Positions 1 to 55,083 of a stretch of DNA of 55,083 nt are shown one piece after another. The position numbers were made by a program, and so were the translations under genes. This stretch comes from a virus (taxonomy: Duplodnaviria; Heunggongvirae; Uroviricota; Caudoviricetes). The stretch lies in IMG/VR virus record IMGVR_UViG_2923307698_000002, positions 1 through 55,083 of that record, one strand, 5' to 3'. Numbering within the stretch: the stretch's first letter is position 1; every line of letters starts with the position of its first letter. The notes under the pieces were generated by a model. It ran no database searches. It saw only the letters and a program-made list of their open reading frames with translations, and had not been told where the DNA came from.

Positions 1-927
1 TCAGCTTTTCGCCAGAACGGTGACGGCCTTATCGAGTTTTTGCCATCCGCAATAGGTGATTGCCCTGAACGCTGTAGCGTCATTCTGGAAAAGGCTAACC
101 GTCCCTGATTCGGTTTTTATTACCGCCTCATCAGTTGGGGTTATAACTGTGGCTTCAACGTTAATAATCAGCTTTTGAGCGTCTATCAGCATCATGCGAT
201 CCGCCTGTTCGCTCACAATTACCGGTATTCTCAAAAGCTCTATCTGCCAGAACTCAGCATCAGTAAGCTGTAAGGCGTTTTCTACGGGCAAGATTAGCGA
301 CGACGTGGCAAGCGTGTTACCGTTCGCTATGTGCTTTTTGAAAAGCTCTATGAAGTTTTCGGCCTCATCAGCACCATTAAGCACGCCCTCAGGGGATACG
401 CCCGCCACCTCCTGGTCACTGGAAAGAAATTTTTTATCTATTTCTTTCACCGATTCCGATGTGATCAAGTCTCTGATCGCTGAATTGGTACAAGGGGTGC
501 TAAATTTGATTAGCTCGTTATTCAGCATCACAATAGCGCCAAGTTTGCACAGTTTTAGCGCACTTTCGTTTACTTCTCCCTCTTTGACAGGGATTTCTTC
601 GGCTTCTTTAAGCCATTTACTACCCTTGCCTGATATTGACTGCAATTTTGCGCCAAACGGAAGATTCAGCGCGCTGCTGATTAGCTTGCCTGGTACAGAC
701 TGCGAAAAAATATACTCGCCAAGCTCTCTTACTATCGGCTCTGCCACCAGCGACGGCATATTATCCGTAGTCATTCCGGCAACAATGGATTTTTCAAGAA
801 ATTTCGATACTGCCGGATCATTTTTTTTCGTCATTTCAATTGCGTCTGCATGGCTGAATTTACACGATGTAAGCACGCTGGCGGCGCGAACTGCCGACAC
901 GCCTTTCATGTTTTTAGAAATCATCAT
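1..927 (-). CDS. phage major capsid-like protein (HK97 fold family), satellite-encoded
   Basis: Complete 308-aa ORF; AGGAGG 6 nt upstream of ATG at 927; C-terminal region resembles HK97-family capsid C-terminus by eye; lies directly downstream of terS with no terL or portal between. Confidence 0.5.
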   Translation of the reverse strand: MMISKNMKGVSAVRAASVLTSCKFSHADAIEMTKKNDPAVSKFLEKSIVAGMTTDNMPSLVAEPIVRELGEYIFSQSVPGKLISSALNLPFGAKLQSISGKGSKWLKEAEEIPVKEGEVNESALKLCKLGAIVMLNNELIKFSTPCTNSAIRDLITSESVKEIDKKFLSSDQEVAGVSPEGVLNGADEAENFIELFKKHIANGNTLATSSLILPVENALQLTDAEFWQIELLRIPVIVSEQADRMMLIDAQKLIINVEATVITPTDEAVIKTESGTVSLFQNDATAFRAITYCGWQKLDKAVTVLAKS

Positions 928-1086
928 CTTCTTCCTCCTGGTAACATGGGGTTAGGGTTTCGTGAAAATATGGCATCAGAACAGCGGCAGCCTGTAACCG
1001 TATTTCTGTTGGCTGCTGCTTGTCGTTCATGATTTCCGTGAGTACATCAATAGGGTCTGTGATGTATTCGCTCATAGTTCGCTACC

Positions 1087-1575
1087 TCAGTGTTTTAAGC
1101 CAGTTGGTGGCTTAGGGATGGGGAACCGATTTGAGGAGACATTAGCGGCATTGAGTTTTTTAACCTCTTTTTTCCCAATGCTGCCGATCTTGCGGTGGGT
1201 GAACTGGGCCAGCTTAAACGCGGCATCTAAAGCCAGTTTTTGATCTGTGTCCATGTTGTCAATCAGTATCCTGCCCATTGCTTTGATGGGGTCGGGTAGG
1301 CCGTTATCCATCATCTCAATGGTGTTAATTGATGCCCGTTCCGGTGTAACTTTTTCGGTAACTTTCTTTGTAACTTTTTTCGGTTTTGTAACCTGAAAAG
1401 TTACATCAGAAGTTACAGCCTTAAGATACTTTTTCACCTCCGGATCATTGGATAGCTGCCAGCCTTTAACCCTTGCAGTCTTTTCGCTGTATCCCGCATG
1501 TATCGCGGCTTCCGTTGGATTTGTGCCCTTTGATAACGCATCAGCAAACCGCTTTTTTTTGGTCGTTAATGCCAT
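1087..1575 (-). CDS. terminase small subunit (P27-like family)
   Basis: Start placed at internal ATG 1575 (MALTTKKKRFADALSKG...) with GAGG RBS; the ORF track extends to 1713 but the upstream part lacks an RBS; N-terminal HTH-like motif typical of P27-type TerS. Confidence 0.75.
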   Translation of the reverse strand: MALTTKKKRFADALSKGTNPTEAAIHAGYSEKTARVKGWQLSNDPEVKKYLKAVTSDVTFQVTKPKKVTKKVTEKVTPERASINTIEMMDNGLPDPIKAMGRILIDNMDTDQKLALDAAFKLAQFTHRKIGSIGKKEVKKLNAANVSSNRFPIPKPPTGLKH

Positions 1576-1702
1576 GCAAAAACCTCGTTTTGAGGGGGTG
1601 TAACTTTTCGTGTAACTTTTTTGAAAAGCAAAATTTTCTATGAATGAGACGGGGGGCGGTGTCCAGGGCGATCGACTTTCCGGCCGGAACACTCCCCCCC
1701 TG

Positions 1703-1864
1703 TCATTGCTCACCGAGTAACGAGATCAGGCCTTCAACTTCATCACTCAGCTTGTTTATTCGTGTCTCAAGCTCTGCGATCTTTTCCATCAATGGCGCTA
1801 TGGTGTCTCTTGTTTCCTCGCCAATGGCTTTAATGATGCTTGCCTCGCGTTCTGTGATAGCCAT
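1703..1864 (-). CDS. small coiled-coil hypothetical protein (53 aa)
   Basis: ORF below the 60-aa track cutoff, found by hand translation (MAITEREASIIKAIGEE...); ATG lies 3 nt after the upstream gene stop (TAAACAATG), suggesting coupling. Confidence 0.3.
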   Translation of the reverse strand: MAITEREASIIKAIGEETRDTIAPLMEKIAELETRINKLSDEVEGLISLLGEQ

Positions 1865-1867
1865 TGT

Positions 1868-2062
1868 TTACGCCTCACTTGTTGCAATGCCCAGGCGTTC
1901 GCGTAACAGTACGCGCGCAAGATGCCCTATTGTTGGTGTTGCCGCCCTGCCGTAGATACCTGATTCATTCATCCGGCGCACAATATCGAACTGCAACTTT
2001 TTAAGCTCGTTAAGGATTTCATGATCAATCATCACGGTAGCGCTTTGCTTTATCTCTTCCAC
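1868..2062 (-). CDS. hypothetical protein (64 aa)
   Basis: GTG start at 2062 preceded by AGGAGA at 7 nt; sits between replication and packaging modules. Confidence 0.4.
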   Translation of the reverse strand: MEEIKQSATVMIDHEILNELKKLQFDIVRRMNESGIYGRAATPTIGHLARVLLRERLGIATSEA

Positions 2063-2149
2063 TTTGTTTTCTCCTGATACTTATCATTGCATAACCAGTA
2101 TTTTCGATAGATTATCATTAATTAACCATCTTTGAAGATATATGAGATC

Positions 2150-2175
2150 GAAAAAAAGCCGGATTGCTCCGGCTA
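2150..2175 (-). terminator. rho-independent terminator after rep operon
   Basis: Hairpin GCCGG-attgct-CCGGC followed by T-run on the minus strand, downstream of the 81-aa gene. Confidence 0.45.
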
Positions 2176-2192
2176 TGTGCTCACTTCTTCGG

Positions 2193-2438
2193 TTATTCTC
2201 CAGCGCTTTTAACGTTGATGGTTGTTACCTGTTCCGCTTCGGCAATCTCCCGTTCTGTCAGCGTGGCAAAGTTTGCCGCCGCGGTGGTCATGAATGCGCT
2301 TATCAGTTCGGGATGCTCCTTCGCGTATCCTTCCCCCGCGTGGCGGTCTATCGTTCTGATTGCCACCTTTAAGGAAAGCTCTGTCATGTCTAACGCTTTA
2401 TATTTTGGCGCTGTCTTATCTCTGGTTTTTCTGTTCAT
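2193..2438 (-). CDS. hypothetical protein (81 aa), last gene of rep operon
   Basis: ORF immediately downstream of the iteron array; start uncertain (ATG 2438 or internal ATG 2387). Confidence 0.4.
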   Translation of the reverse strand: MNRKTRDKTAPKYKALDMTELSLKVAIRTIDRHAGEGYAKEHPELISAFMTTAAANFATLTEREIAEAEQVTTINVKSAGE

Positions 2439-2640
2439 TCCCCACTACTCCCCACTTTTGCTCCCCACTTTTTGAAATTACCCACCGTCTCCCCACCTCT
2501 TTTTTTTGTGATTCTAACGTTATGTTTTTCAATATGTTTTTTACTCCCCACTTTTTTGGGTATATACAGGTGGGAAAGTGGGTAATTATGTTTCAATTTT
2601 GTTAAATTCCCCACTCCCCCCACTTTTACTCCCCACTTTT
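2439..2640. repeat. iteron array, putative satellite replication origin
   Basis: At least 7 copies of TCCCCACT(TTT) in direct orientation plus an inverted copy (aggtgggaaagtggg) and an AT-rich tract, immediately 3' of the rep stop codon. Confidence 0.6.
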
Positions 2641-4040
2641 TACAGCGGGCGCACGTCATCACCGTCAATAACGATTACGCCATCATTTTCCAGCTTGTAC
2701 AGCCAGCGCCGGAAGTGCTTCATCTCATACCCCAGCTTTTTCATATCGTCGCGGAGAAGGGCGATAGTGCACGCCTCCCCGTGTGCTGTTCGTGTTCTGA
2801 TGCACTGCCATAGCGCGGCGTGATTCTCCGTCTTGTTCCCTGCCTCCTCGATGCGCTCCAGTTCAACGGGAGGGCGCGGCTTATCCACCACCACCAGCGA
2901 CGTGATTAACTCCCCGTCAGCGTCGGTAAAAAGCTCCACCACGCGTAAGTCATATGCTGCTTCTTTGAGTTCCTCCGCGTCCTTCATTTTGGTACATGAG
3001 ATAACCAGCGCTTCGCTGCCTGCGTCCTCCCTGCGTATCCGGTATTCGGCGTCCAGTGATGCACGAAATGCACTGGAACCACGCGCCCCCTTTGTTTCAT
3101 CCTTGCCGGAATGGTGAACCACCAGCACCGTTGCCCCTGTGCGCCGTTTCAGTTCGTCACACCCACGGATAAACGCCCCCATATCACGGGAATCATTTTC
3201 ATCATTGCCGCCAAAGCAGCGCGCCAGCGTATCCAGAATAATCATTCGAACCGGTTTACCCGTTTCCCGTTCCACCTGACGGGCAGCGATAACCATTTCC
3301 TCAACATCAAGCGGGGCAGCCGGAAAGATGGGACGGTTTACCAGATACAGATTTTTCACCTGCTCACCGTGCACAACCTCCCAGGCTTTTACACGACGCG
3401 GAACGCCGATACCGCCTTCACCAACCACATAGAGAACAGCGCCATGCGCCACCCTGCGGCCTCCCCACTGGCGGCCCGTGGAAACGTGACACGCCCACGA
3501 ACCCGCAAGGAACGATTTATATGAACCGCTCGCCCCGTATATGCTGCACAGCGATACCGCCGGAATAATCCCCTTAACCACGTAATCAAGTTGTGTGTCG
3601 TATCCGGCAGATCCCACGCTCATTGGTAGCGTGGTTTTTCGCTGGTGGTGTTTTTCTTCCCCTGGCTTTTTCCCCCGCTCCCGTTCCAGATATTCGCGCC
3701 AGTTCTCCCGCTTCTGGCTGTGCATCCCTTCGGGGTAATAATTCGCATCAGTTACACCCGCCGCCGCCAGCTTGTGCGCAATGGCATTAATATTTGATGG
3801 CCTGATGTGGCCTGCCTTGTACAGCCGGACACAATAGCGCCCCTCGTCGATGATTCTCAGGTCTGCCAGTTCATCCAGTTGATCATCAGCCAGCACAACG
3901 GGAGGCACATTATCGCCAGCCAGTCGCCCGTCCTGTTCCTGCCACTGTTTCGCATGTGCCCAGGCATCACTACCCGCAAAAATAATGACTTCGGTCATCT
4001 TGTCGTAAGGCTGTTTTTTTAAGTTCGGTGCGCTTTTCAT
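2640..4040 (-). CDS. replication initiator/helicase, RecA-like P-loop ATPase
   Basis: 466 aa; Walker A YGASGSYKS and Walker B-like MIILD; ATGA overlap with upstream gene; iterons directly downstream. Confidence 0.75.
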   Translation of the reverse strand: MKSAPNLKKQPYDKMTEVIIFAGSDAWAHAKQWQEQDGRLAGDNVPPVVLADDQLDELADLRIIDEGRYCVRLYKAGHIRPSNINAIAHKLAAAGVTDANYYPEGMHSQKRENWREYLERERGKKPGEEKHHQRKTTLPMSVGSAGYDTQLDYVVKGIIPAVSLCSIYGASGSYKSFLAGSWACHVSTGRQWGGRRVAHGAVLYVVGEGGIGVPRRVKAWEVVHGEQVKNLYLVNRPIFPAAPLDVEEMVIAARQVERETGKPVRMIILDTLARCFGGNDENDSRDMGAFIRGCDELKRRTGATVLVVHHSGKDETKGARGSSAFRASLDAEYRIRREDAGSEALVISCTKMKDAEELKEAAYDLRVVELFTDADGELITSLVVVDKPRPPVELERIEEAGNKTENHAALWQCIRTRTAHGEACTIALLRDDMKKLGYEMKHFRRWLYKLENDGVIVIDGDDVRPL

Positions 4041-4336
4041 TTCTTGCCCCTGAATCCGTTAATCATGGTTTTCAGCTTCTGGATGTTTGCCCGTGCCCTG
4101 GCGTTGCTGGTGGGCACGTTATGCGGCGCGGTCTGTACCAGAGAAAAATCACGCCGGAACTGATAAACAGGCATCACGCAATCATATTCGTAACCTTCAC
4201 GGCGGTAAGTTACGCACCGTCCCGCCACGCCCTTAATCATTACCGTGCCGCCGTACTGGTCGCGGTAAATATCACCGCGCGTAAATTTAGGGTGAGTGTT
4301 GCCACTGGCAGTTAAGCCAGAATATTTAAGTTTCAT
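4037..4336 (-). CDS. hypothetical protein (99 aa)
   Basis: Stop overlaps rep start (ATGA); part of minus-strand operon. Confidence 0.4.
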   Translation of the reverse strand: MKLKYSGLTASGNTHPKFTRGDIYRDQYGGTVMIKGVAGRCVTYRREGYEYDCVMPVYQFRRDFSLVQTAPHNVPTSNARARANIQKLKTMINGFRGKK

Positions 4337-4341
4337 TATTT

Positions 4342-4575
4342 TTATTCTCCGGTGTGCTGTTCGTTATATCTGTCGTGCAATAGATCTATTTCTTGCAGTT
4401 CCATTATTACAGGCTCAAGAAGCGTTATTAATGCTGTGGCAATTCTTGATTTTTGTTTGTCGCGTTCATTGTCGCCAAGTGTTTCAAGCCATATGCGCAA
4501 TATTTCGTACATACCTTCAGCGTAAGCAAGGGCACTAAATGCGCGGTCTATTGTTTCGTGGTAAATATCACGCAT
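4342..4575 (-). CDS. hypothetical protein (77 aa)
   Basis: ORF in tight operon arrangement. Confidence 0.4.
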   Translation of the reverse strand: MRDIYHETIDRAFSALAYAEGMYEILRIWLETLGDNERDKQKSRIATALITLLEPVIMELQEIDLLHDRYNEQHTGE

Positions 4576-4576
4576 A

Positions 4577-4798
4577 TTAATCCCCGTCCGTTGTTTTTCT
4601 TAAAACAGCTTCTGTCACGAAATCAGCATAGTTAGCGGCAATATCAAGAATATTTAGCCCTGTATCTCTGTGCTCATCAGTGCAAAGAAAGAAAAAAGCC
4701 ACCCGCATAATTTCAGATATTGACGAAAGCGCATCAGCCGCATCATCAGGAACGCCGGAAAATTCTTGTTTCAGGGAATTAAAACGATCATCACGCAT
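4577..4798 (-). CDS. hypothetical protein (73 aa)
   Basis: ATG at 4798 is 2 nt downstream of a G8 homopolymer on the coding strand. Confidence 0.35.
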   Translation of the reverse strand: MRDDRFNSLKQEFSGVPDDAADALSSISEIMRVAFFFLCTDEHRDTGLNILDIAANYADFVTEAVLRKTTDGD

Positions 4799-5013
4799 AA
4801 CCCCCCCCCATTTTCACAATCAGCAACAAGAATATTTTTAGCGTCATTCAGCGACCGCGTTGCGATGTATCGGATACATTCCAGGGCGAACTGTGTCCGG
4901 TCTTTCTGTTCTTCTCCCTGCGCAAGCTCTGCAGTGCATTCAATATCGATAAGCGCGTGCATCAGCGTAGTGAGCGCGGCGGCTGCTGCGTCCGGTGTGG
5001 TTTTATTGCACAT
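4771..5013 (-). CDS. hypothetical protein (80 aa)
   Basis: Start placed at ATG 5013 with AGGAGG at 6-7 nt; 3' end overlaps the next gene across the G8 tract. Confidence 0.35.
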   Translation of the reverse strand: MCNKTTPDAAAAALTTLMHALIDIECTAELAQGEEQKDRTQFALECIRYIATRSLNDAKNILVADCENGGGLCVMIVLIP

Positions 5014-5203
5014 GGCACACCTCCTGACGAATACGGGCGGCGAATACAGCAACACAACCGGACGGGCAACGGCTACGCGCTTCGCGTTCCGTCCAGGCGG
5101 TTACGTGGATGATTTGAGATTCTCCGGCACTCAGTGCCAGAAAACGCCACACAAAGGCCGTTTGTGTGTGTACAAGGTGTGGTATATGATTTACGGCAAC
5201 CAT
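5003..5203 (-). CDS. hypothetical protein (66 aa), first gene of leftward operon
   Basis: ATG 5203 with AGGAG at 5 nt. Confidence 0.3.
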   Translation of the reverse strand: MVAVNHIPHLVHTQTAFVWRFLALSAGESQIIHVTAWTEREARSRCPSGCVAVFAARIRQEVCHVQ

Positions 5204-5387
5204 AACGGCTCCTAGTTTACGTTGTTGGTTAGACGCCCCGTATGTGTTCCCGCACTGCGGGGTGTTGTTATTTGGTGCATCGCACCATCTGTTTTTAACC
5301 TATCAGCAAGTGAATCGCACTTCAAGCCTTTTTCTCTGAATTTTTTTTGTGTATACTGAATCGCACCAACTTAGAGAGGATTCTGTA
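5204..5387. promoter_or_regulatory. divergent promoter/operator region of the satellite
   Basis: Three copies of TG(A/C)ATCGCAC at 5279-5285, 5314-5320 and 5360-5366; palindrome CCGCAcTGCGG near 5251; TATACT -10-like element; between divergent operons. Confidence 0.45.
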
Positions 5388-5567
5388 ATGGCAACAGGTT
5401 CAACAAATAATAAGTCGCAACAGTTAAATGCCAGATTCCCGCATGATGTTGTTGCAGACTTAGAAAAAAATTTAGATGAAGGTGAAAGCAAAGCGCAATT
5501 TATAGTTACTGCCGTTAAAGGCGAAATCAAACGCCGCCAGCGCCGCAAGGCCAAAGAGCAGGAGTAA
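5388..5567 (+). CDS. ribbon-helix-helix (CopG-like) regulator
   Basis: ATG 5388 after AGAGAGGA; N-terminal beta-strand/helix pattern (QQLNARFPHDVVADLEK...AQFIVTAVKGEI) typical of RHH proteins; basic C-tail. Confidence 0.5.
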   Translation: MATGSTNNKSQQLNARFPHDVVADLEKNLDEGESKAQFIVTAVKGEIKRRQRRKAKEQE

Positions 5568-5609
5568 CCATCACCAGCGCCGTGGTGTGAGGTACTACGG
5601 CGCATTGCT

Positions 5610-5798
5610 ATGCAGGACAACACAATGACCGATAAAGAATTGACCAAAACATTATCACCGGCACGGAAAAGACGGCGCAGAAAGATAGAGCATGAATCAG
5701 AAAGATTCGCACCATGTGCTTTTGCCCTTGAGCAATTCCTTAAAGAGTACAGGGAAAAGCGCTCATTGCAGGTATGGCAACGAACTGAACCAGACTGA
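5610..5798 (+). CDS. hypothetical basic protein (62 aa)
   Basis: ORF downstream of the RHH gene; start may be the internal ATG at 5625. Confidence 0.3.
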   Translation: MQDNTMTDKELTKTLSPARKRRRRKIEHESERFAPCAFALEQFLKEYREKRSLQVWQRTEPD

Positions 5799-5885
5799 TT
5801 GCATTGCCCACCAGCCTGATAGCGGCTATCATCCCCGTGCTTATGTTTGGGATCACATACACATAAGGCGCAGCGGGTTAATTGT

Positions 5886-5912
5886 TCAGAAAGGCGGCTC
5901 CATATCGGGGCC
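5886..5912 (+). terminator. rho-independent terminator
   Basis: GC hairpin (gcggctcc...ggggccgc) followed by T6; lies between convergent genes. Confidence 0.4.
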
Positions 5913-5946
5913 GCTTTTTTCGTGTTTGTCATATCTGTGATACCCG

Positions 5947-6153
5947 TTAAGCAGCCGTTCCGCGTGCTTCCTCTTCGCGTTCTTTCTGCCAGGACAACAC
6001 ATCATCCTCATACCATCCGCGACGGCGTAAACCAACGCGAAAACCCTGCGGAAATTCTCCGGCGTTGATCATGCTTTGCAGCGTGCTGTCTGCCTTGATG
6101 TGGATAATTTTTTTTACTTCCTGGCGAAAGATAATTTTTCTGATTGCTTCCAT
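5947..6153 (-). CDS. alpA: AlpA-family transcriptional regulator/excision activator
   Basis: 68 aa; pattern IIRQ-EV...L...AGEFP...G.RR.GW.EDDV..W matches AlpA/Vis-type MerR-like HTH as recalled. Confidence 0.7.
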   Translation of the reverse strand: MEAIRKIIFRQEVKKIIHIKADSTLQSMINAGEFPQGFRVGLRRRGWYEDDVLSWQKEREEEARGTAA

Positions 6154-6282
6154 CGTGATTTACCTTGTGAATCCGGTGTATTCCGGTGACAAATACGGTA
6201 AATCATCGGATATGGGTAAAAACAGTTCCCACCGTTTTTAAACGGTATACACCGTTTTTTATATTGATGATTTGAAATGGAA

Positions 6283-6310
6283 TTATAAAAAAAGCGGCAT
6301 TTCTGCCGCT
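6283..6310 (-). terminator. rho-independent terminator
   Basis: 7-bp stem AGCGGCA/TGCCGCT with T-run on the minus strand, downstream of the 83-aa gene. Confidence 0.45.
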
Positions 6311-6320
6311 TCCAGGATTG

Positions 6321-6572
6321 TTACCGCCATTTTTTGGGCCTGCCTCCGATCTTCATAGATGCCGGACGTACGACCTTATCAATACTTACCGCCAGATTTC
6401 TGGAAGCGCCACGGGATACCAGAAAATCTACTACCTGTTTTTTTGATGGGGCCGTCGTTCTGTCCTCCGGATCGTAGGTTGACCAAAATTCATGCTGAAC
6501 CATCAGGGCCAGTTGCAGCCCGTCGCAATTGCATCTGATATTTTTTTGCATCTTAACGGTTTCATGTTTCAC
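6321..6572 (-). CDS. hypothetical protein (83 aa)
   Basis: ORF between alpA and int; basic C-terminus. Confidence 0.4.
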   Translation of the reverse strand: MKHETVKMQKNIRCNCDGLQLALMVQHEFWSTYDPEDRTTAPSKKQVVDFLVSRGASRNLAVSIDKVVRPASMKIGGRPKKWR

Positions 6573-6649
6573 GGCCTTGTCGTTAAATTTGATGCAATTA
6601 TACGACGGTTTTACATGGTTTTCGTAGTTTTTACTGGTTTTCTGTACAG

Positions 6650-7891
6650 CTACACGGCTCGGATACCCCTTTTACCACTGGCGAGGGTTACGCCCGTCGC
6701 CGCAGCCTCGACAAATTCGCCCCACCAGCGCATCAGCACGATGCGTTTTTCTATGTAGTTGCTCCGGTTGTATGCCCGTCTAACTTCGTTGGTGTCGACG
6801 TGGGCAAGTGCCGCCTCTATTACGTCCGGCTCGAATCCTTCCTCGTTCGCTGCTGTGCTGAATATGGCGCGTAATCCATGAGACACCAGCACGCCAGCGA
6901 ATCCCATACGCCGCAATGCTGCGTTAGCTGTCTGGCTGTTCATCGGCTGCTGTGGGTCTTTCAGACTTGGGAAAACGTAATTGCGGTGGTGGCTGATTGG
7001 TTTCATGGCCTCCAGCACCGCCATAGCCTGACCGGAAAGCGGGATAACGTGATCCCTGCGCATCTTCATGCGTCCGGCAGGTATCGTCCATTGCTTCGCG
7101 TCCAGGTTGATTTCATCCCACCGCGTTGATGACGCTTCGGCGGGACGGGTTACGGTCAGTAACTGCCATTCAATCAGTAATCTGGTCTGCCGTTCTGTTG
7201 CCGATACTGATAAAGCCTGCATAAGCTCGGGCAGCTGTTCGGGGCGGATTGTTGGCATATGTTTTTTTACAGGTGAGGGAAACGCCTTACGCACATTCAT
7301 AGCCGGATTGGCATCAATCAGCCCACTGTTGGCGGCGTAATCCATTACCTCATTAACGCGCTGTAAAACCCGCTTGAGTGTTTCCAGGTTGCCGCGCTCC
7401 TTGATGGGGGTAAGCACTTCAACGAACCTTCGGGCGGTGAGGGTATCTATTGGCGTGTTGCCGATGAACGGGAATACATATTTATCCAGCGAACGCCAGA
7501 TGTCTTTAATCGTGTTGGGGGCCAGATTCTGGCTGATTTTCACCTGGTACCATGCCGCCGCCACATTTTCGAACGTGTTCCCTTGTCTTCGGGCCTCTGT
7601 CTCTCTTTTTTGCCTCTCGTGGTCCTGTGGGTCAGTTCCGGCACTGATTAACGTCCTGTACTCGCTACGGCGTTTTCTGGCATCAGCCAGGGAAACATCT
7701 TCAAGCGATCCAAAACTCAGCAATATTCTTTTTTTGTCCGATGGTCGGTAGTAGGAAAATCTCCAGAGTTTTGATCCAGACGGTTTGACCAGGAGAAAAA
7801 GCCCTCCGCCGTCCTGCAGGGTGTACTCCTTTTGCGCTGGTCTGGCTGCTTTGATCTGCACTGTGGTTAATGGGTGTGTTTTTCTCGCCAT
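6650..7891 (-). CDS. int: tyrosine integrase, P4-like
   Basis: ATG at 7891 (MARKTHPLT...); N-terminal arm-binding-like domain and C-terminal catalytic domain with conserved R...H.LR...Y pattern; adjacent to tRNA fragment. Confidence 0.9.
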   Translation of the reverse strand: MARKTHPLTTVQIKAARPAQKEYTLQDGGGLFLLVKPSGSKLWRFSYYRPSDKKRILLSFGSLEDVSLADARKRRSEYRTLISAGTDPQDHERQKRETEARRQGNTFENVAAAWYQVKISQNLAPNTIKDIWRSLDKYVFPFIGNTPIDTLTARRFVEVLTPIKERGNLETLKRVLQRVNEVMDYAANSGLIDANPAMNVRKAFPSPVKKHMPTIRPEQLPELMQALSVSATERQTRLLIEWQLLTVTRPAEASSTRWDEINLDAKQWTIPAGRMKMRRDHVIPLSGQAMAVLEAMKPISHHRNYVFPSLKDPQQPMNSQTANAALRRMGFAGVLVSHGLRAIFSTAANEEGFEPDVIEAALAHVDTNEVRRAYNRSNYIEKRIVLMRWWGEFVEAAATGVTLASGKRGIRAV

Positions 7892-7925
7892 ATGTCTATG
7901 ATTCCACACGAAAAAACAGGGTTTT

Positions 7926-7975
7926 AGTTATACGGCTTTAGTTATACGCCAGCCCGTATAACTAAACGTATAACT
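7926..7975. promoter_or_regulatory. putative integrase arm-type binding sites
   Basis: Four copies of a 9-bp motif: AGTTATACG at 7926-7934 and 7940-7948, inverted CGTATAACT at 7955-7963 and 7967-7975, between int start and the att core. Confidence 0.4.
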
Positions 7976-8109
7976 AAAAAATCCGGCTGATAGCTTATAA
8001 ATCCGGTGATGTTCGGTGACTAAAAAACATAAAAAAACCCGCCAATCAAGTGATTAGCGGGTTATCCCTGTCTTATCCGGTGCTTTCCGGTGATATCCGG
8101 TGGGCGATT

Positions 8110-8155
8110 TGGTCGGCACGAGAGGATTTGAACCTCCGACCCCCGACACCCCATG
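8110..8155 (-). other. attachment-site core: 3' 46 nt of tRNA-Pro(GGG)-like gene (partial tRNA, no 5' half)
   Basis: Minus strand reads CATGGGGTGTCGGGGGTCGGAGGTTCAAATCCTCTCGTGCCGACCA: anticodon loop with GGG, variable loop, T-arm GGAGG/TTCAAAT/CCTCT, acceptor and CCA; upstream sequence cannot form acceptor or D arms. Confidence 0.65.
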
Positions 8156-8370
8156 TCACCGCGCCTGAAACGCTGGAGACCGCGCCATTGCTGGGCTGGC
8201 AGGGTGTTTCACTGTGTGCGCAAACAGTGCATAATTCGCAAAATTCACGCTATATACATCAATGAGTTAAGAGAGATTTTTCCCCACTCCTAAATGGTCA
8301 GTTTTTGGAGCATTACTATATTAATAGGTTCCGTCTATAGCACTTTTTGATTTGCTTCTAATATGCTTTT

Positions 8371-8397
8371 CTGTGGATAAGATTTAGTTATCCACAG
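8371..8397. promoter_or_regulatory. inverted pair of DnaA-box-like sequences
   Basis: CTGTGGATAA-gatttag-TTATCCACAG; TTATCCACA matches the DnaA box consensus; about 200 bp upstream of the 255-aa gene. Confidence 0.3.
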
Positions 8398-8593
8398 ACT
8401 TATCTCCTAAGTTTCCGAGCGGCTACATGTTTTTTGTTGATTGTTTTATGTTTGGCGTAAAGTCAACAATTACTTCGCTTTTTGACCATTTTAGCCCATT
8501 GGAAATTACGATCATCTTCATGTAACCTTCTAAAACTTACTAAGATTGCAGAAGTTAAAGCAACATAGCTCGTAGTTTCTTAAAGGTGATTTA

Positions 8594-9361
8594 ATGCCAC
8601 AGCCGGCGCTAAAAGCGAACGAAATCAGCAGTGAATTAATCGATATTCTTGCGGCTCGGAATACGATATCCGAAATGCAATATTTTCGTTATATCAGAGA
8701 TATAGAAAAGTTGCGCGACAGCGCATCTGAGGACTATCTCAAAGCGTTGGCTAATGGTGCTTTTGGGCGTAAAGATACTGCAGTTGCATTCTTTGAAGAA
8801 GCATTGAAGCATAACAACCTGATCATTGCTCAAAATTATGTAGTTTATCTCAACGATTACGGCAGCTTCCGTGAAGTTGAACAAGTGGTAAATCGATTAG
8901 TTGAACGTTATAACTCCCCTACGATGCTGTCCCATGCATGGGAAGCTAACTTGTTCTTGGGGCGTATTGACAAAGCGCTCTACTATGCTGAGAGATTGAT
9001 AAGTATGGTAGATGAAAAGGAGGCTGAATTGGTTAAGCACCTCGCAGCCACAGCACTGGCCCAATCCACGACCTTCAAAAGTGCAACTGGAATTACTGAT
9101 GAAGAACTACAGGATATTGCAAACCGCATAGTGGATATCATGGCTGACCATAAAGTTAGTCCTGTTGCTATGTCTTTCTGCTCTATCCCTGAAGAGCGTA
9201 CGTCATCATATGTCATGGCAGTTAATACTGAAGATTCTGATGTTCTCTCTGATATGAACTTGGATATAGCATTTTCTCTTGCAGAAAATGAAAGTTTGAT
9301 TGGAAAACCCTTCAGCGTATGGTTTGAAGGGCGTTTGGAGGAACCTGCGCGTGCCAGTTAA
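8594..9361 (+). CDS. hypothetical protein (255 aa), first gene of two-gene cargo operon
   Basis: ATG 8594 after AAGGTGA; AT-rich codon usage unlike the flanking phage DNA; no family recognised. Confidence 0.55.
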   Translation: MPQPALKANEISSELIDILAARNTISEMQYFRYIRDIEKLRDSASEDYLKALANGAFGRKDTAVAFFEEALKHNNLIIAQNYVVYLNDYGSFREVEQVVNRLVERYNSPTMLSHAWEANLFLGRIDKALYYAERLISMVDEKEAELVKHLAATALAQSTTFKSATGITDEELQDIANRIVDIMADHKVSPVAMSFCSIPEERTSSYVMAVNTEDSDVLSDMNLDIAFSLAENESLIGKPFSVWFEGRLEEPARAS

Positions 9362-9734
9362 TAGTTCCGATTTTATCGCTTTCGCAAAAGATTGTGAAAA
9401 GCGTAACGACGAAATTGGTTACAGAAACGCTGTCGCACGTGCGTATTATGGTGCTTATCACCACGTACTTCCGTGTTTGACCATGGGGCCGAAAGAAAGT
9501 CACCAAGGCCTCATTGACTATCTTGTTAACGATGCTTGGAAGGGTAACGAACCTTTTGAAAAAAGAGACTTAATTGGTTTGGGGTATGCTCTTCAATCGC
9601 TTAAGGATCAGAGAATAGTTTGTGATTACAGACTTAACGACACTATTACGCCAACCCAATCAAGCACCGCGATTAAGACTGCAGAGAAATTAATCCAGCG
9701 TTGCGCTAATATGACCAAGTCTAAAGCGTCCTAA
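9351..9734 (+). CDS. hypothetical protein (127 aa), possible HEPN-like fold
   Basis: Probable GTG start at 9351 after GGAGG, overlapping the upstream stop; contains R-x6-H (RAYYGAYH); assignment speculative. Confidence 0.45.
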   Translation: MPVNSSDFIAFAKDCEKRNDEIGYRNAVARAYYGAYHHVLPCLTMGPKESHQGLIDYLVNDAWKGNEPFEKRDLIGLGYALQSLKDQRIVCDYRLNDTITPTQSSTAIKTAEKLIQRCANMTKSKAS

Positions 9735-9740
9735 TCCCCA

Positions 9741-9770
9741 AAATTGGCCTCATTTGAGGCCAATTTTATT
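9741..9770 (+). terminator. rho-independent terminator
   Basis: Hairpin TTGGCCTC-attt-GAGGCCAA followed by TTTTATT. Confidence 0.5.
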
Positions 9771-9774
9771 ATGC

Positions 9775-10140
9775 ATTGTATTTAATTTCACCGTGCGGAA
9801 GCATTACCCAATCATATGGTTCCGCGTATAAATTTTCGTTGATTTCGCGTCGCTGTGGGCTATGAGCCCTTGTGGTCTACTCCCTGTTTATCAAACAAAA
9901 TGCAGCTAGTGCGCGTATTTTGTGGAATGTGGGGGCGCAGCTCCATCGTCAAATTATTACACAAGCCTAACGAATCACGGGGCAATGAAAAGTATGGCTA
10001 AGATAGGCAGGTGCGGATACCTCTTTACTGCGTTTGTTATTACGCTCGGTATACGGTGAACGATATACGGGCAGGCAACGTTATCGCGACTGTTATCAAT
10101 AATACGTTTCAGTTTGTCCTCGAACTACATCACAACCGGC
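9775..10140 (-). pseudogene. integrase 3'-end remnant (frameshifted fragment)
   Basis: Nucleotide and translated similarity to the 3' third of the intact int at 11312-11700 (e.g. ...QGLIAHSDAKSTKIYT vs ...QGRMAHSDAKSTKIYT); 1-nt indel and stops; no 5' part. Confidence 0.6.
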
Positions 10141-10217
10141 TTGAAAACTAATTACTGGATTTTGTGCCTCCATAATCATATGATTTAAAATGTTATTTTA
10201 TAAAAAAGGAGTTGTAT

Positions 10218-11174
10218 ATGACCAATTTGTATAAGTTTATGGGAGCGGATATAATTGATAAATTGATGATGGATGAAACACATATAGGAATAAAATTCTC
10301 TCATTTACATGAATATAATGATCCCTATGAGTTTTTCCTTACTATTGATTTTAATCGCGGTTCTGATGAGTTAGCATTTTACAATGAAATGATTGGCATG
10401 GTTACAAAACAACCAGCAACTTGTTTTACGAAAAGCCCTGTGATACCACCTATGTGGGCACATTATGCAGGTAATTCTTCTGGTTTTGTAATAGAGATTA
10501 ATGAGGAGAAGTTTAAAAAGTATTTGGATGAAATCGGCTTCCAGGATCATAGTTCAATAGCAGATGTTGAATATAAAGATTCTCCAGATACAGGTATTGA
10601 AGACATTCTGGCGAGAGCATTTCATATCTGTAAACCTCGTTATATCTACTGGCTACAATCCTGTATAATGACAGCCGCATATTTGACAAAACAAACTTGC
10701 TGGAGTTATGAGCAGGAACGTCGCGTAATAATTAATGAGAAAGCACTTACTAAACTGAATGACAATCTTATGCTCCTTCCGGTACCGATTAATTGTATAA
10801 CTGGAGTTATAGTTGGGCACAAATCAAATGATTTATTAAAGCAGAAAATTCAATCTTTAGCTAAAAAGGCTAAATGTAGATATTTCGAAATGGTAATAGG
10901 AAAAACAACAACTACACCATTTCTTTTATCTCAAAATCTCAAATCACACCAATTTATTAATGGCAATATAATACCTGCATCAAGGCAATGTAAAAAATGT
11001 TATGAGCCTTTAAACATGGAAAATAAAGTTTGTGGCTGGTGTGGAATTACTAATCATGATGTGAAAATGGCAGAGTACCGTAATTCATTTCGAATGATAG
11101 CCAACTATGGTGGGCTGGATAAATATATATCATCCATGAATAAGATTACTGAAGAGTATAATAAGGGTAAATAA
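10218..11174 (+). CDS. DUF2971-like protein with C-terminal zinc ribbon
   Basis: ATG 10218 after AAAGGAG; motifs LYKF...FS...NDPYEF, MWAHYA, WSYEQERR recalled as DUF2971 signature; C-x2-C-x13-C-x2-C at the C-terminus; AT-rich. Confidence 0.55.
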   Translation: MTNLYKFMGADIIDKLMMDETHIGIKFSHLHEYNDPYEFFLTIDFNRGSDELAFYNEMIGMVTKQPATCFTKSPVIPPMWAHYAGNSSGFVIEINEEKFKKYLDEIGFQDHSSIADVEYKDSPDTGIEDILARAFHICKPRYIYWLQSCIMTAAYLTKQTCWSYEQERRVIINEKALTKLNDNLMLLPVPINCITGVIVGHKSNDLLKQKIQSLAKKAKCRYFEMVIGKTTTTPFLLSQNLKSHQFINGNIIPASRQCKKCYEPLNMENKVCGWCGITNHDVKMAEYRNSFRMIANYGGLDKYISSMNKITEEYNKGK

Positions 11175-11311
11175 ATTTTATTAATAAATATTGCTTTCTG
11201 GACAAGGGAGAAGTTATGGTAAATGGGCATAGAACTGCCTTTTAAATTAAGCTTTACTCTATGCCTTAGCAACCGTTATTGTCAGTCAAAATAAAGTGGA
11301 GAATTTAATAA

Positions 11312-12496
11312 CTAACCGGTTTTAATTTCTCCATGAGGGACAACAATCCAATCTATATGATTTTTAGTATAAATTTTAGTAGATTTCGCATCGCTATGTG
11401 CCATTCGTCCCTGCGGATCAATCCCTTGTTTATCAAATAGGTGAGCTGCCAAAGCTCTTATTTCATGGAATGTAGGTCTTTGTTCCATTGCTAGATGATT
11501 GCATAGTCCGAGTTTGTCTCGCACGGAAGAGAATGACCGACTCAAATAATCTGGTGCAACTTGAGTTGGGTGCGAAACCTCTTTACTGCGTTTAACATGC
11601 CGTTCTGGGATTCTATGAACGACAAAGGGACTGGCCACATTGTCACGGCTATTGTCAATTATCCGTTTCAATTCTTCACCAATTGGTATTGCAACATGTG
11701 ATGCCTCCTTTTTTTGTACTTTTTGCCTATGGATGTATAGTGTACCATATATGCCATTTTGTGGTTGTTCGAACCAAACACATCCACATAAACCGTCTTT
11801 AGGTTCGCGAATTGAGTAACGGATTCGCGATACTTCGAGTCGTGCATGTGTAGTCTGCAATGCTAGGTCCATTGCTGTTCTTAACCATGGTGCAGCGGCC
11901 TGCCTGATAGCTATAAAATGCTCGAGTGACAGGCGCCGTCTTTTCTTCTCATCAGTCCTACGCATTTTTTTTCTGATGGCCGGGTTATCCTGCATTAGTG
12001 ATTCATCGACCGCATAAGAGAACAACTTTTTAAGAAAGCTGACCTTTCTGTTCTGCACATTTGCGGATGCGCTGGCATGATATTTGTTGATGTAGGCATT
12101 AACGTGTTCAAGTTCGATATCGCATGCCGGAACATTTACGAAAAACGCTTTTACGCGTAGAGCGTCATTTTTCCAGTCATCTAAGGTACTCTGGGAAGGT
12201 CGTTCGTCTTCGATAATTCTGGCCATTATGTGATCGACATGTTCAGCAAATGGTTTTGCTTCTCCGGTGACCCCGCCAGATTCTCTAATAAGATTATCCA
12301 CTGATGGGTATAATTCTGATCGCATCCTCAGGTTGTACTCTCTGGCGATTGCAACGGCTATTGCCCGATCCTTACCTATATTTTTCTTTTTTCCGGTAAT
12401 AAGTGTGAATTTATAAACACCTCGATCTTTATCAAAAACCAGATAATCAGGAAGATGTCTGTATTCTTTTTTACGTGGCCTTGCCGCCATGGTCAT
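11312..12496 (-). CDS. int: tyrosine integrase, lambda-type
   Basis: 394 aa; N-terminal arm-binding region and C-terminal catalytic domain; ATGA overlap with xis. Confidence 0.9.
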   Translation of the reverse strand: MTMAARPRKKEYRHLPDYLVFDKDRGVYKFTLITGKKKNIGKDRAIAVAIAREYNLRMRSELYPSVDNLIRESGGVTGEAKPFAEHVDHIMARIIEDERPSQSTLDDWKNDALRVKAFFVNVPACDIELEHVNAYINKYHASASANVQNRKVSFLKKLFSYAVDESLMQDNPAIRKKMRRTDEKKRRRLSLEHFIAIRQAAAPWLRTAMDLALQTTHARLEVSRIRYSIREPKDGLCGCVWFEQPQNGIYGTLYIHRQKVQKKEASHVAIPIGEELKRIIDNSRDNVASPFVVHRIPERHVKRSKEVSHPTQVAPDYLSRSFSSVRDKLGLCNHLAMEQRPTFHEIRALAAHLFDKQGIDPQGRMAHSDAKSTKIYTKNHIDWIVVPHGEIKTG

Positions 12497-12702
12497 CCCT
12501 CATTTATTAACTTGCGAACAGCTTGACTAACCATTGAGTCGACTCCCCATTTTTCTGTTTCGCAGACAAAAACAGAACCGTCCACGATACGCCCCATGAG
12601 CAGACCGTTCTCGACCCAGCGTTTTATCGTTCGGTTGTCAGGAATTGAGCCATTAGAGAATTCACGGCGTCCCCATTGGCTCGCTTTCATTAGTTTTGCC
12701 AT
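12493..12702 (-). CDS. xis: excisionase (Xis-like)
   Basis: Start placed at ATG 12702 with GGAGAAA RBS (69 aa); coupled upstream of int. Confidence 0.6.
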   Translation of the reverse strand: MAKLMKASQWGRREFSNGSIPDNRTIKRWVENGLLMGRIVDGSVFVCETEKWGVDSMVSQAVRKLINEG

Positions 12703-12763
12703 GGCTGTTTCTCCACTTAACCCGCTGCACACGGGCAGTAATATCAAATTTCAGTCCTGATAA

Positions 12764-12979
12764 TTAATTTTGTTCTCTGGTTGCTACCTGTTTAATTGGC
12801 CTGATGCTGTCCAGGAGCAGTCGGCGGCGCGTATTTTCTGCAAAGTGGCGGCGTCCGGTTTCTTTGTGGTAAAACTCGTTTTCTCCGACGACCCACATCC
12901 GCTTTGTCTGGTGCAGTTTTTTTACCTGCGGACCGTTTCGGGTAATAACAATTCCTGTATGAGTTTTTATCACGCTCAT
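12764..12979 (-). CDS. hypothetical protein (71 aa)
   Basis: ATG 12979 with GGAGAA RBS; early-left operon. Confidence 0.4.
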   Translation of the reverse strand: MSVIKTHTGIVITRNGPQVKKLHQTKRMWVVGENEFYHKETGRRHFAENTRRRLLLDSIRPIKQVATREQN

Positions 12980-13338
12980 TTCTTATTCTCCGGTGCTTTC
13001 GGCATTACTGCCCAGTGAGTGATATTGACGTTTTCAAGGTCCCCGACCTGAAATGTCCACTGCCATTCTCCGGTTTCTTTTTGTCCCCAGGTGTACCAGA
13101 GAGAACGCCAGCCAATTAGCCAGCCTTCTCCGTTAGCATCAAATAACAGAACACTTTCATTTGCAGGTGGCAGTTCAGCTGACACTGGTATTATTTTGTT
13201 TTCCAGTGCCGCACATTTAGCTTCAAGCGCGTCGAATTTACGTACTAGGTACTCAGCATTTGTTTCGTTCACTTTCAGATCTCGCGGTACACATTTCCCG
13301 CGAAGAAACCCTTCCATTTCGAAAACATTCATGCGCAT
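12976..13338 (-). CDS. hypothetical protein (120 aa), Trp-rich C-terminus
   Basis: ATGA-coupled ORF in the early-left operon. Confidence 0.45.
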   Translation of the reverse strand: MRMNVFEMEGFLRGKCVPRDLKVNETNAEYLVRKFDALEAKCAALENKIIPVSAELPPANESVLLFDANGEGWLIGWRSLWYTWGQKETGEWQWTFQVGDLENVNITHWAVMPKAPENKK

Positions 13339-13865
13339 TTGCGTAACTCCGATAACTCGTTAAAGCGTTCCATAAACATCCCGTAGGCATGGCCCGGTGC
13401 CAGTGGAATCACGTTGAACATCTCTGTTGCCGGGATACCTTCCAGTACAGGCCAGAAAGAGCCATCATCAAGCCCGAGATCGCGGCGTTCGGTTGCCAGC
13501 ATGATGAGATCGGCATATTTCACGGGCGTACTCATAACTGGGGGTAACCCGTATTTCTCACGGATTACGGCGTCTATTTTTTCTTCCATTTGTTTATAGT
13601 CAGGAAGAAGGCGTTTCAGTGGTGCGGGAATGTCCTGGCAATACGCTTCTGTTGCATCATGCATTAACGCTTCAAAAGCAAATTCCTGCGGCACCAACTG
13701 GCTGCAAAGAACCGCATGTTGGGCGACGCTGTAGAAGTGCGAAAGATGACCGGCAAAGCGACAGATATTTGAAAGGGAAACCGCGATATCGTTAATATCG
13801 ATGTCGTCTTTATTTATCCTGTCATAATAAAAATGCTTCCCGGAAAAAGTTTTAATAAATGACAT
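13329..13865 (-). CDS. HD-domain phosphohydrolase (YfdR-like)
   Basis: Start at ATG 13865 with GGAGAA RBS; H...HD motif (LMHDATEAY) and conserved His residues. Confidence 0.6.
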   Translation of the reverse strand: MSFIKTFSGKHFYYDRINKDDIDINDIAVSLSNICRFAGHLSHFYSVAQHAVLCSQLVPQEFAFEALMHDATEAYCQDIPAPLKRLLPDYKQMEEKIDAVIREKYGLPPVMSTPVKYADLIMLATERRDLGLDDGSFWPVLEGIPATEMFNVIPLAPGHAYGMFMERFNELSELRKCA

Positions 13866-13992
13866 TTTGTTCTCCACGTATATGCGCTGCACCGCGCTGA
13901 ATTTTGGTTAAAGAAAACCCTCGCCATCAGGCGATTATTGAGTTAATTACGTTTCCATAAATGCCCCCGCAGGGGCATTTGCAGTAATGAAA

Positions 13993-14817
13993 TCAGGCGG
14001 TGAAAGTACCAATAAAGGTTTCTACTTTGCTGTCTTTGAATTTTTCAACAAGCAGATCACGAAATTCGTTAGCCATTTCTTCCTGTACTGCTTCCAGCTG
14101 AATAATGCGCAGAACCAGTACAGGGCGATCACCAGTGATAATGCTGAGGCGTAATTTAAACGGACGTTCTTTCAGGCCTTCAAACGGAACGCATTTAAAC
14201 TCAAATGCTACTGGCATAATGTCTTTGGTTTTCGCTTCGACAGACTCCATCAGAGAGCGTTTGCCGCTGAAGTCATTGTCTTCAAAATCAGCGGTCTGGT
14301 TTGCTTCAATCGTGATTTTACGGACCGCCGCAGCCGCTTTTGTTGCCTGAATGGCGTCACCATTAGCATCAAAGCCCACAAGGTAGTCGGCCCAGTCTTC
14401 AATCCATTCTGCCAGTGACTTCTGGGAGTTACGCTCGCCGTTAACAGACAACAGGGCAGAGAACGGTGCTGTCTTTTTCAGTTTGAGAGTGGCGGTGTTA
14501 TCTGCGTGACCTGGTTCATCAATAGTACCCAGGTTAAGCACACTGACGGCTCGCATATTATCAGCATCGATAAAGCAGCGGGTGCCTTCATCTGCAAGAT
14601 CTTTAGAATAACGGGTAAAGTCATCGATGCTGGCAGTGGAAAGCGCACCACGGAAACGGAAGCGATTTAAATTAAATTTTTCCAGATCATGAATGCGGAA
14701 ATTCTCAGGCAATGCCACAGCATCGGCACCAATCTTACTGATAATTTCATTAACACCCTGAGCAGAAATAAGGGCATGGATTTGATTAATTGCGGTTGCG
14801 TCTAAGTTCTGAGACAT
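13993..14817 (-). CDS. hypothetical protein, YfdQ-like
   Basis: 274 aa; gene order HD-protein/274-aa protein resembles the CPS-53 yfdR-yfdQ pair; from recall only. Confidence 0.45.
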
Positions 14818-14882
14818 AATAAGTCCTCACTATATAAAGATATTCAGTGATGAGATAAATAATCAGTTAATTAAGAACGATA

Positions 14883-15245
14883 TTAATGACCTGCTGCGCG
14901 GAGTTTTCCGTCAGGTTCACCGGCAAGAGTCAGTAATTGTCCCTGGTCTTCCTGCAGAATAGTCAGGCGACCACCGCGATTGACATACATCGGCGTTTCG
15001 GTGGTGTCTTCTTCGGAAATTTTCCCGCGGTTAGTCGGGCGAACATATGAGAGTTTGTGTTTGATTTTCACACGGTTCTCATCAAATGGTTCGATTTCCA
15101 GGTTGAGTGAGACCTTACCTTTGGTTTTCGTGTTCATCACACCGGAAGCGACTTCACTGAGAACTGCGCCGATTTTGGTTTCAAATACGCCGCCGTCCAG
15201 CTCCCCGATAAATGCCTGCACATCAGTACTGCGTTCGCTAGCCAT
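14883..15245 (-). CDS. hypothetical protein (120 aa)
   Basis: Start at ATG 15245 with GAGGAG RBS; the longer track ORF lacks an RBS. Confidence 0.4.
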   Translation of the reverse strand: MASERSTDVQAFIGELDGGVFETKIGAVLSEVASGVMNTKTKGKVSLNLEIEPFDENRVKIKHKLSYVRPTNRGKISEEDTTETPMYVNRGGRLTILQEDQGQLLTLAGEPDGKLRAAGH

Positions 15246-15903
15246 TTTGCTGCTCCTCATCATATCGACCCTGTAAGGTCGGTTAGTTTCTCCACAAAAC
15301 AGAGAAGAACACCTGCGGTGGCAGCCGCCCGGATGGATTGGGTTATGAGCCCGTCGTCCGGTGATGCTCTTCTCTGTTTTGTAAAAAGAGCGGTACCAGC
15401 CGGAAGCAAGGGTACAAACTGGTACCGCCAAAGCAGTGGCTGTTGTGGTGGGGTTGTCACTCAGGCGTATGGTCAACCTGACAATCCGGTGTCCTCAACG
15501 GGGAAAGAGTAACCCCGCCATACTTACCGCCGCGCCATTTCGCGGATTACCACAACGCTGAGAGCACTTAGCCAGTTACAGCAACACACTTTGTCGCGGC
15601 TCCATAAATGCCCTCATCGTTGCACCCTGGTCTCTTCCCAGGCGTCAAACCGAATCGCCACGCTGGTTAGGCGTCTTATCAGCATCATCATTGACTTGCA
15701 CATTCCGGCTACCTGGTTTGTTTGCCCGAGCAAGGAGTGGATTGTCCCCTTTAACGTCCCCAGACCGCTAACGACGCATGTGCCATACGCCGTGTTACAA
15801 CCAAATTTTGTTAGTACCTTGTTTGTTTGTCTGGAAAGAAAGATAAAATGAAGTTGCGCATTATGCAAGTGTTTTTGTTGCGAGATATGCAATTTAAAGG
15901 GTA

Positions 15904-15927
15904 ATGAAAAGCCACCTTTGGGTGGCT
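15904..15927 (-). terminator. rho-independent terminator downstream of repressor gene
   Basis: Stem GCCACC/GGTGGC with T-run on the minus strand just 3' of cI-like stop. Confidence 0.5.
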
Positions 15928-15947
15928 AATTGATGAGGAGGTAAGGG

Positions 15948-16640
15948 TTAATTGTGTCGCTTAAGGGTTTGTGACTGGCTGATTAAGACCTTTCCAAAGA
16001 CCATAAACCGGTGTTCATTTTCGCTGGTAATTCCCCATTCACGGTAAATCTGGTTATCAGAAATCACCAGTAGTTTGTCAGGTATCATTTGCAGTCGTTT
16101 GACATAAATTTTATCATCAAAACCAAATACATAGATACCATCTCCATCAAACTGATTGATACTGACATCAACGAAGATGAGATCTCCTGGCTCAATGGTT
16201 GGACACATACTGTCCCCACGAACGTTGATAACTTTAATGTGATTGGCTGGCCGTCCGCCAAACATCGATACAGCATTATCAGTTCTGTATTCAATGGCAT
16301 GAATCACATCAATGACATCACCGCCCTGGATAAGGCCATTTCCCGCACTGGCACTGACATCCAGCATTTCAATACGGAATACATCCTTCACCTGCGCAAC
16401 ATCCTCACTAATACTGTTTTTACATACAGTATTACTTTTGACGTCTGAGGTAAAGAGATCTGCAATATCAACACCTAAGCTCCTGGCAATATTACTCAGG
16501 GCTTGTTCAGTGAATTGTTTCTGCTTACCTGTTTCCAGGCGTGAGATATTCGCCGCATCCACTCCTATTGCTTCAGCGAGATCGGCGATTTTCATGTTCT
16601 TCGCCTGGCGAAGTTGTCTGACTCGGTTTCCTATGTTCAT
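15948..16640 (-). CDS. CI-like repressor (HTH plus S24 LexA-type peptidase domain)
   Basis: N-terminal HTH (IADLAEAIGVDAANISRLETGK), C-terminal GDSM Ser and KRL Lys catalytic dyad. Confidence 0.85.
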   Translation of the reverse strand: MNIGNRVRQLRQAKNMKIADLAEAIGVDAANISRLETGKQKQFTEQALSNIARSLGVDIADLFTSDVKSNTVCKNSISEDVAQVKDVFRIEMLDVSASAGNGLIQGGDVIDVIHAIEYRTDNAVSMFGGRPANHIKVINVRGDSMCPTIEPGDLIFVDVSINQFDGDGIYVFGFDDKIYVKRLQMIPDKLLVISDNQIYREWGITSENEHRFMVFGKVLISQSQTLKRHN

Positions 16641-16737
16641 GCGTTTATTACATTTCTTTATTGCGTGTTAAGCAAATCAACTTGCGCAAAATATTTGCGT
16701 GAAATAATATGCTCATCACGCAATATGTGGAGGTAAT
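16641..16737. promoter_or_regulatory. immunity region operators and divergent promoters
   Basis: Repeated TTGCG(T/C)... half-sites (16660, 16682 palindrome TTGCGCAA, 16696) and inverted TCACGCAA (16715) between cI-like and cro-like genes. Confidence 0.5.
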
Positions 16738-16998
16738 ATGCAATCACCATTACGGAATGTGCGTAAGGCGCACGGATTTACTTTGCAGCATGTTGCTGCT
16801 GGCGTTCAGGTCAATCCAGCGACGCTGAGTCGTATTGAAAGACTGGAACAAGTTCCATCTATCGATCTTGCAGAACGTCTGGCCAATTTTTTTAAGGGTG
16901 AAATCAGCGAAATGCAGATTCTTTATCCGGCACGTTTTCAATCTAGCCAAAACCAGAATGGGTTTAAACCACAGGAACAGGAGGTAAGCCGTGGGTAA
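16738..16998 (+). CDS. Cro-like HTH (XRE family) regulator
   Basis: HTH motif FTLQHVAAGVQVNPATLSRIE; divergent from repressor. Confidence 0.6.
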   Translation: MQSPLRNVRKAHGFTLQHVAAGVQVNPATLSRIERLEQVPSIDLAERLANFFKGEISEMQILYPARFQSSQNQNGFKPQEQEVSRG

Positions 16999-17542
16999 TC
17001 ATCACTGGAAAGTGGAAAAACAGCCTGAGTGGTACGTGAAAGCTGTCAGAAAAACTATCGCAAAGTTGCCGGGTGGTTACGCTGAAGCAGCTGACTGGCT
17101 GGATGTAACAGAGAACGCATTATTTAACCGCCTTCGTGCCGATGGCGATCAGATTTTCCCGCTGGGATGGGCAATGATTTTGCAACGTGCTGGTGGAACT
17201 CACTTCATTGCTGACGCTGTGGCGCAGTCTGCAAATGGCGTCTTTGTGTCTCTTCCTGACGTCGAGGATGTGGACAACGCCGATATTAACCAGCGCCTGC
17301 TGGAAGTCATTGAACAGATCGGCAGTTATTCAAAACAGATTCGTTCAGCAATTGAAGACGGTGTAGTGGAACCGAATGAGAAGACAGCAATTAACGACGA
17401 GCTGTACCTCTCAATTTCGAAGCTGCAGGAGCATGCAGCACTGGTCTACAAAATTTTTTGCATTTCAGAAAGTAATGACGCCCGCGAGTGTGCAGCTCCG
17501 GGCGCCGTGGCGTGTCGTGACTGTGGAGAAACTAACGCATGA
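16991..17542 (+). CDS. CII/YdaT-like regulatory protein
   Basis: GTG start after AGGAGG; occupies the cII position after cro. Confidence 0.4.
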
Positions 17543-17901
17543 ACAGTTTAACAACACACTACCGTCGCTCGCAACTGATTGCGCTTCCTGTACCGGGTGG
17601 AAAAGCGAAGGTGGAGTATTGCTATGCAGTAAATGTACTAGGTGACAGGGAAATTGTAACCCACAGCTTTGCAGAGTGGGCTGTGGGTGATTTCAACCGG
17701 CAGAAGGAGACAGTCCTTTGCGACAAGTTAACCGCTGGTTCAAAGATCACTACGGAGTGCCCGTCAGAGTCATTCGTTGGGAGCCGGAAACACAACGGGT
17801 TATCTACCTCCGCGAAGGCTATGAGCATGAGTGCTTCAGCCCGCTCGAACAGTTTCGTCGTAAATTCAGGGAAGTAGAGGTCGGTCATGAGCACTAAATT
17901 A
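17539..17901 (+). CDS. hypothetical protein, apparent frameshift near 17700
   Basis: Track ORF 17539-17877 becomes low-complexity after about 17700, while another frame encodes a protein-like tail (...[56 protein letters not shown]) ending at 17901. Confidence 0.3.
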
Positions 17902-26402: not shown

Positions 26403-27455
26403 ATGAAAAATACTGTAAAAATAAACAGTGTTGATTTAATCAACGCTGATTGCCTGCATTTTATTCAGTCCCTGCCTGATGATTCCATTGACCTGATTGT
26501 TACCGATCCGCCTTACTTCAAGGTGAAACCCAACGGCTGGGACAATCAGTGGAAAGGGGACGAAGATTACCTTAAGTGGCTGGACCACTGTCTGGCCCAG
26601 TTCTGGCGGGTGTTGAAACCTGCCGGAAGCCTTTACCTGTTCTGTGGGCATCGCCTGGCATCTGATATTGAGATCATGATGCGTGAACGTTTCAACGTGC
26701 TTAACCATATCATCTGGGCGAAGCCGTCCGGACGTTGGAATGGGTGTAATAAAGAAAGTCTGCGCGCATATTTTCCTGCCACAGAGCGCGTTCTGTTTGC
26801 TGAACATTACCAGGGGCCATATCGCGGCAAAAGTGACGGCTATGCGGCAAAAGAAAGGGAACTCAAACAGCACATAATGGCACCGCTGATATCGTATTTC
26901 AGGGATGCTCGTGCCGAACTGGGTATAACGGCAAAACAAATTGCCGAAGCCACAGGTAAGAAAAATATGGTTTCCCACTGGTTTGGTGCCAGTCAGTGGC
27001 AGTTGCCGAATGAGGCTGACTATCGGAAGTTACAGGCACTGTTTTCCCGTATAGCGGCAGAGAAGTTTCAGGAACAACAACTGGAACAACCACACCACCA
27101 ACTGGTGGCATCTTATGATTCACTGAATCGTAAATATTCTGAATTGCTGGATGAGTTTAAATCTCTCCGGCGCTATTTCTCCGTATCAGTCTCCGTGCCT
27201 TATACCGATGTCTGGATGCATAAACCCGTTCAGTTCTACCCGGGTAAACATCCGTGTGAGAAACCGGCGGATATGCTCAGGCAAATAATCAATGCCAGTA
27301 GTCGACCTGGTGATCTGGTTGCTGATTTTTTTATGGGATCCGGTTCCACAATAAAAGCAGCAATGGCGTTGGGGCGTCGGGCCTTAGGTGTTGAGCTTGA
27401 GTCAGAGCGGTTTAACCAGACAGTGAAAGAGATAAACGAGCTGGTGGGGAAATAA
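26403..27455 (+). CDS. DNA methyltransferase (beta-class N6A/N4C amino-MTase)
   Basis: DPPY motif near N-terminus (IVTDPPYF) and SAM-binding-like FMGSGST near C-terminus. Confidence 0.75.
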
Positions 27456-27522
27456 TCTGGTGGCCACGTCAGGTGGCCTTTTTATTTCCATTACACAGCA
27501 CCCGCATCTGCGAGGTGGGGTT

Positions 27523-27738
27523 ATGAAATCCATGGATAAGTTAACAACGGGTGTCGCCTATGGCACCTCAGCAGGTAGTGCCGGGTACTGGTTTTTACAG
27601 TTGCTCGATAAAGTCACGCCCTCACAGTGGGCGGCAATTGGAGTGCTGGGTAGTCTGGTATTTGGCTTGCTGACGTATCTGACAAACCTTTATTTCAAGA
27701 TTAAAGAAGATAAGCGTAAGGCTGCGAGAGGTGAATAA
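27523..27738 (+). CDS. class II holin, S21-like pinholin with dual start
   Basis: MKSMDKL... with Met1/Met4 dual-start motif, two TM segments, charged C-tail; GAGGTGGGG RBS. Confidence 0.8.
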
Positions 27739-28235
27739 TGTCGCCATCATTACGCAAGGCTGTTGCTGCTGCTATTGGTGGTGGGGCAATTGCTATAGCA
27801 TCTGTGTTAATCACTGGCCCAAGTGGTGACGATGGTCTGGAAGGTGTTAGCCACATACCATACAAAGATATTGTTGGTGTATGGACTGTATGTTACGGAC
27901 ACACCGGAAAAGACATCATGCTAGGTAAAACGTATACCGAAGCAGAATGCAAAGCCCTCCTGAATAAAGACCTTGCCACGGTCGCCAGACAAATTAACCC
28001 GTACATCAAAGTCGATATACCGGAAACAACGCGCGGCGCTCTTTACTCGTTCGTTTACAACGTGGGTGCTGGCAATTTCAGAACATCGACGCTTCTTCGC
28101 AAAATAAACCAGGGCGATATCAAAGGCGCATGTGATCAGCTACGTCGCTGGACATATGCTGGCGGTAAGCAATGGAAAGGACTGATGACTCGTCGGGAGA
28201 TTGAGCGTGAAGTCTGTTTGTGGGGGCAGAAATGA
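27738..28235 (+). CDS. SAR endolysin (lysozyme)
   Basis: N-terminal Gly/Ala-rich signal-anchor-release segment ([18 protein letters not shown]) then lysozyme-like domain. Confidence 0.85.
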
Positions 28236-28693
28236 GCAGATTAACCGCGATTATCTCCGCTCTGGTTATCTGCATCATCGTCTGCCTGTCATGGGCTGCT
28301 AATCATTACCGTGATAACGCCATGACTTACAAAGAGCAGCGCGACAAAAACACCAGAGAACTGAAACTGGCGAACGCCACCATCAAAGACATGCAGATCC
28401 GCCAGCGTGATGTAGCGGCTCTGGATGCCAAATACACGAAGGACTTAGCTGATGCTAAAAAGCAGCTTGATGATTTGCAGCGTTGTGTTCGCACTGGCAA
28501 GTGTGGGCTGCACTTCAACGCCAGATGTCCCGCGAATGGAGCGACCAGCACCGGCAGCTTGGGCGATGTTACCAGCCCCCGACTTAATGACTCCGCTGAA
28601 CGGGATTATTTCACCCTTAGAGAGCGAATCGTCACAGTGACTAAACAGATTAGTTATCTGCAGAACTATATCGTCACCCAGTGCATTATGTAG
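28232..28693 (+). CDS. i-spanin Rz
   Basis: ATGA overlap with endolysin; N-terminal TM then coiled coil. Confidence 0.75.
28452..28640 (+). CDS. o-spanin Rz1 (lipoprotein) embedded in Rz
   Basis: +1-frame ORF inside Rz; signal peptide with lipobox-like ...ASVGC; Pro-rich mature region. Confidence 0.65.
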
Positions 28694-28732
28694 TATGTAG
28701 TATGTTGAGCTTTCTCACTAAAGGATGAAGAA

Positions 28733-28972
28733 ATGAATATATTAGATGATTTTGAAAAACATGCTGAAATCTATGGGTATCTCAAGGTATTGAAAATGGG
28801 AGCGATGCACTTAGGTGCAGACTTCAAAATTTCAGAGGCATTCTCACATGATAATGTGCTACCTCAATTGCAAGCATTCTATAAAAAAAAATATATAGAG
28901 AAAGAAGCACTTGAAGCGATAAACTGGTGGTCGTCACTGTCGCCGGAGTTACGAAACAAATTCGACAATTAG
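28733..28972 (+). CDS. hypothetical protein (79 aa), moron after lysis cassette
   Basis: AT-rich ORF with AAGGA RBS, followed by a strong terminator. Confidence 0.45.
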   Translation: MNILDDFEKHAEIYGYLKVLKMGAMHLGADFKISEAFSHDNVLPQLQAFYKKKYIEKEALEAINWWSSLSPELRNKFDN

Positions 28973-29010
28973 TATTTGAGTTTTTGATCTAACATACGTC
29001 ACACTTGAAA

Positions 29011-29034
29011 TGCCGCCTCCGGGCGGTTTTTTTA
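29011..29034 (+). terminator. rho-independent terminator
   Basis: Stem GCCGCC/GGCGG(t) with loop tccg followed by T8. Confidence 0.65.
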
Positions 29035-29454
29035 TTGCTATTACAAAGCCCACTCCCTACAGAGTGGCTTTGATAATGGCTTATACCCTACACGGGATAA
29101 CTTAACTGATATCCCTTTTAACGGATAAAGGTATTCAAGCCTGACACATCATGCGCTGTATCGTCGCCGTATTCCCGTATTAACAGAGACCGTAGCCCGA
29201 CGGGGAACTCCTTCTGCGAGAGTGTGCGGGAATAATCAAAAACGATGCACACCGGGTTTTTACCGCGTTTATGGTTCGCGGGTTTGTCCCTCATGCTCGC
29301 CAGTCCTGTGCGGGGGTGGAAGAAACAGGACACTTACACAGATTCTTGTGGGCACGATGCTATGCCTTTATGGATTATCCCGATGCCATTCATGCAAGGC
29401 GTTGTATCAGACGTTCGTCAGAGCTGTCAGGCTGACGGGTCCTCCCGGTGGGGT

Positions 29455-29490
29455 AGCCTGCCACGGGGCGGGAGCGTCGCGGAAAAAGGC
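29455..29490. promoter_or_regulatory. putative cos site (cosN-like)
   Basis: ACGGGGCGGGAGCGTCGCGG resembles the lambda cosN region and lies about 190 bp upstream of the Nu1-like gene, as in lambda. Confidence 0.4.
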
Positions 29491-29651
29491 TAGTTTTTGC
29501 ATTTTTATCGGCCACCATCATCTTTGCATCTTATTGATTGTTAATGGTTATTTATTTTTTATATGTCGAATTGAGCGGTTTTTGTTCGACATCGAACGCG
29601 TTTTCTTAAAGTTGTTCGCACGATGCATGTTTAAAGCTCTCCGGAGGAAAT

Positions 29652-30143
29652 ATGGATCATGAGTTGAAAAACTTGGTGCTGAATATTAATCAACTGGCGG
29701 CTTTATCTGGCCTGCACCGCCAGACTGTCGTGGCAAGACTGAAAAACATTCGTCCCGCTGGTGGACATGACAAACTCAAGCTATACCGGTTGACCGATAT
29801 TCTGACTGAATTTATGGGGTTACCACCGCCGGTTGCTGAGGGCGAAATGGATCCACATGAACGCAAAGCCTGGTATCAGTCTGAACGTGAGCGTCTTAAG
29901 TTCGAACAGGAAACGGCACAACTCATTCCGGCCAGTGATGTCAGACGGGAGTTTGCCATCTGGGCAAAAGCGGTCGTGCAGGTGCTGGAGACATTACCGG
30001 ATATTCTGGAACGTGACTGCGGCCTGCAGCCTGCCGCTGTGAGCCGTGTTCAGTCCATTATTGATGATCTGCGCGATCAGATAGCCCTGCGGGTGACCGA
30101 AGCAGGTGCGGATGATGAGGAGGAATTACAGCAGGAGGAGTAA
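29652..30143 (+). CDS. terminase small subunit (Nu1-like)
   Basis: N-terminal HTH-like region, acidic C-terminus; GGAGG RBS; immediately upstream of terL. Confidence 0.8.
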   Translation: MDHELKNLVLNINQLAALSGLHRQTVVARLKNIRPAGGHDKLKLYRLTDILTEFMGLPPPVAEGEMDPHERKAWYQSERERLKFEQETAQLIPASDVRREFAIWAKAVVQVLETLPDILERDCGLQPAAVSRVQSIIDDLRDQIALRVTEAGADDEEELQQEE

Positions 30144-32245
30144 TGCTGAATCAGGAAACCGCAAAGGCAGCACGAACCGATTCAGGTTATATCCTTCGCG
30201 CACCGAGACGAATGCGGGTTGCTGATGCCGTTGCTCAGTATATGCGGGTGCCCATGGGGGCCGGGAATTCAGTCCCGTGGGATCCGCTGGTGGCACCGTA
30301 TGTTATTGAGCCGATGAACTGCCTGGCTTCGCGTGAATACGACGCAGTGATATTTGTTGGCCCGGCACGAACTGGCAAGACTATCGGCCTGATTGACGGC
30401 TGGGTGATTTACAATGTGATTTGCGATCCTGCTGATATGCTGATCATTCAGATGACGGAGGAAAAAGCCCGCGAACACTCCAAAAAACGACTTGCCAGAA
30501 CGTTTCGCGTCAGCCCGGAAGTGGTCAGTCGCCTGAGTCCGAACAAAAATGACAACAACGTTTATGACAGAACATTCCTTGCTGGCAACTACCTGAAAAT
30601 CGGCTGGCCGTCAGTCAATATCATGTCCTCATCAGATTATAAATGCGTGGCGCTGACGGATTATGACCGTTTTCCGGAAGATATTGATGGCGAGGGGGAT
30701 GCCTTCTCTCTTGCCTCAAAACGTACCACCACATTTATGTCCAGTGGTATGACGCTGGTGGAGAGTTCCCCCGGCAGGGATGTGAAGGATGTGAAATGGC
30801 GACGGACTTCACCGCATGAGGCTCCACCAACCACGGGGATACTGTCGCTCTATAACCGTGGCGATCGCCGTCGCTGGTACTGGCCCTGTCCACACTGTGG
30901 TGAGTATTTTCAGCCCTGCGGCGATGTGGTTGCTGGTTTCCGTGATATTGCCGATCCCGTGCTGGCAAGTGAGGCGGCTTATATTCAGTGTCCTTCCTGT
31001 TCAGGACGGATTATGCCTGAACAAAAACGTGAGCTGAACGGACGTGGGGTCTGGTTGCGGGATGGTGAATCCATCAATGCGGATGGCAGTCGTTATGGTG
31101 ATCCCCGACGCTCACGTATTGCGTCATTCTGGATGGAGGGTCCGGCAGCTGCTTACCAGACACTCTCGCAACTCGTTTACAAACTGCTTACTGCAGAACA
31201 GGAATACGAGACAACCGGAAGTGAAGAAACACTCAAGACGGTTATCAATACCGACTGGGGATTACCTTATCTTCCCCGCGCCAGCATGGAGCAACGAAAA
31301 AGTGAACTGCTTGAGCAGCGGGCAGAGCCAGTTCCTTCCCGCAGTGTGCCGGATGGCATTAATTTCCTTGTGGCGACAGTGGATGTGCAGGCGGGACGTC
31401 ATCGCCGTTTTGTGGTTCAGGTAACGGGCTATGGCAGCCGTGGCGAACGCTGGATTATTGATCGTTACAACATTACGCAGTCATTGCGCGGTGACAGCGA
31501 CGGGGAGAGCCAGCGAATTGATCCGGCCAGCTATCCGGAAGACTGGGATGTCCTGCTGACGGATGTTTTTCATAAAAGCTGGCCGCTGGCCTCCGATCCT
31601 TCTCAACAAATGCGACTGATGGCAATGGCGGTGGACTCCGGCGGTGAAGACGGGGTCACTGATAATGCCTATAAATTCTGGCGTCGTTGCCGTCGTGATG
31701 GCCTTGGTAAACGTATTTACCTGTTTAAGGGCGACAGCATCCGGCGCGCAAAACTGATCACCCGTACATTCCCTGATAACACCGGACGAACGGGCCGACG
31801 GGCGCAGGCCGCAGGTGATGTGCCGCTCTGGCTTCTTCAGACGGATGCCCTGAAAGACCGGGTGAATAACGCGTTATGGCGTGACTCGCCAGGTCCCGGC
31901 TATGTGCATTTCCCTGACTGGCTGGGGAGCTGGTTTTACGACGAACTGACGTATGAAGAGCGGAGTAGTGACGGGAAATGGAGTAAGCCGGGTCGCGGTG
32001 CCAACGAAGCTTTTGACCTGATGGTGTATGCCGAGGCTCTGGTCATTCTGCATGGATACGAAAAGATCCGCTGGCCGGATGCACCGGAGTGGGCGAGCCG
32101 GGAAACCTGGCTGGAGTGTGTCCCGGACAGTACCGAACCGTCACCCTCACCGGAACCGGTATCCACGCCTGTTAAAAAACAAAAACGGAAGAAAACAGTA
32201 ACTGACGATGTTAACCCCTGGCTGACTTCCGGAGGATGGTTATGA
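30143..32245 (+). CDS. terminase large subunit (lambda A-like)
   Basis: 700 aa; Walker A GPARTGKT; size and position as lambda gpA. Confidence 0.9.
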   Translation: MLNQETAKAARTDSGYILRAPRRMRVADAVAQYMRVPMGAGNSVPWDPLVAPYVIEPMNCLASREYDAVIFVGPARTGKTIGLIDGWVIYNVICDPADMLIIQMTEEKAREHSKKRLARTFRVSPEVVSRLSPNKNDNNVYDRTFLAGNYLKIGWPSVNIMSSSDYKCVALTDYDRFPEDIDGEGDAFSLASKRTTTFMSSGMTLVESSPGRDVKDVKWRRTSPHEAPPTTGILSLYNRGDRRRWYWPCPHCGEYFQPCGDVVAGFRDIADPVLASEAAYIQCPSCSGRIMPEQKRELNGRGVWLRDGESINADGSRYGDPRRSRIASFWMEGPAAAYQTLSQLVYKLLTAEQEYETTGSEETLKTVINTDWGLPYLPRASMEQRKSELLEQRAEPVPSRSVPDGINFLVATVDVQAGRHRRFVVQVTGYGSRGERWIIDRYNITQSLRGDSDGESQRIDPASYPEDWDVLLTDVFHKSWPLASDPSQQMRLMAMAVDSGGEDGVTDNAYKFWRRCRRDGLGKRIYLFKGDSIRRAKLITRTFPDNTGRTGRRAQAAGDVPLWLLQTDALKDRVNNALWRDSPGPGYVHFPDWLGSWFYDELTYEERSSDGKWSKPGRGANEAFDLMVYAEALVILHGYEKIRWPDAPEWASRETWLECVPDSTEPSPSPEPVSTPVKKQKRKKTVTDDVNPWLTSGGWL

Positions 32246-32454
32246 ACCAGAATGATATCGAAGCCATGATTCAGCGTTATACGGAAGCTGAAATGGCGGT
32301 GCTGGACGGAAAATCCGTCACCTTTAATGGTCAGCAGATGACCATGGAAAACTTATCTGAGATCCGGCAGGGACGGCAGGAGTGGGAGCGCCGCCTTGCG
32401 GCTCTGATTACACGACGACGGGGGCATCCCGGGTACCGGCTGGCGAGGTTCTGA
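32242..32454 (+). CDS. head-tail joining protein W-like
   Basis: Start at ATG 32242 after GGAGG; about 70 aa between terL and portal as in lambda. Confidence 0.65.
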   Translation: MNQNDIEAMIQRYTEAEMAVLDGKSVTFNGQQMTMENLSEIRQGRQEWERRLAALITRRRGHPGYRLARF

Positions 32455-33929
32455 TGGCAATTCTTGATGATGTGATTGGCGTTTTTTCACCAGGATGGAA
32501 AGCGGCAAGGCTGCGTTCCCGTGCGGTGATCCAGGCTTATGAGGCCGTAAAAACGACACGGACACACAAAGCCCGGCGGGAAAACCGAACTGCCGACCAG
32601 TTAAGCCAGTACGGGGCCGTGTCGTTACGTGAGCAGGCCCGTTACCTTGATAACAACCACGATCTGGTCATTGGTGTATTTGACAAGCTGGAAGAACGGG
32701 TGGTGGGGAAAAACGGGATTATTGTCGAGCCACATCCGGTATTACGCAATGGGGCCATTGCCCGTGACCTGGCTGCGGAGATTCGCACCCGATGGAGTGA
32801 ATGGTCTGTCAGCCCGGAAGTCACCGGGCAGTTTACCCGTCCGATGCTGGAACGTCTGATGCTGCGTACCTGGCTGCGCGATGGTGAGGTGTTTGCCCAG
32901 ATGGTTTCCGGGCGCATAAACAGCCTGACGCCTTCTGCCGGTGTTCATTTCTGGCTGGAGGCACTCGAGCCGGACTTTATTCCCATGACCAGTGATGAGA
33001 GCAACAGGCTGAATCAGGGCGTGTTTGTTGATGACTGGGGGCGTCCCGAAAAATATCTGGTGTATAAAAGTCGTCCCGTATCCGGACGGCAGATGGAAAC
33101 CAAAGAAGTGGATGCAGAGCGAATGCTGCATCTTAAATTTGTTCGCCGTCTGCACCAGATGCGCGGGACGTCTTTGTTGTCCGGTGTGCTGATCCGCCTC
33201 AGTGCCCTGAAAGAGTATGAAGATTCTGAGCTGACTGCAGCAAGGATCGCCGCTGCTCTGGGGATGTACATCCGGAAAGGCGACGGGCAGAGCTATGAAC
33301 CGGATGGTAATGGCAGCAAGGATAAGGAACGCGAGCTTACCATTCAGCCAGGCATTATTTACGACGATCTGAAACCCGGCGAAGAAATCGGAATGGTGAA
33401 GTCGGATCGTCCCAATCCTAACCTTGAAACTTTTCGTAATGGTCAGTTGCGTGCCGTGGCGGCGGGCAGTCGTCTGAGTTTTTCCAGTACGGCACGCAAC
33501 TATAACGGCACTTACAGCGCCCAGCGTCAGGAGCTGGTTGAATCCACTGATGGCTACCTGATCCTGCAGGACTGGTTTATTGGTGCCGTCACCCGCCCGA
33601 TGTATCGTGCCTGGCTGAAACAGGCTGTGGCATCCGGTGTTATCAGGCTACCCCGCGATCTTGACCGTTCTTCACTGTATACCGCGGTGTATTCCGGACC
33701 GGTGATGCCGTGGATTGACCCTGTTAAGGAGGCTGAGGCCTGGAAAATTCAGATTCGTGGTGGAGCGGCGACAGAATCAGACTGGGTACGTGCAGGTGGT
33801 CGTAATCCGGATGATGTCAAACGTCGGCGCAAGGCCGAAATTGATGAAAACCGCAAGCTGGATCTGGTATTTGATACCGATCCGGCCAGTGATAAAGGAG
33901 GCAGCAGTGCCGCAACGAAACGACAGTAG
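32454..33929 (+). CDS. portal protein (lambda B-like)
   Basis: Start at ATG 32454 (MAILDDVIG...); about 490 aa; gene order. Confidence 0.9.
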   Translation: MAILDDVIGVFSPGWKAARLRSRAVIQAYEAVKTTRTHKARRENRTADQLSQYGAVSLREQARYLDNNHDLVIGVFDKLEERVVGKNGIIVEPHPVLRNGAIARDLAAEIRTRWSEWSVSPEVTGQFTRPMLERLMLRTWLRDGEVFAQMVSGRINSLTPSAGVHFWLEALEPDFIPMTSDESNRLNQGVFVDDWGRPEKYLVYKSRPVSGRQMETKEVDAERMLHLKFVRRLHQMRGTSLLSGVLIRLSALKEYEDSELTAARIAAALGMYIRKGDGQSYEPDGNGSKDKERELTIQPGIIYDDLKPGEEIGMVKSDRPNPNLETFRNGQLRAVAAGSRLSFSSTARNYNGTYSAQRQELVESTDGYLILQDWFIGAVTRPMYRAWLKQAVASGVIRLPRDLDRSSLYTAVYSGPVMPWIDPVKEAEAWKIQIRGGAATESDWVRAGGRNPDDVKRRRKAEIDENRKLDLVFDTDPASDKGGSSAATKRQ

Positions 33930-35934
33930 CCGCAGCACACCGACGACCAGTCCGAAGAATAATTCCTGGTTCAGGATGCAGGCTGGTCACCAGAGTGACG
34001 CGGATATTTATATTTATGACGAGATTGGTTTCTGGGGTGTTACAGCGAAGCAGTTTATCAGTGATCTGAATGCACTGGGCGATATCACCCACATTAATCT
34101 CCATATCAATTCACCGGGTGGCGATGTCTTTGAAGGCATCGCCATTTTTAATGCACTGAAAACACATGGTGCGTCCATTACCGTTTATGTCGACGGTGTG
34201 GCGGCGTCAATGGCGTCGGTCATTGCGATGGTGGGAAACCCGGTCATTATGCCGGAAAACACCTTCATGATGATTCATAAACCATTTGGCTTTACGGGCG
34301 GTGATGCGGAGGACATGCGCACCTATGCCGACCTGCTCGATAAGGTTGAGGCGGTTCTGTTACCCGCTTATGCACAGAAAACCGGGAAAACCACCGATGA
34401 AATTGCTGCCATGCTGGCGGATGAGACCTGGATGTCCGGTGCCGAATGTCTGGCACAGGGATTTGCTGATCAGGTGACGCCAGCCGTTAAGGCAATGGCA
34501 TGTATTCAGTCAAAACGTACAGAGGAATTTAAAAAGATGCCGGAATCCATTCGAAACATGATTACTCCGCCACGCAACAGTGCTCCACGCGTACAGGATG
34601 ATGAACCTGCAGCCTCCCGGACGCCAGTGCAGGCAGCAGCACCCGTGGTGGATGAAAACAGTATCCGTGCGCAGGTACTGGCAGAGCAAAAAGCGCGTGT
34701 AAACGGTATTAATGATCTGTTTGCCATGTTTGGCGGGCGTTATCAGACGCTGCAGGCTCAGTGTCTTGCCGATCCTGAATGTTCGCTGGAGCAGGCCCGC
34801 GAAAAGCTGTTGAACGAGATGGGGCGCGAGTCCACGCCATCCAATAAAAATACACCGGCTCATATTTATGCCGGTAACGGTAATTTTGTGGGGGACGGGA
34901 TCCGCCAGGCGCTGATGGCGCGTGCCGGATTTGAAAAAACCGAACGTGATAATGTCTACAACGGGATGACCCTGCGTGAATATGCCCGTATGTCACTGAC
35001 TGAACGGGGTATTGGGGTTTCCAGTTATAACCCGATGCAGATGGTCGGTGCGGCGTTCACACACAGTACGTCTGACTTCGGTAATATTCTGCTGGATGTT
35101 GCGAACAAAGCCATTCTGCAGGGCTGGGAAGATGCCCCTGAAACCTATGAACAGTGGACGCGGAAAGGTCAGTTGTCTGATTTTAAAATTGCCCATCGTG
35201 TGGGTATGGGGGGCTTCAGTGCTCTGCGTCAGGTGCGTGAAGGGGCGGAATATAAATACGTCACCACCGGAGATAAACAGGCCACTATTGCACTGGCGAC
35301 CTATGGCGAGCTGTTCAGTATCACCCGTCAGGCCATTATCAATGATGATCTGAATATGCTGACCGATGTCCCGATGAAACTGGGCCGTGCGGCGAAATCC
35401 ACTATTGCCGATCTGGTTTATGCCATTCTGACGTCTAACCCGAAAATCTCCACAGATAATGTAAGTCTGTTCGATAAAGCGAAACATGCAAACGTACTGG
35501 AGAGCGCGGCAATGGACGTGGCATCGCTGGATAAAGCCCGCCAGTTGATGCGCGTTCAGAAAGAGGGGGAGCGTCATCTGAATATTCGTCCTGCGTTCGT
35601 ACTGGTACCGACGGCGATGGAGTCTGTTGCTAACCAGGTCATTCGCTCCTCAAGTGTCAAGGGGGCCGACATTAACGCCGGTATTATTAACCCGGTGAAA
35701 GATTTTGCGACCGTTATTGCAGAGCCTCGTCTTGATGATAACAGCCAGACCACCTTCTACCTGGCTGCGTCAAAAGGCTCCGATACGATTGAAGTGGCTT
35801 ATCTCAACGGTGTGGATACGCCATATATTGATCAGATGGAGGGCTTCAGTGTGGATGGCGTGACAACGAAAGTGCGTATTGACGCCGGTGTCGCGCCAGT
35901 TGATCACCGCGGTCTGGTGAAATGTACGGCGTAA
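33907..35934 (+). CDS. head maturation protease (ClpP/S49-like) fused to major capsid protein
   Basis: GTG 33907 after AAGGAGG; N-terminal ClpP-like region (INSPGGDVFEG...MASVIAM), middle Ala/Pro-rich linker, C-terminal capsid-like domain. Confidence 0.75.
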   Translation: MPQRNDSSRSTPTTSPKNNSWFRMQAGHQSDADIYIYDEIGFWGVTAKQFISDLNALGDITHINLHINSPGGDVFEGIAIFNALKTHGASITVYVDGVAASMASVIAMVGNPVIMPENTFMMIHKPFGFTGGDAEDMRTYADLLDKVEAVLLPAYAQKTGKTTDEIAAMLADETWMSGAECLAQGFADQVTPAVKAMACIQSKRTEEFKKMPESIRNMITPPRNSAPRVQDDEPAASRTPVQAAAPVVDENSIRAQVLAEQKARVNGINDLFAMFGGRYQTLQAQCLADPECSLEQAREKLLNEMGRESTPSNKNTPAHIYAGNGNFVGDGIRQALMARAGFEKTERDNVYNGMTLREYARMSLTERGIGVSSYNPMQMVGAAFTHSTSDFGNILLDVANKAILQGWEDAPETYEQWTRKGQLSDFKIAHRVGMGGFSALRQVREGAEYKYVTTGDKQATIALATYGELFSITRQAIINDDLNMLTDVPMKLGRAAKSTIADLVYAILTSNPKISTDNVSLFDKAKHANVLESAAMDVASLDKARQLMRVQKEGERHLNIRPAFVLVPTAMESVANQVIRSSSVKGADINAGIINPVKDFATVIAEPRLDDNSQTTFYLAASKGSDTIEVAYLNGVDTPYIDQMEGFSVDGVTTKVRIDAGVAPVDHRGLVKCTA

Positions 35935-35957
35935 ACGTCGCAGACAACAACTCTGAT

Positions 35958-35978
35958 GGCCCGTAAGGGCTTTTTTTG
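35958..35978 (+). terminator. rho-independent terminator after capsid gene
   Basis: Hairpin GGCCC-gtaa-GGGC followed by T7. Confidence 0.5.
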
Positions 35979-36020
35979 TACCTGAAATCAGCCCCTGAAC
36001 GGGGCTGTGCGGAGACAGTT

Positions 36021-36344
36021 ATGGCAAAGAATTTTGTAGAAGAAGGAAAAACGGTGGCGATTGTTGCCAGTGCAGCCATCAGCAGCGGAGATCTGGTGCA
36101 GGTGGGTGATGTTTTTGCGGTGGCGCTGACCGATATTCCACAGGGTGAAACAGGCGACGGCATGACCGAAGGTGTTTTTATGCTGCCTAAGCTGAAAACG
36201 GATGATATGAAAACGGGTAAGAAGGTTTATCTGAAGTCCGGAAAAGTTCAGCTGACTAACAGCGGCTCTGATCCGCTGGTCGGGGTTGTCTGGGCAGATG
36301 CCGGAACCAGTGCAGAAGAAGTGCCGGTAAAACTCAATGTCTGA
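36021..36344 (+). CDS. DUF2190-like head protein (decoration/cement candidate)
   Basis: Start at ATG 36021 after GGAG; about 107 aa following capsid. Confidence 0.5.
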   Translation: MAKNFVEEGKTVAIVASAAISSGDLVQVGDVFAVALTDIPQGETGDGMTEGVFMLPKLKTDDMKTGKKVYLKSGKVQLTNSGSDPLVGVVWADAGTSAEEVPVKLNV

Positions 36345-36612
36345 TCCCTTTTCCCGGCTGGCAGCGCGTATGGATGCGATCACGGTCAGAAAGATGGGAA
36401 AGACAGCCTCGATTAATGATGTCGATATGACTGTGATCCCGGGAGAAACACTGGCAGAGCTGAATGCTCTGTCCGGACCTGCGGTCTCTCTGGTGGTGTT
36501 TTCTTCGGGATACCGCCCACGGCGCGGGGATCGCGTTGTTTATGACGGACAACAATGGACGGTCACACGGCATGAACGTTTTAACGGTAAGCCAATGATC
36601 TTTATTGAGTAA
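36337..36612 (+). CDS. head-tail connector/joining protein (putative)
   Basis: 91 aa; position between head and tail modules. Confidence 0.45.
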   Translation: MSDPFSRLAARMDAITVRKMGKTASINDVDMTVIPGETLAELNALSGPAVSLVVFSSGYRPRRGDRVVYDGQQWTVTRHERFNGKPMIFIE

Positions 36613-36623
36613 AGAGGTGTGGG

Positions 36624-37202
36624 ATGAAGGGGCTTGAGAATGCCATCCGTAATCTGAACAGCCTTGATACCCGTATGGTGCCACAGGCCAGCGCATGGGC
36701 GATAAACCGTGTGGCACAGAAAGCGGTCTCGGTCGCCACCCGGCAGGTTGCCGGGAATACCGTTGCGGGAGATAACCAGGTGAAAGGGATCCCCCTGAAA
36801 CTGGTACGTCAGCGTGTCCGGGTGTTTAAAGCCAGTCCGTCAGGAAAAATGACGGCCAGGATCCGCGTTAACCGGGGCAATCTGCCCGCTATTAAGCTGG
36901 GGACAGCCCGGGTCAGACTGGCCCGGCGTGGTGGAAAACTGCAGTACCGTGGCAGTGTGCTGAAGGTGGGTAAATATCTTTTCCGGGATGCGTTTATTCA
37001 GCAACTGGCGAATGGTCGCTGGCATGTGATGCGGCGTATTGATGGCAAAAATCGTTACCCCATTGATGTGGTGAAAGTCCCGCTGTCCGGACCGCTGACA
37101 CAGGCATTTGAAGATGCCCGCGACCGCATTATTGCTGCGGAAATGCCGAAACAGCTGGGGTATGCACTGAAACAACAACTGAGGTTATGGCTGACCCGAT
37201 GA
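36624..37202 (+). CDS. tail completion protein (Z-like)
   Basis: 192 aa, basic; position before U. Confidence 0.5.
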   Translation: MKGLENAIRNLNSLDTRMVPQASAWAINRVAQKAVSVATRQVAGNTVAGDNQVKGIPLKLVRQRVRVFKASPSGKMTARIRVNRGNLPAIKLGTARVRLARRGGKLQYRGSVLKVGKYLFRDAFIQQLANGRWHVMRRIDGKNRYPIDVVKVPLSGPLTQAFEDARDRIIAAEMPKQLGYALKQQLRLWLTR

Positions 37203-37600
37203 ACCGACATACACAAATCCGCCAGGCCGTACTGGCACGCCTTCGGGAACAGTGTGGAGACAGCGCCACGTTTTTTGACGGGCTTCCGGCATTTATTGAT
37301 GCGCAGGAACTGCCTGCCGTGGCGGTGTGGCTGAGTGATGCTCAGTACACCGGAAAAATGACGGATGAAGATGACTGGCAGGCTGTTCTGCATATTGCTG
37401 TCTTCATCCGGGCACAGGCACCGGATTCAGAGCTGGATATGTGGATGGAGAGCACCATTTTCCCGGCTCTGAATGATATACCGGCACTTTCCGGACTCAT
37501 CGACACCCTGATCCCTCTCGGTTTTAACTATCAACGTGATAATGAGATGGCCACCTGGGCGATGGCGGAAATCACGTACCAGATCACGTACACGAATTAA
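37187..37600 (+). CDS. tail terminator protein U
   Basis: 137 aa; position before major tail protein. Confidence 0.7.
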   Translation: MADPMNRHTQIRQAVLARLREQCGDSATFFDGLPAFIDAQELPAVAVWLSDAQYTGKMTDEDDWQAVLHIAVFIRAQAPDSELDMWMESTIFPALNDIPALSGLIDTLIPLGFNYQRDNEMATWAMAEITYQITYTN

Positions 37601-37611
37601 AGGAGGTGGCA

Positions 37612-38355
37612 ATGACCACACCAAATCCACTGGCAAAAACGAAAGGTGCGGGAACGACGTTCTGGATGTACACCGGCAAGGGCGATGCGTTTGCGAACCC
37701 TTTATCGGACACTGACTGGCTGCGTCTTGCGATGGTGAAGGATCTGCAACCTGGCGAAATGACCGCTGATGCAGAAGATGACACTTATCTCGATGATGAA
37801 GATGCAGACTGGAAAACGACAACCCAGGGGCAGAAATCCGTCGGTGATACTTCGGCGACGCTGGCCTGGCGTCCGGGTGACAGCGGGCAGAAAAAACTGG
37901 TTCAGTTGTTCGACTCCGGTGAAGTCTGCGCGTTTCGTATCAAATATCCCAACGGCACTGTTGATGTTTTCCGTGGCTGGCTGAGCTCACTGGGTAAAAC
38001 CATTGCCTCAAAAGACGTGATGACCCGCACAGTGAAAATCAGCGGTGTGGGGCGTCCGCATCTGGCAGAGGAAGGCACTGAAACAGTGAGCGTTACCGGG
38101 CTGACGGTGGCACCGGCATCTGCCAGTGTAAAAGTGGGAGCAACCACCACGCTGACCTTTACAGTAAAACCTGACGGAGCCAGTGACAAAGCGATCAGTG
38201 TGCATTCGACAGATCCACAGACTGCCACGGTGACCCTGAACGGGCTTGTGGCCACGGTGAAAGGCGTGAAGCAGGGCAGTGTCAGCATTGTGGGCATGAC
38301 CGCTGACGGGAATTTTGTGGCTGTGGCTGCGGTGACTGTCAGCGCCGCAGGTTAA
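37612..38355 (+). CDS. major tail protein V with C-terminal Ig-like domain
   Basis: ATG 37612 after AGGAGG; C-terminal Ig-like repeat region (VSVTGLTVAP...). Confidence 0.8.
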   Translation: MTTPNPLAKTKGAGTTFWMYTGKGDAFANPLSDTDWLRLAMVKDLQPGEMTADAEDDTYLDDEDADWKTTTQGQKSVGDTSATLAWRPGDSGQKKLVQLFDSGEVCAFRIKYPNGTVDVFRGWLSSLGKTIASKDVMTRTVKISGVGRPHLAEEGTETVSVTGLTVAPASASVKVGATTTLTFTVKPDGASDKAISVHSTDPQTATVTLNGLVATVKGVKQGSVSIVGMTADGNFVAVAAVTVSAAG

Positions 38356-38374
38356 CAGGACGATACTCATCATT

Positions 38375-38399
38375 TGCCCCGGTTATTCGGGGCTTTTTT
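38375..38399 (+). terminator. rho-independent terminator/attenuator after V
   Basis: Hairpin GCCCCGG-ttatt-CGGGGC followed by T6. Confidence 0.5.
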
Positions 38400-38412
38400 A
38401 CAGGTGGAGAAC

Positions 38413-38802
38413 ATGATGTTTCTGAAACAGGACACGTTTAATTATGAAAAACAGTCCGTGGTGCTCAGTGAGCTGTCCGGGCTGCAGAGAATTGAATATC
38501 TGACGTTTGTTCAGCAGCGAACGGCAAAGTTTGATGCCGGGGAGGGAGAACTGCCGGAGGCTGAACGACAGATTGCTTTTCTGCGGATGGGGATGGATAT
38601 CAATGCCTGGCTGGTTTCCCGCTCACTGTGGAATGCGGAACAGTCTCAGGATGTTGAGACGCTTTACGCATCCGTTATTACAACATGGTCGTATGATGCC
38701 CTGGGTGCGGGGGCGGAGATGGTTCTGTCGCTGAGCGGTATGGGGGCCATTGATAATGCCGGGGATTTGGAGCATGAGGTGCTGACGCCGGAAAAGTCCT
38801 GA
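38413..38802 (+). CDS. tail assembly chaperone G
   Basis: Start at ATG 38413; position before tape measure. Confidence 0.7.
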   Translation: MMFLKQDTFNYEKQSVVLSELSGLQRIEYLTFVQQRTAKFDAGEGELPEAERQIAFLRMGMDINAWLVSRSLWNAEQSQDVETLYASVITTWSYDALGAGAEMVLSLSGMGAIDNAGDLEHEVLTPEKS

Positions 38803-39140
38803 CGCGGGAAATGCAGTTTGTCATGCGGCTTGCCCGGGAGTTCCGGCGGGCAGACTGGCGGCGGATGCTGTCGGAAATGTCGGCCACTGAGCTTGGTGAG
38901 TGGGGCGATTATTTCCGGATGCAGAGCTTCAGTGATGTGTGGATGGATGCGCAGTTTGCCTCGCTGAAGGCATTGATCGTGAGAATGGTGTCCGGCAGCA
39001 GTGATGCTGCGGTGGCTGATTTCAGCCTTTTACCGGAAGAGAACGGGATACCGGAGCGAACGGACGAAGAACTGATGCATCTTGGGGAAGGTATTTCCGG
39101 AGGTGTGCGTTATGGACCAGATAGCCAACCTGGTCATTGA
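38790..39140 (+). CDS. tail assembly chaperone T segment (expressed as G-T fusion by -1 frameshift)
   Basis: -1 frame is open from the end of G through 39140; slippery-like GGAAAAG near 38790-38796. Confidence 0.5.
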   Translation, partial: GKVLTREMQFVMRLAREFRRADWRRMLSEMSATELGEWGDYFRMQSFSDVWMDAQFASLKALIVRMVSGSSDAAVADFSLLPEENGIPERTDEELMHLGEGISGGVRYGPDSQPGH

Positions 39141-42100
39141 TTTGGGGATTGATGCGGCAGAGTTTAAAAATGAAATTCCCCGTATCAAAAACCTTCTGAA
39201 TGGTGCAGCCAGCGATGCAGAACGGTCTTCTGCCCGTATGCAGCGTTTTATGGAGCGTCAGACTCAGGCCGCCCGGCAGACAACGCAGGCGGCTTCTTCG
39301 GCTGCAACAGCCGCATCCGTCCATGCGCAGACGGTGGAGAAAAACGCACAGGCTCATGAACGCATGGCCCGCGAGGTGGAGAAAACCCGCCAGCGCATGG
39401 AGGCACTGAGCCAGAAAATGCGCGAGGAACAGGCGCAGGCCATGGCTCTGGCGGAGGCTCAGGATAAAGCGGCTGCCGCGTTTTATCGTCAGATTGACAG
39501 TGTAAAACAGGCCAGTGCGGGGCTGCAGGAATTACAGCGTATTCAGCAGCAGATCCGACAGGCCAGAAACAGTGGCGGGATTGGTCAGCAGGATTATCTG
39601 GCGCTGATTTCTGAGGTTACGGCGAAAACCCGTGTTCTTACACAGGCTGAGGAAGAGGCTACCCGACAGAAAGTGGCGTTTATCCGTCAGCTTAAAGAGC
39701 AGGCAACCCGCCAGAATCTTTCTTCTTCTGAGTTGCTTCGTGCTAAGGCTGCCCTGCTGGGGGTAAGCAGTGCTGCAGAAGTGTATATCCGCAAAATGGA
39801 GCAGGCAGGAAAAGCAACGCATTCGCTGGGTCTGAAAAGTGCAGCGGCCCGTCAGGAGATAGGCGTTCTGATAGGTGAACTGGCCCGCGGCAATTTAGGT
39901 GCGCTGAGGGGATCCGGAATAACGCTGGCTAACCGTGCCGGGTGGATAGACACACTGATGTCACCGAAAGGCATGATGCTTGGCGGGGTTATTGGCGGTA
40001 TTGCCGCGGCTGTCTATGGTCTGGGTAAAGCCTGGTATGACGGTCAGAAGGAGGGGGAAGAATTTAACCGCCAGCTGTCGCTGACGGGGCATTATGCCGG
40101 AGTCACTGCCGGGCAGCTGTGGACGCTCAGTCGTGCTATTTCCGGGAATGGTATCACGCAACATGCTGCAGCCGGTGCGCTGGCTCAGGTGGTGGGGAGT
40201 GGTGCATTTCGTGGAAACGATATCGGTATGGTGGCGAGAGCTGCCGCACAGATGGAGCGATCGGTTGGCCAGTCGGTCAGCGATACCATAAATCAGTTTA
40301 AGCGGCTGAAGGATGATCCTGTAAATGCCGCGAAGGCTCTGGACAATGAGCTGCATTTTCTTACTGCCACTCAGCTTGAGCAGATACGCGTCCTTGGGGA
40401 ACAGGGGCGGTCCAGTGATGCGGCACGGATAGCCATGTCTGCACTGGCAGAGGAAACCGGTCGGCGTACTGCGGATATTGATAATAACCTCAATGCGCTG
40501 GGCAGTACGCTGAAGTATCTGTCTGATTTATGGAGTCGTTTCTGGGATGCGGCCATGAATATTGGTCGTGAAGACTCGCTGGATGAACAGATTTCCGCTT
40601 TACAGGAGAAAGTGTCGCGGGCGAAAAGACTCCCCTGGACGGCATCATCTTCTCAGGTTGAGTACGATCAGCAGCGTCTTAACGAGCTTCAGGAGAAAAA
40701 ACGCCAGAAGGATTTGCAGGATGCAAAAGAGCAGGCAGAGCGGAATTATCAGGAGCAACAGAAACGCCGTAATGCTGAAAATGCTGCACTGAACCGGATG
40801 AATGAAACGGAAGCAGCACGACATCAGCGTGAAATTGCGCGTATTAATGCCATGCAGTACGCCGATCAGGCTGTCAGGGATGCGGCGATACAACGTGAAA
40901 ATGAACGTTACGAGAAAGCCCTGGCATCCGGTAAGAAAAAAACACGCGAAACCCGTAATGATGAGGCCACCCGGTTATTGCTGCAGTACAGTCAGCAACA
41001 GGCACAGGTGGAAGGACAGATTGCTGCTGCAAGACAGTCAGCAGGCATTGCCACTGACAGGATGACAGAAGCGCATAAACAGCTTCTGGCTCTGCAGCAG
41101 CGCATCAGCGATCTGGACGGGAAAAAACTGACGGCAGATGAAAAGAGTGTGCTGGCCCGTAAAGATGAACTGATTCAGGCACTGACGCTGCTGGATGTAA
41201 AACAGCAGGAGCTTCAGAAACAGACGGCACTCAACGATCTGAAGAAAAAAACAATTCAGCTGACCAGTCAACTGGCTGAAGAAGAGCGCGCTCAGCGCCA
41301 GCAACATGACCTGGATATCGCCACGGTGGGTATGGGTGATCAGCAGCGGCAGCGATATCAGGTACAACTGAGTCTTCGCCAGAAATACCAGCAACAGCTG
41401 GAGCAGTTGAGGCGGGATAGTGAGCAGAAAGGAACATATAACACGGATGACTACAGAAAGGCCGAGCAGGCGCTGACGGAGAGCCTGAACCGACAACTGA
41501 ATGAGAATCGCCGTTACTGGCAACAGCTTGAAATTGCTCAGGGTAACTGGAAAAACGGTGCCATGCGGGCGTTTCAGAATTTCACGGCAGATGCGGATAA
41601 TGCGGCAGGAACTGCTGAGCAGATGCTTACAGCGGCATTTAACAGTGCAGGTAATGCACTGGCAACCTTCTGTACCACCGGAAAACTGAACTTCAAATCT
41701 TTTACCGCCTCGCTCCTTTCTGATCTAGCAAAAATCATGGCCAAGATGTCCATGATGCAGGCAGTTAAGGGGGTTGGTTCGGCGTTTGGCTGGGGGAGTG
41801 CAGCAACTGCCAGTGTGACGCCCAATGCTGATGGTGGTGTTTATCAGTCTGCTGATTTGAGTCGCTACAGTGGCACAGTGGTTAACCGTCCGACGTTTTT
41901 TGCTTTTGCAAAAGGTGCAGGTGTGATGGGGGAAGCTGGGCCTGAAGCCATTCTGCCACTGCGTCGTGGTGCTGACGGTAAGCTGGGGGTTGTGGCGGAT
42001 ATTGGTGGTTCAGGTATGGCGATGTTTGCCCCGCAGTACAACATTGAGATCAATAACGATGGCACGAACGGGCAGATAGGTCCGGCTGCCCTGAAGGTGG

Positions 42101-42186
42101 TTTATGACCTCGGGAAAAAAGCAGCAGCGGACTTTATGCAACAGCAGTCCCGTGATGGTGGTCTGTTCTCCGGAGGTGGACGATGA
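39112..42186 (+). CDS. tail tape measure protein H
   Basis: About 1025 aa, coiled-coil-rich, Gly-rich C-terminus; ATG 39112 after GGAGG. Confidence 0.85.
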   Translation: MDQIANLVIDLGIDAAEFKNEIPRIKNLLNGAASDAERSSARMQRFMERQTQAARQTTQAASSAATAASVHAQTVEKNAQAHERMAREVEKTRQRMEALSQKMREEQAQAMALAEAQDKAAAAFYRQIDSVKQASAGLQELQRIQQQIRQARNSGGIGQQDYLALISEVTAKTRVLTQAEEEATRQKVAFIRQLKEQATRQNLSSSELLRAKAALLGVSSAAEVYIRKMEQAGKATHSLGLKSAAARQEIGVLIGELARGNLGALRGSGITLANRAGWIDTLMSPKGMMLGGVIGGIAAAVYGLGKAWYDGQKEGEEFNRQLSLTGHYAGVTAGQLWTLSRAISGNGITQHAAAGALAQVVGSGAFRGNDIGMVARAAAQMERSVGQSVSDTINQFKRLKDDPVNAAKALDNELHFLTATQLEQIRVLGEQGRSSDAARIAMSALAEETGRRTADIDNNLNALGSTLKYLSDLWSRFWDAAMNIGREDSLDEQISALQEKVSRAKRLPWTASSSQVEYDQQRLNELQEKKRQKDLQDAKEQAERNYQEQQKRRNAENAALNRMNETEAARHQREIARINAMQYADQAVRDAAIQRENERYEKALASGKKKTRETRNDEATRLLLQYSQQQAQVEGQIAAARQSAGIATDRMTEAHKQLLALQQRISDLDGKKLTADEKSVLARKDELIQALTLLDVKQQELQKQTALNDLKKKTIQLTSQLAEEERAQRQQHDLDIATVGMGDQQRQRYQVQLSLRQKYQQQLEQLRRDSEQKGTYNTDDYRKAEQALTESLNRQLNENRRYWQQLEIAQGNWKNGAMRAFQNFTADADNAAGTAEQMLTAAFNSAGNALATFCTTGKLNFKSFTASLLSDLAKIMAKMSMMQAVKGVGSAFGWGSAATASVTPNADGGVYQSADLSRYSGTVVNRPTFFAFAKGAGVMGEAGPEAILPLRRGADGKLGVVADIGGSGMAMFAPQYNIEINNDGTNGQIGPAALKVVYDLGKKAAADFMQQQSRDGGLFSGGGR

Positions 42187-42512
42187 AAACCTTCCGCTGG
42201 AAAGTGAAACCCGGTATGGATGTGGCTTCGGCCCCTTCCGTAAGAAAGGTGCGCTTTGGTGATGGCTATTCTCAGCGTGCGCCTGCCGGGCTGAACGCTG
42301 ACCTGAAAACGTACAGCGTGACGCTTTCTGTTCCCCGCGAGGAGGCCACGGCACTGGAATCGTTTCTGGCTGAGCACGGGGGCTGGAAGGCCTTTCTGTG
42401 GACGCCGCCTTATGGCTACCGGCAGATAAAGGTGACCTGCGCAAAATGGTCGTCGCGGGTCAGTATGTTGCGTGTTGAGTTTAGCGCAGAGTTTGAACAG
42501 GTGGTGAACTGA
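42183..42512 (+). CDS. minor tail protein M
   Basis: 109 aa, ATGA-coupled after H; lambda order. Confidence 0.85.
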   Translation: MKTFRWKVKPGMDVASAPSVRKVRFGDGYSQRAPAGLNADLKTYSVTLSVPREEATALESFLAEHGGWKAFLWTPPYGYRQIKVTCAKWSSRVSMLRVEFSAEFEQVVN

Positions 42513-43210
42513 TGCAGGATATCCGACAGGACACACTGAATGAATGCACCCGTGCGGATCAGTCGGCCAGTGTGGTGCTCTGGGAAATCGATCTGACAGA
42601 GATCGGTGGAGAACGTTATTTTTTCTGTAATGAGCAGAACGAAAAAGGTGAGCCGGTCACCTGGCAGGGGAGACAATATCAGGCGTATCCCATTCAGGGG
42701 AGTGGTTTTGAACTGAATGGCAAAGGCACCAGTACGCGCCCCACGCTGGCAGTCTCTAACCTGTATGGCATGGTCACCGGGATGGCGGAAGATCTGCAGA
42801 GTCTGGTCGGCGGAACGGTGGTCAGGCGTAAGGTTTACGCCCGTTTTCTGGATGCGGTGAACTTCGTCAACGGAAACAGCGACGCCGATCCGGAGCAGGA
42901 GGTGATCAGTCGCTGGCGCATCGAGCAGTGCAGCGAACTGAGCGCGGTGAGTGCCTCTTTTGTACTGTCCACGCCGACGGAAACGGACGGCGCTGTTTTT
43001 CCGGGACGTATCATGCTGGCCAACACCTGCACTTGGACCTATCGCGGCGATGAGTGCGGTTATCACGGTCCGGCTGTCGCGGATGAATATGACCAGCCAA
43101 CGTCCGATATCACGAAGGATAAATGCAGCAAATGCCTGAGCGGTTGTAAGTTCCGCAATAACGTCGGCAACTTTGGCGGCTTCCTTTCCATTAACAAACT
43201 TTCGCAGTAA
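42512..43210 (+). CDS. minor tail protein L
   Basis: 232 aa; lambda gene order; conserved Cys cluster at C-terminus. Confidence 0.85.
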   Translation: MQDIRQDTLNECTRADQSASVVLWEIDLTEIGGERYFFCNEQNEKGEPVTWQGRQYQAYPIQGSGFELNGKGTSTRPTLAVSNLYGMVTGMAEDLQSLVGGTVVRRKVYARFLDAVNFVNGNSDADPEQEVISRWRIEQCSELSAVSASFVLSTPTETDGAVFPGRIMLANTCTWTYRGDECGYHGPAVADEYDQPTSDITKDKCSKCLSGCKFRNNVGNFGGFLSINKLSQ

Positions 43211-43215
43211 ATCCC

Positions 43216-43959
43216 ATGACACAGACAGAATCAGCGATTCTGGCGCACGCCCGGCGATGTGCGCCAGCGGAGTCGTGCGGCTTCGTGGTGAGAACGCCGG
43301 AGGAGGAAAGATATTTTCCCTGCGTGAATATCTCCGGTGAGCCGGAGGCGTATTTCCGTATGTCGCCGGAAGACTGGCTGCAGGCAGAAATGCAGGGTGA
43401 GATTGTGGCGCTGGTCCACAGCCACCCCGGTGGTCTGCCCTGGCTGAGTGAGGCCGACAGGCGGCTGCAGGTGCAGAGTGATTTGCCGTGGTGGCTGGTC
43501 TGCCGGGGAGTGATTCATAAGTTCCGCTGTGTGCCGCATCTCACCGGGCGGCGTTTTGAGCACGGGGTGACAGACTGTTATACGCTGTTCCGCGATGCCT
43601 ATCATCTTGCAGGTATCGATTTGCCGGATTTTTACCGACATGATGACTGGTGGAAATCAGGTCAGAATCTCTATCTGGATAATCTGGAGGCCATAGGGCT
43701 GTATCAGGTGCCGTTGTCATCAGCACAACCGGGCGATGTGCTGCTGTGCTGCTTTGGTTCATCGGTGCCGAATCATGCCGCCATTTACTGTGGTGACGGC
43801 GAGCTGCTGCACCATATTCCTGAACAACTGAGCAAACGAGAGAGGTATACCGACAAATGGCAGCGACGCACACACTCCCTCTGGCGTCACCAGGCATGGC
43901 ACGCATCTGCCTTTACGGGGATTTACAACGATTTGGCCGCCGCATCGATCTGCGTGTGA
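43216..43959 (+). CDS. tail assembly protein K (NlpC/P60 and JAB/MPN-like)
   Basis: HSHP motif (JAB-like) and C-terminal Cys/His peptidase-like region. Confidence 0.85.
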   Translation: MTQTESAILAHARRCAPAESCGFVVRTPEEERYFPCVNISGEPEAYFRMSPEDWLQAEMQGEIVALVHSHPGGLPWLSEADRRLQVQSDLPWWLVCRGVIHKFRCVPHLTGRRFEHGVTDCYTLFRDAYHLAGIDLPDFYRHDDWWKSGQNLYLDNLEAIGLYQVPLSSAQPGDVLLCCFGSSVPNHAAIYCGDGELLHHIPEQLSKRERYTDKWQRRTHSLWRHQAWHASAFTGIYNDLAAASICV

Positions 43960-44504
43960 AAACGGGGGCCGAAGCCATCCGGGCGCTGGCCATGCAGATC
44001 CCGGCGTTTCGTCAGAAGCTGAGCGACGGCTGGTATCAGGTACGCATTGCCGGGCGTGATACAGGTGAAACGGAATTATCAGCCCGTCTTAATGAACCGC
44101 TGGCAAATGGTGCTGTGATCCATATCGTGCCGCGTCTGGCAGGAGCCAAAAGTGGCGGTGTGTTTCAGGTGGTGCTTGGGGCGGCGCTGATTGCGGTGGC
44201 ATGGTGGAACCCTGTGGGCTGGCTGGGGGCCGCGGCTGTATCGGGCATGTATGCGGCAGGGGCCAGTATGATCCTGGGCGGAGTGGCGCAGATGCTGGCA
44301 CCGAAAGCCAGGACGCCCACGGCAGCCAGTACAGATAACGGCAAACAGAACACCTATTTCTCCTCACTGGATAACATGGTTGCCCAGGGCAATGTTCTGC
44401 CTGTTCTGTACGGTGAAATGCGCGTGGGGTCACGTGTGGTTTCTCAGGAGATCAGCACGGCAGACGAAGGGGATGGTGGTCAGGTTGTGGTGATTGGTCG
44501 CTGA
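43857..44504 (+). CDS. tail assembly protein I
   Basis: Overlaps K; hydrophobic Gly-rich middle; start may be ATG 43896. Confidence 0.75.
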   Translation: MAATHTLPLASPGMARICLYGDLQRFGRRIDLRVKTGAEAIRALAMQIPAFRQKLSDGWYQVRIAGRDTGETELSARLNEPLANGAVIHIVPRLAGAKSGGVFQVVLGAALIAVAWWNPVGWLGAAAVSGMYAAGASMILGGVAQMLAPKARTPTAASTDNGKQNTYFSSLDNMVAQGNVLPVLYGEMRVGSRVVSQEISTADEGDGGQVVVIGR

Positions 44505-44564
44505 TGCAAAATGTTTTATGTGAAACCGCCTCCGGGCGGTTTTGTCGTTTATGGAGCGTGAGGA

Positions 44565-47500
44565 ATGGGTAAAGGCAGCAGTAAGGGGCATACCCCGCGC
44601 GAAGCAAAGGACAACCTGAAGTCCACGCAGTTGCTGAGTGTGATCGATGCCATCAGCGAAGGGCCGGTTGAAGGTCCGGTGGATGGATTAAAAAGCGTGC
44701 TGCTGAACAGTACACCGGTGCTGGACAGTGAGGGGAATACTAACATCTCTGGTGTCACGGTGGTGTTCCGGGCAGGTGAGCAGGAACAGACACCGCCGGA
44801 GGGATTTGAATCATCAGGTTCCGAGACGGTACTGGGTACGGAAGTGAAATACGACACGCCGATCACCCGGACCATCACGTCGGCAAACATTGACCGTCTG
44901 CGCTTTACCTTCGGTGTGCAGGCACTGGTGGAAACCACCTCAAAGGGGGACCGGAATCCGTCGGAAGTTCGCCTGCTGGTTCAGATACAGCGTAATGGTG
45001 GCTGGGTGACGGAAAAAGACATCACCATTAAGGGCAAAACCACCTCGCAGTATCTGGCCTCGGTGGTGGTGGATAACCTGCCGCCGCGCCCGTTTAATAT
45101 CCGGATGCGCAGAATGACGCCGGACAGCACCACAGACCAGCTGCAGAACAAAACGCTCTGGTCGTCATACACCGAAATCATCGATGTGAAACAGTGCTAC
45201 CCGAACACGGCACTGGTCGGCGTACAGGTGGATTCGGAGCAGTTCGGCAGCCAGCAGGTGAGCCGTAATTATCATCTGCGCGGGCGTATTCTGCAGGTAC
45301 CGTCGAATTATAACCCGCAGACGCGGCAATACAGCGGTATCTGGGACGGAACGTTTAAACCGGCATACAGCAACAACATGGCCTGGTGTCTGTGGGATAT
45401 GCTGACCCACCCGCGCTACGGCATGGGGAAACGTCTTGGTGCGGCAGATGTGGATAAATGGGCGCTGTATGTCATCGGCCAGAATTGCGACCAGTCGGTG
45501 CCGGATGGTTTTGGCGGCACGGAGCCGCGCATCGCCTGTAATGCGTACCTGACCACACAGCGCAAGGCGTGGGATGTGCTCAGTGATTTCTGCTCGGCGA
45601 TGCGCTGTATGCCGGTATGGAACGGGCAGACGCTGACGTTCGTGCAGGACCGACCGTCGGATAAGGTGTGGACCTATAACCGCAGTAATGTGGTGATGCC
45701 GGATGATGGCGCGCCGTTCCGCTACAGCTTCAGCGCCCTGAAGGACCGCCATAATGCCGTTGAGGTGAACTGGATTGACCCGAATAACGGCTGGGAGACG
45801 GCGACAGAGCTTGTGGAGGACACGCAGGCCATTGCCCGTTACGGTCGTAACGTCACGAAGATGGATGCCTTTGGCTGTACCAGCCGGGGGCAGGCACACC
45901 GCGCCGGGCTGTGGCTGATTAAAACAGAACTGCTGGAAACGCAGACCGTGGACTTCAGCGTGGGTGCCGAAGGGCTTCGCCATGTACCGGGCGATGTCAT
46001 TGAAATCTGCGATGATGACTATGCCGGTATCCGCACCGGCGGGCGCGTGCTGGCGGTAAACAGCCAGACCCGGACGCTGACGCTCGACCGTGAAATCACG
46101 CTGCCATCTTCCGGCACCACGCTGATAAGCCTGGTTGACGGGCAGGGGAGTCCGGTCAGCGTGGAGGTTCAGTCCGTCACCGACGGCGTGAAGGTGAAAG
46201 TGAGCCGTGTTCCTGACGGCGTTGCTGAATACAGCGTATGGGGGCTGAAGCTGCCGACGTTGCGCCAGCGCCTGTTCCGCTGCGTGAGTATCCGTGAGAA
46301 CGACGACGGCACGTATGCCATCACCGCCGTGCAGCATGTACCGGAAAAAGAGGCCATCGTGGATAACGGGGCGCACTTTGACGGCGACCAGAGCGGCACG
46401 GTAAATGGTGTCACGCCGCCAGCGGTGCAGCACCTGACCGCAGAAGTCACCGCAGACAGCGGGGAATATCAGGTGCTGGCGCGCTGGGACACGCCGAAGG
46501 TGGTGAAGGGGGTGAGCTTCCTGCTTCGCCTGACCGTGGCAGCGGACGATGGCAGTGAGCGGCTGGTCAGTACGGCCAGGACGACGGAAACCACATACCG
46601 CTTCACGCAACTGGCGCTGGGGAACTACAGGCTGACTGTCCGGGCGGTAAATGCGTGGGGACAGCAGGGCGAACCGGCATCGGTATCGTTCCGGATTGCC
46701 GCACCGGCAGCGCCGTCTCGGATTGAGCTGACACCGGGCTATTTTCAGATAACCGCCACGCCGCATCTTGCGGTTTATGATCCGACGGTACAATTTGAGT
46801 TCTGGTTCTCGGAAACGCGGATTACCGATATCAGGCAGGTTGAAACCACAGCCCGCTACCTTGGCACGGGGCTGTACTGGATAGCCGCCAGTATCAATAT
46901 CAAACCGGGCCATGATTATTACTTTTATATCCGCAGTGTGAACACCGTTGGCAAATCGGCATTCGTGGAGGCTGTCGGTCAGCCGAGTGATGATGCATCA
47001 GGCTATCTGGATTTTTTCAAAGGCGAGATAGGGAAAACCCATCTGGCTCAGGAGCTGTGGACGCAGATTGATAACGGTCAGCTTGCGCCTGACCTGACTG
47101 AAATCAGGACGTCCATAACGGATGTCAGCAATGAAATAACACAGACCGTCAATAAGAAACTGGAAGACCAGAGTGCAGCGATCCAGCAGATACAGAAGGT
47201 TCAGGTTGATACAAATAATAACCTGAACAGCATGTGGGCAGTGAAGCTGCAGCAGATGCAGGACGGACGCCTTTATATTGCGGGTATCGGTGCCGGTATT
47301 GAGAACACCCCTGACGGCATGCAGAGTCAGGTGCTGCTGGCAGCAGACAGGATTGCGATGATTAATCCTGCGAATGGCAACACAAAGCCGATGTTTGTTG
47401 GTCAGGGCGATCAGATATTCATGAATGAAGTGTTCCTGAAACGCCTGACGGCCCCCACCATTACCAGCGGCGGTAATCCTCCGGCATTTTCCCTGACATC

Positions 47501-48062
47501 AGACGGGAGACTGACGGCGAAAAATGCGGATATCAGTGGCAGTGTGAATGCGAACTCAGGAACGCTCAACAATGTCACGATTAACCAGAACTGTACGATT
47601 AAGGGCATGCTGGAGGCGACCCAGGTCAGAGGAGATTTCGTTAAAGCTGTATCAAAAGCCTTCCCGAAAAAAGTCGGTACGTGGGGTAACACGGAAACAC
47701 CAAACGGTACGGTTACAGTCACCATCAGCGATGATCATAACTTTGACCGCCAGATTATTATTCCGCCCATTATTTTTAACGGTATAGCGTATGACGATCC
47801 GGGGAGCGGAAATAACCCAGGAGGCACGCGATACACGGGTTATGGTTTTGAAGTTCGCAAAAACGGCGTATTAATCGCATCCAGAGAAACTAAAGGGGCC
47901 ATTCCCGGTAGTTACAGTGCAGTTATTGATATGCCGAGTGGCAGGGGAAGCGTCACTCTGGAGTTTAAGATTTTCCAGAAAGGCAATCAGGGGGCAGGCA
48001 ATATCACCGACTGTACGGTGATTGTGACCAAAAAAGCCGCTTCCGGCATCAGTATTCGTTGA
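44565..48062 (+). CDS. central tail fibre / host specificity protein J
   Basis: 1165 aa; position and size as lambda gpJ. Confidence 0.9.
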
Positions 48063-48084
48063 AATATTTATAACCCCAATAAAG

Positions 48085-48108
48085 GGCGTCAGGAATGACG
48101 CCTTTTTT
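48085..48108 (+). terminator. rho-independent terminator after J
   Basis: Hairpin GGCGTC-aggaat-GACGCC followed by T6. Confidence 0.6.
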
Positions 48109-48132
48109 ATTGCAGAAAAGCGAGAGGTAATT

Positions 48133-55083: not shown

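Follow-up and report, generated by a model that had tools for sequence, protein, structure and literature searches.

An EcCI11128-type phage-inducible chromosomal island at the proL locus, in tandem with a lambda-like prophage

The window analysed here, a stretch of 55,083 nt, starts with a satellite element (positions 1-8155), next to which a lambda-like prophage begins at 8156. An earlier note on this DNA had listed int, alpA, a RecA-like rep with an iteron origin at its 3' side, terS and a capsid-like gene, and all of them were located on the minus strand. The tyrosine integrase with an arm-binding domain (6650-7909, minus strand) was recognized by Pfam Phage_integrase, Phage_int_M and Arm-DNA-bind_3, and by NCBIfam PRK09692 with 552 bits. 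The AlpA-like HTH regulator of 68 aa (5947-6153, minus strand) was found with Pfam Phage_AlpA and PHROGs. Its Pfam score of 17.9 bits is under the 21-bit cut-off, which counts against the interpretation preferred below, and it matches phrog_2790 and phrog_66 ('excisionase and transcriptional regulator') with an E-value of 2.5e-6. The sole gene on the opposite strand encodes a YlcI/YnfO-family small protein (5349-5567, plus strand; NCBIfam YlcI_YnfO_N, 62.8 bits) and sits in a segment at approximately 5.0-5.6 kb which, according to the blastn blocks, varies between copies of the element. Further genes on the minus strand encode an Icd-like cell-division inhibitor (5003-5203; NCBIfam phage_ICD_like, 64.6 bits), three ORFs corresponding to PHROGs of unknown function (4342-4575, 4577-4798 and 4771-5055) and a DUF4222 protein (4037-4336; Pfam DUF4222, 82 bits).

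The replication gene (2640-4040, minus strand) encodes a RepA-type, RecA-like helicase of 466 aa (Pfam AAA_25, 148 bits), which matches phrog_2850 over its full length and also phrog_906 and phrog_864; towards the N-terminus it is similar to a segment of phage primases. Directly 3' of rep an iteron origin is predicted (2439-2637, minus strand; repeat families D1, D2 and D4), in which two AGTGGGGA-type sets of iterons are separated by an AT-rich stretch. Of the nine AGTGGGGA copies found across the 55-kb window, where 1.4 would be expected, six fall in this region, and all six are on the same strand as rep. The layout equals that in Fig. 2a of PMC6092414. Between the origin and terS, there are three small conserved ORFs without an assigned function (1703-1864, 1868-2062 and 2193-2438, minus strand), which are annotated in relatives; the one at 2193-2438 matches phrog_1231.

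The small terminase subunit TerS (1087-1575, minus strand) has 162 aa, although its mechanical ORF extends to a GTG at 1713. It belongs to Pfam Terminase_2 (44 bits; phrog_641 with E 5e-43). No other Pfam family and no NCBIfam model at E <= 0.01 was matched, and the previous designation as P27-type has to be replaced by Terminase_2. To the TerS proteins of PPompW and Stx phages it is 46-50% identical, with approximately 61-66% identity in the parts 1-47 and 86-157 and approximately 13% in the middle. A mini-ORF of 53 aa with an acidic tail at its end (914-1075, minus strand) is annotated as coding in relatives in RefSeq and is similar to the helical middle part of TerS (phrog_641 positions 89-126, E 8e-7). 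Its local alignment to residues 88-130 of the island's TerS gave a shuffle p of 0.005, and 16 of its 18 tblastn matches in phages, all with weak E-values, lie inside genes annotated as terminase small subunit. It is possible that the mini-ORF encodes a packaging-interference protein or a partner of TerS.

The capsid-like (capsid-morphogenesis) protein of 308 aa is encoded at 1-927 (minus strand), and its stop codon corresponds to the first three bases of the window. It was detected by Pfam Phage_capsid (28.3 bits, cut-off 24.2) and by the major head protein families phrog_617 and phrog_10, and it aligns to approximately residues 291-633 of the 645-aa protease-capsid fusion of PPompW. In the AlphaFold2 model (pLDDT 90.7, pTM 0.87), the HK97 fold is predicted to be complete, and neither a protease nor a scaffold domain is present. 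All of the best 50 Foldseek PDB matches listed are HK97-fold shell proteins, mostly phage capsids, with some encapsulins and one gene-transfer-agent capsid; entries of SaPI1 and SaPIbov5/Ccm are among them. The dN/dS values of 0.03-0.24 across the genes for the capsid-like protein, TerS, the mini-ORF and Rep (0.03 for rep, 0.13 for the mini-ORF and 0.17 for the capsid gene in comparison to the ZH48 copy) indicate purifying selection.

The right limit of the element at position 8155 is exact, since similarity to 152 related E. coli copies ends there. This position is located within a 46-nt 3' fragment of tRNA-Pro (proL; 8110-8155, minus strand), which as a whole represents the left att of the adjacent prophage and the first 15 nt of which, TGGTCGGCACGAGAG (8110-8124, minus strand), are the att core of the satellite. 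No intact tRNA was detected in the window by ARAGORN. Reading of the sequence and end-to-end blastn revealed direct and inverted GTATAACTAAA repeats at 7920-7990, which are probably integrase arm sites: a matching GTATAACTAAA pair was found at the far end of the element when the left and right ends of relatives were compared by blastn, and Table S1 of PMC6092414 lists for EcCI11128 an 'att' sequence similar to these repeats. Because the window does not reach the other end of the element, completeness is judged from relatives with 97-99% identity. In four related E. coli loci the element ends at yejO, 0.35-0.65 kb beyond the capsid gene. In the annotated loci of ZH48, FORC_028 and O111 11128, which are about 97-100% identical to the window over the terS-capsid module, yejO is found 0.47-0.77 kb past the capsid gene. 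In relatives, the far att is marked by degenerate copies of the arm repeats and the 3' end of the tRNA, and in the 65COLEC locus, where the island is absent, yejO directly abuts the tRNA fragment. The island is approximately 8.8-9.3 kb long and is inserted at the 3' end of proL, between yejO and yejM.

Together, these genes correspond to the published definition of a phage-inducible chromosomal island (PICI), namely int, alpA, pri-rep, capsid morphogenesis and terS without tail, holin, portal or connector (PMC10085698), and cover every one of the five core components in SatelliteFinder's PICI model. Genes for TerL, portal, tail or lysis were found in 1-8155 neither in the ORF list nor by Pfam and PHROG searches; the earlier note had seen no terL, portal or tail genes between terS and the capsid-like gene. 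Judged by sequence identity, the satellite is a variant of EcCI11128, which Fillol-Salom et al. 2018 (ISME J, PMC6092414) entered among the PICIs of their Table S1 and which is thus already known to the literature; its record there is limited to this supplementary table, and experimental mobilisation was not reported. In E. coli O111:H- 11128 the annotated element is likewise found at proL between yejO and yejM with the same gene order. According to blastn, EcCI11128 is 98% identical across 1-5024 of the window, including 100% over the 2.1 kb of the terS-capsid module, and the same RepA protein occurs in relatives. It differs in the int-alpA side, which is 91% identical (5572-8155), in the replacement of a segment of approximately 0.5 kb at 5.0-5.6 kb, and in adjoining an intact tRNA, while the island in the window stands in tandem with a prophage. 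We consider it highly probable that positions 1-8155 represent a PICI copy of the EcCI11128 type that is almost whole and, as seen, essentially complete.

The neighbouring prophage (8156 to beyond 55083) had been suggested as a plausible helper. It is physically adjacent, it encodes an apparently full head and tail module as well as a CI-type, SOS-cleavable repressor (S24 peptidase), and another E. coli PICI, EcCICFT073, has lambda and phi80 as its helpers (PMC6092414). Nevertheless, this prophage is unlikely to be the phage by which the satellite is induced and packaged. For packaging and head formation it encodes a DUF1441 TerS, a GpA TerL, a lambda-family portal and a ClpP/Phage_capsid_4 fusion, and no similarity was found between these proteins and the TerS and capsid-like protein of the satellite, while in phages with relatives of the satellite TerS the partner TerL is of the PF03354 type. 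No stretch of at least 20 nt that might serve as a common cos or pac site is shared by the two elements, a lambda cosN is absent, and the prophage harbours an IS3-family insertion. Further, their junction was found in none of 5426 complete genomes, 152 of which contain the satellite without this neighbour. The adjacency is accounted for by the use of one tRNA-Pro gene, at its 3' end, by both elements. In view of the mismatch, the prophage is probably a co-tenant of the same tRNA and not a helper. It could still act as an inducer, because PICI induction does not require common packaging proteins.

Among E. coli phages, TerS (46%) and the capsid-like protein (23%) both have their best matches in the same PPompW/Stx-converting lambdoid phages, the TerL and capsid families of which differ from those of the adjacent prophage. 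The PPompW-type head module comprises a Terminase_2 TerS, a PF03354/PF20441 TerL and an S78 protease-PF05065 capsid fusion. These homologies suggest that lambdoid phages with such a module (PPompW and many Stx1a- and Stx2-converting phages) are the likely helpers. The hijack module of the satellite is present in 221 of 5426 complete genomes, mostly of STEC O111, O26 and O103. PPompW-type terL was found in two to five copies in each of only 11 sampled carrier genomes and in approximately 20% of non-carriers, a co-occurrence which is confounded by lineage, since STEC carry many lambdoid prophages.

Even less likely than the neighbour as helper is that the element is a decayed, immobile remnant (a defective prophage or dead island) with terS and the capsid gene as functionless relics. 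At one hand, besides the lack of reported mobilisation, some relatives contain pseudogenes in the 5.0-5.9 kb segment, and in the window the prophage stands between the island and the intact tRNA. At the other hand, 219 genomes contain this compact gene set in intact form, capsid, terS, mini-ORF and rep are under purifying selection, and the island has retained an intact int, att core, iteron origin and set of arm repeats. A capsid-forming PICI (cf-PICI) or ordinary prophage with terL, portal, protease and connector just upstream is a very improbable reading. Since the window begins exactly at the capsid stop codon, the upstream sequence is unseen, and the earlier statement that the window starts inside the element is correct for some 0.35-0.65 kb. 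In relatives, however, this stretch contains no packaging genes; extension through them leads to an att copy and then to yejO, without portal or protease. In ZH48, FORC_028 and O111 11128 at most one gene of the element follows the capsid gene, chromosomal genes also follow the capsid-like gene in a distant homologue (52% identity), and the order terS, mini-ORF, capsid omits terL and portal, unlike in the cf-PICIs of PMC10085698; the capsid-forming reading is thus not upheld. The designation "PICI/P4-like" holds for its first half, while a P4-like satellite is the least probable alternative of all. The integrase, the AlpA-like regulator, the Icd-like protein and the ash-family pseudogene of relatives are found in P4-type elements as well, but no ORF matches P4 hijacking proteins or a full-length P4-type primase (Pfam, PHROG), replication is assigned to an AAA_25 helicase of 466 aa, and TerS and the capsid homologue are both PICI markers.

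For the EcCI11128-type island, we infer induction, packaging partner and capsid size redirection from the characterised PICIs EcCICFT073 and PmCI172 and from SaPIs. By analogy, a helper phage would turn on the leftward, AlpA-controlled operon, Int would excise the island, acting at the arm repeats and the 15-nt core, and the RepA-type helicase would replicate it from the iteron origin. The Terminase_2 TerS would bind island DNA and recruit the helper TerL, so that the DNA would be packaged into particles built and tailed by the helper. The scaffold-less HK97-fold protein may co-assemble with the helper capsid protein, as does SaPIbov5 Ccm, probably resulting in small heads. However, the capsid-like gene need not redirect size, since deletion of the capsid homologue of EcCICFT073 altered neither interference nor transfer (PMC6092414).

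Among known systems, cf-PICIs such as EcCIEDL933 (PMC10085698) have a left half with int, alpA and pri-rep of like kind and also encode a TerS and an HK97-fold capsid protein, but in addition TerL, portal, protease, head-tail adaptor and connector, which are absent from the satellite and its relatives. EcCICFT073 is an E. coli PICI with int, alpA, pri-rep, an iteron origin and the putative capsid gene c1499. In contrast to the satellite, it is a cos PICI of the Rpp type with cos sites and without TerS, in which Rpp retargets the TerS of lambda and phi80 (PMC6092414, PMC6739421), and it uses full-size heads, its capsid homologue being dispensable (PMC6092414). From its published description, PmCI172 of Pasteurella multocida is comparable: this PICI from a Gram-negative host is described as having a gene for a homologue of the major capsid protein, and it forms small capsids, in which the role of the homologue is genetically unproven (PMC6092414). 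It differs in its helper, a Mu-like myovirus. SaPIbov5 is a Gram-positive, cos-packaged island without TerS. Its Ccm, a capsid homologue which redirects capsid size (PDB 7rwz; PMC5052747), is like the protein described here a satellite-encoded HK97-fold homologue of the helper capsid (Foldseek E of approximately 1e-8 to 7rwz), and with 14-15% identity between the two this is not close homology but a likeness of fold and role.

The island at window positions 1-8155 carries every one of its genes on the minus strand except for a small plus-strand ORF of the YlcI/YnfO family. The capsid-like protein of 308 aa (1-927, minus) matches PHROG major-head families and passes the Pfam Phage_capsid cut-off narrowly (28.3 bits against 24.2). 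Next to it lie a 53-aa ORF and the gene for the small terminase subunit TerS of 162 aa (1087-1575, minus; phrog_641, E 5e-43), and between the latter and the gene for a 466-aa RepA/AAA_25 helicase (2640-4040, minus; AAA_25 148 bits) there are three small minus-strand ORFs and then an intergenic stretch. The early genes, also on the minus strand, are those for a DUF4222 and an Icd-like protein plus several small ORFs, according to Pfam, PHROG and NCBIfam. The 68-aa AlpA-like HTH protein (5947-6153, minus) stays below the Pfam AlpA cut-off (17.9 bits against 21) and matches PHROG excisionase/regulator families with E 2.5e-6, and a tyrosine integrase with an arm-binding domain (6650-7909, minus) is recognised by Pfam and NCBIfam. 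Neither the ORF list nor Pfam nor PHROG gave terL, portal, tail or lysis genes in 1-8155. The genes listed by the earlier note are thus all present, while its description of TerS as P27-type finds no support, since the sole Pfam match of this protein is Terminase_2 (PF03592, 44 bits) and NCBIfam contains no match at E <= 0.01.

Comparison of the window with the copy of the island in the E. coli strain ZH48 indicates that purifying selection acts on the capsid-like gene (dN/dS 0.17), terS (0.24), the 53-aa ORF (0.13) and rep (0.03); the values for alpA and int were discarded as invalid on account of an indel that puts the comparison out of register. Rfam at gathering thresholds revealed no RNA family within the island, and PADLOC no defence protein among those small island ORFs that were tested. 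A promoter scan gave 6 promoter-like sites compared to 10.2 in shuffled sequence and was left unused.

The boundaries of the island were determined with the help of its relatives. In a megablast search of 5426 complete E. coli genomes, 152 genomes match with a query coverage of at least 80% and identities of 97-99%, and among the matches listed every one ends at 8155. In ZH48, FORC_028 and O111:H- 11128 the element is located between yejO and tRNA-Pro/yejM, with the integrase beside the tRNA. Window positions 8110-8155 correspond to the 3' 46 nt of this tRNA-Pro, a remnant recognised by comparison with the relatives only (ARAGORN reports no tRNA in the window), and the att core of the island is at 8110-8124. 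At the far end of the relatives, the tRNA fragment was not found to recur as an exact direct repeat of at least 14 nt. When the occupied sites were aligned with a site lacking the island, the far att was detected as a degenerate version of the 3' end of the tRNA, TTTGG(TC)CACGAGAG, with a deletion of 2-4 nt. It is adjoined by a pair of GTATAACTAAA repeats, which recurs beside the integrase gene. Based on this att copy and on the end of yejO, which is 0.47-0.77 kb past the capsid gene in the three relatives, the whole element is estimated to span ~8.8-9.3 kb, of which the window lacks only 0.35-0.65 kb. In one variant an ORF of 93 aa with unknown function lies in the lacking part, which in the relatives is free of other structural and lysis genes.

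Two regions differ among the island copies. The segment ~5024-5572, between the Icd-like gene and alpA, is swapped among copies which are otherwise 91-99% identical, and its equivalent in the relatives bears pseudogene annotations (ash family, hypothetical). Past the capsid gene, ZH48 has the 93-aa ORF, where FORC_028 and O111 have 0.35 kb of other sequence. Both regions look like hot spots for accessory genes.

The copy in O111:H- 11128 (AP010960.1, 2855234-2864550, 9.3 kb) is listed as the phage-inducible chromosomal island (PICI) EcCI11128 in Table S1 of Fillol-Salom et al. 2018 (PMC6092414). Identity of the window copy to EcCI11128 amounts to 98% in 1-5024 and to 91% in 5572-8155, with a segment of ~0.5 kb replaced, and the terS-capsid module is 100% identical across 2.1 kb. 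The core of the SatelliteFinder PICI model consists of an integrase, an AlpA-type regulator, a primase-replicase, a capsid-morphogenesis gene and a small terminase (PMC10085698), and the island carries exactly these five components and zero forbidden ones. Its integrase is at one end of an island bounded by att repeats and falling in the size range of ~8-15 kb; transcription in one direction goes along with an AlpA-type regulator, with the reservation that the AlpA match is weak; TerS and a capsid-morphogenesis gene are present, while tail, holin, portal, connector and TerL are absent. The island also encodes a replication protein itself, and after the gene for it there is an origin in which two sets of iterons enclose an AT-rich region. 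Six of the nine AGTGGGGA copies of the 55-kb window sit just 3' of the helicase gene, at 2439-2637, the chance expectation being 1.4 copies in the whole window. The two sets flank the AT-rich centre in the layout drawn for the origins of E. coli PICIs (PMC6092414).

Judged from its genes, its att boundaries and its catalogued relative, the proposal of the earlier note that the island is a PICI appears to be right, the type being the Gram-negative one. The more specific labels that had been attached to it fared differently. A capsid-forming PICI would share the TerS and capsid genes with this island and would additionally have genes for TerL, portal, protease, head-tail adaptor and connector. 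None of these is found in the window part and the relatives end at yejO past the capsid gene, so that the island is not of the capsid-forming type. P4-like satellites are marked by the hijacking genes sid, psu, delta and epsilon and by an alpha-type primase-helicase. No ORF of the island has a Pfam or PHROG match to a P4 hijacking protein or to a full-length P4-type primase, its replication protein being the 466-aa AAA_25 helicase, and the P4-like label was dropped. An ordinary prophage with terL, lysis and tail genes upstream of the window, or a packaging module hidden there, is contradicted by all close relatives, in which the capsid gene is followed by yejO. The element is already catalogued, being a variant of a PICI that was listed in 2018, and conforms to the standard PICI model of five genes; as a discovery it adds little. 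No experimental report or dedicated paper on EcCI11128 was found in the literature, including a full-text search for the name.

The island is adjacent to a lambdoid prophage (8156 to beyond 55083) because both use the 3' end of the same tRNA-Pro gene, proL. The prophage has the 46-nt tRNA fragment as its left att, and the island has the terminal 15 nt of this fragment as its core. The two elements have different recombination cores, of at least 46 nt in the prophage and 15 nt in the island. The intact tRNA-Pro sits beyond the window. Either order of insertion yields the tandem arrangement seen. In 51 genomes without the island the end of the prophage abuts yejO directly, and the island-prophage junction was found in 0 of the 5426 complete E. 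coli genomes. It has been stated that no temperate prophage uses the attachment sites of PICIs (PMC6092414), which is a descriptive generalisation and not a mechanistic requirement. With the same tRNA-Pro occupied by a prophage here and in the 51 other genomes, the proL tandem is a small exception to this statement.

Several features of the prophage itself were recorded. Between its att and its integrase there is a cargo block of low GC content (8594-11174, plus; 34-43% GC) whose products are a TPR protein, a protein of 144 aa and a DUF2971 protein. For the last of these PADLOC gives a match to the candidate defence system PDC-S31 (E 4e-22), and another, weak match to this system is at 53281-53868 (minus). 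The early region harbours an IS3-family insertion sequence at ~19300-20600, with transposase ORFs at 19332-20219 and 20219-20545 and the Rfam ALIL frameshift pseudoknot at 20148-20264. Since a PerC-like ORF (18840-19292) is apparently truncated by this insertion, the prophage is perhaps not entirely intact. In the tail-fibre assembly region, Rfam gave a full-length match to the IS009 RNA (52538-52736, plus; 209 bits).

The earlier note had regarded this neighbour as a plausible helper. It encodes an S24-type CI repressor and CII, terminase subunits of the DUF1441 (TerS) and GpA (TerL) types, a portal of the lambda family, and a head protein of 739 aa (ClpP-Phage_capsid_4) along with a decoration protein and a lambda-like tail, and neither TerS nor the capsid-like protein of the island has detectable similarity to its TerS and head protein. 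Lambda cosN gave chance-level matches only, and when the island was compared with the remainder of the window by blastn and tblastn, only a 29-aa DUF4222-like stretch was found in common and no candidate DNA; a cos or pac site common to the two elements was therefore rejected. The 29-aa stretch (17799-17885, plus) resembles the DUF4222 protein of the island with 52% identity (E 1.5e-6) and is the sole protein-level similarity between island and prophage. In a tblastn search of 50,697 phage records, the best E. coli-phage matches of TerS (46% identity) and of the capsid-like protein (23%) fall in the same phages, namely PPompW prophages and many Stx1a-, Stx2a- and Stx2c-converting phages. The head module of these phages consists of a Terminase_2 TerS, a 553-aa PF03354/PF20441 TerL and a 645-aa S78 protease-PF05065 capsid fusion, and differs from that of the neighbour. 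Due to the lack of similar packaging proteins and of a common site, and to the likeness to PPompW/Stx phages instead, we judge the neighbour a poor candidate for a packaging helper; it could act as an inducer of the island.

The hijack module, i.e. the terS-capsid genes of the island, is present in 221 of the 5426 complete genomes, mostly STEC of the serogroups O111, O26 and O103. The PPompW-type terL was detected in all 11 carriers sampled, in 2-5 copies each, and in ~20% of the non-carriers (1032/5205), whereby the carriers were sampled via a chimeric query giving evenly spaced genomes (n=11) and the co-occurrence is confounded by lineage and comes from a small sample. This distribution agrees with a helper among the PPompW/Stx phages. 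The sequence comparison names a concrete candidate helper group for the TerS-plus-capsid class of E. coli PICIs, a class without experimental study in the literature searched, and would link these satellites to Shiga-toxin phage biology.

The island TerS and the PPompW TerS share ~66% identity in residues 1-47 (the HTH part) and ~61% in residues 86-157, compared to ~13% in the middle. This pattern would be expected if the island TerS must still dock onto a terminase of the PPompW kind. The middle of the island protein (residues ~56-82; window ~1330-1410, minus) is a lysine/threonine/valine-rich repeat, KPKKVTKKVTEKVT, which stands where the TerS of PPompW/Stx phages has a longer, unrelated linker.

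The 53-aa ORF between terS and the capsid-like gene (914-1075, minus) is conserved and ends in the acidic tail EEEDDDF. It matches positions 89-126 of phrog_641, the central helical segment of TerS, with E 8e-7, and 16 of its 18 weak phage tblastn matches are within genes annotated as terminase small subunit. BLASTP gave no alignment to either TerS, and its likeness to TerS is based only on these weak matches, on the match to the profile and on a local alignment tested by shuffling. The ORF may encode a mimic or partner of TerS in packaging interference or may be a relic of an ancestral terS, and as a conserved TerS-fragment ORF it is an uncharacterised candidate packaging factor.

In a speculative and rather improbable scenario, the island family would be a dedicated parasite of lambdoid phages with the Terminase_2/PF03354/S78-capsid head module, a group including many Stx1a- and Stx2-converting phages of STEC. 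Parasitism would then be exerted by the products of three adjacent genes: the island's own TerS, the free-standing copy of the TerS helical core (the 53-aa product), which would interfere with or bridge terminase assembly, and the scaffold-less capsid homologue, which would shrink the heads. If this were true, the island family would lower the yield of Stx phages and shape their spread in the O111, O26 and O103 lineages.

The relationships of the capsid-like protein became apparent in an exhaustive HMMER search, which was needed for its alignment, as a word-indexed protein search gave three matches. The 538 relatives found are of three kinds: free-standing proteins of 310-330 aa, capsids of 440-470 aa with an N-terminal extension, and protease-capsid fusions of 630-670 aa. 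In alignments with the longer ones, the island protein pairs with their C-terminal capsid part and is devoid of the delta/scaffold and protease parts of the 440-670-aa homologues. A sequence search of PDB chains gave nothing useful. An AlphaFold2 model was built from 32 sequences (pLDDT 90.7, pTM 0.87), and the best 50 Foldseek matches of this model in the PDB are all HK97-fold shell proteins with E values down to 1e-12, mostly phage capsids along with some encapsulins and a GTA capsid. The HK97 fold comprises an N-arm, an E-loop, a P domain and an A domain. Since the model is confident and its best matches are exclusively HK97-fold proteins, the capsid-like protein is predicted to be a complete HK97-fold shell subunit without a scaffold or protease of its own.

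Such a subunit could co-assemble with the capsid protein of the helper and thereby alter the size of the head. In the PICI EcCICFT073, deletion of the capsid homologue changed neither interference nor transfer (PMC6092414). PmCI172 encodes a capsid homologue and makes small heads (PMC6092414), and Ccm of SaPIbov5 is a capsid homologue which redirects head size. The SaPI1 capsid and a SaPIbov5 procapsid entry containing Ccm are among the Foldseek matches. By analogy with Ccm and PmCI172, a change in head size by co-assembly with the helper capsid appears to be the likeliest role of the capsid-like protein.

What the first reader, a model, noticed from the sequence alone, without database searches (positions are those of the whole stretch)
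2439..2640. Iteron origin immediately 3' of the satellite rep gene
At least seven TCCCCACT(TTT) repeats, one inverted copy and an AT-rich block begin at the rep stop codon, the same rep-ori arrangement seen in SaPI/PICI elements. The first downstream ORF starts right at the array boundary, so its translation start may be embedded in the origin.
Basis: seen in the sequence. Interest (0 to 1): 0.4.

Follow-up and report, generated by a model that had tools for sequence, protein, structure and literature searches.

The report
Iteron replication origin of an E. coli phage satellite
The repeat cluster just after the satellite's replication gene is real and is almost certainly the origin that this gene's own protein binds; this layout is already known for such satellites, but relatives show that one amino acid of the protein matches one base of the repeat.

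Summary
Window 2439-2639 holds 9 direct and 2 inverted copies of an AAAGTGGGGA-type repeat, written in the sense of rep. Seven are exact TCCCCAC, against 10 in the other 54.9 kb. The array runs from the rep stop codon to the ATG of an 81-aa ORF.

The element is an ~8 kb E. coli PICI satellite. Its Rep, DUF4222 protein and ORF81 are identical to those of EcCI11128, catalogued by Fillol-Salom et al. 2018. That paper already describes PICI origins as iteron sets flanking an AT-rich region just 3' of rep.

New here:
- Rep is a RepA/DnaB-like (AAA_25) helicase with a predicted C-terminal winged helix.
- About 200 bp of origin geometry is conserved in 68 distinct origins across Enterobacterales: outer array, AT block, inverted/direct dyad around TATATA, AT block, outer array.
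- The residue just before the recognition helix predicts core base 4. His or Lys goes with G, Asn with A, Ser with C, across 72 distinct C-terminal domains.
- One natural pair differs in the winged helix only by His/Asn, and all its iterons switch between GTGGGG and GTGAGG.

The iterons follow Rep, not DUF4222, ORF81 or TerS. Replication itself is untested. Verdict: a new member of a known kind, of moderate interest.

The parts
2640..4040 (-). rep: a 466-aa initiator-helicase. Residues 1-~125 form an N-terminal domain with a Toprim-like fold. Residues 147-315 are the AAA_25 RepA/DnaB-like ATPase. Residues ~395-466 are a winged helix.
   Evidence: Pfam AAA_25 E 2.6e-43. The best PDB sequence match is RSF1010 RepA 1g8y, E 0.013. 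The protein is identical to WP_000833625.1, the Rep of EcCI11128.
2643..2858 (-). The part of rep encoding the C-terminal winged-helix domain, the predicted iteron reader. The His442 codon is at 2715-2717.
2608..2639 (-). Outer iteron set A: three direct copies at 2630-2639, 2617-2626 and 2608-2617, starting one base after the rep stop codon.
   Evidence: Two to four copies sit at the same place in relatives.
2583..2607 (.). AT-rich block 1.
   Evidence: This 25-mer has dG -24.8 kcal/mol against a satellite mean of -33.9 (sd 3.2). It is the fifth least stable 25-mer in 8.2 kb.
2545..2584 (.). Central dyad: two inverted iteron copies (cores 2578-2582 and 2570-2574), the palindrome GTATATAC (2560-2567), and one direct iteron (2545-2554).
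   Evidence: An inverted and a direct iteron separated by exactly 23 nt (25 nt in E. coli), with a TATATA/TATACA centre, appear in 59 distinct sequences from many genera.
2497..2544 (.). AT-rich block 2, the spacer between the central dyad and set B.
   Evidence: GC is 0.21 over 47 nt. In relatives the spacer is 47-58 nt with a median GC of 0.29. The 25-mer at 2520 has dG -25.35.
2439..2499 (-). Outer iteron set B: five direct copies at 2490-2499, about 2479-2488 (degenerate), 2462-2471, 2449-2458 and 2439-2448. The last two also supply the only Shine-Dalgarno-like purine runs before ORF81.
   Evidence: Three to five copies sit at the same place in relatives.
2193..2438 (-). ORF81, a conserved small protein of unknown function (phrog_1231). 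Its ATG abuts the last iteron.
   Evidence: phrog_1231 E 5.8e-48. Homologues keep the N-terminal reading frame. In relatives it is followed by ssb.
2157..2174 (-). Intrinsic-terminator-like hairpin that closes the rep-ori-ORF81 transcription unit.
   Evidence: A 7-bp stem (5 GC pairs) followed by T7, on the - strand. No sigma-70-like promoter was found in 1900-2900.
4037..4336 (-). DUF4222 gene. Its stop codon overlaps the rep start, so it is a partner in the replication module. It is not the iteron reader.
   Evidence: Pfam DUF4222 E 2.1e-23. Its sequence identity does not follow iteron type.

Best explanation
Window 2439-2639 is the replication origin of a small E. coli phage-inducible chromosomal island (PICI) of the EcCI11128 type. 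The Rep protein encoded just upstream is a self-loading initiator-helicase. It has a RepA/DnaB-like RecA-fold ATPase core and a C-terminal winged helix that reads the iteron 5'-AAAGTG-G-GGA. Residue His442, at the N-terminal edge of the recognition helix, specifies the fourth base of the GTGGGG core. Rep is proposed to occupy the two outer arrays (3 and 5 direct copies) and the central head-to-head pair. Two oppositely oriented hexamers would assemble around the GTATATAC centre and open the flanking AT-rich blocks. Because this Rep lacks the zinc-ribbon and catalytic Toprim primase module that its ~700-aa relatives carry, priming is presumably left to host DnaG, with host Pol III doing the synthesis. 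The origin lies inside the rep-ori-ORF81 transcript, and the last iterons double as the ribosome-binding region of ORF81. Shown here: the repeats, their conservation, the protein-DNA covariation, and the predicted folds. Inferred: binding, double-hexamer loading, the melting site, priming by the host, and replication itself.
For: (1) The repeats are far beyond chance.
(2) Rep is a helicase of the AAA_25/RSF1010-RepA type.
(3) The rep-ori module has published standing. The literature places PICI and SaPI origins immediately 3' of rep, as iteron sets flanking AT-rich DNA read by a C-terminal winged helix (PMC6092414; PMC9371898). The Rep, DUF4222 protein and ORF81 are identical to those of EcCI11128 in that paper's Table S1.
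(4) The same ~200 bp geometry follows Rep homologues in 68 distinct origins from Escherichia, Salmonella-like, Xenorhabdus, Pantoea, Kosakonia, Pectobacterium, Serratia, Morganella and others.
(5) All copies within an origin change in concert. The residue before the F-x-R-W-L helix predicts core base 4 over 72 distinct C-terminal domains: His gives G in 10 of 11, Asn gives A in 25 of 25, Ser gives C in 7 of 7, and Lys gives G in 27 of 29.
(6) A prediction made from this rule held for four E. coli recombinants fetched afterwards.
(7) L097 and L098 have winged helices that differ only by His/Asn, and their iterons are GTGGGG and GTGAGG respectively.
(8) The C-terminal domain models as a winged helix.
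(9) The iterons do not follow DUF4222, ORF81 or the packaging module.
(10) A 16,971-bp circular Klebsiella record is a cf-PICI with a Rep homologue and a cognate GTGCGG origin. This is consistent with an episomal form.
Against: There is no experimental evidence for this Rep family. The only Gram-negative PICI replicon tested (EcCICFT073) uses a different helicase type. The covariation shows a Rep-iteron interaction, not that the site fires as an origin. Loci are phylogenetically related, so the 72-row table overstates the number of independent events. About five independent switches are evident. Rep's Walker A motif is atypical (GASGSYKS), so ATPase competence is assumed, not shown. This copy of the island carries pseudogenes (ash and icd fragments) and lacks the ssb found in relatives, so it may be partly defective. 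The CTD model is of moderate confidence (pLDDT 77.6), built from a shallow alignment.
Confidence: 0.8

Rival explanations
1. The array is a Rep-binding (or other) operator that controls transcription or translation of ORF81 and the downstream genes, and is not an origin. Replication would start elsewhere or depend on the helper phage.
For: The array lies inside the rep-ORF81 transcription unit. No promoter or terminator separates the two genes, and the last iterons overlap the ribosome-binding region of ORF81. The covariation shows binding, not initiation.
Against: Eleven sites, a strictly spaced inverted pair around TATATA and two AT-rich blocks make up origin architecture. The same arrangement was shown to be the origin in SaPIs and EcCICFT073 (PMC9371898, PMC6092414). 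No other iteron cluster exists in the satellite. A regulatory side effect is compatible with the origin reading rather than opposed to it.
Confidence: 0.07
2. The repeats are the packaging recognition site (pac or cos) for the satellite's small terminase, encoded about 0.9 kb downstream.
For: TerS proteins often recognise repeated motifs near their own gene. terS (1087-1575) lies on the same strand, downstream.
Against: The array and its geometry stay glued to rep in elements with unrelated packaging modules. These include a Terminase_2 TerS here, a different TerS placed far away in O157 (L002), and HNH/P27-TerS/TerL cf-PICIs (L003, L094). The repeat sequence tracks a Rep residue. Sibling islands with other replicases have unrelated repeats at the same spot.
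Confidence: 0.02
3. It is a genuine origin by descent but inert in this copy: a relic in a decaying island that no longer replicates.
For: This island has ash and icd pseudogenes and lacks ssb and PerC, which relatives carry. It sits in tandem with a prophage at a hybrid att site without an intact tRNA in the window.
Against: rep is intact and identical to the protein in many genomes. The 2 kb rep-ori-ORF81 stretch is at least 99% identical in 159 complete E. coli genomes. All architectural elements of the origin are intact, with 4 perfect 10-mers.
Confidence: 0.08
4. It is a chance or low-complexity repeat with no function.
For: None beyond the C- and T-rich composition of the region.
Against: Seven of 17 exact heptamers fall within 200 of 55,083 bases, and 0 of 100 shuffles reached the observed total. 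The array is conserved across genera with concerted sequence changes.
Confidence: 0.01

Closest known systems
Gram-negative PICI replicons (EcCICFT073 pri-rep-ori; Fillol-Salom et al. 2018, ISME J, PMC6092414)
   Same: The satellite class and gene order are the same (int, alpA-like, rep, ori, packaging genes). The origin lies immediately 3' of rep as two iteron sets flanking AT-rich DNA. The Rep, DUF4222 protein and ORF81 here are identical to those of EcCI11128, listed in that paper's Table S1.
   Different: The tested element uses a primase/D5-type (SF3) Pri-Rep. This one uses an AAA_25 RepA/DnaB-like helicase without a recognisable primase. This origin itself has not been tested. The central inverted pair around TATATA and the residue-base rule are not described in the text I could read.
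SaPI Rep-ori (Rep1, PriRep5; Qiao et al. 2022, NAR, PMC9371898, and work cited there)
   Same: Both are self-loading helicase-initiators with NTD-ATPase-CTD order and a C-terminal winged helix that reads penta- or hexanucleotide iterons. Six to twelve iterons lie directly downstream of rep, around an AT-rich centre, with some iterons in opposite orientation.
   Different: SaPI Reps are AAA+ SF3 or SF6 (MCM-like) helicases with 3'-5' polarity. This Rep has a RecA-fold RepA/DnaB-like (SF4-type) core, for which 5'-3' polarity is expected from RSF1010 RepA (established knowledge, not tested here). There is no sequence similarity.
RSF1010/IncQ RepA helicase (PDB 1g8y)
   Same: It is the closest solved structure to the ATPase core (E 0.013, residues 148-320), and both belong to Pfam AAA_25.
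   Different: In IncQ plasmids a separate protein, RepC, binds the iterons, and RepB' primes at ssi sites. Here the helicase carries its own winged helix and the origin has a different layout.
Phage P4 alpha protein with ori/crr
   Same: It is also an E. coli satellite, and one polypeptide combines helicase and C-terminal origin binding on short repeated sites. phrog_864, 'DNA primase', matches Rep residues 3-122.
   Different: P4 alpha is a primase plus SF3 helicase and needs a second repeat cluster (crr) at a distance. No second cluster exists here.
T7 gp4 / Twinkle-type primase-helicases
   Different: gp4 and Twinkle have no origin-binding winged helix. The window's NTD lacks the zinc ribbon, matches no Toprim profile and shows no DxD motif.
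Classical iteron plasmids (pPS10 RepA, R6K pi, RK2 TrfA)
   Same: They have direct repeats bound by winged-helix domains next to an AT-rich unwinding element.
   Different: Those initiators are not helicases. They rely on DnaA boxes and on DnaB/DnaC loading. No DnaA box (at most 1 mismatch) lies in 2439-2640.

Membership tests
PICI/SaPI-type rep-ori module | The origin lies immediately 3' of the replication initiator gene. | tested here: met
   The first iteron starts one base after the rep stop codon. The same holds in all relatives examined.
PICI/SaPI-type rep-ori module | Two sets of short iterons flank AT-rich DNA, with some copies in opposite orientation. | tested here: met
   There are 3 + 1 + 5 direct and 2 inverted copies, with AT blocks at 2583-2607 and 2497-2544.
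PICI/SaPI-type rep-ori module | The initiator is a helicase with a C-terminal winged helix that recognises the iterons. | tested here: met
   AAA_25 helicase core. The CTD is predicted to be a winged helix. Recognition is inferred from residue-base covariation, not from binding assays.
PICI/SaPI-type rep-ori module | rep plus ori drives autonomous replication, and Rep binds its cognate ori specifically. | not testable with these tools
   Support is indirect only: a circular 17-kb cf-PICI record carries a homologous module.
Gram-negative PICI (satellite) | An island of about 8-12 kb with int, an AlpA-type regulator, a replication module and packaging or interference genes, transcribed in one direction and integrated at a specific att site. 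| tested here: met
   int 6650-7909, HTH/AlpA 5947-6153, rep, terS 1087-1575 and capsid 1-927 are all on the - strand. The att core, the 3' half of tRNA-Pro, is at 8110-8155. The module proteins are identical to those of EcCI11128.
Gram-negative PICI (satellite) | Induction and packaging by a helper phage. | not testable with these tools
A lambdoid prophage lies in tandem, but a helper role is not shown.
RSF1010 RepA / DnaB-like (SF4-type) hexameric helicases | A RecA-fold ATPase with Walker A, Walker B and an arginine finger, matching AAA_25. | tested here: inconclusive
   The profile match is strong and the best PDB hit is 1g8y. However, Walker A reads GASGSYKS, with Tyr in place of the usual Gly. 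This is invariant in the family. Hexamer formation and polarity are not testable here.
DnaG/T7-type primase (Toprim) | A zinc ribbon plus a Toprim domain with a catalytic Glu and a DxD motif. | tested here: not met
DnaA-dependent iteron plasmid origins | DnaA boxes next to the iterons, and a non-helicase WH1-WH2 initiator. | tested here: not met
   No TTATCCACA with at most 1 mismatch lies in 2439-2640. The initiator is a helicase.

The most novel reading that the evidence does not exclude
A single residue at the N-terminal edge of the Rep recognition helix (His or Lys, Asn, Ser) sets a single base of every iteron (G, A, C). On this reading, RepA-type satellite replicons across Enterobacterales fall into orthogonal specificity classes that arise by one amino-acid change plus concerted change of about 10 sites. 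This would be a simple, re-programmable initiator-origin code. It could explain how several related satellites coexist in one genome, and how modules are swapped among PICIs and cf-PICIs.
Probability: 0.5. Interest if true: 0.5.

Novelty: new member of a known kind. Interest (0 to 1): 0.35.

Why it matters
The finding assigns a function to a 200-bp non-coding stretch present in hundreds of complete E. coli genomes: 584 of 5,426 carry at least 80% of the rep-ori-ORF81 stretch. It extends the PICI/SaPI origin design of a self-loading helicase with a winged helix, plus iterons 3' of rep, to a third helicase class (RecA-fold, RepA/DnaB-like). It also yields a concrete test. Swapping His442 for Asn should retarget Rep from GTGGGG to GTGAGG origins. 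If that holds, it would give orthogonal, minimal replicons for enterobacteria and a way to predict incompatibility among co-resident satellites. As a discovery it is incremental, because the arrangement itself is already published.

Tried and rejected
- Packaging-site reading: rejected, because the array follows rep across unrelated packaging modules.
- DUF4222 or ORF81 as the iteron reader: rejected. The DUF4222 proteins of L005 and L006 are 95% identical although their iterons are unrelated. Those of the window and L097 are 50% identical although the iteron is the same. ORF81 homologues remain closely similar next to unrelated iterons.
- DnaA-dependent origin: no DnaA box in the region.
- Promoter inside the origin: none found by the consensus scan.
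- Known RNA family: nothing in 1-9000 except one sub-threshold chance hit outside the region.
- Coding potential of ORFs overlapping the array (2360-2605 on +, 2435-2668 on -): rejected, because spacer lengths differ by non-multiples of 3 among close relatives (47, 48 and 58 nt).
- Sequence-level link between the NTD and Toprim: hhalign found none, so only the fold resemblance stands.
- NTD homologue search: it returned mostly truncated E. coli and Shigella fragments and added little.
- Literature searches for this Rep family's origin, for EcCI11128 in main texts, and for a residue-base rule: nothing found. Figure 2a of PMC6092414 is not held, so I cannot tell whether this exact origin was drawn there.

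Full report
**Observation**

On the + strand, exact TCCCCAC occurs seven times between 2439 and 2636. The whole 55,083-base window holds 17 copies on both strands. Shuffles gave a mean of 6.3, and 0 of 100 reached 17. All four perfect copies of the 10-mer AAAGTGGGGA in the window lie here.

Read in the sense of the flanking genes (the - strand), the stretch runs as follows:
- the rep stop codon TAA (2642-2640);
- three direct iterons (set A, 2639-2608);
- an AT-rich block (2607-2583);
- two inverted copies (cores 2582-2578 and 2574-2570);
- the palindrome GTATATAC (2567-2560);
- one direct iteron (2554-2545);
- a second AT-rich block (2544-2497, GC 0.21);
- five direct iterons (set B, 2499-2439);
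- the ATG of an 81-aa ORF (2438-2436).

The two AT blocks are among the seven least stable 25-mers of the 8.2 kb element. The only corrections are that there are two inverted copies and two AT blocks.

**Context**

All genes in window 1-8155 are on the - strand:
- integrase (6650-7909);
- an AlpA-like HTH gene (5947-6153);
- small ORFs;
- DUF4222 (4037-4336);
- a 466-aa AAA_25 protein annotated 'helicase RepA family' (2640-4040);
- the repeats;
- ORF81 (2193-2438);
- a terminator-like hairpin (2174-2157);
- two small ORFs;
- terS (1087-1575);
- a capsid gene (1-927).

The rep-ori stretch is 100% identical to E. coli E2865. In E2865 an island of the same gene order lies between yejO and tRNA-Pro. 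O111:H- strain 11128 carries identical Rep, DUF4222 and ORF81 proteins at the coordinates that Fillol-Salom et al. 2018 list as PICI EcCI11128.

That paper states that in Gram-negative PICIs the region immediately 3' of rep is the origin. [quoted passage not shown] For SaPIs, Qiao et al. 2022 summarise the same design. Six to twelve penta- or hexanucleotide iterons sit directly downstream of rep around an AT-rich centre, read by a winged helix in the C-terminal domain of a self-loading helicase.

**Is the array tied to Rep?**

I collected 80 loci encoding Rep homologues from one genome per species. I added E. coli relatives from complete genomes and from assemblies.

In 68 distinct origins the geometry repeats:
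- iterons start at the stop codon;
- an inverted and a direct iteron lie 46-71 nt downstream of it;
- these two are separated by exactly 23 nt (25 nt in the E. coli group; 21 nt in two origins), with a TATATA/TATACA centre;
- a 47-58 nt spacer of median GC 0.29 follows in most origins;
- a second array follows, ending about 175-200 nt from the stop codon.

The sequence of the repeat differs between lineages, and it changes in all copies at once, including the inverted ones. The forms seen are GTGGGG, GTGAGG, GTGCGG and GTGGGN.

Core base 4 is predicted by the residue just before the conserved F-x-R-W-L helix of Rep. Over 72 distinct C-terminal domains, His goes with G in 10 of 11, Asn with A in 25 of 25, Ser with C in 7 of 7, and Lys with G in 27 of 29.

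The rows are phylogenetically related, so I made predictions from the rule and then fetched E. coli recombinants:
- P0014 has a window-like C-terminus but Asn, and has GTGAG iterons.
- P0003 has an O157-like C-terminus but His, and has GTGGG iterons.
- P0039 and P0013 both have Asn. P0039 has GTGAG; P0013 has mostly GTGAG.
- L097 and L098 have identical final 81 residues except His447/Asn447. Their origins read GTGGGG and GTGAGG throughout.

Asn pairing with adenine and His or Lys pairing with guanine fits common protein-DNA contacts. That last point rests on established knowledge and was not tested here.

**Structure predictions**

The ATPase core matches AAA_25 (E 2.6e-43) and, weakly, RSF1010 RepA (1g8y, E 0.013). 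Relatives in Xenorhabdus and Pectobacterium are about 700 aa long, with a primase zinc ribbon and Toprim in front of the same core and winged helix.

The same N-terminal domain, together with DUF4222, is joined in sibling E. coli islands to D5-type and DUF927-type replicases.

**Rivals**

The iterons do not follow the neighbouring genes. Sibling islands keep closely similar ORF81 proteins, yet they have GGGTAGAGG or TAACCCGCA repeats next to their different replicases. DUF4222 is 95% identical between two islands with unrelated iterons, and only 50% identical between two islands with the same iteron.

The array also stays with rep in elements whose packaging modules are unrelated. That argues against a pac or cos site.

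No DnaA box, sigma-70-like promoter or known RNA family lies in the region.

A purely regulatory Rep operator cannot be excluded by computation. However, the architecture is that of an origin, and there is no other iteron cluster in the island.

**Mechanism proposed**

All steps here are inferred. Rep winged helices occupy eleven sites. Two hexamers assemble head-to-head on the central dyad and open GTATATAC and the flanking AT blocks. Helicase loading follows, then host priming and elongation.

The origin sits within the rep-ORF81 transcript, which ends at the hairpin at 2174-2157. The last two iterons provide the purine runs that can serve as the Shine-Dalgarno sequence of ORF81. In one relative (L091) the ATG lies 9 nt further on.

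**Novelty and verdict**

The kind of feature is already published, and this island is already catalogued. What I could not find in the library is a description of three things: this Rep family's origin, its conserved tripartite geometry, and the one-residue/one-base rule.

I rate the finding as a new member of a known kind, with interest 0.35. Confidence that it is the Rep-bound origin is 0.8.

Noticed in passing
window 8108-8155, with 8156-55083: Positions 8110-8155 are the 3' half of tRNA-Pro, the att core. ARAGORN finds no intact tRNA in the window. Satellite homology ends at 8155 and homology to a lambdoid prophage starts at 8108 (int at 11312-12496, yfdQ/yfdR-type genes, tail genes beyond 39 kb). 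The PICI and a prophage therefore sit in tandem at the same yejO/tRNA-Pro site. This is at odds with the statement in PMC6092414 that PICI att sites are never used by prophages. Whether this prophage is the helper is unknown.
   Followed up: partly
window 3636-4040 (-), Rep residues 1-135: The N-terminal domain of Rep, together with the upstream DUF4222 gene, is shared at about 77% DNA identity with sibling E. coli islands. Their replicases are D5/DUF5906-type or DUF927-type instead of AAA_25. So one N-terminal module is joined to three different helicase classes. Its predicted fold is Toprim-like, but the catalytic motifs are not evident.
   Followed up: partly
window 3516-3536 (-), Rep residues 169-175: The Walker A motif reads GASGSYKS, with Tyr where P-loops normally have Gly before the Lys. 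This is invariant in the four aligned E. coli relatives and is also present in the primase-fused Xenorhabdus and Pectobacterium Reps.
   Followed up: no
L088, L093 and L098, about 300 bp downstream of the rep stop codon: Some E. coli relatives carry a second copy of the central unit alone (inverted iteron, TATATA, direct iteron), after the main origin and in place of ORF81 and ssb.
   Followed up: no
L094 (CP018459.1, K. pneumoniae pKp_Goe_795-4, 16,971 bp, circular): This record, deposited as a plasmid, is a capsid-forming PICI. It has int, capsid, terminase and head-tail adaptor genes, plus a Rep homologue of the Ser/GTGCGG class with a complete cognate origin. It may be an episomal or excised satellite.
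   Followed up: partly
window 7921-7980: Two direct and two inverted copies of TAGTTATACG lie between the integrase start and the att core. They resemble the sequences listed for yejM-site PICIs in Table S1 of PMC6092414 and may be integrase arm-type or regulator sites.
   Followed up: no
window 2050-2174: A strong terminator-like hairpin (2174-2157, - strand) is followed by a 29-35% GC stretch (2050-2150). This marks the boundary between the replication unit and the small-ORF/terS/capsid unit. This island lacks the ssb and PerC genes that relatives carry here.
   Followed up: no
window 8372-8396: An inverted pair of perfect DnaA-box 9-mers (TGTGGATAA ... TTATCCACA), 7 nt apart, lies on the prophage side of the junction.
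   Followed up: no
L003, and proteins P0051 and P0104: L003's Rep has K-H-L-K-R-W-L instead of K-H-F-R-R-W-L, and its iterons keep GTGGG but have a variable sixth base. This hints at a second residue-base contact. P0051 and P0104 share the motif, but their origins were not examined.
   Followed up: no

What the first reader, a model, noticed from the sequence alone, without database searches (positions are those of the whole stretch)
5204..5387. Satellite regulatory switch: divergent promoters with three ATCGCAC operator-like repeats next to an RHH regulator
The intergenic region between the leftward rep operon and the rightward RHH gene carries three TG(A/C)ATCGCAC copies and a CCGCAcTGCGG palindrome. 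RHH proteins bind tandem repeats like these, so this is probably the repression/derepression control region that senses the helper phage.
Basis: partly seen in the sequence, partly recalled or inferred. Interest (0 to 1): 0.35.

Follow-up and report, generated by a model that had tools for sequence, protein, structure and literature searches.

The report
Satellite repressor switch with antisense RNA
The three repeats are real and look like the operators of a small Arc-like repressor that locks the replication operon of a phage-parasitic island found in about 29% of complete E. coli genomes. The neighbouring "palindrome" is instead part of the terminator of a previously uncatalogued antisense RNA.

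Summary
**Observation.** Confirmed. TG(A/C)ATCGCAC occurs three times in 55 kb, at 5276, 5311 and 5357.

**What the repeats are.** Each is an 11-13 bp site, GGTG-N5-CACC. Their geometry is conserved in about 50 related loci across Enterobacterales:
- O3 starts at the last base of the ylcI -10 (TATACT).
- O2 fills the spacer of the leftward promoter.
- O1 lies just downstream of that promoter's predicted start.

**Who binds them.** The 5-bp core is the same in all sites of a locus. It differs between 10 classes that track residues 12-14 of the adjacent 59-aa YlcI/YnfO protein, which has an Arc-like ribbon-helix-helix (RHH) fold. The core does not track AlpA, integrase, Icd or RepA. In E. coli, near-identical left flanks carry swapped repressor+operator cassettes.

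**The palindrome.** CCGCAcTGCGG is not an operator. It lies in a hairpin (5232-5266) that covaries, is selected on the + strand (115 G·U against 4), and has a T-rich tail. This is the terminator of a predicted ~80-nt RNA antisense to the ribosome-binding site and start codon of the icd-like gene. The RNA is absent from Rfam.

**Closest analogue.** P22 immI (Mnt/Arc plus sar RNA).

**Limits.** Binding, repression and RNA expression are inferred. Helper sensing is untested.

The parts
5003..5203 (-). icd-like gene (66 aa), first gene of the leftward operon (then 3 small ORFs, DUF4222, RepA-type AAA_25 helicase, TerS, capsid-like gene)
   Evidence: NCBIfam phage_ICD_like 6e-18. Pfam hits for the neighbours. 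RefSeq annotation of the 98.7%-identical island in strain ZH48.
5162..5190 (+). Candidate promoter of the antisense RNA: -35 TTGTGT (5162-5167), 17-nt spacer, -10 TATGAT (5185-5190), inside the first codons of the icd-like gene
   Evidence: A TAnnnT hexamer sits 42-43 nt upstream of the GGTTAGA anchor in nearly all loci, in three different coding contexts. Synonymous sites of the first ~16 icd codons are 90-100% conserved, against 33-74% mid-gene. Candidate only: no start-site data.
5197..5275 (+). Predicted ~75-80-nt cis-antisense RNA. SL1 (5198-5230) carries the anti-Shine-Dalgarno GCUCC (5208-5212) in its loop and covers the icd start codon (CAT, 5201-5203). A GGUUAGA linker follows, then the terminator
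   Evidence: RNAalifold and pair counts on 37 sequences: 23 pairs, 96.7% paired, 15 pairs with compensatory changes, 0/500 shuffles reach this. G·U pairs: 115 on the + strand, 4 on the - strand. Folding energy -31.5 kcal/mol, z -3.4. The covariance model finds one copy in the window and one in O157:H7 locus L046. No Rfam family matches.
5232..5273 (+).
   Evidence: The hairpin is more stable on the + strand in all 41 loci where the GGTTAGA anchor was found (2-10 kcal/mol). 10 of 14 stem pairs show compensatory changes. The short inner part was flagged as terminator-like on the + strand.
5274..5286 (.). O1, GGTGCATCGCACC (repeat 1). About +4 to +17 of the predicted leftward transcript
   Evidence: A site with the class-specific core occurs at -98 to -113 from the ylcI ATG in relatives, in either orientation.
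5297..5325 (-). P_L, the leftward promoter: -35 TTGAAG (5320-5325), 17-nt spacer (5303-5319), -10 TAGGTT (5297-5302), as read on the minus strand. Predicted start near 5290
   Evidence: TTGA(A/C/G)N followed, 16-18 nt away, by a hexamer with TA at positions 1-2 is kept at the same place in most of the 42 loci scored. It matches only 7/12 of the consensus, so the generic scan did not call it.
5309..5321 (.). O2, AGTGAATCGCACT (repeat 2). It occupies the P_L spacer and abuts its -35
   Evidence: Fixed at -73/-74 from the ylcI ATG in nearly all loci.
5329..5357 (+). P_R, the promoter of ylcI: -10 TATACT (5352-5357), T-rich upstream region, weak -35 (TTTTTC, 5329-5334)
   Evidence: The script picked a -10-like hexamer at -36 from the ATG in 40 of 43 regions, TATACT in 32 of them.
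5356..5368 (.). O3, CTGAATCGCACCA (repeat 3). It starts at the last base of the P_R -10 and covers the predicted P_R start
5388..5567 (+). ylcI-type gene: 59-aa Arc-like RHH protein, the proposed repressor (Shine-Dalgarno GAGGA at 5376-5380)
   Evidence: NCBIfam YlcI_YnfO_N, 63.3 bits against a cut-off of 30. AF2 pLDDT 90.5: extended 10-17, helices 19-27 and 35-58. Most top Foldseek hits are known or reported RHH proteins: ParD TM 0.63/0.72, VapB, SegB. Sub-threshold RHH Pfam hits in remote members. Residues 12-14 and 17 are the best predictors of operator class.
5888..5920 (+). Strong stem-loop terminator (14 pairs plus T6) between the rightward ylcI unit and the convergent alpA-like gene (5947-6153, minus strand)

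Best explanation
**Setting.** The 184-bp interval is the control region of a PICI-like satellite at least 8.2 kb long. The window begins inside it, and in the near-identical ZH48 island the genes span about 8.3 kb. Its gene order is int, alpA-like, ylcI, icd-like, DUF4222, RepA helicase, TerS, capsid-like. It holds two control layers.

**Layer 1, protein.** Two back-to-back divergent sigma-70 promoters share three copies of an 11-13 bp site, GGTG-N5-CACC.
- YlcI is a 59-aa Arc-like ribbon-helix-helix protein made from P_R. It most likely binds each site as a dimer.
- The beta-ribbon would lie in the major groove over the 5-bp core. Residues 12 and 14 would read the core. The invariant R16, K9 and S10 would contact the invariant GTG/CAC flanks.
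- O2 fills the spacer of P_L and O1 sits at about +4 to +17. Occupancy should therefore shut off the leftward icd-like/replication/packaging operon.
- O3 covers the P_R start, giving negative autoregulation.
- Repressor and operators form an exchangeable immunity cassette with at least 10 specificities.

**Layer 2, RNA.**
- One stem-loop presents an anti-Shine-Dalgarno loop and covers the icd-like start codon.
- An intrinsic terminator follows and ends just before O1.
- This RNA should block translation of the first leftward gene.

**Status of the steps.**
- Shown computationally: the repeats, their conserved geometry, concerted core changes, protein/core covariation, cassette swaps, RNA covariation and strand bias.
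- Inferred: DNA binding, the sign of regulation, promoter activity, expression of the RNA.
- Unknown: how a helper phage lifts the lock. Two candidates are a helper anti-repressor, and AlpA-driven leftward transcription running antisense through ylcI.
For: **Repeats.** The three matches are exact and the only ones in the window. P is about 5e-10 for the interval.

**Conserved geometry.** In 43 loci from more than 20 genera the geometry is fixed: -10 at -36, O3 adjacent, O2 at -73, O1 at -98 to -113 in either orientation. The consensus is aaGTGaa...CAC.TCAA...GTATAcTGaa...CACc.

**Concerted cores.** In nearly every locus the sites share their core, differing by at most 1-2 bases (exceptions: L013, and the degenerate O2 of L031). 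The cores differ between classes:
- QN: AATCG
- MT: A(A/C)ATA
- QV: (A/C)ATGC
- QS: AACAC
- KQ: GGA(C/T)TC
- QT: ACTCC
- LT/FT: A(A/T)ACA
- ST: TCTTA
- KE: TCAGC

.

**Which residues track the class.** The best class-predicting positions of YlcI are 12, 5, 13, 14 and 17. N7, S10 and R16 are invariant. hhalign places Q12/N14/R16 on Arc Q9/N11/R13.

**Other neighbours do not track the class.** Loci with the window's operator have Int 24-35% identical, Icd 41-49% identical or absent, and different AlpA types. L012, L031 and L043 share one AlpA type but have three different operators.

**Cassette swaps.** Two E. coli loci have near-identical icd and antisense-RNA flanks. L047 carries a different YlcI class with matching operators. 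L046 (O157:H7) carries an unannotated Arc-like ORF with 2x GGTAATTACCAT.

**RHH fold.**

**P_L elements.**

**RNA.**

**Prevalence.** The module occurs in 1572 of 5426 complete E. coli genomes.

**Literature.** A global repressor of Gram-negative PICIs is described as unclear (PMC6092414).
Against: - There is no experimental evidence for binding, repression, promoter use or the RNA.
- The RHH assignment rests on a monomer model and sub-threshold matches: no Pfam hit for the window protein; hhalign to Arc gives 42% with the shallow alignment and 10% with the deeper one; Foldseek E-values are above 5.
- P_L and P_R each match only 7/12 of the sigma-70 consensus and were not called by the scan.
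- Repressor gene and operators are adjacent, so part of the covariation is simple linkage. The argument rests on concerted change of the sites and on where the protein varies.
- Site spacings (35 and 45-46 bp) are not helically phased.
- E. coli K-12 YlcI sits in a lambdoid prophage without this architecture.
- The -35 and spacer of the antisense promoter are unusual. The RNA's 5' end is not defined.
Confidence: 0.72

Rival explanations
1. The repeats are binding sites for the AlpA-like activator encoded 560 bp to the right. AlpA is the only regulator shown so far for Gram-negative PICIs, and it would switch on the leftward operon from here.
For: AlpA activates PICI genes and its own promoter in EcCICFT073 (PMC6092414). 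An alpA-like gene is present at 5947-6153.
Against: The core sequence does not follow AlpA. Loci with the window's AATCG core carry unrelated AlpA types. L012, L031 and L043 share one AlpA type but have AATCG, ATACA and TCTTA cores. O2 in the promoter spacer and O3 over a transcription start are repressor positions, not activator positions.
Confidence: 0.04
2. YlcI binds the sites, but the module is mainly a containment device for a toxic gene. On this view an RHH 'antitoxin-like' regulator plus an antisense RNA keep the Icd-like cell-division inhibitor silent. It would not be the master switch of the satellite cycle, or YlcI would act as a dual repressor/activator, as Mnt does.
For: The first controlled gene is Icd-like. 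An antisense RNA over a toxin's ribosome-binding site is the type I toxin-antitoxin logic (established knowledge). The top structural neighbours are RHH antitoxins, ParD and VapB. P22 Mnt both represses Pant and stimulates its own promoter (established knowledge).
Against: The icd-like gene heads an operon that continues without obvious gaps into DUF4222, the RepA helicase and the packaging genes. Silencing P_L therefore silences the whole cycle. No toxin partner is encoded next to ylcI, which is monocistronic in most loci.
Confidence: 0.15
3. The repeats are iterons of the satellite replication origin, bound by the RepA/primase protein.
For: Direct repeats lie near a replication module. PICI origins are iteron-like (established knowledge).
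Against: Published Gram-negative PICI origins lie downstream of pri/rep, not upstream of the operon (PMC10111431). The same core occurs in loci with no detectable RepA homologue within 4 kb. L016, L021 and L022 have 59-61% identical RepA but a different core. The sites overlap promoter elements at fixed positions.
Confidence: 0.03
4. The repeats and the palindrome are chance features of an AT/GC-mixed intergenic region.
For: The 7-mer ATCGCAC is not over-represented in the window. 2 of 100 shuffles reach three 10-mer matches somewhere in the window.
Against: Clustering gives P about 5e-10. Positions are conserved across genera, with concerted core changes. RNA covariation gives 0/500 shuffles.
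Confidence: 0.01

Closest known systems
Phage P22 immunity I region (mnt / arc / sar RNA / ant)
   Same: Small RHH repressors act at operators that overlap divergent promoters. A maintenance repressor (Mnt) is transcribed divergently from the operon it silences. A short cis-antisense RNA (sar) covers the ribosome-binding site of a gene in that operon. This rests on PMC2629481 and established knowledge. The YlcI beta-strand aligns with Arc residues 9-18.
   Different: The target operon is a satellite replication/packaging operon headed by an Icd-like gene, not an antirepressor. There is one repressor instead of two. There are three dispersed 11-13 bp sites instead of the 17- and 21-bp Omnt/Oarc operators. 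Homology to Arc/Mnt is not statistically established. The antisense RNA targets the first gene and ends next to the promoter.
SaPI Stl / Rpr master repressors of Gram-positive PICIs
   Same: A repressor gene is transcribed divergently from the excision-replication-packaging operon of a phage satellite and holds the island quiescent (PMC6092414). The diversity of repressors suggests hetero-immune types.
   Different: Stl/Rpr are larger helix-turn-helix proteins. Derepression by helper proteins is shown for them and unknown here. Here int and alpA are not co-oriented with the repressor gene.
Phage P1/P7 immI (c4 RNA - icd - ant) and P4 CI RNA immunity
   Same: An Icd-type gene at the head of an operon has its translation start masked by a small structured RNA. 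RNA-based immunity is already reported for some Gram-negative PICIs through Rfam C4/isrK hits (PMC10111431).
   Different: c4 and CI are made from the same strand as their targets and act in trans on short complementary boxes. The RNA here is a true cis-antisense transcript. No C4, isrK or other Rfam model matches at E<=1 in the window or at the gathering score in 12 relatives.
CopG (pMV158) and other plasmid RHH repressors
   Same: A ~45-60-aa RHH protein binds a 13-bp pseudo-symmetric element overlapping a promoter and autoregulates (PMC2724298 abstract; established knowledge). Beta-strand residues set specificity (PMC3413123 abstract).
   Different: CopG is co-transcribed with the gene it controls and binds one site as a tetramer. 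YlcI is divergent and has three separated sites.
AlpA-dependent activation in Gram-negative PICIs (EcCICFT073)
   Same: Same kind of element (int, alpA, rep, terS). AlpA is present in the window.
   Different: AlpA is an activator induced by the helper phage. The sites studied here do not follow AlpA type. The YlcI cassette would be the missing negative arm.

Membership tests
NCBIfam NF041551 YlcI/YnfO family | Profile score above the curated cut-off | tested here: met
   63.3 bits against a cut-off of 30, E 1.5e-17, residues 9-50. RefSeq names the identical protein YlcI/YnfO family.
Ribbon-helix-helix (Arc/MetJ/CopG) DNA-binding proteins | Topology: N-terminal extended strand followed by two helices in ~45-60 residues | tested here: met
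   AF2 with a 40-sequence alignment gives pLDDT 90.5: extended 10-17, H19-27, H35-58. Best Foldseek neighbours are RHH proteins: ParD 8c24_E (TM 0.63/0.72, rmsd 1.7 Å over 45 columns), VapB 3h87_C and SegB 7dv2_A.
Ribbon-helix-helix (Arc/MetJ/CopG) DNA-binding proteins | Statistically significant sequence or profile similarity to a known RHH family | tested here: inconclusive
   No Pfam hit for the window protein. Remote family members give sub-threshold hits to CB_ParB_C (2.7e-4), PSK_trans_fac (2.9e-4), RHH_1 (0.0029), TacA1, RHH_5 and NikA-like. The PDB profile search gives 3no7 at E 0.04. hhalign to Arc gives 42% and 10% probability. Foldseek E-values are above 5.
Ribbon-helix-helix (Arc/MetJ/CopG) DNA-binding proteins | Homodimer forming a two-stranded antiparallel beta-ribbon | not testable with these tools
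   Only single chains can be modelled here.
Ribbon-helix-helix (Arc/MetJ/CopG) DNA-binding proteins | Beta-strand side chains read repeated or palindromic operator sites | tested here: met
   The evidence is indirect. Ten operator-core classes map one-to-one onto residues 12-14 and 17. R16, S10 and N7 are invariant, as are the GTG/CAC flanks.
P22 immI-type control region | RHH repressor gene divergent from the operon it controls, with operators overlapping promoter core elements | tested here: met
   O2 lies in the P_L spacer, O1 just downstream of the predicted start, and O3 over the P_R start. Promoter activity itself was not tested.
P22 immI-type control region | Short cis-antisense RNA over the ribosome-binding site of a gene of the repressed operon | tested here: met
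   Tested in silico only, through covariation, strand bias and a terminator.
P22 immI-type control region | Controlled gene is an antirepressor (ant) | tested here: not met
   The leftward operon encodes Icd-like, DUF4222, RepA helicase, TerS and capsid-like proteins.
C4 / P4 CI / isrK immunity RNAs (Rfam) | Match to the Rfam covariance models | tested here: not met
   No Rfam match at E<=1 in 4500-6700. None at the gathering score around the module in 12 relatives.
Gram-negative PICI (phage-inducible chromosomal island) | int + alpA + replication module + packaging-redirection genes in a small (~8-kb), mostly unidirectional island at a tRNA site, without tail or lysis genes | tested here: met
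   RefSeq annotation of the near-identical island next to tRNA-Pro. A partial tRNA-Pro copy lies at about 8107-8155 in the window. Pfam and NCBIfam hits. Induction by a helper phage is not testable here.
AlpA-binding sites | Site sequence follows the AlpA type | tested here: not met

The most novel reading that the evidence does not exclude
The YlcI-type RHH protein with its three operators, together with the cis-antisense RNA, is the long-missing master repressor (immunity) system of a large class of Gram-negative PICI-like satellites. It exists in at least 10 hetero-immune specificity classes that are exchanged as cassettes. It is the step that a helper phage, directly or through AlpA-driven convergent transcription, must overcome. 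It would also supply a natural recognition code for an RHH beta-strand (residues 12/14 against a 5-bp core).
Probability: 0.45. Interest if true: 0.72.

Novelty: new variant of a known kind. Interest (0 to 1): 0.55.

Why it matters
Gram-negative PICIs are known to need the activator AlpA. The founding paper states that a global repressor is unclear (PMC6092414). This analysis points to a concrete candidate that is easy to test.

- **Repressor.** A 59-aa protein from an uncharacterised 'y-gene' family, with defined operators. The module is present in 29% of complete E. coli genomes and across Enterobacterales.
- **Immunity classes.** The 10 protein/operator classes predict which satellites can coexist and which exclude each other. 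They give a ready-made set of orthogonal repressor/operator pairs. They also offer a natural data set for the RHH recognition code.
- **Antisense RNA.** It is a second, independent prediction. It is a structured ~80-nt RNA with strong covariation that is absent from Rfam, and it sits in pathogenic E. coli O157:H7 among others.

Tried and rejected
1. **Known immunity RNA (P1 c4, P4 CI, isrK, Esr41).** Rejected. Rfam scans of the window at E<=1 and of 12 relatives at the gathering score found nothing at the module. They found only tRNAs and the int-alpA RNA elsewhere. Esr41 is itself an Rfam family.
2. **The short palindrome as an operator, or as a terminator of the leftward mRNA.** Rejected. 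It is not conserved as such. The enclosing hairpin is selected on the + strand, and on the minus strand it is followed by UCUAACC, not a U-run.
3. **AlpA, RepA, Icd or Int as the factor behind the repeats.** Rejected, because none of them follows the core class.
4. **ORF62 (5610-5798) as a second gene of a ylcI operon.** Not conserved outside close E. coli relatives. ylcI is monocistronic elsewhere.
5. **Looking for the module in the experimentally studied EcCICFT073.** I guessed the CFT073 coordinates (1.395-1.48 Mb) and found only the lambdoid prophage and core genes. Dropped, so this remains unresolved.
6. **First AF2 model from 20 close homologues.** pLDDT was 67 and Foldseek found nothing. 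A 40-sequence alignment from the HMM search fixed this.
8. **tblastn of YlcI against 50,697 phage records.** No hit.
9. **E. coli K-12 ylcI (DLP12 prophage).** A distant family member near nohD, without the three-site architecture.
10. **Literature.** No paper links YlcI/YnfO or an RHH protein to satellite control.
Full report
**1. The observation**

The pattern TG(A/C)ATCGCAC occurs exactly three times in the 55,083-bp window. All three copies are on the + strand, at 5276, 5311 and 5357. Shuffles give 0.43 matches per window. A Poisson estimate for three or more inside the 184-bp interval is about 5e-10. The bare 7-mer is not enriched, so the signal is the clustered longer word.

Read in context, each copy is an 11-13 bp pseudo-palindrome, GGTG-N5-CACC:
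- O1 is GGTGCATCGCACC at 5274-5286.
- O2 is aGTGAATCGCACt at 5309-5321.
- O3 is cTGAATCGCACCa at 5356-5368.

The starts are 35 and 46 bp apart, so these are dispersed sites rather than tandem repeats. The palindrome CCGCAcTGCGG is present at 5250-5260.

**2. The setting**

The interval is the whole intergenic region between a leftward operon and a rightward 59-aa gene.
- The leftward operon starts with an Icd-like gene (5003-5203). It continues with three small ORFs, DUF4222, a RepA-type AAA_25 helicase, TerS and a capsid-like gene.
- The rightward gene (5388-5567) belongs to the YlcI/YnfO family (NCBIfam, 63.3 bits against a cut-off of 30).
- To the right lie a convergent alpA-like gene and an integrase.

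A 98.7%-identical island in E. coli ZH48 sits next to tRNA-Pro. The window keeps a partial tRNA-Pro copy at about 8107-8155 and then continues into another island. This is a small PICI-like phage satellite.

For Gram-negative PICIs the literature knows an activator, AlpA. [quoted passage not shown] A later survey places Bro-type genes and immunity RNAs in this zone (PMC10111431).

**3. Conservation of the sites**

A scan of one genome per species with a YlcI alignment returned 42 loci from more than 20 genera of Enterobacterales. Seven more copies were fetched from E. coli genomes.

Upstream of almost every ylcI homologue the geometry is the same:
- A -10-like hexamer sits at -36 from the ATG in 40 of 43 regions. 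It is TATACT in 32 of them.
- One site starts at the last base of that hexamer.
- A second site sits at -73.
- A third sits at -98 to -113, in either orientation.

The flanks GTG and CAC, a TCAA box and a T-rich tract are conserved across all loci. The 5-bp core is not. In nearly every locus the two or three sites share the core, differing by at most one or two bases. The exceptions are L013 and the degenerate O2 of L031. Across loci there are ten core classes.

Three sites that change in concert cannot be explained by linkage or drift. They must be read by one diverging factor.

**4. Which factor reads the sites**

The classes map one-to-one onto the N-terminal strand of YlcI:

| YlcI strand | Operator core |
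|---|---|
| KSQQLNARF | AATCG |
| KSQMTTVRI | A(A/C)ATA |
| KSQQIVSRV | (A/C)ATGC |
| KSLQVSVRL | AACAC |
| KSQKLQ(A/T)RA | GGA(C/T)TC |
| KSRQKTARV | ACTCC |
| KSQL(F/T)TVRV and KSQFMTARV | A(A/T)ACA |
| KSQS(V/I/L)T(V/A)R | TCTTA |
| KSKKLEARV | TCAGC |

I scored every protein position for 'same within class, different between classes'. Positions 12, 5, 13, 14 and 17 come first. N7, S10 and R16 never change.

The other neighbours do not follow the classes.
- Loci with the window's AATCG core have integrases only 24-35% identical. Their Icd is 41-49% identical or absent. Their AlpA types are unrelated.
- Three Xenorhabdus loci with one AlpA type carry three different cores.
- L016, which has another core, has RepA, DUF4222 and Icd genes detectably similar to the window's (47-59% identity). 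These genes are undetectable or more divergent in L002-L012, the loci that share the window's core.

Natural swaps in E. coli make the same point. Strain CS18F has an icd and leader region nearly identical to the window's, yet it carries a class LT YlcI with AAACA sites. In O157:H7 strain 1130 the same flanks enclose a replacement of exactly the operator-plus-ylcI segment. The replacement is an unannotated 57-aa Arc-like ORF (Pfam Arc, E 0.038) with two GGTAATTACCAT palindromes. The slot therefore holds an exchangeable repressor-plus-operator cassette.

**5. Is YlcI an RHH protein?**

- No Pfam model matches the window protein.
- A profile search of 1.84 billion representatives found only 91 clusters.
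- With a 40-sequence alignment of these, AlphaFold gives pLDDT 90.5. The model has an extended segment 10-17 and helices 19-27 and 35-58.
- Most top Foldseek neighbours are known or reported RHH proteins: ParD (TM 0.63/0.72), VapB and SegB. E-values are not significant for so small a protein.
- Remote members give several sub-threshold hits to RHH Pfam families.
- hhalign puts QLNARFPHDV on Arc QFNLRWPREV. This places Q12, N14 and R16 on Arc residues 9, 11 and 13, which contact the bases (the contact assignment is established knowledge).

The fold assignment is therefore well supported at the level of topology. It is only suggestive at the level of homology.

The picture that fits all the data is one dimer per site. 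The variable residues 12/14 would lie over the variable core. The invariant R16 would contact the invariant GTG/CAC. This is an inference.

**6. Promoters**

*P_L.* On the minus strand, TTGAAG (5320-5325), a 17-nt spacer and TAGGTT (5297-5302) form a promoter-like unit. TTGA(A/C/G)N followed 16-18 nt away by a hexamer with TA at positions 1-2 is kept at the same place in most of the 42 loci scored. O2 fills its spacer. O1 lies at about +4 to +17.

*P_R.* It has the conserved TATACT and a weak -35. O3 covers its start.

Both promoters score 7/12 against consensus and were not called by the generic scan. The positions are those of a repressor that silences the operon and autoregulates. The sign of regulation is inferred.

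**7. The palindrome and the antisense RNA**

The short palindrome is not conserved. The 15-pair hairpin around it (5232-5266) is conserved.
- It is more stable on the + strand in all 41 loci where the GGTTAGA anchor was found (2-10 kcal/mol).
- It is followed by a T-rich tail.
- In a 37-sequence alignment the consensus structure has 23 pairs. They are 96.7% paired, and 15 show compensatory changes. None of 500 shuffles reaches these values.
- There are 115 G·U pairs on the + strand against 4 on the minus strand. The structure is therefore selected in a rightward transcript.

Upstream of this terminator, a second covarying stem-loop carries the anti-Shine-Dalgarno sequence (G)CUCC in its loop. 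A closing helix pairs the complement of the icd start codon.

A TAnnnT hexamer sits 42-43 nt upstream of the GGTTAGA linker in three different coding contexts (TATGAT at 5185-5190 in the window). The first ~16 codons of the icd-like gene have 90-100% synonymous-site identity, against 33-74% mid-gene.

The simplest reading is a ~75-80-nt cis-antisense RNA, about 5197-5272, that masks the translation start of the first leftward gene. Supporting points:
- The window sequence folds at -31.5 kcal/mol, z -3.4.
- A covariance model finds one copy in the window. It also finds the O157:H7 copy, which was not in the training set.
- No Rfam family matches.

Its expression and its 5' end are not shown.

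**8. Comparison with known systems**

The closest analogue is the P22 immunity I region. There the RHH repressors Mnt and Arc act at divergent promoters, and the antisense sar RNA covers the ant ribosome-binding site (PMC2629481). This element works like that region but is not a member of it:
- The controlled operon is a satellite replication/packaging operon headed by an Icd-like gene.
- There is one repressor with three dispersed sites.
- Homology to Arc/Mnt is unproven.

It resembles SaPI Stl/Rpr in role but not in protein type. It resembles P1 immI and P4 CI in combining an Icd-type gene with RNA control, but fails their Rfam models.

**9. Distribution**

blastn finds the module in 1572 of 5426 complete E. 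coli genomes, with up to five places per genome. All five genomes in my sample that carry two copies have different classes. That is what hetero-immunity predicts. It is not statistically significant on its own: I estimate about 0.2 by chance.

**10. Verdict**

Its core interpretation is well supported by comparative evidence: the repeats are operators of the adjacent RHH protein at divergent promoters of a satellite. The palindrome was misread, because it belongs to an RNA terminator of a predicted antisense RNA. Nothing here bears on helper sensing.

The mechanism is of a known kind. Its use as the negative control of Gram-negative satellites appears undescribed in the literature I could search. 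The same holds for the ten matched protein/operator classes and the uncatalogued antisense RNA.

Noticed in passing
L046 1617-1848 (E. coli O157:H7 str. 1130, NZ_CP017434.1 about 3125567-3125798): An unannotated 57-aa Arc-like ORF (L046:1675-1848; MSTPLEKRSPPYQMRLPEDF...) with two GGTAATTACCAT palindromes (within 1634-1647 and 1664-1677). It replaces exactly the ylcI-plus-operator segment between flanks shared with the window. RefSeq annotates only a minus-strand 'Icd-like' pseudogene across it.
   Followed up: partly
window 5703-5728: A degenerate copy of O1 plus its right flank: aGATTCGCACCATGTGCTTTTGCCCT against TGCATCGCACCATCTGTTTTTAACCT, 82% over 22 nt. It lies inside ORF62, in the region PGAP calls a pseudogene. 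It may be a vestige of a duplicated control region or a weak fourth site. The O157 copy has one more mismatch.
   Followed up: no
window 5003-5203 and homologues (L003-L043): The first ~16 codons of the icd-like gene (motif TQT(R/H)PK(F/Y)) and its last codons (QE.RH) show near-total synonymous-site conservation across genera, unlike the middle of the gene. The 5' block overlaps the candidate antisense promoter. The constraint on the promoter 'spacer' (GGGCGAGTTTGGG) is unexplained and may mean that the RNA starts further upstream.
   Followed up: partly
L047 535-840, L052 583-888, L053 546-851: Some E. coli YlcI proteins are 101 aa long. They carry a ~42-aa insertion (…EIARRQAEGSGENPLVSSLDALAKVEQIGIKAAEEIGQLV…) between the RHH core and the basic tail. 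This may be an added oligomerisation or sensor segment.
   Followed up: no
L003 7057-7125, L005 1847-1913, L016 6461-6529, L033 6469-6537: The Rfam int-alpA RNA motif (RF02996) is present next to the integrase in several related islands. It was not found in window 4500-6700, where an 83-aa ORF lies between alpA and int.
   Followed up: no
window 8107-8155 and 8156-12496: The island ends in a partial tRNA-Pro copy (the att core). ARAGORN finds no intact tRNA in 7800-13000. Similarity to the ZH48 locus stops at 8155. A second tyrosine integrase gene lies at 11312-12496, so several islands appear to be stacked at this site.
   Followed up: partly
L005/L026, L007/L030, L014/L018, L035/L040, L012/L034: All five genomes that carry two ylcI modules carry two different operator/repressor classes, as expected for hetero-immune co-resident satellites. 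The sample is too small for significance.
   Followed up: no
window 5888-5920: A 14-pair GC-rich stem-loop with T6 lies between the convergent ylcI unit and alpA. On the minus strand it is followed only by CTTTCT, so alpA transcription might read through, antisense to ylcI, into the leftward operon. This is a possible route for AlpA-dependent derepression.
   Followed up: no
L054 8252-8446 (E. coli K-12 ylcI, DLP12 prophage): The family's namesake is also RHH-like (…RNIRFPNQMIEQINIALEQKGSGNFSAWVIEACRRRL…). It sits upstream of nohD in a lambdoid prophage, with a different inverted repeat (CGTCA-N13-TGACG) and no three-site architecture.
   Followed up: partly

What the first reader, a model, noticed from the sequence alone, without database searches (positions are those of the whole stretch)
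8110..8155. Only the 3' 46 nt of a tRNA-Pro(GGG)-type gene is present: displaced att repeat implying tandem island array
The fragment has anticodon loop, variable loop, T-arm, acceptor 3' strand and CCA but no 5' half, so it is an att direct repeat rather than a functional tRNA. Because int of the satellite abuts it, the intact tRNA is expected further along the chromosome. This means the DNA from 8156 onward, the islet and probably the lambdoid prophage, is also inserted at or near the same tRNA locus.
Basis: partly seen in the sequence, partly recalled or inferred. Interest (0 to 1): 0.45.

Follow-up and report, generated by a model that had tools for sequence, protein, structure and literature searches.

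The report
Displaced proL tRNA fragment between satellite and prophage
The 46 bases are the left-over 3' end of the E. coli proline tRNA gene proL, marking where a small phage satellite and a lambda-like prophage sit side by side at one tRNA gene; this is real but ordinary.

Summary
Observation confirmed. Window 8110-8155 is an exact reverse-complement copy of the last 46 nt of E. coli proL, tRNA-Pro(GGG), running from the anticodon loop to CCA. ARAGORN and Rfam find no tRNA there, and it is the only copy in the window.

Interpretation supported, from complete E. coli genomes. The empty locus reads yejO-proL-yejM. Some genomes have the satellite directly at intact proL, and their match to the window stops exactly at 8155. 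52 genomes carry fragment, islet and prophage; in the three inspected the native yejO flank lies to the left, and in GZ04-0086 intact proL lies 777 bp beyond the window's end.

Refinements:
- The 46-nt block (plus TTT) is the identity block of the lambdoid prophage. Its integrase is 77% identical to that of phage Eeyore, whose attP carries the same 46 nt and a homologous arm.
- The satellite's unrelated P4-type integrase uses only the last 15 nt plus AA (8108-8124). In relatives its far-end repeat carries the 2-4-nt "damage" deletions published for tRNA-Pro PICIs.
- The "islet" is attL-side prophage cargo with a decayed integrase relic, not a separate island.

This exact junction is absent from 5,426 complete genomes. 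The order of insertion cannot be resolved. It is a known kind of structure (tandem tDNA islands) and of low interest.

The parts
8110..8155 (-). Exact 3' 46 nt of proL tRNA-Pro(GGG), from the anticodon loop to CCA. It is the displaced tDNA fragment: the core of the prophage's distal att site, overlapping the satellite's int-proximal att site.
   Evidence: 46/46 identity to intact proL. No tRNA call. It is the only block invariant in the four-way junction alignment.
8108..8124 (.). Identity block of the satellite att site: the last 15 nt of the tRNA plus AA. This part was probably supplied by the satellite's attP.
   Evidence: At satellite far ends in 7 loci the similarity to the tRNA stops at CTCTCGTG, next to satellite arm sequence. 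The window and ZH48 share the left flank gggcgaTT.
7910..8107 (.). Int-proximal arm of the satellite att site. It holds four copies of CGTATAACTAAA (two direct, two inverted; 7922-7979), repeated TCCGGTGA motifs (8001-8103), and a terminator-like hairpin on the minus strand (8063-8036) 47 nt downstream of the CCA end.
   Evidence: The CGTATAACTAAA motif also occurs at the satellite's far end in ZH48 and FORC_028. Calling these integrase arm sites is inference.
6650..7891 (-). Satellite tyrosine integrase, P4 type, 413 aa.
   Evidence: Pfam Arm-DNA-bind_3, Phage_int_M and Phage_integrase. The exact protein is indexed in 14,623 collection blocks, and in all 8 places shown it lies next to yejM, the gene that flanks proL.
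1..6649 (-). Rest of the PICI-like satellite inside the window: capsid-like gene 1-927, small terminase 1087-1713, RepA-like AAA_25 helicase 2640-4040, DUF4222 4037-4336, AlpA-like HTH 5947-6153 (below threshold). The window starts about 0.4-0.7 kb short of the satellite's far end.
8156..8286 (.). Prophage P' arm, directly joined to the 46-nt core.
   Evidence: 81% identical, contiguous with the core, to phage Eeyore attP (PP925821 3837-4016), which lies immediately 3' of the Eeyore int gene. 100% identical in the prophage-bearing E. coli inspected.
8287..11311. The 'islet': cargo between the P' arm and the prophage int. It holds a TPR-like ORF (8594-9361), an ORF ending at 9734 (listed from 9300 by the ORF listing; the 127-aa gene call in relatives starts about 9351), a frameshifted C-terminal relic of an integrase of the prophage's family (about 9772-10169, minus strand), and a DUF2971 gene (10212-11174).
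   Evidence: No tRNA fragment or other att copy lies inside it. It was present with the prophage int in all 10 contexts shown, though one (L025) keeps only the DUF2971 gene next to a rearrangement.
11312..12490 (-). Prophage integrase (lambda-type arm-binding domain), followed by a small xis-like ORF at 12493-12747.
   Evidence: 77% aa identity to the phage Eeyore integrase. 19% identity to the satellite integrase, E 0.002. Pfam Arm-DNA-bind_1.
12491..55083 (.). Body of the lambdoid prophage (yfdP/Q/R-type early genes, CI/Cro, tail genes, tail fibre, DUF4236). It runs to the window end; in the closest relative intact proL follows 777 bp later.
53801..53872 (.). Probable relic of an older att junction. 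It is a near-exact copy of the prophage P-arm hairpin (53801-53827) followed by a shortened, mutated tRNA-3'-end-like stretch.
   Evidence: The hairpin matches 27/28, E 3e-8; alignment A2. The tRNA-like part alone is weak: local score 14, reached by 1 of 2000 shuffles, while other window tiles score 13-13.5.

Best explanation
The 46 nt are the displaced 3' end of the chromosomal proL gene. They now form the shared boundary of two integrative elements stacked at that gene.

The prophage. A lambdoid phage carries in its attP a copy of proL from the anticodon loop to CCA, a few downstream T's, and its own terminator hairpin. It recombined with proL, most likely by strand exchange in or next to the anticodon loop. 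The phage-borne copy rebuilt a working proL at the far (tail-fibre/DinI) end, predicted about 0.8 kb beyond the window. The old 3' end was left at the int end, joined to the phage P' arm (8156-8286).

The satellite. A PICI-like satellite has an unrelated P4-type integrase that recombines only within the last 15 nt of the tRNA plus AA. It sits on the downstream side of this same fragment. So 8108-8124 doubles as the satellite's int-proximal att core.

Shown: sequence identity, junction boundaries, integrase relationships, and the arrangement in relatives.

Inferred: the strand-exchange positions; that the window's genome continues as its relatives do; and that each element can still excise on its own. 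Prophage excision would put an intact proL next to the satellite int. Satellite excision would leave the fragment next to yejO.

Not resolved: whether the satellite arrived first and the phage then entered the intact tRNA, or the phage arrived first and the satellite then used the displaced fragment as a second attB. Both histories give the same structure.
For: - Exact 46/46 match to proL, with no tRNA call.
- Matches from satellite-bearing genomes end exactly at 8155; the two inspected carry intact proL there. Matches from genomes with the fragment and islet start at 8108.
- The four-way alignment shows the block flanked by satellite arm or native terminator on one side, and by phage P' arm or tRNA 5' half on the other.
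- Phage Eeyore attP has the same 46 nt, an 81% identical P' arm and an adjacent int. The window int is 77% identical to the Eeyore int.
- In GZ04-0086 a homologous P-arm hairpin precedes intact proL, 777 bp past the window end.
- Satellite far ends in 7 loci carry CTCTCGTG, then a 2-, 3- or 4-nt deletion, then the native flank. This is the variable-length acceptor-stem deletion described for tRNA-Pro PICIs in PMC10111431.
- The principle of a regenerated target plus a displaced fragment, and of tandem arrays, is set out in the Islander paper PMC4383910.
Against: - The intact proL and the satellite's far-end repeat lie outside the window. Continuity with relatives is therefore assumed, not seen.
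- No other sequence searched has this junction: 5,426 complete E. coli genomes, GTDB species representatives and metagenome contigs. There is no independent copy to confirm it.
- The islet contains an integrase relic but no att site of its own, so the history of the prophage's left end is only partly explained.
- Strand-exchange positions are inferred from identity blocks alone.
Confidence: 0.88

Rival explanations
1. Specific history A. The prophage integrated first, and the satellite later used the displaced 46-nt fragment as a secondary attB, rather than the regenerated proL.
For: The prophage-plus-islet configuration with a native yejO-side flank is common: 52 complete genomes and 1,623 collection blocks. 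It is 100% identical to the window at the junction. The fragment retains the whole 17-bp satellite identity block plus 31 further tRNA bases.
Against: In all 8 contexts shown for this integrase it sits next to yejM, the gene that flanks proL. No genome with the prophage shows a satellite at either site. The final structure is identical to that of history B.
Confidence: 0.45
2. Specific history B. The satellite integrated first at intact proL. The phage then integrated into the regenerated proL and pushed the 46-nt 3' end, with the satellite attached, away from the gene.
For: This order always produces the observed arrangement, with the newest element next to the intact tRNA. At least 152 complete genomes carry at least 80% of this satellite (the two inspected have it at proL). 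About 515 carry its far-end arm.
Against: The prophage region carries decayed relics (an int fragment and a relic att), which suggest long residence. None of the satellite-bearing complete genomes has acquired this prophage.
Confidence: 0.45
3. The join is an assembly chimera made by collapsing copies of the proL 3'-end repeat. In that case the satellite does not really adjoin the prophage arm.
For: The junction was found nowhere else. The ORF spanning it is not on record. The shared repeat could in principle mislead a short-read assembler.
Against: The repeat is only 46-55 bp, shorter than the k-mers and reads normally used. Both flanks are in the orientation that site-specific integration predicts. 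The structure is exactly what tandem integration should give.
Confidence: 0.04
4. The locus is a complete but divergent tRNA-Pro gene, as RefSeq annotates the equivalent spot in APEC O78 and 2020N21-246-1.
For: RefSeq has a 78-nt tRNA-Pro there in two relatives. In those sequences the upstream GGCGCG can pair with the 3' acceptor strand.
Against: ARAGORN rejects the window and both relatives. The Rfam tRNA model gives no hit. The window version does not form an acceptor stem in its minimum-energy fold, z = +0.16. The upstream 31 nt are no more similar to the proL 5' half than shuffled sequence: 1885 of 2000 shuffles score as well.
Confidence: 0.02

Closest known systems
Tandem genomic islands at tRNA genes, as mapped by Islander/TIGER (PMC4383910; Williams 2002 sublocation classes, recalled from memory)
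   Same: A regenerated tDNA at one end and a displaced 3' fragment at the other. The integrase gene lies next to the att site. Arrays form in which successive elements share the tDNA. Islander counted 125 tandems among 3,919 islands, and both anticodon-centred and T-stem-region attP sites.
   Different: The two neighbours here use different sublocations of one tRNA (a 46-nt block against a 17-bp block) and unrelated integrases. The middle att site is therefore a composite of the two. Only one of the three att sites lies inside the window.
Escherichia phage Eeyore (PP925821) and phage Flotzy attP/int module
   Same: An identical 46-nt proL core followed by TTT(T). The P' arm is 81% identical and the integrase 77% identical. 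A terminator hairpin lies just downstream of the CCA end, with a DinI gene on the P-arm side.
   Different: In Eeyore the int gene follows the P' arm directly. In the window about 3 kb of cargo and an int relic lie between them. The rest of the prophage was not compared in detail.
PICIs at tRNA-Pro that damage the attR fragment (PMC10111431)
   Same: A small int-alpA-like-replication-packaging island at tRNA-Pro. Relatives of the window's satellite show variable 2-4-nt deletions starting after CTCTCGTG in the acceptor stem of the far-end fragment.
   Different: The window's own far end is not visible. Here the satellite adjoins a non-functional fragment, so its excision would not touch the working proL.
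P4 at leuX and CP4-57 at ssrA (P4-type integrases; recalled from memory, not tested here)
   Same: The integrase gene lies immediately downstream of the tRNA or tmRNA 3' end, in the same orientation, with a short 3'-terminal identity block.
   Different: A different target gene and different cargo. No P4 sid/psu/delta/alpha genes were seen; instead there are capsid-like, TerS and RepA-like helicase genes.

Membership tests
Functional tRNA gene | Full cloverleaf recognised by tRNA detectors | tested here: not met
   ARAGORN finds 0 genes in the window. Rfam gives no tRNA hit at gathering threshold or at E<=10 on 8000-8300. The real proL scores 54.9 bits.
Displaced tDNA fragment of an integrated element (Islander definition) | The fragment is identical to the 3' part of a tRNA gene | tested here: met
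   46/46 identity to proL.
Displaced tDNA fragment of an integrated element (Islander definition) | An intact cognate tDNA in the same orientation on the same replicon, with the element between them | tested here: inconclusive
   It is not inside the window. In the closest relative, GZ04-0086, it lies 777 bp past the window end in the same orientation.
Displaced tDNA fragment of an integrated element (Islander definition) | An integrase gene inside the interval, with the element carrying the tRNA 3' part in its attP | tested here: met
   Int at 11312-12490. The related free phage Eeyore carries the same 46 nt in its attP next to int.
Tandem array of tDNA islands | Each member has its own integrase and its own tDNA fragment | tested here: inconclusive
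   Two unrelated integrases are present. The prophage's fragment is 8110-8155. The satellite's own far-end fragment lies left of the window; it is seen only in relatives, where it is damaged.
PICI-type phage satellite | Small island with int, an AlpA-type regulator, a replication module and packaging genes, but no full virion gene set | tested here: inconclusive
   Int, an AAA_25 RepA-like helicase, Terminase_2 and a weak Phage_capsid match are present. AlpA scores 17.9 bits, below the 21-bit cut-off. Total size is about 8.8 kb in ZH48. Dependence on a helper phage cannot be tested with these tools.
PICIs that damage the tRNA attR fragment | Variable-length deletion starting at a fixed acceptor-stem position in the far-end fragment | tested here: inconclusive
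   Met in 7 related loci with the same integrase or satellite. The window does not include that end.
Eeyore-like proL-integrating lambdoid phages | Homologous integrase, and an attP core plus arm identical or homologous at the junction | tested here: met
   77% aa identity. The core is identical and the P' arm is 81% identical. The P-arm hairpin is homologous in GZ04-0086.

The most novel reading that the evidence does not exclude
By sitting between the satellite and the tRNA's 5' half, the prophage uncouples the satellite from the working proL. PICIs at tRNA-Pro leave a damaged far-end fragment, and the authors of PMC10111431 suggest this cripples the tRNA when the island excises, an addiction-like effect. 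In this arrangement satellite excision would only alter a dead fragment. The satellite also lies directly beside a lambdoid prophage that could be its helper. If the satellite actively chose the phage-made pseudo-attB, then prophage integration creates landing pads that place satellites next to potential helpers.
Probability: 0.15. Interest if true: 0.5.

Novelty: new member of a known kind. Interest (0 to 1): 0.2.

Why it matters
The main value is for annotation.

- It fixes the exact boundaries of two mobile elements at proL.
- It shows that the 'islet' belongs to the prophage's left arm.
- It shows that the 78-nt 'tRNA-Pro' annotated at the equivalent spot in some RefSeq genomes is an att scar and not a gene.
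- It gives a clean natural example of two unrelated integrases using nested sublocations of one tRNA gene (a 46-nt anticodon-loop-to-CCA block and a 17-bp 3'-terminal block).
- It shows a configuration in which satellite excision would not affect the functional tRNA.

None of this changes current understanding of tDNA integration.

Tried and rejected
- Second copy of the fragment, or an intact proL, inside the window: none, even with 3 mismatches or blastn-short.
- The idea that the 31 nt upstream of the fragment are a decayed tRNA 5' half, prompted by the RefSeq tRNA-Pro calls in relatives and by a MAFFT alignment: rejected. Similarity to the proL 5' half is no better than shuffled sequence, with 1885 of 2000 shuffles scoring as well. 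The window version does not fold into an acceptor stem.
- My first reading, that the satellite's strand exchange lies in TTTGG(TC) at the CCA end because the far-end repeat looked imperfect: replaced. Seven loci showed variable 2-4-nt deletions at one position, which matches the published 'damage' phenomenon.
- Exact-junction searches in GTDB representatives and in metagenome contigs: no hits.
- Look-up of the spurious 71-aa ORF spanning the junction, to find the source contig: not on record.
- Context look-ups for both integrases: none showed satellite and prophage together.
- A synthetic query for the opposite tandem order (prophage P arm | damaged fragment | satellite far arm): no genome covers it.
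- A phage-database search for the prophage's right end, 52780-55083: no match.
- Literature searches for proL as a named prophage site in E. coli: nothing specific.

Full report
**The observation**

Window 8110-8155 reads TGGTCGGCACGAGAGGATTTGAACCTCCGACCCCCGACACCCCATG. Its reverse complement is identical, 46 of 46, to the 3' end of the 77-nt E. coli proL gene, as found intact in strains ZH48 and GZ04-0086. ARAGORN calls that intact gene tRNA-Pro with anticodon ggg.

Read on the minus strand, the fragment begins with the last base of the 5' strand of the anticodon stem. It then contains the anticodon loop AUGGGGU, the 3' stem strand, the variable loop, the T arm, the 3' acceptor strand and ACCA.

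- ARAGORN finds no tRNA in the whole window.
- Rfam finds none at gathering threshold. At E<=10 on 8000-8300 there is no tRNA-model hit, only a 14.1-bit tRNA-Sec clan match at E 4.2. The real proL scores 54.9 bits.
- The 46-mer is unique in the window, even allowing 3 mismatches, and never appears in shuffles. A sensitive blastn-short search finds no second partial copy.

**What lies on either side**

To the left, the window holds most of a small island:
- a P4-type tyrosine integrase at 6650-7891, minus strand (Arm-DNA-bind_3, Phage_int_M, Phage_integrase);
- a sub-threshold AlpA-like HTH;
- a DUF4222 gene and a RepA-like AAA_25 helicase;
- a small terminase and a capsid-like gene.

The 200 bp between int and the fragment hold four copies of CGTATAACTAAA, repeated TCCGGTGA motifs, and a terminator-like hairpin on the tRNA strand.

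To the right come, in order:
- 131 bp of prophage arm (8156-8286);
- about 3 kb of cargo, the 'islet';
- a lambda-type integrase at 11312-12490, minus strand, with a xis-like ORF;
- a lambdoid prophage that runs to the end of the window.

**Comparison with other genomes**

The undisturbed gene order is narP-yejO-proL-yejM.

At least 152 complete E. coli genomes hold at least 80% of the satellite, and their match to the window ends exactly at 8155. In ZH48 and FORC_028 the order is yejO-satellite-int-intact proL-yejM.

Fifty-two complete genomes hold the islet, and their match starts at 8108. In CCUG 73778 the order is yejO, native terminator, 46-nt fragment, islet, int, prophage.

GZ04-0086 is 99.6% identical over the last 10 kb of the window. 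There the prophage ends with a DinI-like pseudogene and a hairpin, followed by intact proL and yejM, 777 bp beyond the position matching window 55083.

A four-way alignment (A1) shows TTTGGTC...CCCCATG as the only block common to all four junctions. The window shares its left flank with the satellite genomes. It shares its right flank with the prophage genomes.

**Which element owns the 46 nt**

Free phages Eeyore and Flotzy carry the same 46 nt in one stretch with a P' arm that is 81% identical to window 8156-8286. This stretch lies directly beside their integrase gene. On the other side are a terminator hairpin and a DinI gene.

The window's prophage integrase is 77% identical to the Eeyore integrase. 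It is unrelated to the satellite integrase: 19% identity, E 0.002. The hairpin before intact proL in GZ04-0086 is homologous to the Eeyore hairpin.

The 46-nt block, with a few T's after CCA, is therefore the attP/attB identity block of this phage family. Its 5' edge lies one base outside the anticodon loop. That is the layout Islander calls an anticodon-centred attP site. Strand exchange within the loop is my inference.

**The satellite's own att site**

At the satellite's far end in seven loci, the tRNA-like sequence is only CTCTCGTG[..]ACCA, next to the native terminator. There is a 2-, 3- or 4-nt deletion immediately after CTCTCGTG. Satellite arm sequence follows on the other side.

This matches the published description of variable-length deletions that start at a fixed acceptor-stem position in the attR fragments of PICIs at tRNA-Pro. 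In that study only PICIs damaged the fragments; prophages did not (PMC10111431).

The satellite's identity block is thus the last 15 nt of the tRNA plus AA, which is window 8108-8124. The window's 46-mer is a composite. Its outer 15 nt were probably supplied by the satellite. Its inner 31 nt came from whatever target the satellite or the phage recombined with.

**The 'islet'**

The islet has no att copy of its own. It contains a frameshifted relic of the C-terminal 130 or so residues of an integrase of the prophage's family, at about 9772-10169. It lies between the phage P' arm and the phage int. It accompanied that int in all 10 contexts retrieved, although one of them (L025) keeps only the DUF2971 gene beside a rearrangement. 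I read it as attL-side prophage cargo plus the remains of an earlier, related prophage, and not as an independent island.

A second relic lies near the right end, at 53801-53872. It is a near-exact copy of the P-arm hairpin followed by a shortened, mutated tRNA-3'-like stretch. The tRNA-like part is weak evidence when taken alone. Both relics fit repeated use of proL by related phages.

**Mechanism and history**

The structure is what tandem site-specific integration predicts. Reading outward from the tRNA's 5' half, beyond the right end of the window, the order is:
1. regenerated proL;
2. prophage;
3. displaced 46-nt fragment;
4. satellite;
5. a short, probably damaged fragment;
6. yejO.

Two histories give this same structure. 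In one, the satellite came first and the phage then entered the intact gene. In the other, the phage came first and the satellite then used the displaced fragment. I cannot separate them.

No other sequence searched has satellite and prophage together in either order. This covers 5,426 complete genomes, GTDB representatives, metagenome contigs, and the contexts of both integrases.

One structural consequence holds under either history. In this arrangement satellite excision would not touch the functional proL. Prophage excision would restore the ordinary satellite-at-proL configuration.

**Rivals**

- A complete but odd tRNA. RefSeq annotates one at the same spot in APEC O78 and 2020N21-246-1. 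ARAGORN, Rfam, folding and a shuffle test of the upstream 31 nt all reject it.
- An assembly chimera across the 46-nt repeat. The window alone cannot exclude this, but it is unlikely given the repeat length and the fully consistent orientations.

**Verdict**

- the 46-nt length belongs to the prophage;
- the satellite uses a nested 17-bp block;
- the islet is part of the prophage's left arm.

This is a well-understood kind of structure. Islander lists 125 tandems among 3,919 islands. The instance is new only in its particular combination of elements. Interest is low.

Noticed in passing
window 9037-9071, 9172-9204, 9588-9620 (inside the islet ORF 8594-9361 and the ORF ending at 9734): CRISPR arrays of several E. 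coli genomes (DH5alpha/K-12, W, LY180, STEC719, NY1601, B-766 and others) hold spacers 100% identical to these three sites. Each protospacer is preceded by AA or AT, with the matched G completing an AAG or ATG type I-E PAM. The islet genes have therefore been targets of E. coli CRISPR adaptation.
   Followed up: partly
window 53801-53872: A second, decayed copy of the prophage P-arm hairpin plus a shortened tRNA-3'-like stretch, overlapping the start of ORF 53281-53868 (minus strand). It is probably the scar of an earlier integration at proL. In that case the DUF4236/DinI' segment beyond it came from another element.
   Followed up: partly
L007 5955-6032 (APEC O78) and L006 3950-4027 (2020N21-246-1), equivalent to window 8110-8187: RefSeq annotates a 78-nt tRNA-Pro at the att scar in these relatives; ARAGORN and Rfam do not support it. 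In 2020N21-246-1 identity to proL runs 55 nt (through ACCGT and GCGC) rather than 46. The edge of the identity block therefore varies between prophage copies.
   Followed up: partly
window about 9772-10169 (minus strand): A frameshifted, stop-containing relic of the C-terminal third of an integrase of the same family as the prophage int. It retains motifs such as KRIIDNSRDNVA and AHSDAKSTKIYT.
   Followed up: yes
window about 19332-20545 (minus strand); Rfam ALIL pseudoknot at 20148-20264: An IS3-family insertion sequence (two overlapping ORFs with a frameshift pseudoknot) lies inside the prophage early region, between the PerC-like and Dam-like genes. It is absent from the equivalent region of CCUG 73778.
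   Followed up: no
L009, L011, L013, L014, L015 (loci with the identical satellite integrase): The same 413-aa integrase is attached to quite different satellite cargo: lambda-type gpE capsid, gpD-like HDPD, Nu1 terminase, SSB, PerC, ProQ, or a D5-type primase. The window has Terminase_2, a capsid-like gene and a RepA-like helicase instead. The integrase is listed in 14,623 collection blocks.
   Followed up: no
L017, L018, L025 (loci with the identical prophage integrase): In some genomes most of the prophage is deleted, leaving int, islet and DUF4236 between yejO and proL. In another (L025) the DUF2971 gene is followed by unrelated chromosomal genes (emrAB/evgAS-like), which suggests a rearrangement at this site.
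   Followed up: no
window 52538-52736 (+): A full-length match to Rfam family IS009 (208.9 bits) lies within the tail-fibre assembly gene region of the prophage.
   Followed up: no
Phage Gifsy-2 NC_010393 44298-44334: A 37-nt stretch, 97% identical to window 8108-8144 (the first 35 nt of the proL fragment plus the 2 nt before it), occurs near the end of the Salmonella phage Gifsy-2 record.
   Followed up: no

Follow-up and report, generated by a model that had tools for sequence, protein, structure and literature searches.

A pair of translationally coupled genes, here called A and B, forms a real and self-contained cassette which travels on mobile elements, mostly temperate phages, where it occupies many variable slots, and on a few plasmids. 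The pair was studied in a stretch of 55,083 nucleotides from a virus of the class Caudoviricetes (IMG/VR record IMGVR_UViG_2923307698_000002, positions 1 to 55,083), hereafter referred to as the window. Judged by its family profile, the product of gene B is a small domain from the HEPN superfamily, of the AF0298/UPF0332 (HEPN-T, PF05168) type, while gene A encodes a non-enzymatic protein composed of TPR-like repeats and an alpha/beta domain. On balance, we favour the reading in which the pair acts as a toxin-antitoxin-like or abortive-infection cassette, with A as the predicted sensor and inhibitor and B as the putative RNase. The features on which the description is based are the following:

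6650 to 7909, minus strand: P4-type integrase, left of the pair
8110 to 8155, minus strand: fragment of a tRNA-Pro gene (its 3' part, truncated past the anticodon region), at the junction of the integrated element bearing A and B
8156 to 8593, plus strand: non-coding leader of 438 nt lying 5' of A, with no ORF of note
8594 to 9361, plus strand: gene A, ATG start, 255 aa (ORF list and PGAP)
9337 to 9341 and 9351 to 9353, plus strand: coupling junction, consisting of a GGAGG Shine-Dalgarno motif and the GTG start codon of B, both within the 3' end of A
9351 to 9734, plus strand: gene B, GTG start, 127 aa (ORF list and PGAP)
9740 to 9767, plus strand: intrinsic-terminator-like hairpin with a 12-bp perfect stem and a 4-nt loop, followed by UAUUAU, 6 nt past the stop of B
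about 9769 to 10118, minus strand: remnant of a lambda-type integrase (C-terminal part, frameshifted), between the pair and the next cargo gene and intact integrase
11312 to 12496, minus strand: lambda-type integrase, right of the pair, the intact integrase of the prophage

Gene A ends with a TAA at 9359-9361 and, as read from the sequence, overlaps gene B by 11 nt; the open frame holding B spans 9300 to 9734 in the ORF list. An overlapping stop and start, with a GTG following GGAGG, had been proposed in an earlier, sequence-only reading of this DNA and is confirmed by the letters themselves. Moreover, PGAP calls the same two coding sequences with the same B start in complete E. coli genomes, as the 'hypothetical' proteins WP_001136067.1 and WP_001145023.1, and the annotation of A and B is the same in 73 E. 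coli genomes. The pair also has the upstream region of its own which had been attributed to it, namely the non-coding leader. At 8370-8398 the leader has an inverted repeat of 11 nt without mismatches, TCTGTGGATAA-N7-TTATCCACAGA, which corresponds to two DnaA-box-like 9-mers facing each other. Among the 41 lineages distinguished at 90% identity, this repeat is kept at an equal distance from the start of A in three further ones (L011, L029 and L032), and single DnaA-box-like 9-mers are found in the leaders of three others (L002, L040 and L058). The position of the promoter was not located, because promoter-like hexamers in the leader are no commoner than in shuffles and none of them rises above chance. 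The strong terminator of the earlier reading is the hairpin at 9740-9767, with a folding energy of -17.5 kcal/mol (z = -4.5; 0 of 200 shuffles as stable), which a simple terminator scan missed because its T-run is interrupted. The DNA is AT-rich, as had been stated, but modestly rather than markedly so, since the GC content of A and B is 42.8% against 45% in the flanking 10 kb; 1-kb values across the window range from 34% to 62%.

The location of the pair between two integrase-bearing elements, which had been noted as well, holds insofar as integrases are present on both sides, but the position is not a neutral one. The identity shared with E. coli CCUG 73778 starts exactly at the tRNA-Pro fragment, which matches E. 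coli proL, and to the left of this junction the DNA differs, with a satellite-like island in the window and a yejO remnant in CCUG 73778. As identity with other strains starts exactly at the fragment, A and B belong to the right-hand, prophage-side element, where they lie 440 bp inside the junction in tRNA-Pro. The window has a single copy of the 46-nt tRNA-Pro stretch, shuffled sequences have none, and ARAGORN reported no complete tRNA in the window. At the place corresponding to the integrase remnant, PGAP annotates a 'recombinase; frameshifted; missing N-terminus' in CCUG 73778, and a 41-aa ORF within the remnant (9860 to 9985, minus strand) resembles the C-terminus of the intact integrase at 11312 to 12496. 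In the prophage of the window, the integrase-side slot holds the PADLOC candidate PDC-S31, matched by the neighbouring gene at 10212 to 11174, and the Q-to-methylase slot holds a further PADLOC candidate, PDC-S42. In E. coli, A and B sit past the integrase and are not part of the lytic operons.

The association of A with B extends far beyond chance. A match to the A profile is found directly upstream and on the same strand in 99 of 100 sources with a B homologue, and in the remaining one it was recovered with a broader profile; likewise, all five plain A-like proteins with a readable downstream gene are followed by a B-type HEPN. For a sixth plain A-like protein, P0211, the contig ends just past the A gene. 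In 33 of 40 lineages B begins inside A, with 1-20 nt in common, and in the rest it follows A after no more than 16 nt, with a GGAG-like motif upstream of the B start in most of the 40. Pairwise identities among A proteins are correlated with those among B proteins (r = 0.84). Furthermore, a terminator-like hairpin is present within 90 nt past the B stop in 23 of 39 lineages, against a rate of 3.5% for windows drawn at random from these loci, and the GC content of the pair is below that of its flanks in 38 of 39. The two genes are hence adjacent, co-directional, translationally coupled and strictly co-inherited. There is no strong asymmetry in their decay, because a damaged B beside an intact A was seen at one locus alone (L073). 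A supposedly broken B in Klebsiella phage ST405-OXA48phi1.3 was rejected, since its translation gives an intact protein of 131 aa which had been mis-annotated. Genomically unlinked homologues and a match to a housekeeping or structural family had both been named in advance as findings that would count against a toxin-antitoxin or abortive-infection pair; both were looked for and neither was found.

Across loci, only A and B are conserved and the neighbouring genes differ. Carriers are temperate phages of Enterobacterales, Aeromonas, Vibrio, Gilliamella, Acinetobacter and Burkholderia, and the deposited phage genomes whose surroundings were examined all display temperate-type or prophage features. 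The occupied slots, which belong to phages unrelated to one another, include the interval between the antiterminator Q and the lysis genes, the prophage end beside the integrase (as in the window), sites in Mu-like Aeromonas prophages, the region of the tail genes in a Burkholderia phage, and, in a P2-like phage, a position immediately next to the portal gene, on the side matching the old/tin region, which in P2 is a defence hotspot next to the portal (PMC9122126). Plasmid carriers comprise a 10-kb MOBQ plasmid of Acinetobacter and plasmids of Vibrio; altogether the pair was found in 3 of 72,556 plasmid records, compared with at least 80 phage loci in IMG/VR.

The assignment of B to the HEPN superfamily is supported by several results. 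B has the HEPN fold's up-down helical bundle, and the B family profile matches PDB entries 9xbd (8.1e-11), 9xbc (5e-10) and 2hsb (1e-6), with H37, H51, R88, D92 and Y93 of B aligned on the FH, THRG and R-x3-DY motifs of AF0298. Several B homologues are labelled 'UPF0332 family' by JGI and one of them, P0048, has a precomputed PF05168 match; the window's own B scores 13.2 bits with PF05168 (E = 0.099), under the gathering threshold of 22. B has eight invariant residues, all polar or aromatic, and four nearly invariant ones. Among these, E21, R25, H37, H51, R88 and Y93 are invariant and D92 nearly so across phages of Gamma- and Betaproteobacteria, at an overall identity of 25-40%. The R-x6-H motif, from which a HEPN-like RNase fold had been surmised, exists as R30 to H37 (H37 invariant, R30 at least 90% conserved), though it lies in helix 2 and not in the canonical HEPN position; the fold is nonetheless supported by the profile match to 9xbd, and the RNase activity is a prediction.

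B conforms to the AF0298 pattern, with an Arg ending helix 3 (R88), an Asp (D92) where Rx4-6H has its His, and an alternative His (H51), which in that pattern comes from an insert between helices 2 and 3 (PMC3710099). The canonical catalytic His of Rx4-6H is missing from B. A His-less HEPN variant with an alternative His has been described as potentially active, and the PF05168-type domains also include non-catalytic members, e.g. the sacsin HEPN and the C-terminal domains of nucleotidyltransferases (PMC3710099). Structural neighbours of B include both nucleotidyltransferase C-terminal domains and the HEPN domains of Csm6, and the literature searched contained no functional study of any AF0298-type HEPN. 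In our analysis, B is probably an RNA-cleaving toxin.

A belongs to the uncharacterised family phrog_17809. Its N-terminal half is helical and TPR-like (helices in residues 4-136) and is followed by two long helices (141-185). Stacked helix-turn-helix repeats are present in residues about 27-136, and the Pfam TPR models all score under gathering (TPR_15 21.8 vs 26.2, TPR_14 21.8 vs 23.5, TPR-S 19.9 vs 27.6). The sub-threshold matches to Imm15 and TPR-S, although thematically tempting, are not significant. The C-terminal domain (190-246) is a small beta-beta-alpha-beta unit which lacks a family match: Pfam returned nothing for the C-terminal 116 residues, 38 diverse C-terminal domains scanned singly gave scattered lone chance matches, and the domain profile retrieved only repeat artefacts among PDB sequences. 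No HTH, RHH or AbrB domain was detected in A or B by the Pfam scan. The conserved residues of A are nearly all hydrophobic and hardly any are polar. The possibility of a hidden nucleotidyltransferase was rejected, as A has neither a G-S/D-x-D motif nor a nucleotidyltransferase match and its 'SDMNLD' stretch keeps the D and N only. The A family comprises roughly 160 clusters. A diverges faster than B, with 17 vs 6 clusters at 50% identity and a mean pairwise identity of 28% vs 43%, and its TPR half is fast-evolving.

Further indications on the role of A come from relatives with a different partner. P0148 and P0199 combine an A-like core with a DUF1902 domain (29.7 bits, over the Pfam cut-off), and in both cases the gene shares 1 nt with a downstream HicA_toxin gene, within a structural module of a phage and with no HEPN partner. 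DUF1902 is a HicB antitoxin domain found beside hicA (Gerdes 2023 preprint, class 7), and the two relatives share with those HicBA systems the hicB-hicA order and the coupling, so that, within modules built on an RNase toxin, the A family falls on the side of the antitoxin. A of the window, by contrast, lacks DUF1902 and is partnered with a HEPN and not with HicA, and its C-terminal domain has no discernible likeness to DUF1902. The idea that the latter is a degenerate HicB/DUF1902 fold is unsupported, because hhalign against the DUF1902 of the fused relatives detected no similarity, though the secondary-structure elements come in a similar order. As the main text of the same preprint mentions TPR only as a neighbouring gene in one figure legend, it appears not to describe an A-like N-terminal extension. 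In the HicA variants, toxin binding presumably falls to the added DUF1902 domain, so that neutralisation may not reside in the A core itself. It is possible, though we put it forward tentatively, that the A family is a portable sensor-inhibitor which phages combine with at least two unrelated RNase toxins, an AF0298-type HEPN and, through a HicB domain, HicA.

In the favoured model, A would bind B in the lysogen and hold it inactive, and the fast-evolving TPR half would provide the sensing surface. The binding of an incoming phage protein to A, or the loss of A, would release B as an RNA-cleaving effector, and free B would cut cellular RNA, so that growth would stop and the infection would be aborted. 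This would protect the population carrying the prophage, with stabilisation of the element as a by-product. The likeness to toxin-antitoxin and abortive-infection pairs recognised in the sequence-only reading draws its support from comparative evidence, i.e. co-inheritance, coupling, the distribution as mobile cargo and the HicA-paired relatives. Counted in favour of the model were the HEPN match of B, the alternative His it shares with the RNase AbiV, its conserved polar set, the faster divergence of A, linkage, mobility and the swapping of partners. Counted against it were the missing canonical His of B, the lack of a DNA-binding domain in A, the absence of a PADLOC match, the sub-threshold PF05168 score, the presumed toxin binding by DUF1902 in the HicA variants, the lack of a strong decay asymmetry, and the fact that the slot just upstream of the lysis genes also houses the phages' own late-function genes.

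The architecture and linkage of the pair would equally suit a pure addiction module, in which B is a toxin acting in post-segregational killing and A its labile antitoxin, and which stabilises the carrier without excluding phages. The mobilizable 10-kb Acinetobacter plasmid, where the pair is among only 11 genes, is a typical setting for a stabilisation module, and the E. coli pair adjoins a decayed integrase, as if it helped to retain the remnant. We nevertheless regard this explanation as rather unlikely, given that the pair is rare in plasmid records and common in phage contigs and that the slots it occupies are known or predicted to hold anti-phage cargo; moreover, a fast-evolving TPR half is expected of a sensor of foreign proteins and not of a simple labile antitoxin.

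Less probable still is an offensive or counter-defence factor serving the carrier phage's own infection, and not a suicide module of the lysogen, in which, for example, B would cut RNAs of the host or of competitors, or nucleotide second messengers, with A targeting or timing it. Several phages do place the pair between Q and the lysis genes or in late and structural modules, which implies late lytic transcription, Csm6 HEPN domains are among the structural neighbours of B, and a TPR could bind a host defence protein. However, a terminator of its own, which is usual, and an atypical GC content are hallmarks of morons; the E. coli pair lies away from the lytic operons and the pair is also found on non-phage plasmids; the HicA-paired relatives fit a toxin-antitoxin logic; and the temperate or prophage character of the deposited carriers whose surroundings were inspected points the same way. 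Finally, B could be a catalytically inert HEPN binding domain in a non-toxic accessory complex, akin to a regulator or a chaperone-like adaptor, whose linkage to A reflects assembly. The missing canonical His and the non-catalytic sacsin and nucleotidyltransferase members of the PF05168 type (PMC3710099) lend themselves to this reading, yet we hold it to be very improbable: the invariance of E21, R25, H37, H51, R88 and Y93, nearly matched by D92, argues for a chemical function and not for binding alone, AbiV, with which the alternative His is shared, is an active RNase, and a distribution as mobile cargo is unlike that of a core regulator.

If the favoured abortive-infection or toxin-antitoxin model is right, the pair represents an uncatalogued two-gene immunity or toxin-antitoxin system on temperate phages, a function can be proposed for the 'unknown' phage families phrog_17809 and phrog_5176, and AF0298/UPF0332 HEPNs, usually assumed to depend on a minimal nucleotidyltransferase (MNT), would be controllable by a repeat protein. 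Were A also a portable module, a family of prophage abortive-infection systems would be missing from the searched defence catalogue, B would, among HEPNs of the AF0298 type (His-less, R-x3-DY), be the first toxin shown to lack a nucleotidyltransferase partner, and a phage protein would have its receptor in the TPR surface of A. From the relatives paired with HicA it seems that different toxins can take up the A module, which would offer a tractable case of sensor/effector shuffling in phage-phage competition.

The A-B cassette was found neither in PADLOC nor in the literature searched, and the A family is undescribed. Neither protein matches any family of PADLOC-DB 2.0 at E up to 1, and an NCBIfam search of both gave noise only. 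The searched literature made no mention of 9XBD, UPF0332, WP_001136067.1/WP_001145023.1 or the wording 'TPR-HEPN', and the DefensePredictor supplements contain neither the accessions nor the sequence motifs of A and B, their HEPN pair DS-28 being unrelated. AF0298/UPF0332 HEPNs (2hsb, 9xbd, 1ufb) are normally partners of, or fused to, an MNT. A, in contrast, is not an MNT (no match, no G-S...D-x-D), no MNT gene is nearby, and A is the sole other gene conserved across loci; the carriers also differ, being Proteobacterial phages here, whereas the solved representatives of the family come from archaea and thermophiles. In the type VII system HepT-MntA (Shewanella SO_3166/SO_3165; 5yep, 7bxo), HepT, a HEPN of the DUF86 kind, has the canonical Rx4H and is AMPylated by its antitoxin. 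A has no enzyme-like conservation and no MNT gene accompanies the pair, which sets it apart from type VII; any neutralisation of B must consequently be by binding. A differs from classical type II antitoxins too in having no DNA-binding domain.

AbiV of Lactococcus shares the alternative His of the AF0298 group (PMC3710099). It is a proven anti-phage HEPN RNase toxin which degrades rRNA, and AF0298 is among its closest structural homologues (bioRxiv 10.1101/2024.05.05.592566). AbiV has 201 aa and is inhibited by the RNA abiV2, in a toxin-antitoxin pair of type III, whereas the partner of B is a conserved 255-aa protein; the direct structural match between AbiV and B is weak (Foldseek probability 0.47), and AbiV falls within the scope of PADLOC, where B has no match. 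An RNA antitoxin or ToxI-like repeats were considered and rejected: none are near the pair, and such tandem repeats as do occur all sit outside the cassette, upstream of the tRNA-Pro junction. Rfam gave no match at gathering score over positions 7900-10250, the two sub-threshold matches, one of them on the terminator hairpin, being at chance level. Anantharaman et al. 2013 described LA2681 HEPNs fused to, or in an operon with, TPRs, and AbiU2 in an operon with Sel1 repeats (PMC3710099). These HEPNs keep the canonical Rx4-6H and belong to unrelated subfamilies, and the analysis detected no link to A or B by sequence; what they share with the A-B cassette is the combination of a HEPN with a helical-repeat protein in the context of a conflict system.

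Gene A encodes a 255-aa protein and gene B, directly after it, a 127-aa protein of HEPN fold which is a proposed RNase toxin. The genes and signals of the pair in the window, with the frames taken from ORF reading and the GGAGG and GTG read off the DNA, are as follows:

8594..9361: gene A, ATG start, 255 aa, TAA stop at 9359-9361
9300..9734: reading frame of gene B
9337-9341: GGAGG
9351-9353: GTG start of gene B
9740-9767: terminator hairpin, perfect 12-bp stem and 4-nt loop, six nucleotides past the B stop

Given the positions of the GTG and of the A stop, B is 127 aa long and shares its first 11 nt with A. In complete E. coli genomes the NCBI pipeline likewise calls these two CDS, naming each a 'hypothetical protein', and the hairpin folds at -17.5 kcal/mol (z = -4.5), a stability equalled by 0/200 shuffles. 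The sequence-only reading of a coupled gene pair with a GTG after GGAGG and a terminator is therefore borne out. It had also described the DNA as markedly AT-rich; the pair does lie below the flanking 10 kb in GC content (42.8% vs 45%), but the dip is modest and the adverb too strong. Positions 8370-8398, around 200 nt upstream of A, hold an inverted repeat that is perfect over 11 nt (TCTGTGGATAA-N7-TTATCCACAGA). It forms two facing DnaA-box-like 9-mers and is kept at an equal distance from the A start in three other lineages (L011, L029 and L032), whose proteins are only 60-70% identical. A DNA-binding domain was found in neither A nor B.

As a single sequence, B scores under threshold against the Pfam HEPN model (E 0.1). 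A profile built from 27 homologues finds the PDB HEPN structure 9xbd (6.7e-5) and AF0298/2hsb, and a broader profile matches them at 8e-11 and 1e-6, respectively; B also matches the phage family phrog_5176 (5.8e-30). In sequences as distant as that of a Burkholderia phage (about 25-30% identity), E21, R25, Y32, Y33, H37, H51, R88 and Y93 are invariant, and N26, R30, Y57 and D92 nearly so. The HMMER alignment to AF0298 places R88-x3-D92-Y93 on R-E-E-S-D-Y, H51 on the His of T-H-R-G and H37 on F-H. The AF0298-like HEPN-T group has Asp in place of the His of the Rx4-6H motif, and a second conserved His in the insert between helices 2 and 3, common to AbiV, may restore the active site (Anantharaman et al. 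2013, PMC3710099). By fold, profile and signature residues, B belongs to this AF0298/UPF0332 HEPN-T group. The R-x6-H motif earlier taken as a hint of HEPN pointed to the right fold and is conserved as R30..H37, but it lies in helix 2 and is not the canonical HEPN motif.

Searches of Pfam, PADLOC and NCBIfam gave no curated family above threshold for A, whose match is to phrog_17809 (3.7e-42), a phage protein family without a known function. Its predicted structure (pLDDT 92) features two long helices (141-185) and a small beta-beta-alpha-beta unit (190-246), and comparisons of the C-terminal domain with Pfam, PDB sequences and DUF1902 gave no assignable fold. An exhaustive profile search delimited 158 clusters at 50% identity. 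Almost all have a length of 245-290 aa and match over their full extent, which makes A a family that stands alone and keeps a fixed architecture. Of the residues well conserved over 40 lineages, nearly all are hydrophobic, the polar ones being only K7, N81, D214 and N222, and A therefore looks like a non-enzymatic binding or scaffold protein.

The linkage of the two genes was assessed from both sides. From the B side, 100 sources were sampled (10 species-representative genomes, at least 80 IMG/VR viral contigs, and others), corresponding to 41 lineages at 90% identity. An A-profile match lies directly upstream on the same strand in 99 of them, and in the remaining one by a broader profile. The B start overlaps A by 1-20 nt in 33/40 lineages, with a gap never exceeding 16 nt, and a GGAG-like motif precedes it in the majority of the 40. 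A terminator-like hairpin follows within 90 nt of B in 23/39 lineages, as against 3.5% of random windows, and cassette GC is under that of the flanks in 38/39. Only A and B are conserved across loci, while the neighbours vary. A diverges faster than B (17 vs 6 clusters at 50% identity; mean pairwise identity 28% vs 43%), and the identities of the two co-vary (r = 0.84). From the A side, a B-type HEPN directly follows all five distant A-like proteins of normal length with a readable downstream gene; the contig of a sixth, P0211, stops right after the A gene. In Klebsiella phage ST405-OXA48phi1.3 (MK416008.1; L100, 4001-4396) the B homologue is intact at 131 aa, and is annotated in GenBank as two short overlapping hypothetical ORFs.

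Two further A relatives have a different partner. P0148 (324 aa) and P0199 (317 aa) join an A-like core to a C-terminal DUF1902 domain (29.7 bits, over the Pfam cut-off), which also resembles TTHA1013/1wv8. In both, the next gene encodes a 67-aa HicA toxin with a 1-nt overlap, inside phage structural modules:

L109, 199-1376: A-like + DUF1902 gene and hicA, in a phage structural gene cluster
L110, 5001-6157: A-like + DUF1902 gene and hicA, in a phage structural gene cluster

According to a 2023 preprint on HicA contexts (Gerdes), DUF1902 domains constitute the class 7 HicB antitoxins, DUF1902 genes frequently neighbour hicA, and a model places HicA on the DUF1902 sheet; no A-like core joined to DUF1902 was found among the HicB architectures described there. 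In these relatives the A module thus takes the antitoxin position beside a second RNase toxin, unrelated to the first, and this is the strongest indirect pointer to a toxin-antitoxin logic.

The cassette behaves as an autonomous accessory unit of the 'moron' type, moving among variable slots of mobile elements. In lambdoid prophages of Yersinia, Serratia and others it separates antiterminator Q (or DUF968) from the lysis genes, and in E. coli and Enterobacter it adjoins the integrase where the prophage ends. It also lies beside umuDC-like genes and, in Mu-like Aeromonas prophages, between GemA and lysozyme. Klebsiella phage Chronis has it in its early region, Burkholderia phage vB_E192a in the tape-measure/baseplate gene interval, and three plasmids carry it, one of them a 10-kb MOBQ Acinetobacter plasmid of 11 genes. 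In a P2-like phage it abuts the portal gene, on the side that in P2 bears old and tin and is a demonstrated defence hotspot (PMC9122126).

The window itself is E. coli chromosome. The 1.5-kb pair region is present in 73/5,426 complete E. coli genomes (1.3%), always chromosomally, with 100% identity in the 20 best-matching genomes and at least 99% in 72/73 carriers. The features around it are:

8110-8155, minus strand: 3' part of a tRNA-Pro gene
about 9769-10118, minus strand: decayed lambda-type integrase, a frameshifted C-terminal fragment directly beyond the pair's terminator
10212-11174, plus strand: DUF2971 gene, 320 aa, in 34%-GC DNA, matching the PADLOC candidate defence protein PDC-S31 (4e-22)
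11312..12496, minus strand: intact lambda-type integrase
24234-25773, minus strand: prophage slot between antiterminator Q and an N6/N4 methyltransferase, two low-GC genes
53281-55083, minus strand: 36%-GC stretch at the far prophage end, beyond the tail-fibre and tail-fibre-assembly genes

ARAGORN found no intact tRNA in the window. In E. coli CCUG 73778 the pair comes after narP and a yejO remnant, and identity with the window starts exactly at the tRNA-Pro fragment, to the left of which the window carries an island with a P4-type integrase and CCUG 73778 carries yejO. The pair, 440 bp inside the tRNA junction, is consequently the outermost cargo of the right-hand element. The left-hand island is found at that site in no complete RefSeq E. 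coli genome; its contents in window 1-8100 (a capsid-family protein, a small terminase subunit, an AAA_25 replication-type ATPase and the P4-type integrase) look like those of a capsid-forming phage satellite. In viral contigs L069 and L076, a tRNA-Pro-like 3' fragment (…GGTTCAAATCCTCTCGTGCCGA-like) lies just downstream of B, so that other lineages too have the cassette at a tRNA-Pro attachment junction, on the opposite side.

The integrase fragment suggests an origin of the pair and of the DUF2971 gene from two successive elements, or from recombination between two integrase genes. Lying between this remnant and the intact integrase, beyond which a CPS-53-like prophage extends rightwards, the DUF2971 gene is a second cargo gene of the slot; its product has a C-terminal zinc-ribbon-like motif. 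The slot at 24234-25773 encodes a 143-aa membrane-like ORF and a 287-aa protein matching PDC-S42 (1e-32), another PADLOC candidate, so that the Q-to-methylase slot holds PDC-S42 in the window's own prophage and the A-B pair in Yersinia prophages. The far end has a 195-aa ORF that matches PDC-S31 in part and shows DUF2971-like motifs, as well as a DUF4236 protein of 400 aa extending to the window end.

The architecture had been likened at the outset to toxin-antitoxin or abortive-infection pairs, a comparison which linkage, coupling, mobile cargo and HicA relatives support. In the mechanism that we favour, and hold on balance to be probable, B would be an RNase with a site formed by R88, D92, Y93 and H51, probably across a HEPN dimer, and would be kept silent by binding of A. 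The variable TPR half of A would sense a phage product, or A would be lost, and free B would then cleave RNA and abort the infection. Against this, B lacks the canonical catalytic His, A lacks a DNA-binding domain, and in the HicA variants the toxin is probably bound by the added DUF1902 rather than by the A core. Among the alternatives, a pure addiction module is rather unlikely, and a factor with which the carrier phage promotes its own infection or counters defence is still less probable; an inert HEPN inside a non-toxic complex appears the most doubtful.

Among known systems, B falls within the AF0298/UPF0332 HEPN-T group in fold, profile and signature residues, but the usual nucleotidyltransferase partner is absent here, and the pair is therefore not a HEPN-MNT (type VII) system. 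AbiV is an anti-phage RNase degrading rRNA, with AF0298 among its closest structural homologues (bioRxiv 10.1101/2024.05.05.592566); it differs from B in size, and its partner is an RNA, whereas here it is a protein. No RNA family reaches the Rfam gathering score near the pair, and tandem repeats near it occur only upstream of the tRNA-Pro junction; on these grounds an identification as AbiV was ruled out. The pair matches no model of PADLOC-DB 2.0, and a literature search found no paper with the A or B accessions or sequences, or with a TPR-HEPN pair. Together with the place of B in HEPN-T, this argues for a putative toxin module in which a HEPN has a partner of a new type: a familiar architectural theme, in a well-defined, widespread and uncatalogued candidate which can easily be tested in E. 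coli.

What the first reader, a model, noticed from the sequence alone, without database searches (positions are those of the whole stretch)
9775..10140. Frameshifted integrase 3' fragment: scar of an earlier element
The segment aligns by eye at both nucleotide and translated level with the 3' third of the lambdoid int about 1.5 kb away, but is about one third diverged, has a 1-nt indel and lacks the 5' two thirds. It marks a decayed earlier integration, and the two homologous int 3' ends bracket the DUF2971-like gene, which could promote recombination.
Basis: seen in the sequence. Interest (0 to 1): 0.4.

Follow-up and report, generated by a model that had tools for sequence, protein, structure and literature searches.

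The report
Dead integrase stub inside prophage cargo slot
The segment is a real but dead leftover of a second phage integrase gene, a recombination scar showing that two accessory-gene modules from two related E. coli phages were stacked next to one working integrase; this is ordinary phage mosaicism, and public annotation already flags the fragment as a pseudogene.

Summary
Window 9769-10138 (- strand) is homologous to the last third of the intact lambda-type integrase at 11312-12496 (blastn E 1e-12 and 4e-11, about 65-73% identity). It is more decayed than reported: 7 indel events, including a 15-nt deletion, plus an in-frame stop.

The window is the E. coli proL (tRNA-Pro GGG) locus. The fragment lies inside one att-delimited lambdoid prophage, in a variable cargo slot between int and the phage arm and att core (8108-8287).

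Related proviruses show both parental layouts:
- arm-hypA-hypB-hairpin-full-length int
- arm-DUF2971-int
- an empty slot

The window is a composite: arm-hypAB-int stub | DUF2971-int, joined by one illegitimate junction at about 10138-10141.

The stub has two alleles with the same breakpoint but independent lesions, and its divergence is roughly neutral. It occurs in 52 of 5426 complete E. coli genomes, always together with DUF2971 and int. No genome shows recombination between the two int 3' ends.

The "scar" reading is right. "Earlier chromosomal integration" is only one possible route, and "promotes recombination" is unsupported. RefSeq already annotates it as a frameshifted partial recombinase.

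One unexplained side observation: independent stubs of this integrase family in other genera tend to start near the same codons (about 262-272).

The parts
8108..8155 (-). Displaced 48-nt 3' part of tRNA-Pro(GGG) proL: the att core copy at the int-proximal end of the lambdoid prophage. It also serves as the junction with the satellite on its left.
   Evidence: E. coli K-12 and thousands of other genomes match only these 48 nt, annotated tRNA-Pro. There is a single copy in the window. The full proL next to yejM lies at the other prophage end in the syntenic strain CCUG 73778.
8156..8287 (.). Phage-derived att arm (P'-arm equivalent), conserved next to the core in related proL prophages. It forms the left, fixed flank of the cargo slot.
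   Evidence: 92% identical to E3, 85% to L105 where it follows int directly, and 79% to L190. Similarity to relatives ends at about 8287. The function as Int arm-binding sites is inferred by analogy with lambda attP.
8594..9361 (+). hypA, cargo gene of module X (255 aa, weak TPR signal below the Pfam cut-offs).
   Evidence: ORF; Pfam TPR_15/TPR_14/TPR-S below cut-off; no PADLOC or NCBIfam hit. 93% identical in L110/L112/L114, where it lies next to hypB and a full-length int.
9351..9734 (+). hypB, cargo gene of module X (127 aa, no family hit); overlaps hypA by 11 nt.
   Evidence: RefSeq CDS WP_001145023.1; no Pfam, PADLOC or NCBIfam hit; 94% identical in L110/L112/L114.
9740..9767 (.). Perfect 12-13 bp hairpin with U-tracts on both strands: a bidirectional terminator shared by hypB and the former int_X.
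   Evidence: RNA fold -18.1 and -18.3 kcal/mol, z -4.8 and -4.0, with 0 of 200 shuffles folding as well. It is conserved (88%) downstream of full-length int in L110/L112/L114.
9769..10138 (-). The finding: a dead 3' third (equivalent to codons ~267-394) of a lambda-family integrase gene, int_X. It has 7 indels and an in-frame stop, and lacks the arm-binding and core-binding domains, the first catalytic Arg and the hairpin Lys.
   Evidence: PGAP pseudogene in 52 genomes. A second allele in T309.Ta3 has the same 5' breakpoint but different lesions.
10139..10217 (+). Illegitimate junction (about 10138-10141) followed by the upstream region of DUF2971, derived from module Y.
   Evidence: BLAST-detected colinearity with L190 begins at window 10203. 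By eye, a diverged resemblance to the sequence just inside L190's arm extends back to about 10139. It is 97% identical between the two alleles. It contains no att core or arm remnant.
10218..11174 (+). DUF2971 gene, cargo of module Y. It is a predicted ADP-ribosyltransferase-fold protein matching the PADLOC candidate single-gene defence system PDC-S31.
   Evidence: Pfam PF11185 E 1.8e-9; PADLOC PDC-S31 E 4.9e-22. A DUF2971 protein (Aristaios) is an experimentally shown abortive-infection system in Lactococcus (PMC11381338). The family is predicted to have a DarT-like ART fold (PMC12522546).
11312..12496 (-). Intact integrase (394 aa) of the resident lambdoid prophage, the paralogue the stub aligns with. 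It is itself mosaic relative to close relatives.
   Evidence: ORF; Arm-DNA-bind_1 hit; lambda Int structures at E 1.7e-12. Against the E3 and LH09-a ints, the 5' part is 97-100% identical and the 3' ~390 nt only 68-85%.
12493..12702 (-). Small gene upstream of int, a putative excisionase (inferred from position and a weak HTH signal).
   Evidence: RefSeq CDS WP_001096409.1; weak DUF4817 HTH hit. It is conserved with int in all relatives.

Best explanation
Window 9769-10138 is a non-functional remnant of the integrase gene (int_X) of a second phage. That phage belongs to the same proL-targeting lambdoid family as the resident prophage. In this family the space between the int stop codon and the phage att arm is a variable cargo slot. 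One ancestor carried arm-hypA-hypB-terminator-int_X, and another carried arm-DUF2971-terminator-int_Y. A single illegitimate join fused int_X at about nucleotide 797 to a point 10-20 nt inside the arm of Y. This removed the 5' two thirds of int_X and Y's own arm and core. The product is one prophage with a stacked slot: core-arm-hypAB-int_X stub-DUF2971-int_Y. The join could have been a ~40-kb deletion in a tandem X-Y double lysogen at proL, or homology-anchored illegitimate recombination between two phage or prophage genomes. The stub now does nothing. It lacks a promoter-proximal part, two domains and two catalytic residues, it is frameshifted, and it drifts neutrally as a passenger of the prophage. 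Shown: the homology, the decay, the position inside the att boundaries, the existence of both parental layouts, and the shared breakpoint of the two alleles. Inferred: the order and route of events, and the anti-phage role of the cargo.
For: 1. Homology and decay. 2. Locus identity: a 48-nt proL 3' copy at 8108-8155, present once in the window, and the full proL plus yejM beyond the tail-fibre end in syntenic CCUG 73778. 3. The slot has fixed flanks and variable content. E3 has two other genes, LH09-a one gene, strain 3-72 an AbiLi-like ATPase, a partner gene and DUF4760, and L105 is empty, with int stop, 29 nt, then arm and core. 4. Parent X layout: L110/L112/L114 are colinear with window 10114..8108. 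They have a full-length int, the same EIKYNA tail, the same hairpin, and hypAB at 93-94% identity. 5. Parent Y layout: L190 has the arm, about 70 nt, a DUF2971 homologue, int and xis, colinear with window 10203..12736. 6. No att core or arm remnant lies between the stub and int. 7. The stub, DUF2971 and int always co-occur in 52 of 5426 genomes, in strains whose names indicate both ST131 and ST167. 8. The T309.Ta3 allele has the same breakpoint, but has only one 7-nt deletion where the window allele has 7 indels. Stub divergence is 11% against about 5.5-9.5% synonymous divergence in the flanking genes (my estimate from the substitution counts). 9. The lambda Int alignment places the start of the stub after the beta-hairpin Lys, so the first catalytic Arg and the Lys are missing.
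Against: No tandem X-Y lysogen and no excised circular form of the composite was found, so the route is unproven. The int 3' thirds of the sampled parent-X relatives are only 68-75% identical to the stub although their hypAB is 93-94% identical. The true int_X lineage is therefore not sampled, and further recombination has occurred. The stub's 5' limit coincides with a position where other independent stubs of this family also start. A purely random illegitimate join does not predict this. Substitutions are asymmetric between the two alleles, 24 derived in the window allele against 8 in T309, and this is unexplained.
Confidence: 0.85

Rival explanations
1. The stub is the remnant of an older, separate prophage or island that integrated at proL and decayed in place. 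The present prophage would be a later, independent integration lying entirely to the right of the stub.
For: Remnants of this exact type do form. Strain J2 lost almost the whole prophage through an IS1-mediated deletion, leaving core-arm-hypAB-partial stub at proL. Klebsiella (L006) and Pseudoalteromonas (L016) carry orphan 'int stub-cargo-att' islands at tRNA-Pro. proL is a multi-occupancy site, with a satellite sitting in tandem in this window.
Against: A later integration would leave an att core and arm between the remnant and the new int. None is present in 10139-11311. The Y-derived sequence starts just inside where Y's arm should be, so at least one further deletion is needed. All 52 carriers have the identical composite.
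Confidence: 0.1
2. The stub is an intragenomic duplication of the resident int's own 3' end, for example created when DUF2971 was inserted, and has since diverged.
For: The two copies are direct repeats bracketing one gene. This resembles the displaced 3' gene ends seen when elements insert into genes.
Against: The copies are only 65% identical, while the two alleles of the surrounding genes differ by 2-4%. The stub's tail (EIKYNA) and hairpin differ from the resident int's (EIKTG) but match the full-length ints of other phages that sit next to hypAB. No target-site or att-like repeats lie at the junction.
Confidence: 0.02
3. The stub is retained because it has a function, for example as a C-terminal mini-Int that interferes with incoming integrases, or as a cis element for DUF2971 or hypB expression.
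For: Several stubs elsewhere still have open frames of 119-126 codons (ESY002 type, Klebsiella, L018, Pseudoalteromonas). Stub starts cluster near one position. The hairpin at its 3' end is a functional-looking terminator for hypB.
Against: In this window the frame is broken 7 times and contains a stop, and the T309 allele is broken differently. Divergence between the alleles is at or above the neutral level. Open frames elsewhere are explained by recency: each stub's nearest relative is a full-length int of a related host, and the Shewanella stub is 97.5% identical at the DNA level. No promoter signal above shuffle expectation was found.
Confidence: 0.03

Closest known systems
Integrase pseudogene remnants in tRNA-linked islands and cryptic or tandem prophages (general knowledge of E. 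coli cryptic prophages; annotated by NCBI PGAP as 'recombinase, frameshifted, incomplete')
   Same: A truncated, frameshifted tyrosine-integrase 3' end near a tRNA att repeat, drifting neutrally. The same kind of orphan stub is seen in strain J2, Klebsiella L006 and Pseudoalteromonas L016.
   Different: Here the stub is not at the edge of a decayed island. It lies inside an apparently complete ~47-kb prophage, between two cargo modules and 1.2 kb from a live paralogue.
Anti-phage or 'moron' cargo hotspots at fixed positions of temperate phage and satellite genomes (P2/P4 hotspots, Rousset et al. 2022; recalled from my own knowledge, not read here)
   Same: The flanks are fixed (int stop codon and att arm) and the content is variable or absent in relatives. 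Contents hit the defence models PDC-S31, AbiLi and SMODS+SLATT.
   Different: The position differs (between int and the att arm of proL lambdoid phages). The scar shows accretion of two modules by an illegitimate join rather than clean replacement. No defence phenotype was tested.
Displaced 3' gene ends created when an element integrates into a gene and supplies a replacement end (icd' next to e14 and phage 21 in E. coli; from my own knowledge)
   Same: Two diverged direct copies of a gene's 3' end bracket inserted DNA. One copy is live and one is dead.
   Different: There is no site-specific junction. No att-like repeat or tRNA-like sequence lies at the breakpoint, and the inserted DNA is not an integrative element with its own ends.
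Homology-facilitated illegitimate recombination and the modular mosaicism of lambdoid phages (Hendrix/Hatfull mosaic model; de Vries and Wackernagel 2002; from my own knowledge)
   Same: One novel joint sits next to long homologous stretches. The resident int is itself mosaic relative to E3 and LH09-a.
   Different: The mechanism is inferred only. Family-wide nucleotide diversity is flat along int, so there is no general homology boundary at the breakpoint.

Membership tests
Tyrosine recombinase, lambda Int family (catalytic domain Pfam PF00589) | Sequence homology to the catalytic domain | tested here: met
   blastn to the neighbouring int gives E 1e-12 and 4e-11. The frame-corrected translation is 85% identical to the neighbouring int's C-terminus and 64-81% identical to the other family members aligned. 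The neighbouring int hits lambda Int structures at E 1.7e-12. Pfam alone is below cut-off (18.9 bits against 27.1), as it also is for the intact int.
Tyrosine recombinase, lambda Int family (catalytic domain Pfam PF00589) | Complete catalytic set Arg-Lys-His-Arg-His/Trp-Tyr | tested here: not met
   The stub starts at the HVAIPIG-equivalent position, downstream of the first Arg and of the beta-hairpin Lys region in the lambda Int alignment. Only HxxR, His and Tyr remain, and only in a corrected reading.
Tyrosine recombinase, lambda Int family (catalytic domain Pfam PF00589) | Uninterrupted reading frame with the N-terminal arm-binding and core-binding domains | tested here: not met
   Seven indels and an in-frame TAG. 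Nothing homologous to Int residues 1-260 lies upstream.
Neutral gene remnant (pseudogene) | Independent disabling lesions in different alleles, and divergence at or above the synonymous rate of neighbouring genes | tested here: met
   The window allele has 7 indels and the T309 allele a different 7-nt deletion and stops, with the same breakpoint. Divergence is 11.1% in the stub, 1.8-3.6% in the flanking genes overall, and about 5.5-9.5% at their synonymous sites (my estimate from the substitution counts).
Lambdoid prophage integrated in the 3' end of tRNA-Pro (proL) | Direct repeats of the tRNA 3' part at both ends, with the stub lying between them | tested here: inconclusive
   The left repeat is at 8108-8155 in the window. 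The right end with the full proL lies beyond the window, and is seen only in the syntenic CCUG 73778 and in J2.
Prophage cargo or defence hotspot | Conserved flanks with different or no genes in related elements | tested here: met
   Six different contents were found between int and the arm: window, E3, LH09-a, 3-72, L190 and the empty L105.
Prophage cargo or defence hotspot | The cargo confers protection against phages | not testable with these tools
   Only model hits are available: PDC-S31 for DUF2971 and AbiLi for the strain 3-72 ATPase. Experimental support exists for a distant DUF2971 protein (PMC11381338). hypA and hypB have no hits.
Displaced 3' gene end from site-specific insertion into a gene (icd'/e14 type) | An att-type repeat or recombinase target at the junction | tested here: not met
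   No core or arm similarity lies near 10139-10217. Junction flanks of this and other stubs show no significant similarity to proL (local alignment p > 0.09 against shuffles).

The most novel reading that the evidence does not exclude
The integrase genes of this proL/tRNA-targeting family may have a preferred truncation point. I examined 11 stubs, counting the window and T309 alleles as one event. Six or seven of them start within about 30 nt of each other (int nt ~783-815, codons ~262-272, at the conserved His-Val just 3' of the A-rich tract that encodes the beta-hairpin Lys). They are: window/T309, the E. coli ESY002 type, Klebsiella, an unassigned phage contig, Xenorhabdus and Shewanella. 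Each stub's nearest relative is a full-length int of a related host. If these events are independent, there is either a mutational hotspot (for example Int acting on a pseudo-core inside its own gene) or selection against longer, catalytically competent fragments. Stubs such as the one in this window would then be products of a specific process rather than random decay.
Probability: 0.2. Interest if true: 0.45.

Novelty: already known. Interest (0 to 1): 0.2.

Why it matters
On its own it matters little. It is a dead gene fragment that standard annotation already flags. Its value is as a dated joint. It shows that in proL lambdoid prophages of E. coli the int-att interval is a cargo slot, and that this slot can grow by stacking modules from different phages rather than only by swapping them. 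Here one module is a candidate ADP-ribosyltransferase-type defence gene and the other is an uncharacterised two-gene pair. For people mining defence islands, int stubs next to att arms are a cheap marker of such stacked or orphaned cargo. The repeated breakpoint across genera, if it survives a larger independent sample, would be a small open question about how integrase genes break.

Tried and rejected
1. Chance similarity: rejected.

2. A family of stand-alone short 'mini-integrases'. All 53 hits of the protein search were 76-217 aa. Inspection showed contig-end truncations, ORF calls inside frameshifted full-length genes (P0011) and true stubs. Each stub's nearest relative is a full-length int. 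Not one conserved short family.

3. The junction was made by site-specific recombination with the tRNA. Flanks upstream of eight stubs were aligned to proL on both strands against 200 shuffles. Nothing was significant.

4. The breakpoint sits at a general homology boundary, with a conserved 5' part and a diverged 3' third. This holds for the window int against E3 and LH09-a. Diversity across 69 unique full-length genes is flat, so it is not general.

5. Strains with a deletion or duplication between the two int 3' ends: none in 5426 genomes. The only deletion variant is IS1-mediated and non-homologous.

6. Sequenced phage isolates carrying the stub: none. The only hit was a 76% partial match to phage Flotzy int.

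7. IMG/VR contigs with the exact junction: four, all in prophage order. None shows an excised (attP) permutation.

8. Promoter and terminator consensus scans of 8150-11400 were not above shuffle expectation. Only the 9740-9767 hairpin stands out by folding energy.

9. ARAGORN finds no tRNA in the window, because only 48 nt of proL are present. PGAP's 'tRNA-Pro' call in E3 is this partial copy plus phage sequence.

Full report
OBSERVATION

A blastn of window 9735-10210 against the whole window gives two significant non-self hits. Both fall in the 3' third of the integrase gene at 11312-12496: 11321-11437 (73.5%, E 1e-12) and 11569-11673 (73.6%, E 4e-11). A global alignment is colinear over the whole fragment, at 65% identity.

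Reading the - strand with frame corrections gives IGDKLKRIIDNSRDNVA...ERNNKRSKEVSHPTQVAPDYLS...RPTFHEIRALAA...AHSDAKSTKIYTRNHIDWVMVPHGEIKYNA*, about 85% identical to the int C-terminus.

Three corrections are needed:
- The remnant runs from its stop codon (9769-9771) to about 10138.
- It differs from int by seven indel events (six of 1 nt and one 15-nt deletion) and has an in-frame TAG. It does not have a single 1-nt indel.
- Upstream of the breakpoint there are only 77 nt before the DUF2971 start codon, so the 5' two thirds are truly absent.

WHERE THIS IS

The window is Escherichia coli chromosome at the proL (tRNA-Pro GGG) locus, between yejO and yejM.

Window 8108-8155 is the 3' 48 nt of proL on the - strand. 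E. coli K-12 and thousands of other genomes match only these 48 nt of a 7.1-kb query. It is the only copy in the window.

To its left (window 1-8107) lies a separate element with a P4-type integrase, an AAA_25 replication protein, a small terminase and a capsid protein. This is a capsid-forming, PICI-like satellite.

To its right lies a lambdoid prophage with CPS-53-like early genes (yfdP/Q/R/S), which runs beyond the window. In the syntenic strain CCUG 73778 it ends at a full proL next to yejM.

The stub therefore lies between the two att repeats of one prophage. No second core or arm copy exists between the stub and the live int.

THE INT-ATT INTERVAL IS A CARGO SLOT

Relatives keep the same int-xis and the same ~130-nt phage arm next to the core (window 8156-8287), but differ in between:

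| Relative | Content between int and arm |
|---|---|
| Strain E3 | two unrelated genes |
| LH09-a | one gene |
| Strain 3-72 | AbiLi-like ATPase, a partner gene, a transposase remnant and a DUF4760 gene |
| IMG/VR provirus L105 | nothing; the arm starts 29 nt after the int stop |
| Window | hypA (weak TPR), hypB, a strong bidirectional hairpin (9740-9767, z -4.8 and -4.0), the stub, then the DUF2971 gene |

The DUF2971 protein matches the PADLOC candidate defence model PDC-S31 (E 4.9e-22). Published work describes a DUF2971 protein (Aristaios) as an abortive-infection system (PMC11381338). Another paper describes the family as DarT-like ADP-ribosyltransferases (PMC12522546).

BOTH PARENTAL LAYOUTS EXIST

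Three IMG/VR proviruses (L110, L112, L114) are colinear with window 10114..8108. They carry a full-length int ending in the same EIKYNA tail, the same hairpin, then hypB, hypA, the arm and the core. Their hypAB is 93-94% identical to the window's. This is 'parent X'.

Provirus L190 has the arm (matching window 8221-8286), about 70 nt, a DUF2971 homologue, int and xis, colinear with window 10203..12736 at 78%. This is 'parent Y'. By eye, the diverged upstream region of L190's DUF2971 gene can be followed in the window back to about 10139.

The window is therefore core-arm-hypAB-hairpin-int_X(3' third) | DUF2971-int_Y. A single novel joint connects int_X at about nucleotide 797 to a point 10-20 nt inside Y's arm.

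A tandem X-Y double lysogen followed by one ~40-kb deletion would give this. So would an illegitimate join anchored by homology elsewhere between two phage genomes. I could not separate the two routes.

THE STUB IS A PASSENGER AND DECAYS NEUTRALLY

The stub occurs in 52 of 5426 complete E. coli genomes, always at proL and always with DUF2971 and the same int. Strain names indicate unrelated backgrounds, including O25b:H4-ST131 and ST167. PGAP already labels it 'recombinase; frameshifted; incomplete; missing N-terminus'.

One genome (T309.Ta3) carries a second allele of the whole slot. The breakpoint and the 77 nt beyond it are the same (97% identical), but this stub has only one 7-nt deletion and different stops.

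Divergence between the two alleles:
- stub: 11.1% plus 26 gap columns
- flanking coding genes: 1.8-3.6%
- synonymous sites of those genes: about 5.5-9.5% (my estimate from the substitution counts)
- non-coding arm region: 6-7%

This fits one ancestral truncation followed by independent neutral decay.

By alignment with lambda Int, the stub begins after the beta-hairpin that carries the catalytic Lys. It lacks the first Arg, that Lys and both DNA-binding N-terminal domains. It could not act even if it were repaired.

DOES IT PROMOTE RECOMBINATION?

The two int 3' ends are direct repeats, but they are 65% identical and their longest exact run is 17 nt. From general knowledge, this is below what RecA-dependent recombination uses efficiently in E. 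coli.

Among all carriers the interval 8156-11700 is colinear. The exceptions are an IS1 insertion (GZ04-0086), an IS903B insertion (T309.Ta3), a contig break, and strain J2. In J2 an IS1-associated deletion runs from inside the stub (window 10063) to the far end of the prophage, leaving core-arm-hypAB-partial stub. None of these is a repeat-mediated product.

SIDE RESULTS

The live int is mosaic. Against E3 and LH09-a, its 5' 600-800 nt are 97-100% identical, while the 3' ~390 nt fall to 68-85%. This is not general, because diversity across 69 unique full-length genes is flat.

A second, independent stub type exists in about 30 E. coli genomes at another locus (ESY002). There the order is tail-fibre genes, a vestigial proL-type attP (core with 2 mismatches, plus arm), SMODS+SLATT genes and the stub, which is phage-circle order. 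Such stubs can therefore be carried inside phage genomes after an integration-module change.

UNEXPLAINED

I mapped stub starts in an unselected sample (80 loci, one genome per species, found with C-terminal motifs) plus the cases above. Most copies are full length.

The stubs start at about these codons:

| Stub | Start (codon) |
|---|---|
| Shewanella | 262 |
| Klebsiella | 267 |
| Window/T309 | ~267 |
| ESY002 | 268 |
| Xenorhabdus | 270 |
| Unassigned phage contig | 271 |
| Other stubs | 285, 294, 302, 304 and 135 |

Each stub's nearest relative is a full-length int of a related host, so this is not one ancient fragment. The independence of the four enterobacterial cases is uncertain.

I tested and rejected a tRNA-derived junction and a general homology boundary. 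I have no mechanism for the clustering.

VERDICT

This is a real, ordinary and already-annotated integrase pseudogene. 'Earlier integration' is one possible route. 'Promotes recombination' is unsupported.

The informative part is the context: a cargo slot between int and the att arm, in which two modules were stacked.

Noticed in passing
window 1-8107 (P4-type int at 6650-7909 -, AAA_25 protein 2640-4040 -, TerS 1087-1713 -, capsid-family protein 1-927 -): A phage satellite with its own P4-type integrase, small terminase and capsid gene (capsid-forming PICI-like). It sits in tandem with the lambdoid prophage and shares the 48-nt proL fragment as its junction. No complete E. coli genome in the collection has this satellite and the composite prophage together: no record covers 80% or more of 5500-12600.
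   Followed up: partly
window 11312-12496: The live integrase is mosaic relative to its closest relatives. Against E3 and LH09-a, the 5' part is 97-100% identical and the last ~390 nt only 68-85%, mostly through synonymous differences. Family-wide diversity is flat, so this reflects specific recombination events rather than a general module boundary.
   Followed up: yes
int codons ~262-272 (window equivalent ~11680-11710; stub start ~10138); loci L004, L006, L018, L074, L088: Independent 3' stubs of this integrase family in E. coli, Klebsiella, Xenorhabdus, Shewanella and an unassigned phage contig start within about 30 nt of one another. The position is just 3' of the A-rich tract encoding the beta-hairpin Lys. 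A full-length Serratia copy (L028) is frameshifted in that A-run. No mechanism was found.
   Followed up: partly
window 9769-10138 versus L005 6617-6984: Of 38 substitutions between the two stub alleles, 24 are derived in the window allele and 8 in the T309 allele (6 undecided). Six of the seven indels are specific to the window allele. Possible causes are faster decay in one lineage or partial gene conversion of the other. Not resolved.
   Followed up: partly
L004 (E. coli ESY002, about 3.70 Mb) 4067-6391: A vestigial proL-type attP (core with 2 mismatches, plus arm) lies directly after tail-fibre genes. It is followed by SMODS and SLATT genes and an open-frame int stub, then a different integrase. 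This looks like an integration-module replacement that kept the old attP and cargo.
   Followed up: partly
L015 (E. coli J2) 7001-10519: An IS1-associated deletion removed the prophage from inside the stub (window coordinate 10063) to the dinI-like gene. It leaves an orphan core-arm-hypAB-stub island next to an intact proL, a present-day example of how such remnants form.
   Followed up: yes
window 8594-9734: hypA (255 aa, sub-threshold TPR/TPR-sensor signals) and hypB (127 aa, no hits) overlap by 11 nt and travel as a conserved pair in the slot (93-97% identical across alleles and proviruses). This is a candidate two-gene accessory or defence module of unknown function.
   Followed up: partly
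L016 (Pseudoalteromonas ardens) 2269-6778: A 4.4-kb islet lies between a full tRNA-Pro(GGG) and a 33-nt repeat of its 3' end. It holds only an int stub, an Mrr-like nuclease gene and two small genes. The same 'stub-cargo-att' remnant architecture therefore occurs in a distant genus.
   Followed up: partly
L003 (E. coli E3) 8003-8080: PGAP annotates a full 'tRNA-Pro' here. The sequence is the 48-nt proL 3' copy joined to phage arm sequence, and ARAGORN does not call it. This is probably an annotation artefact at an att site.
   Followed up: partly
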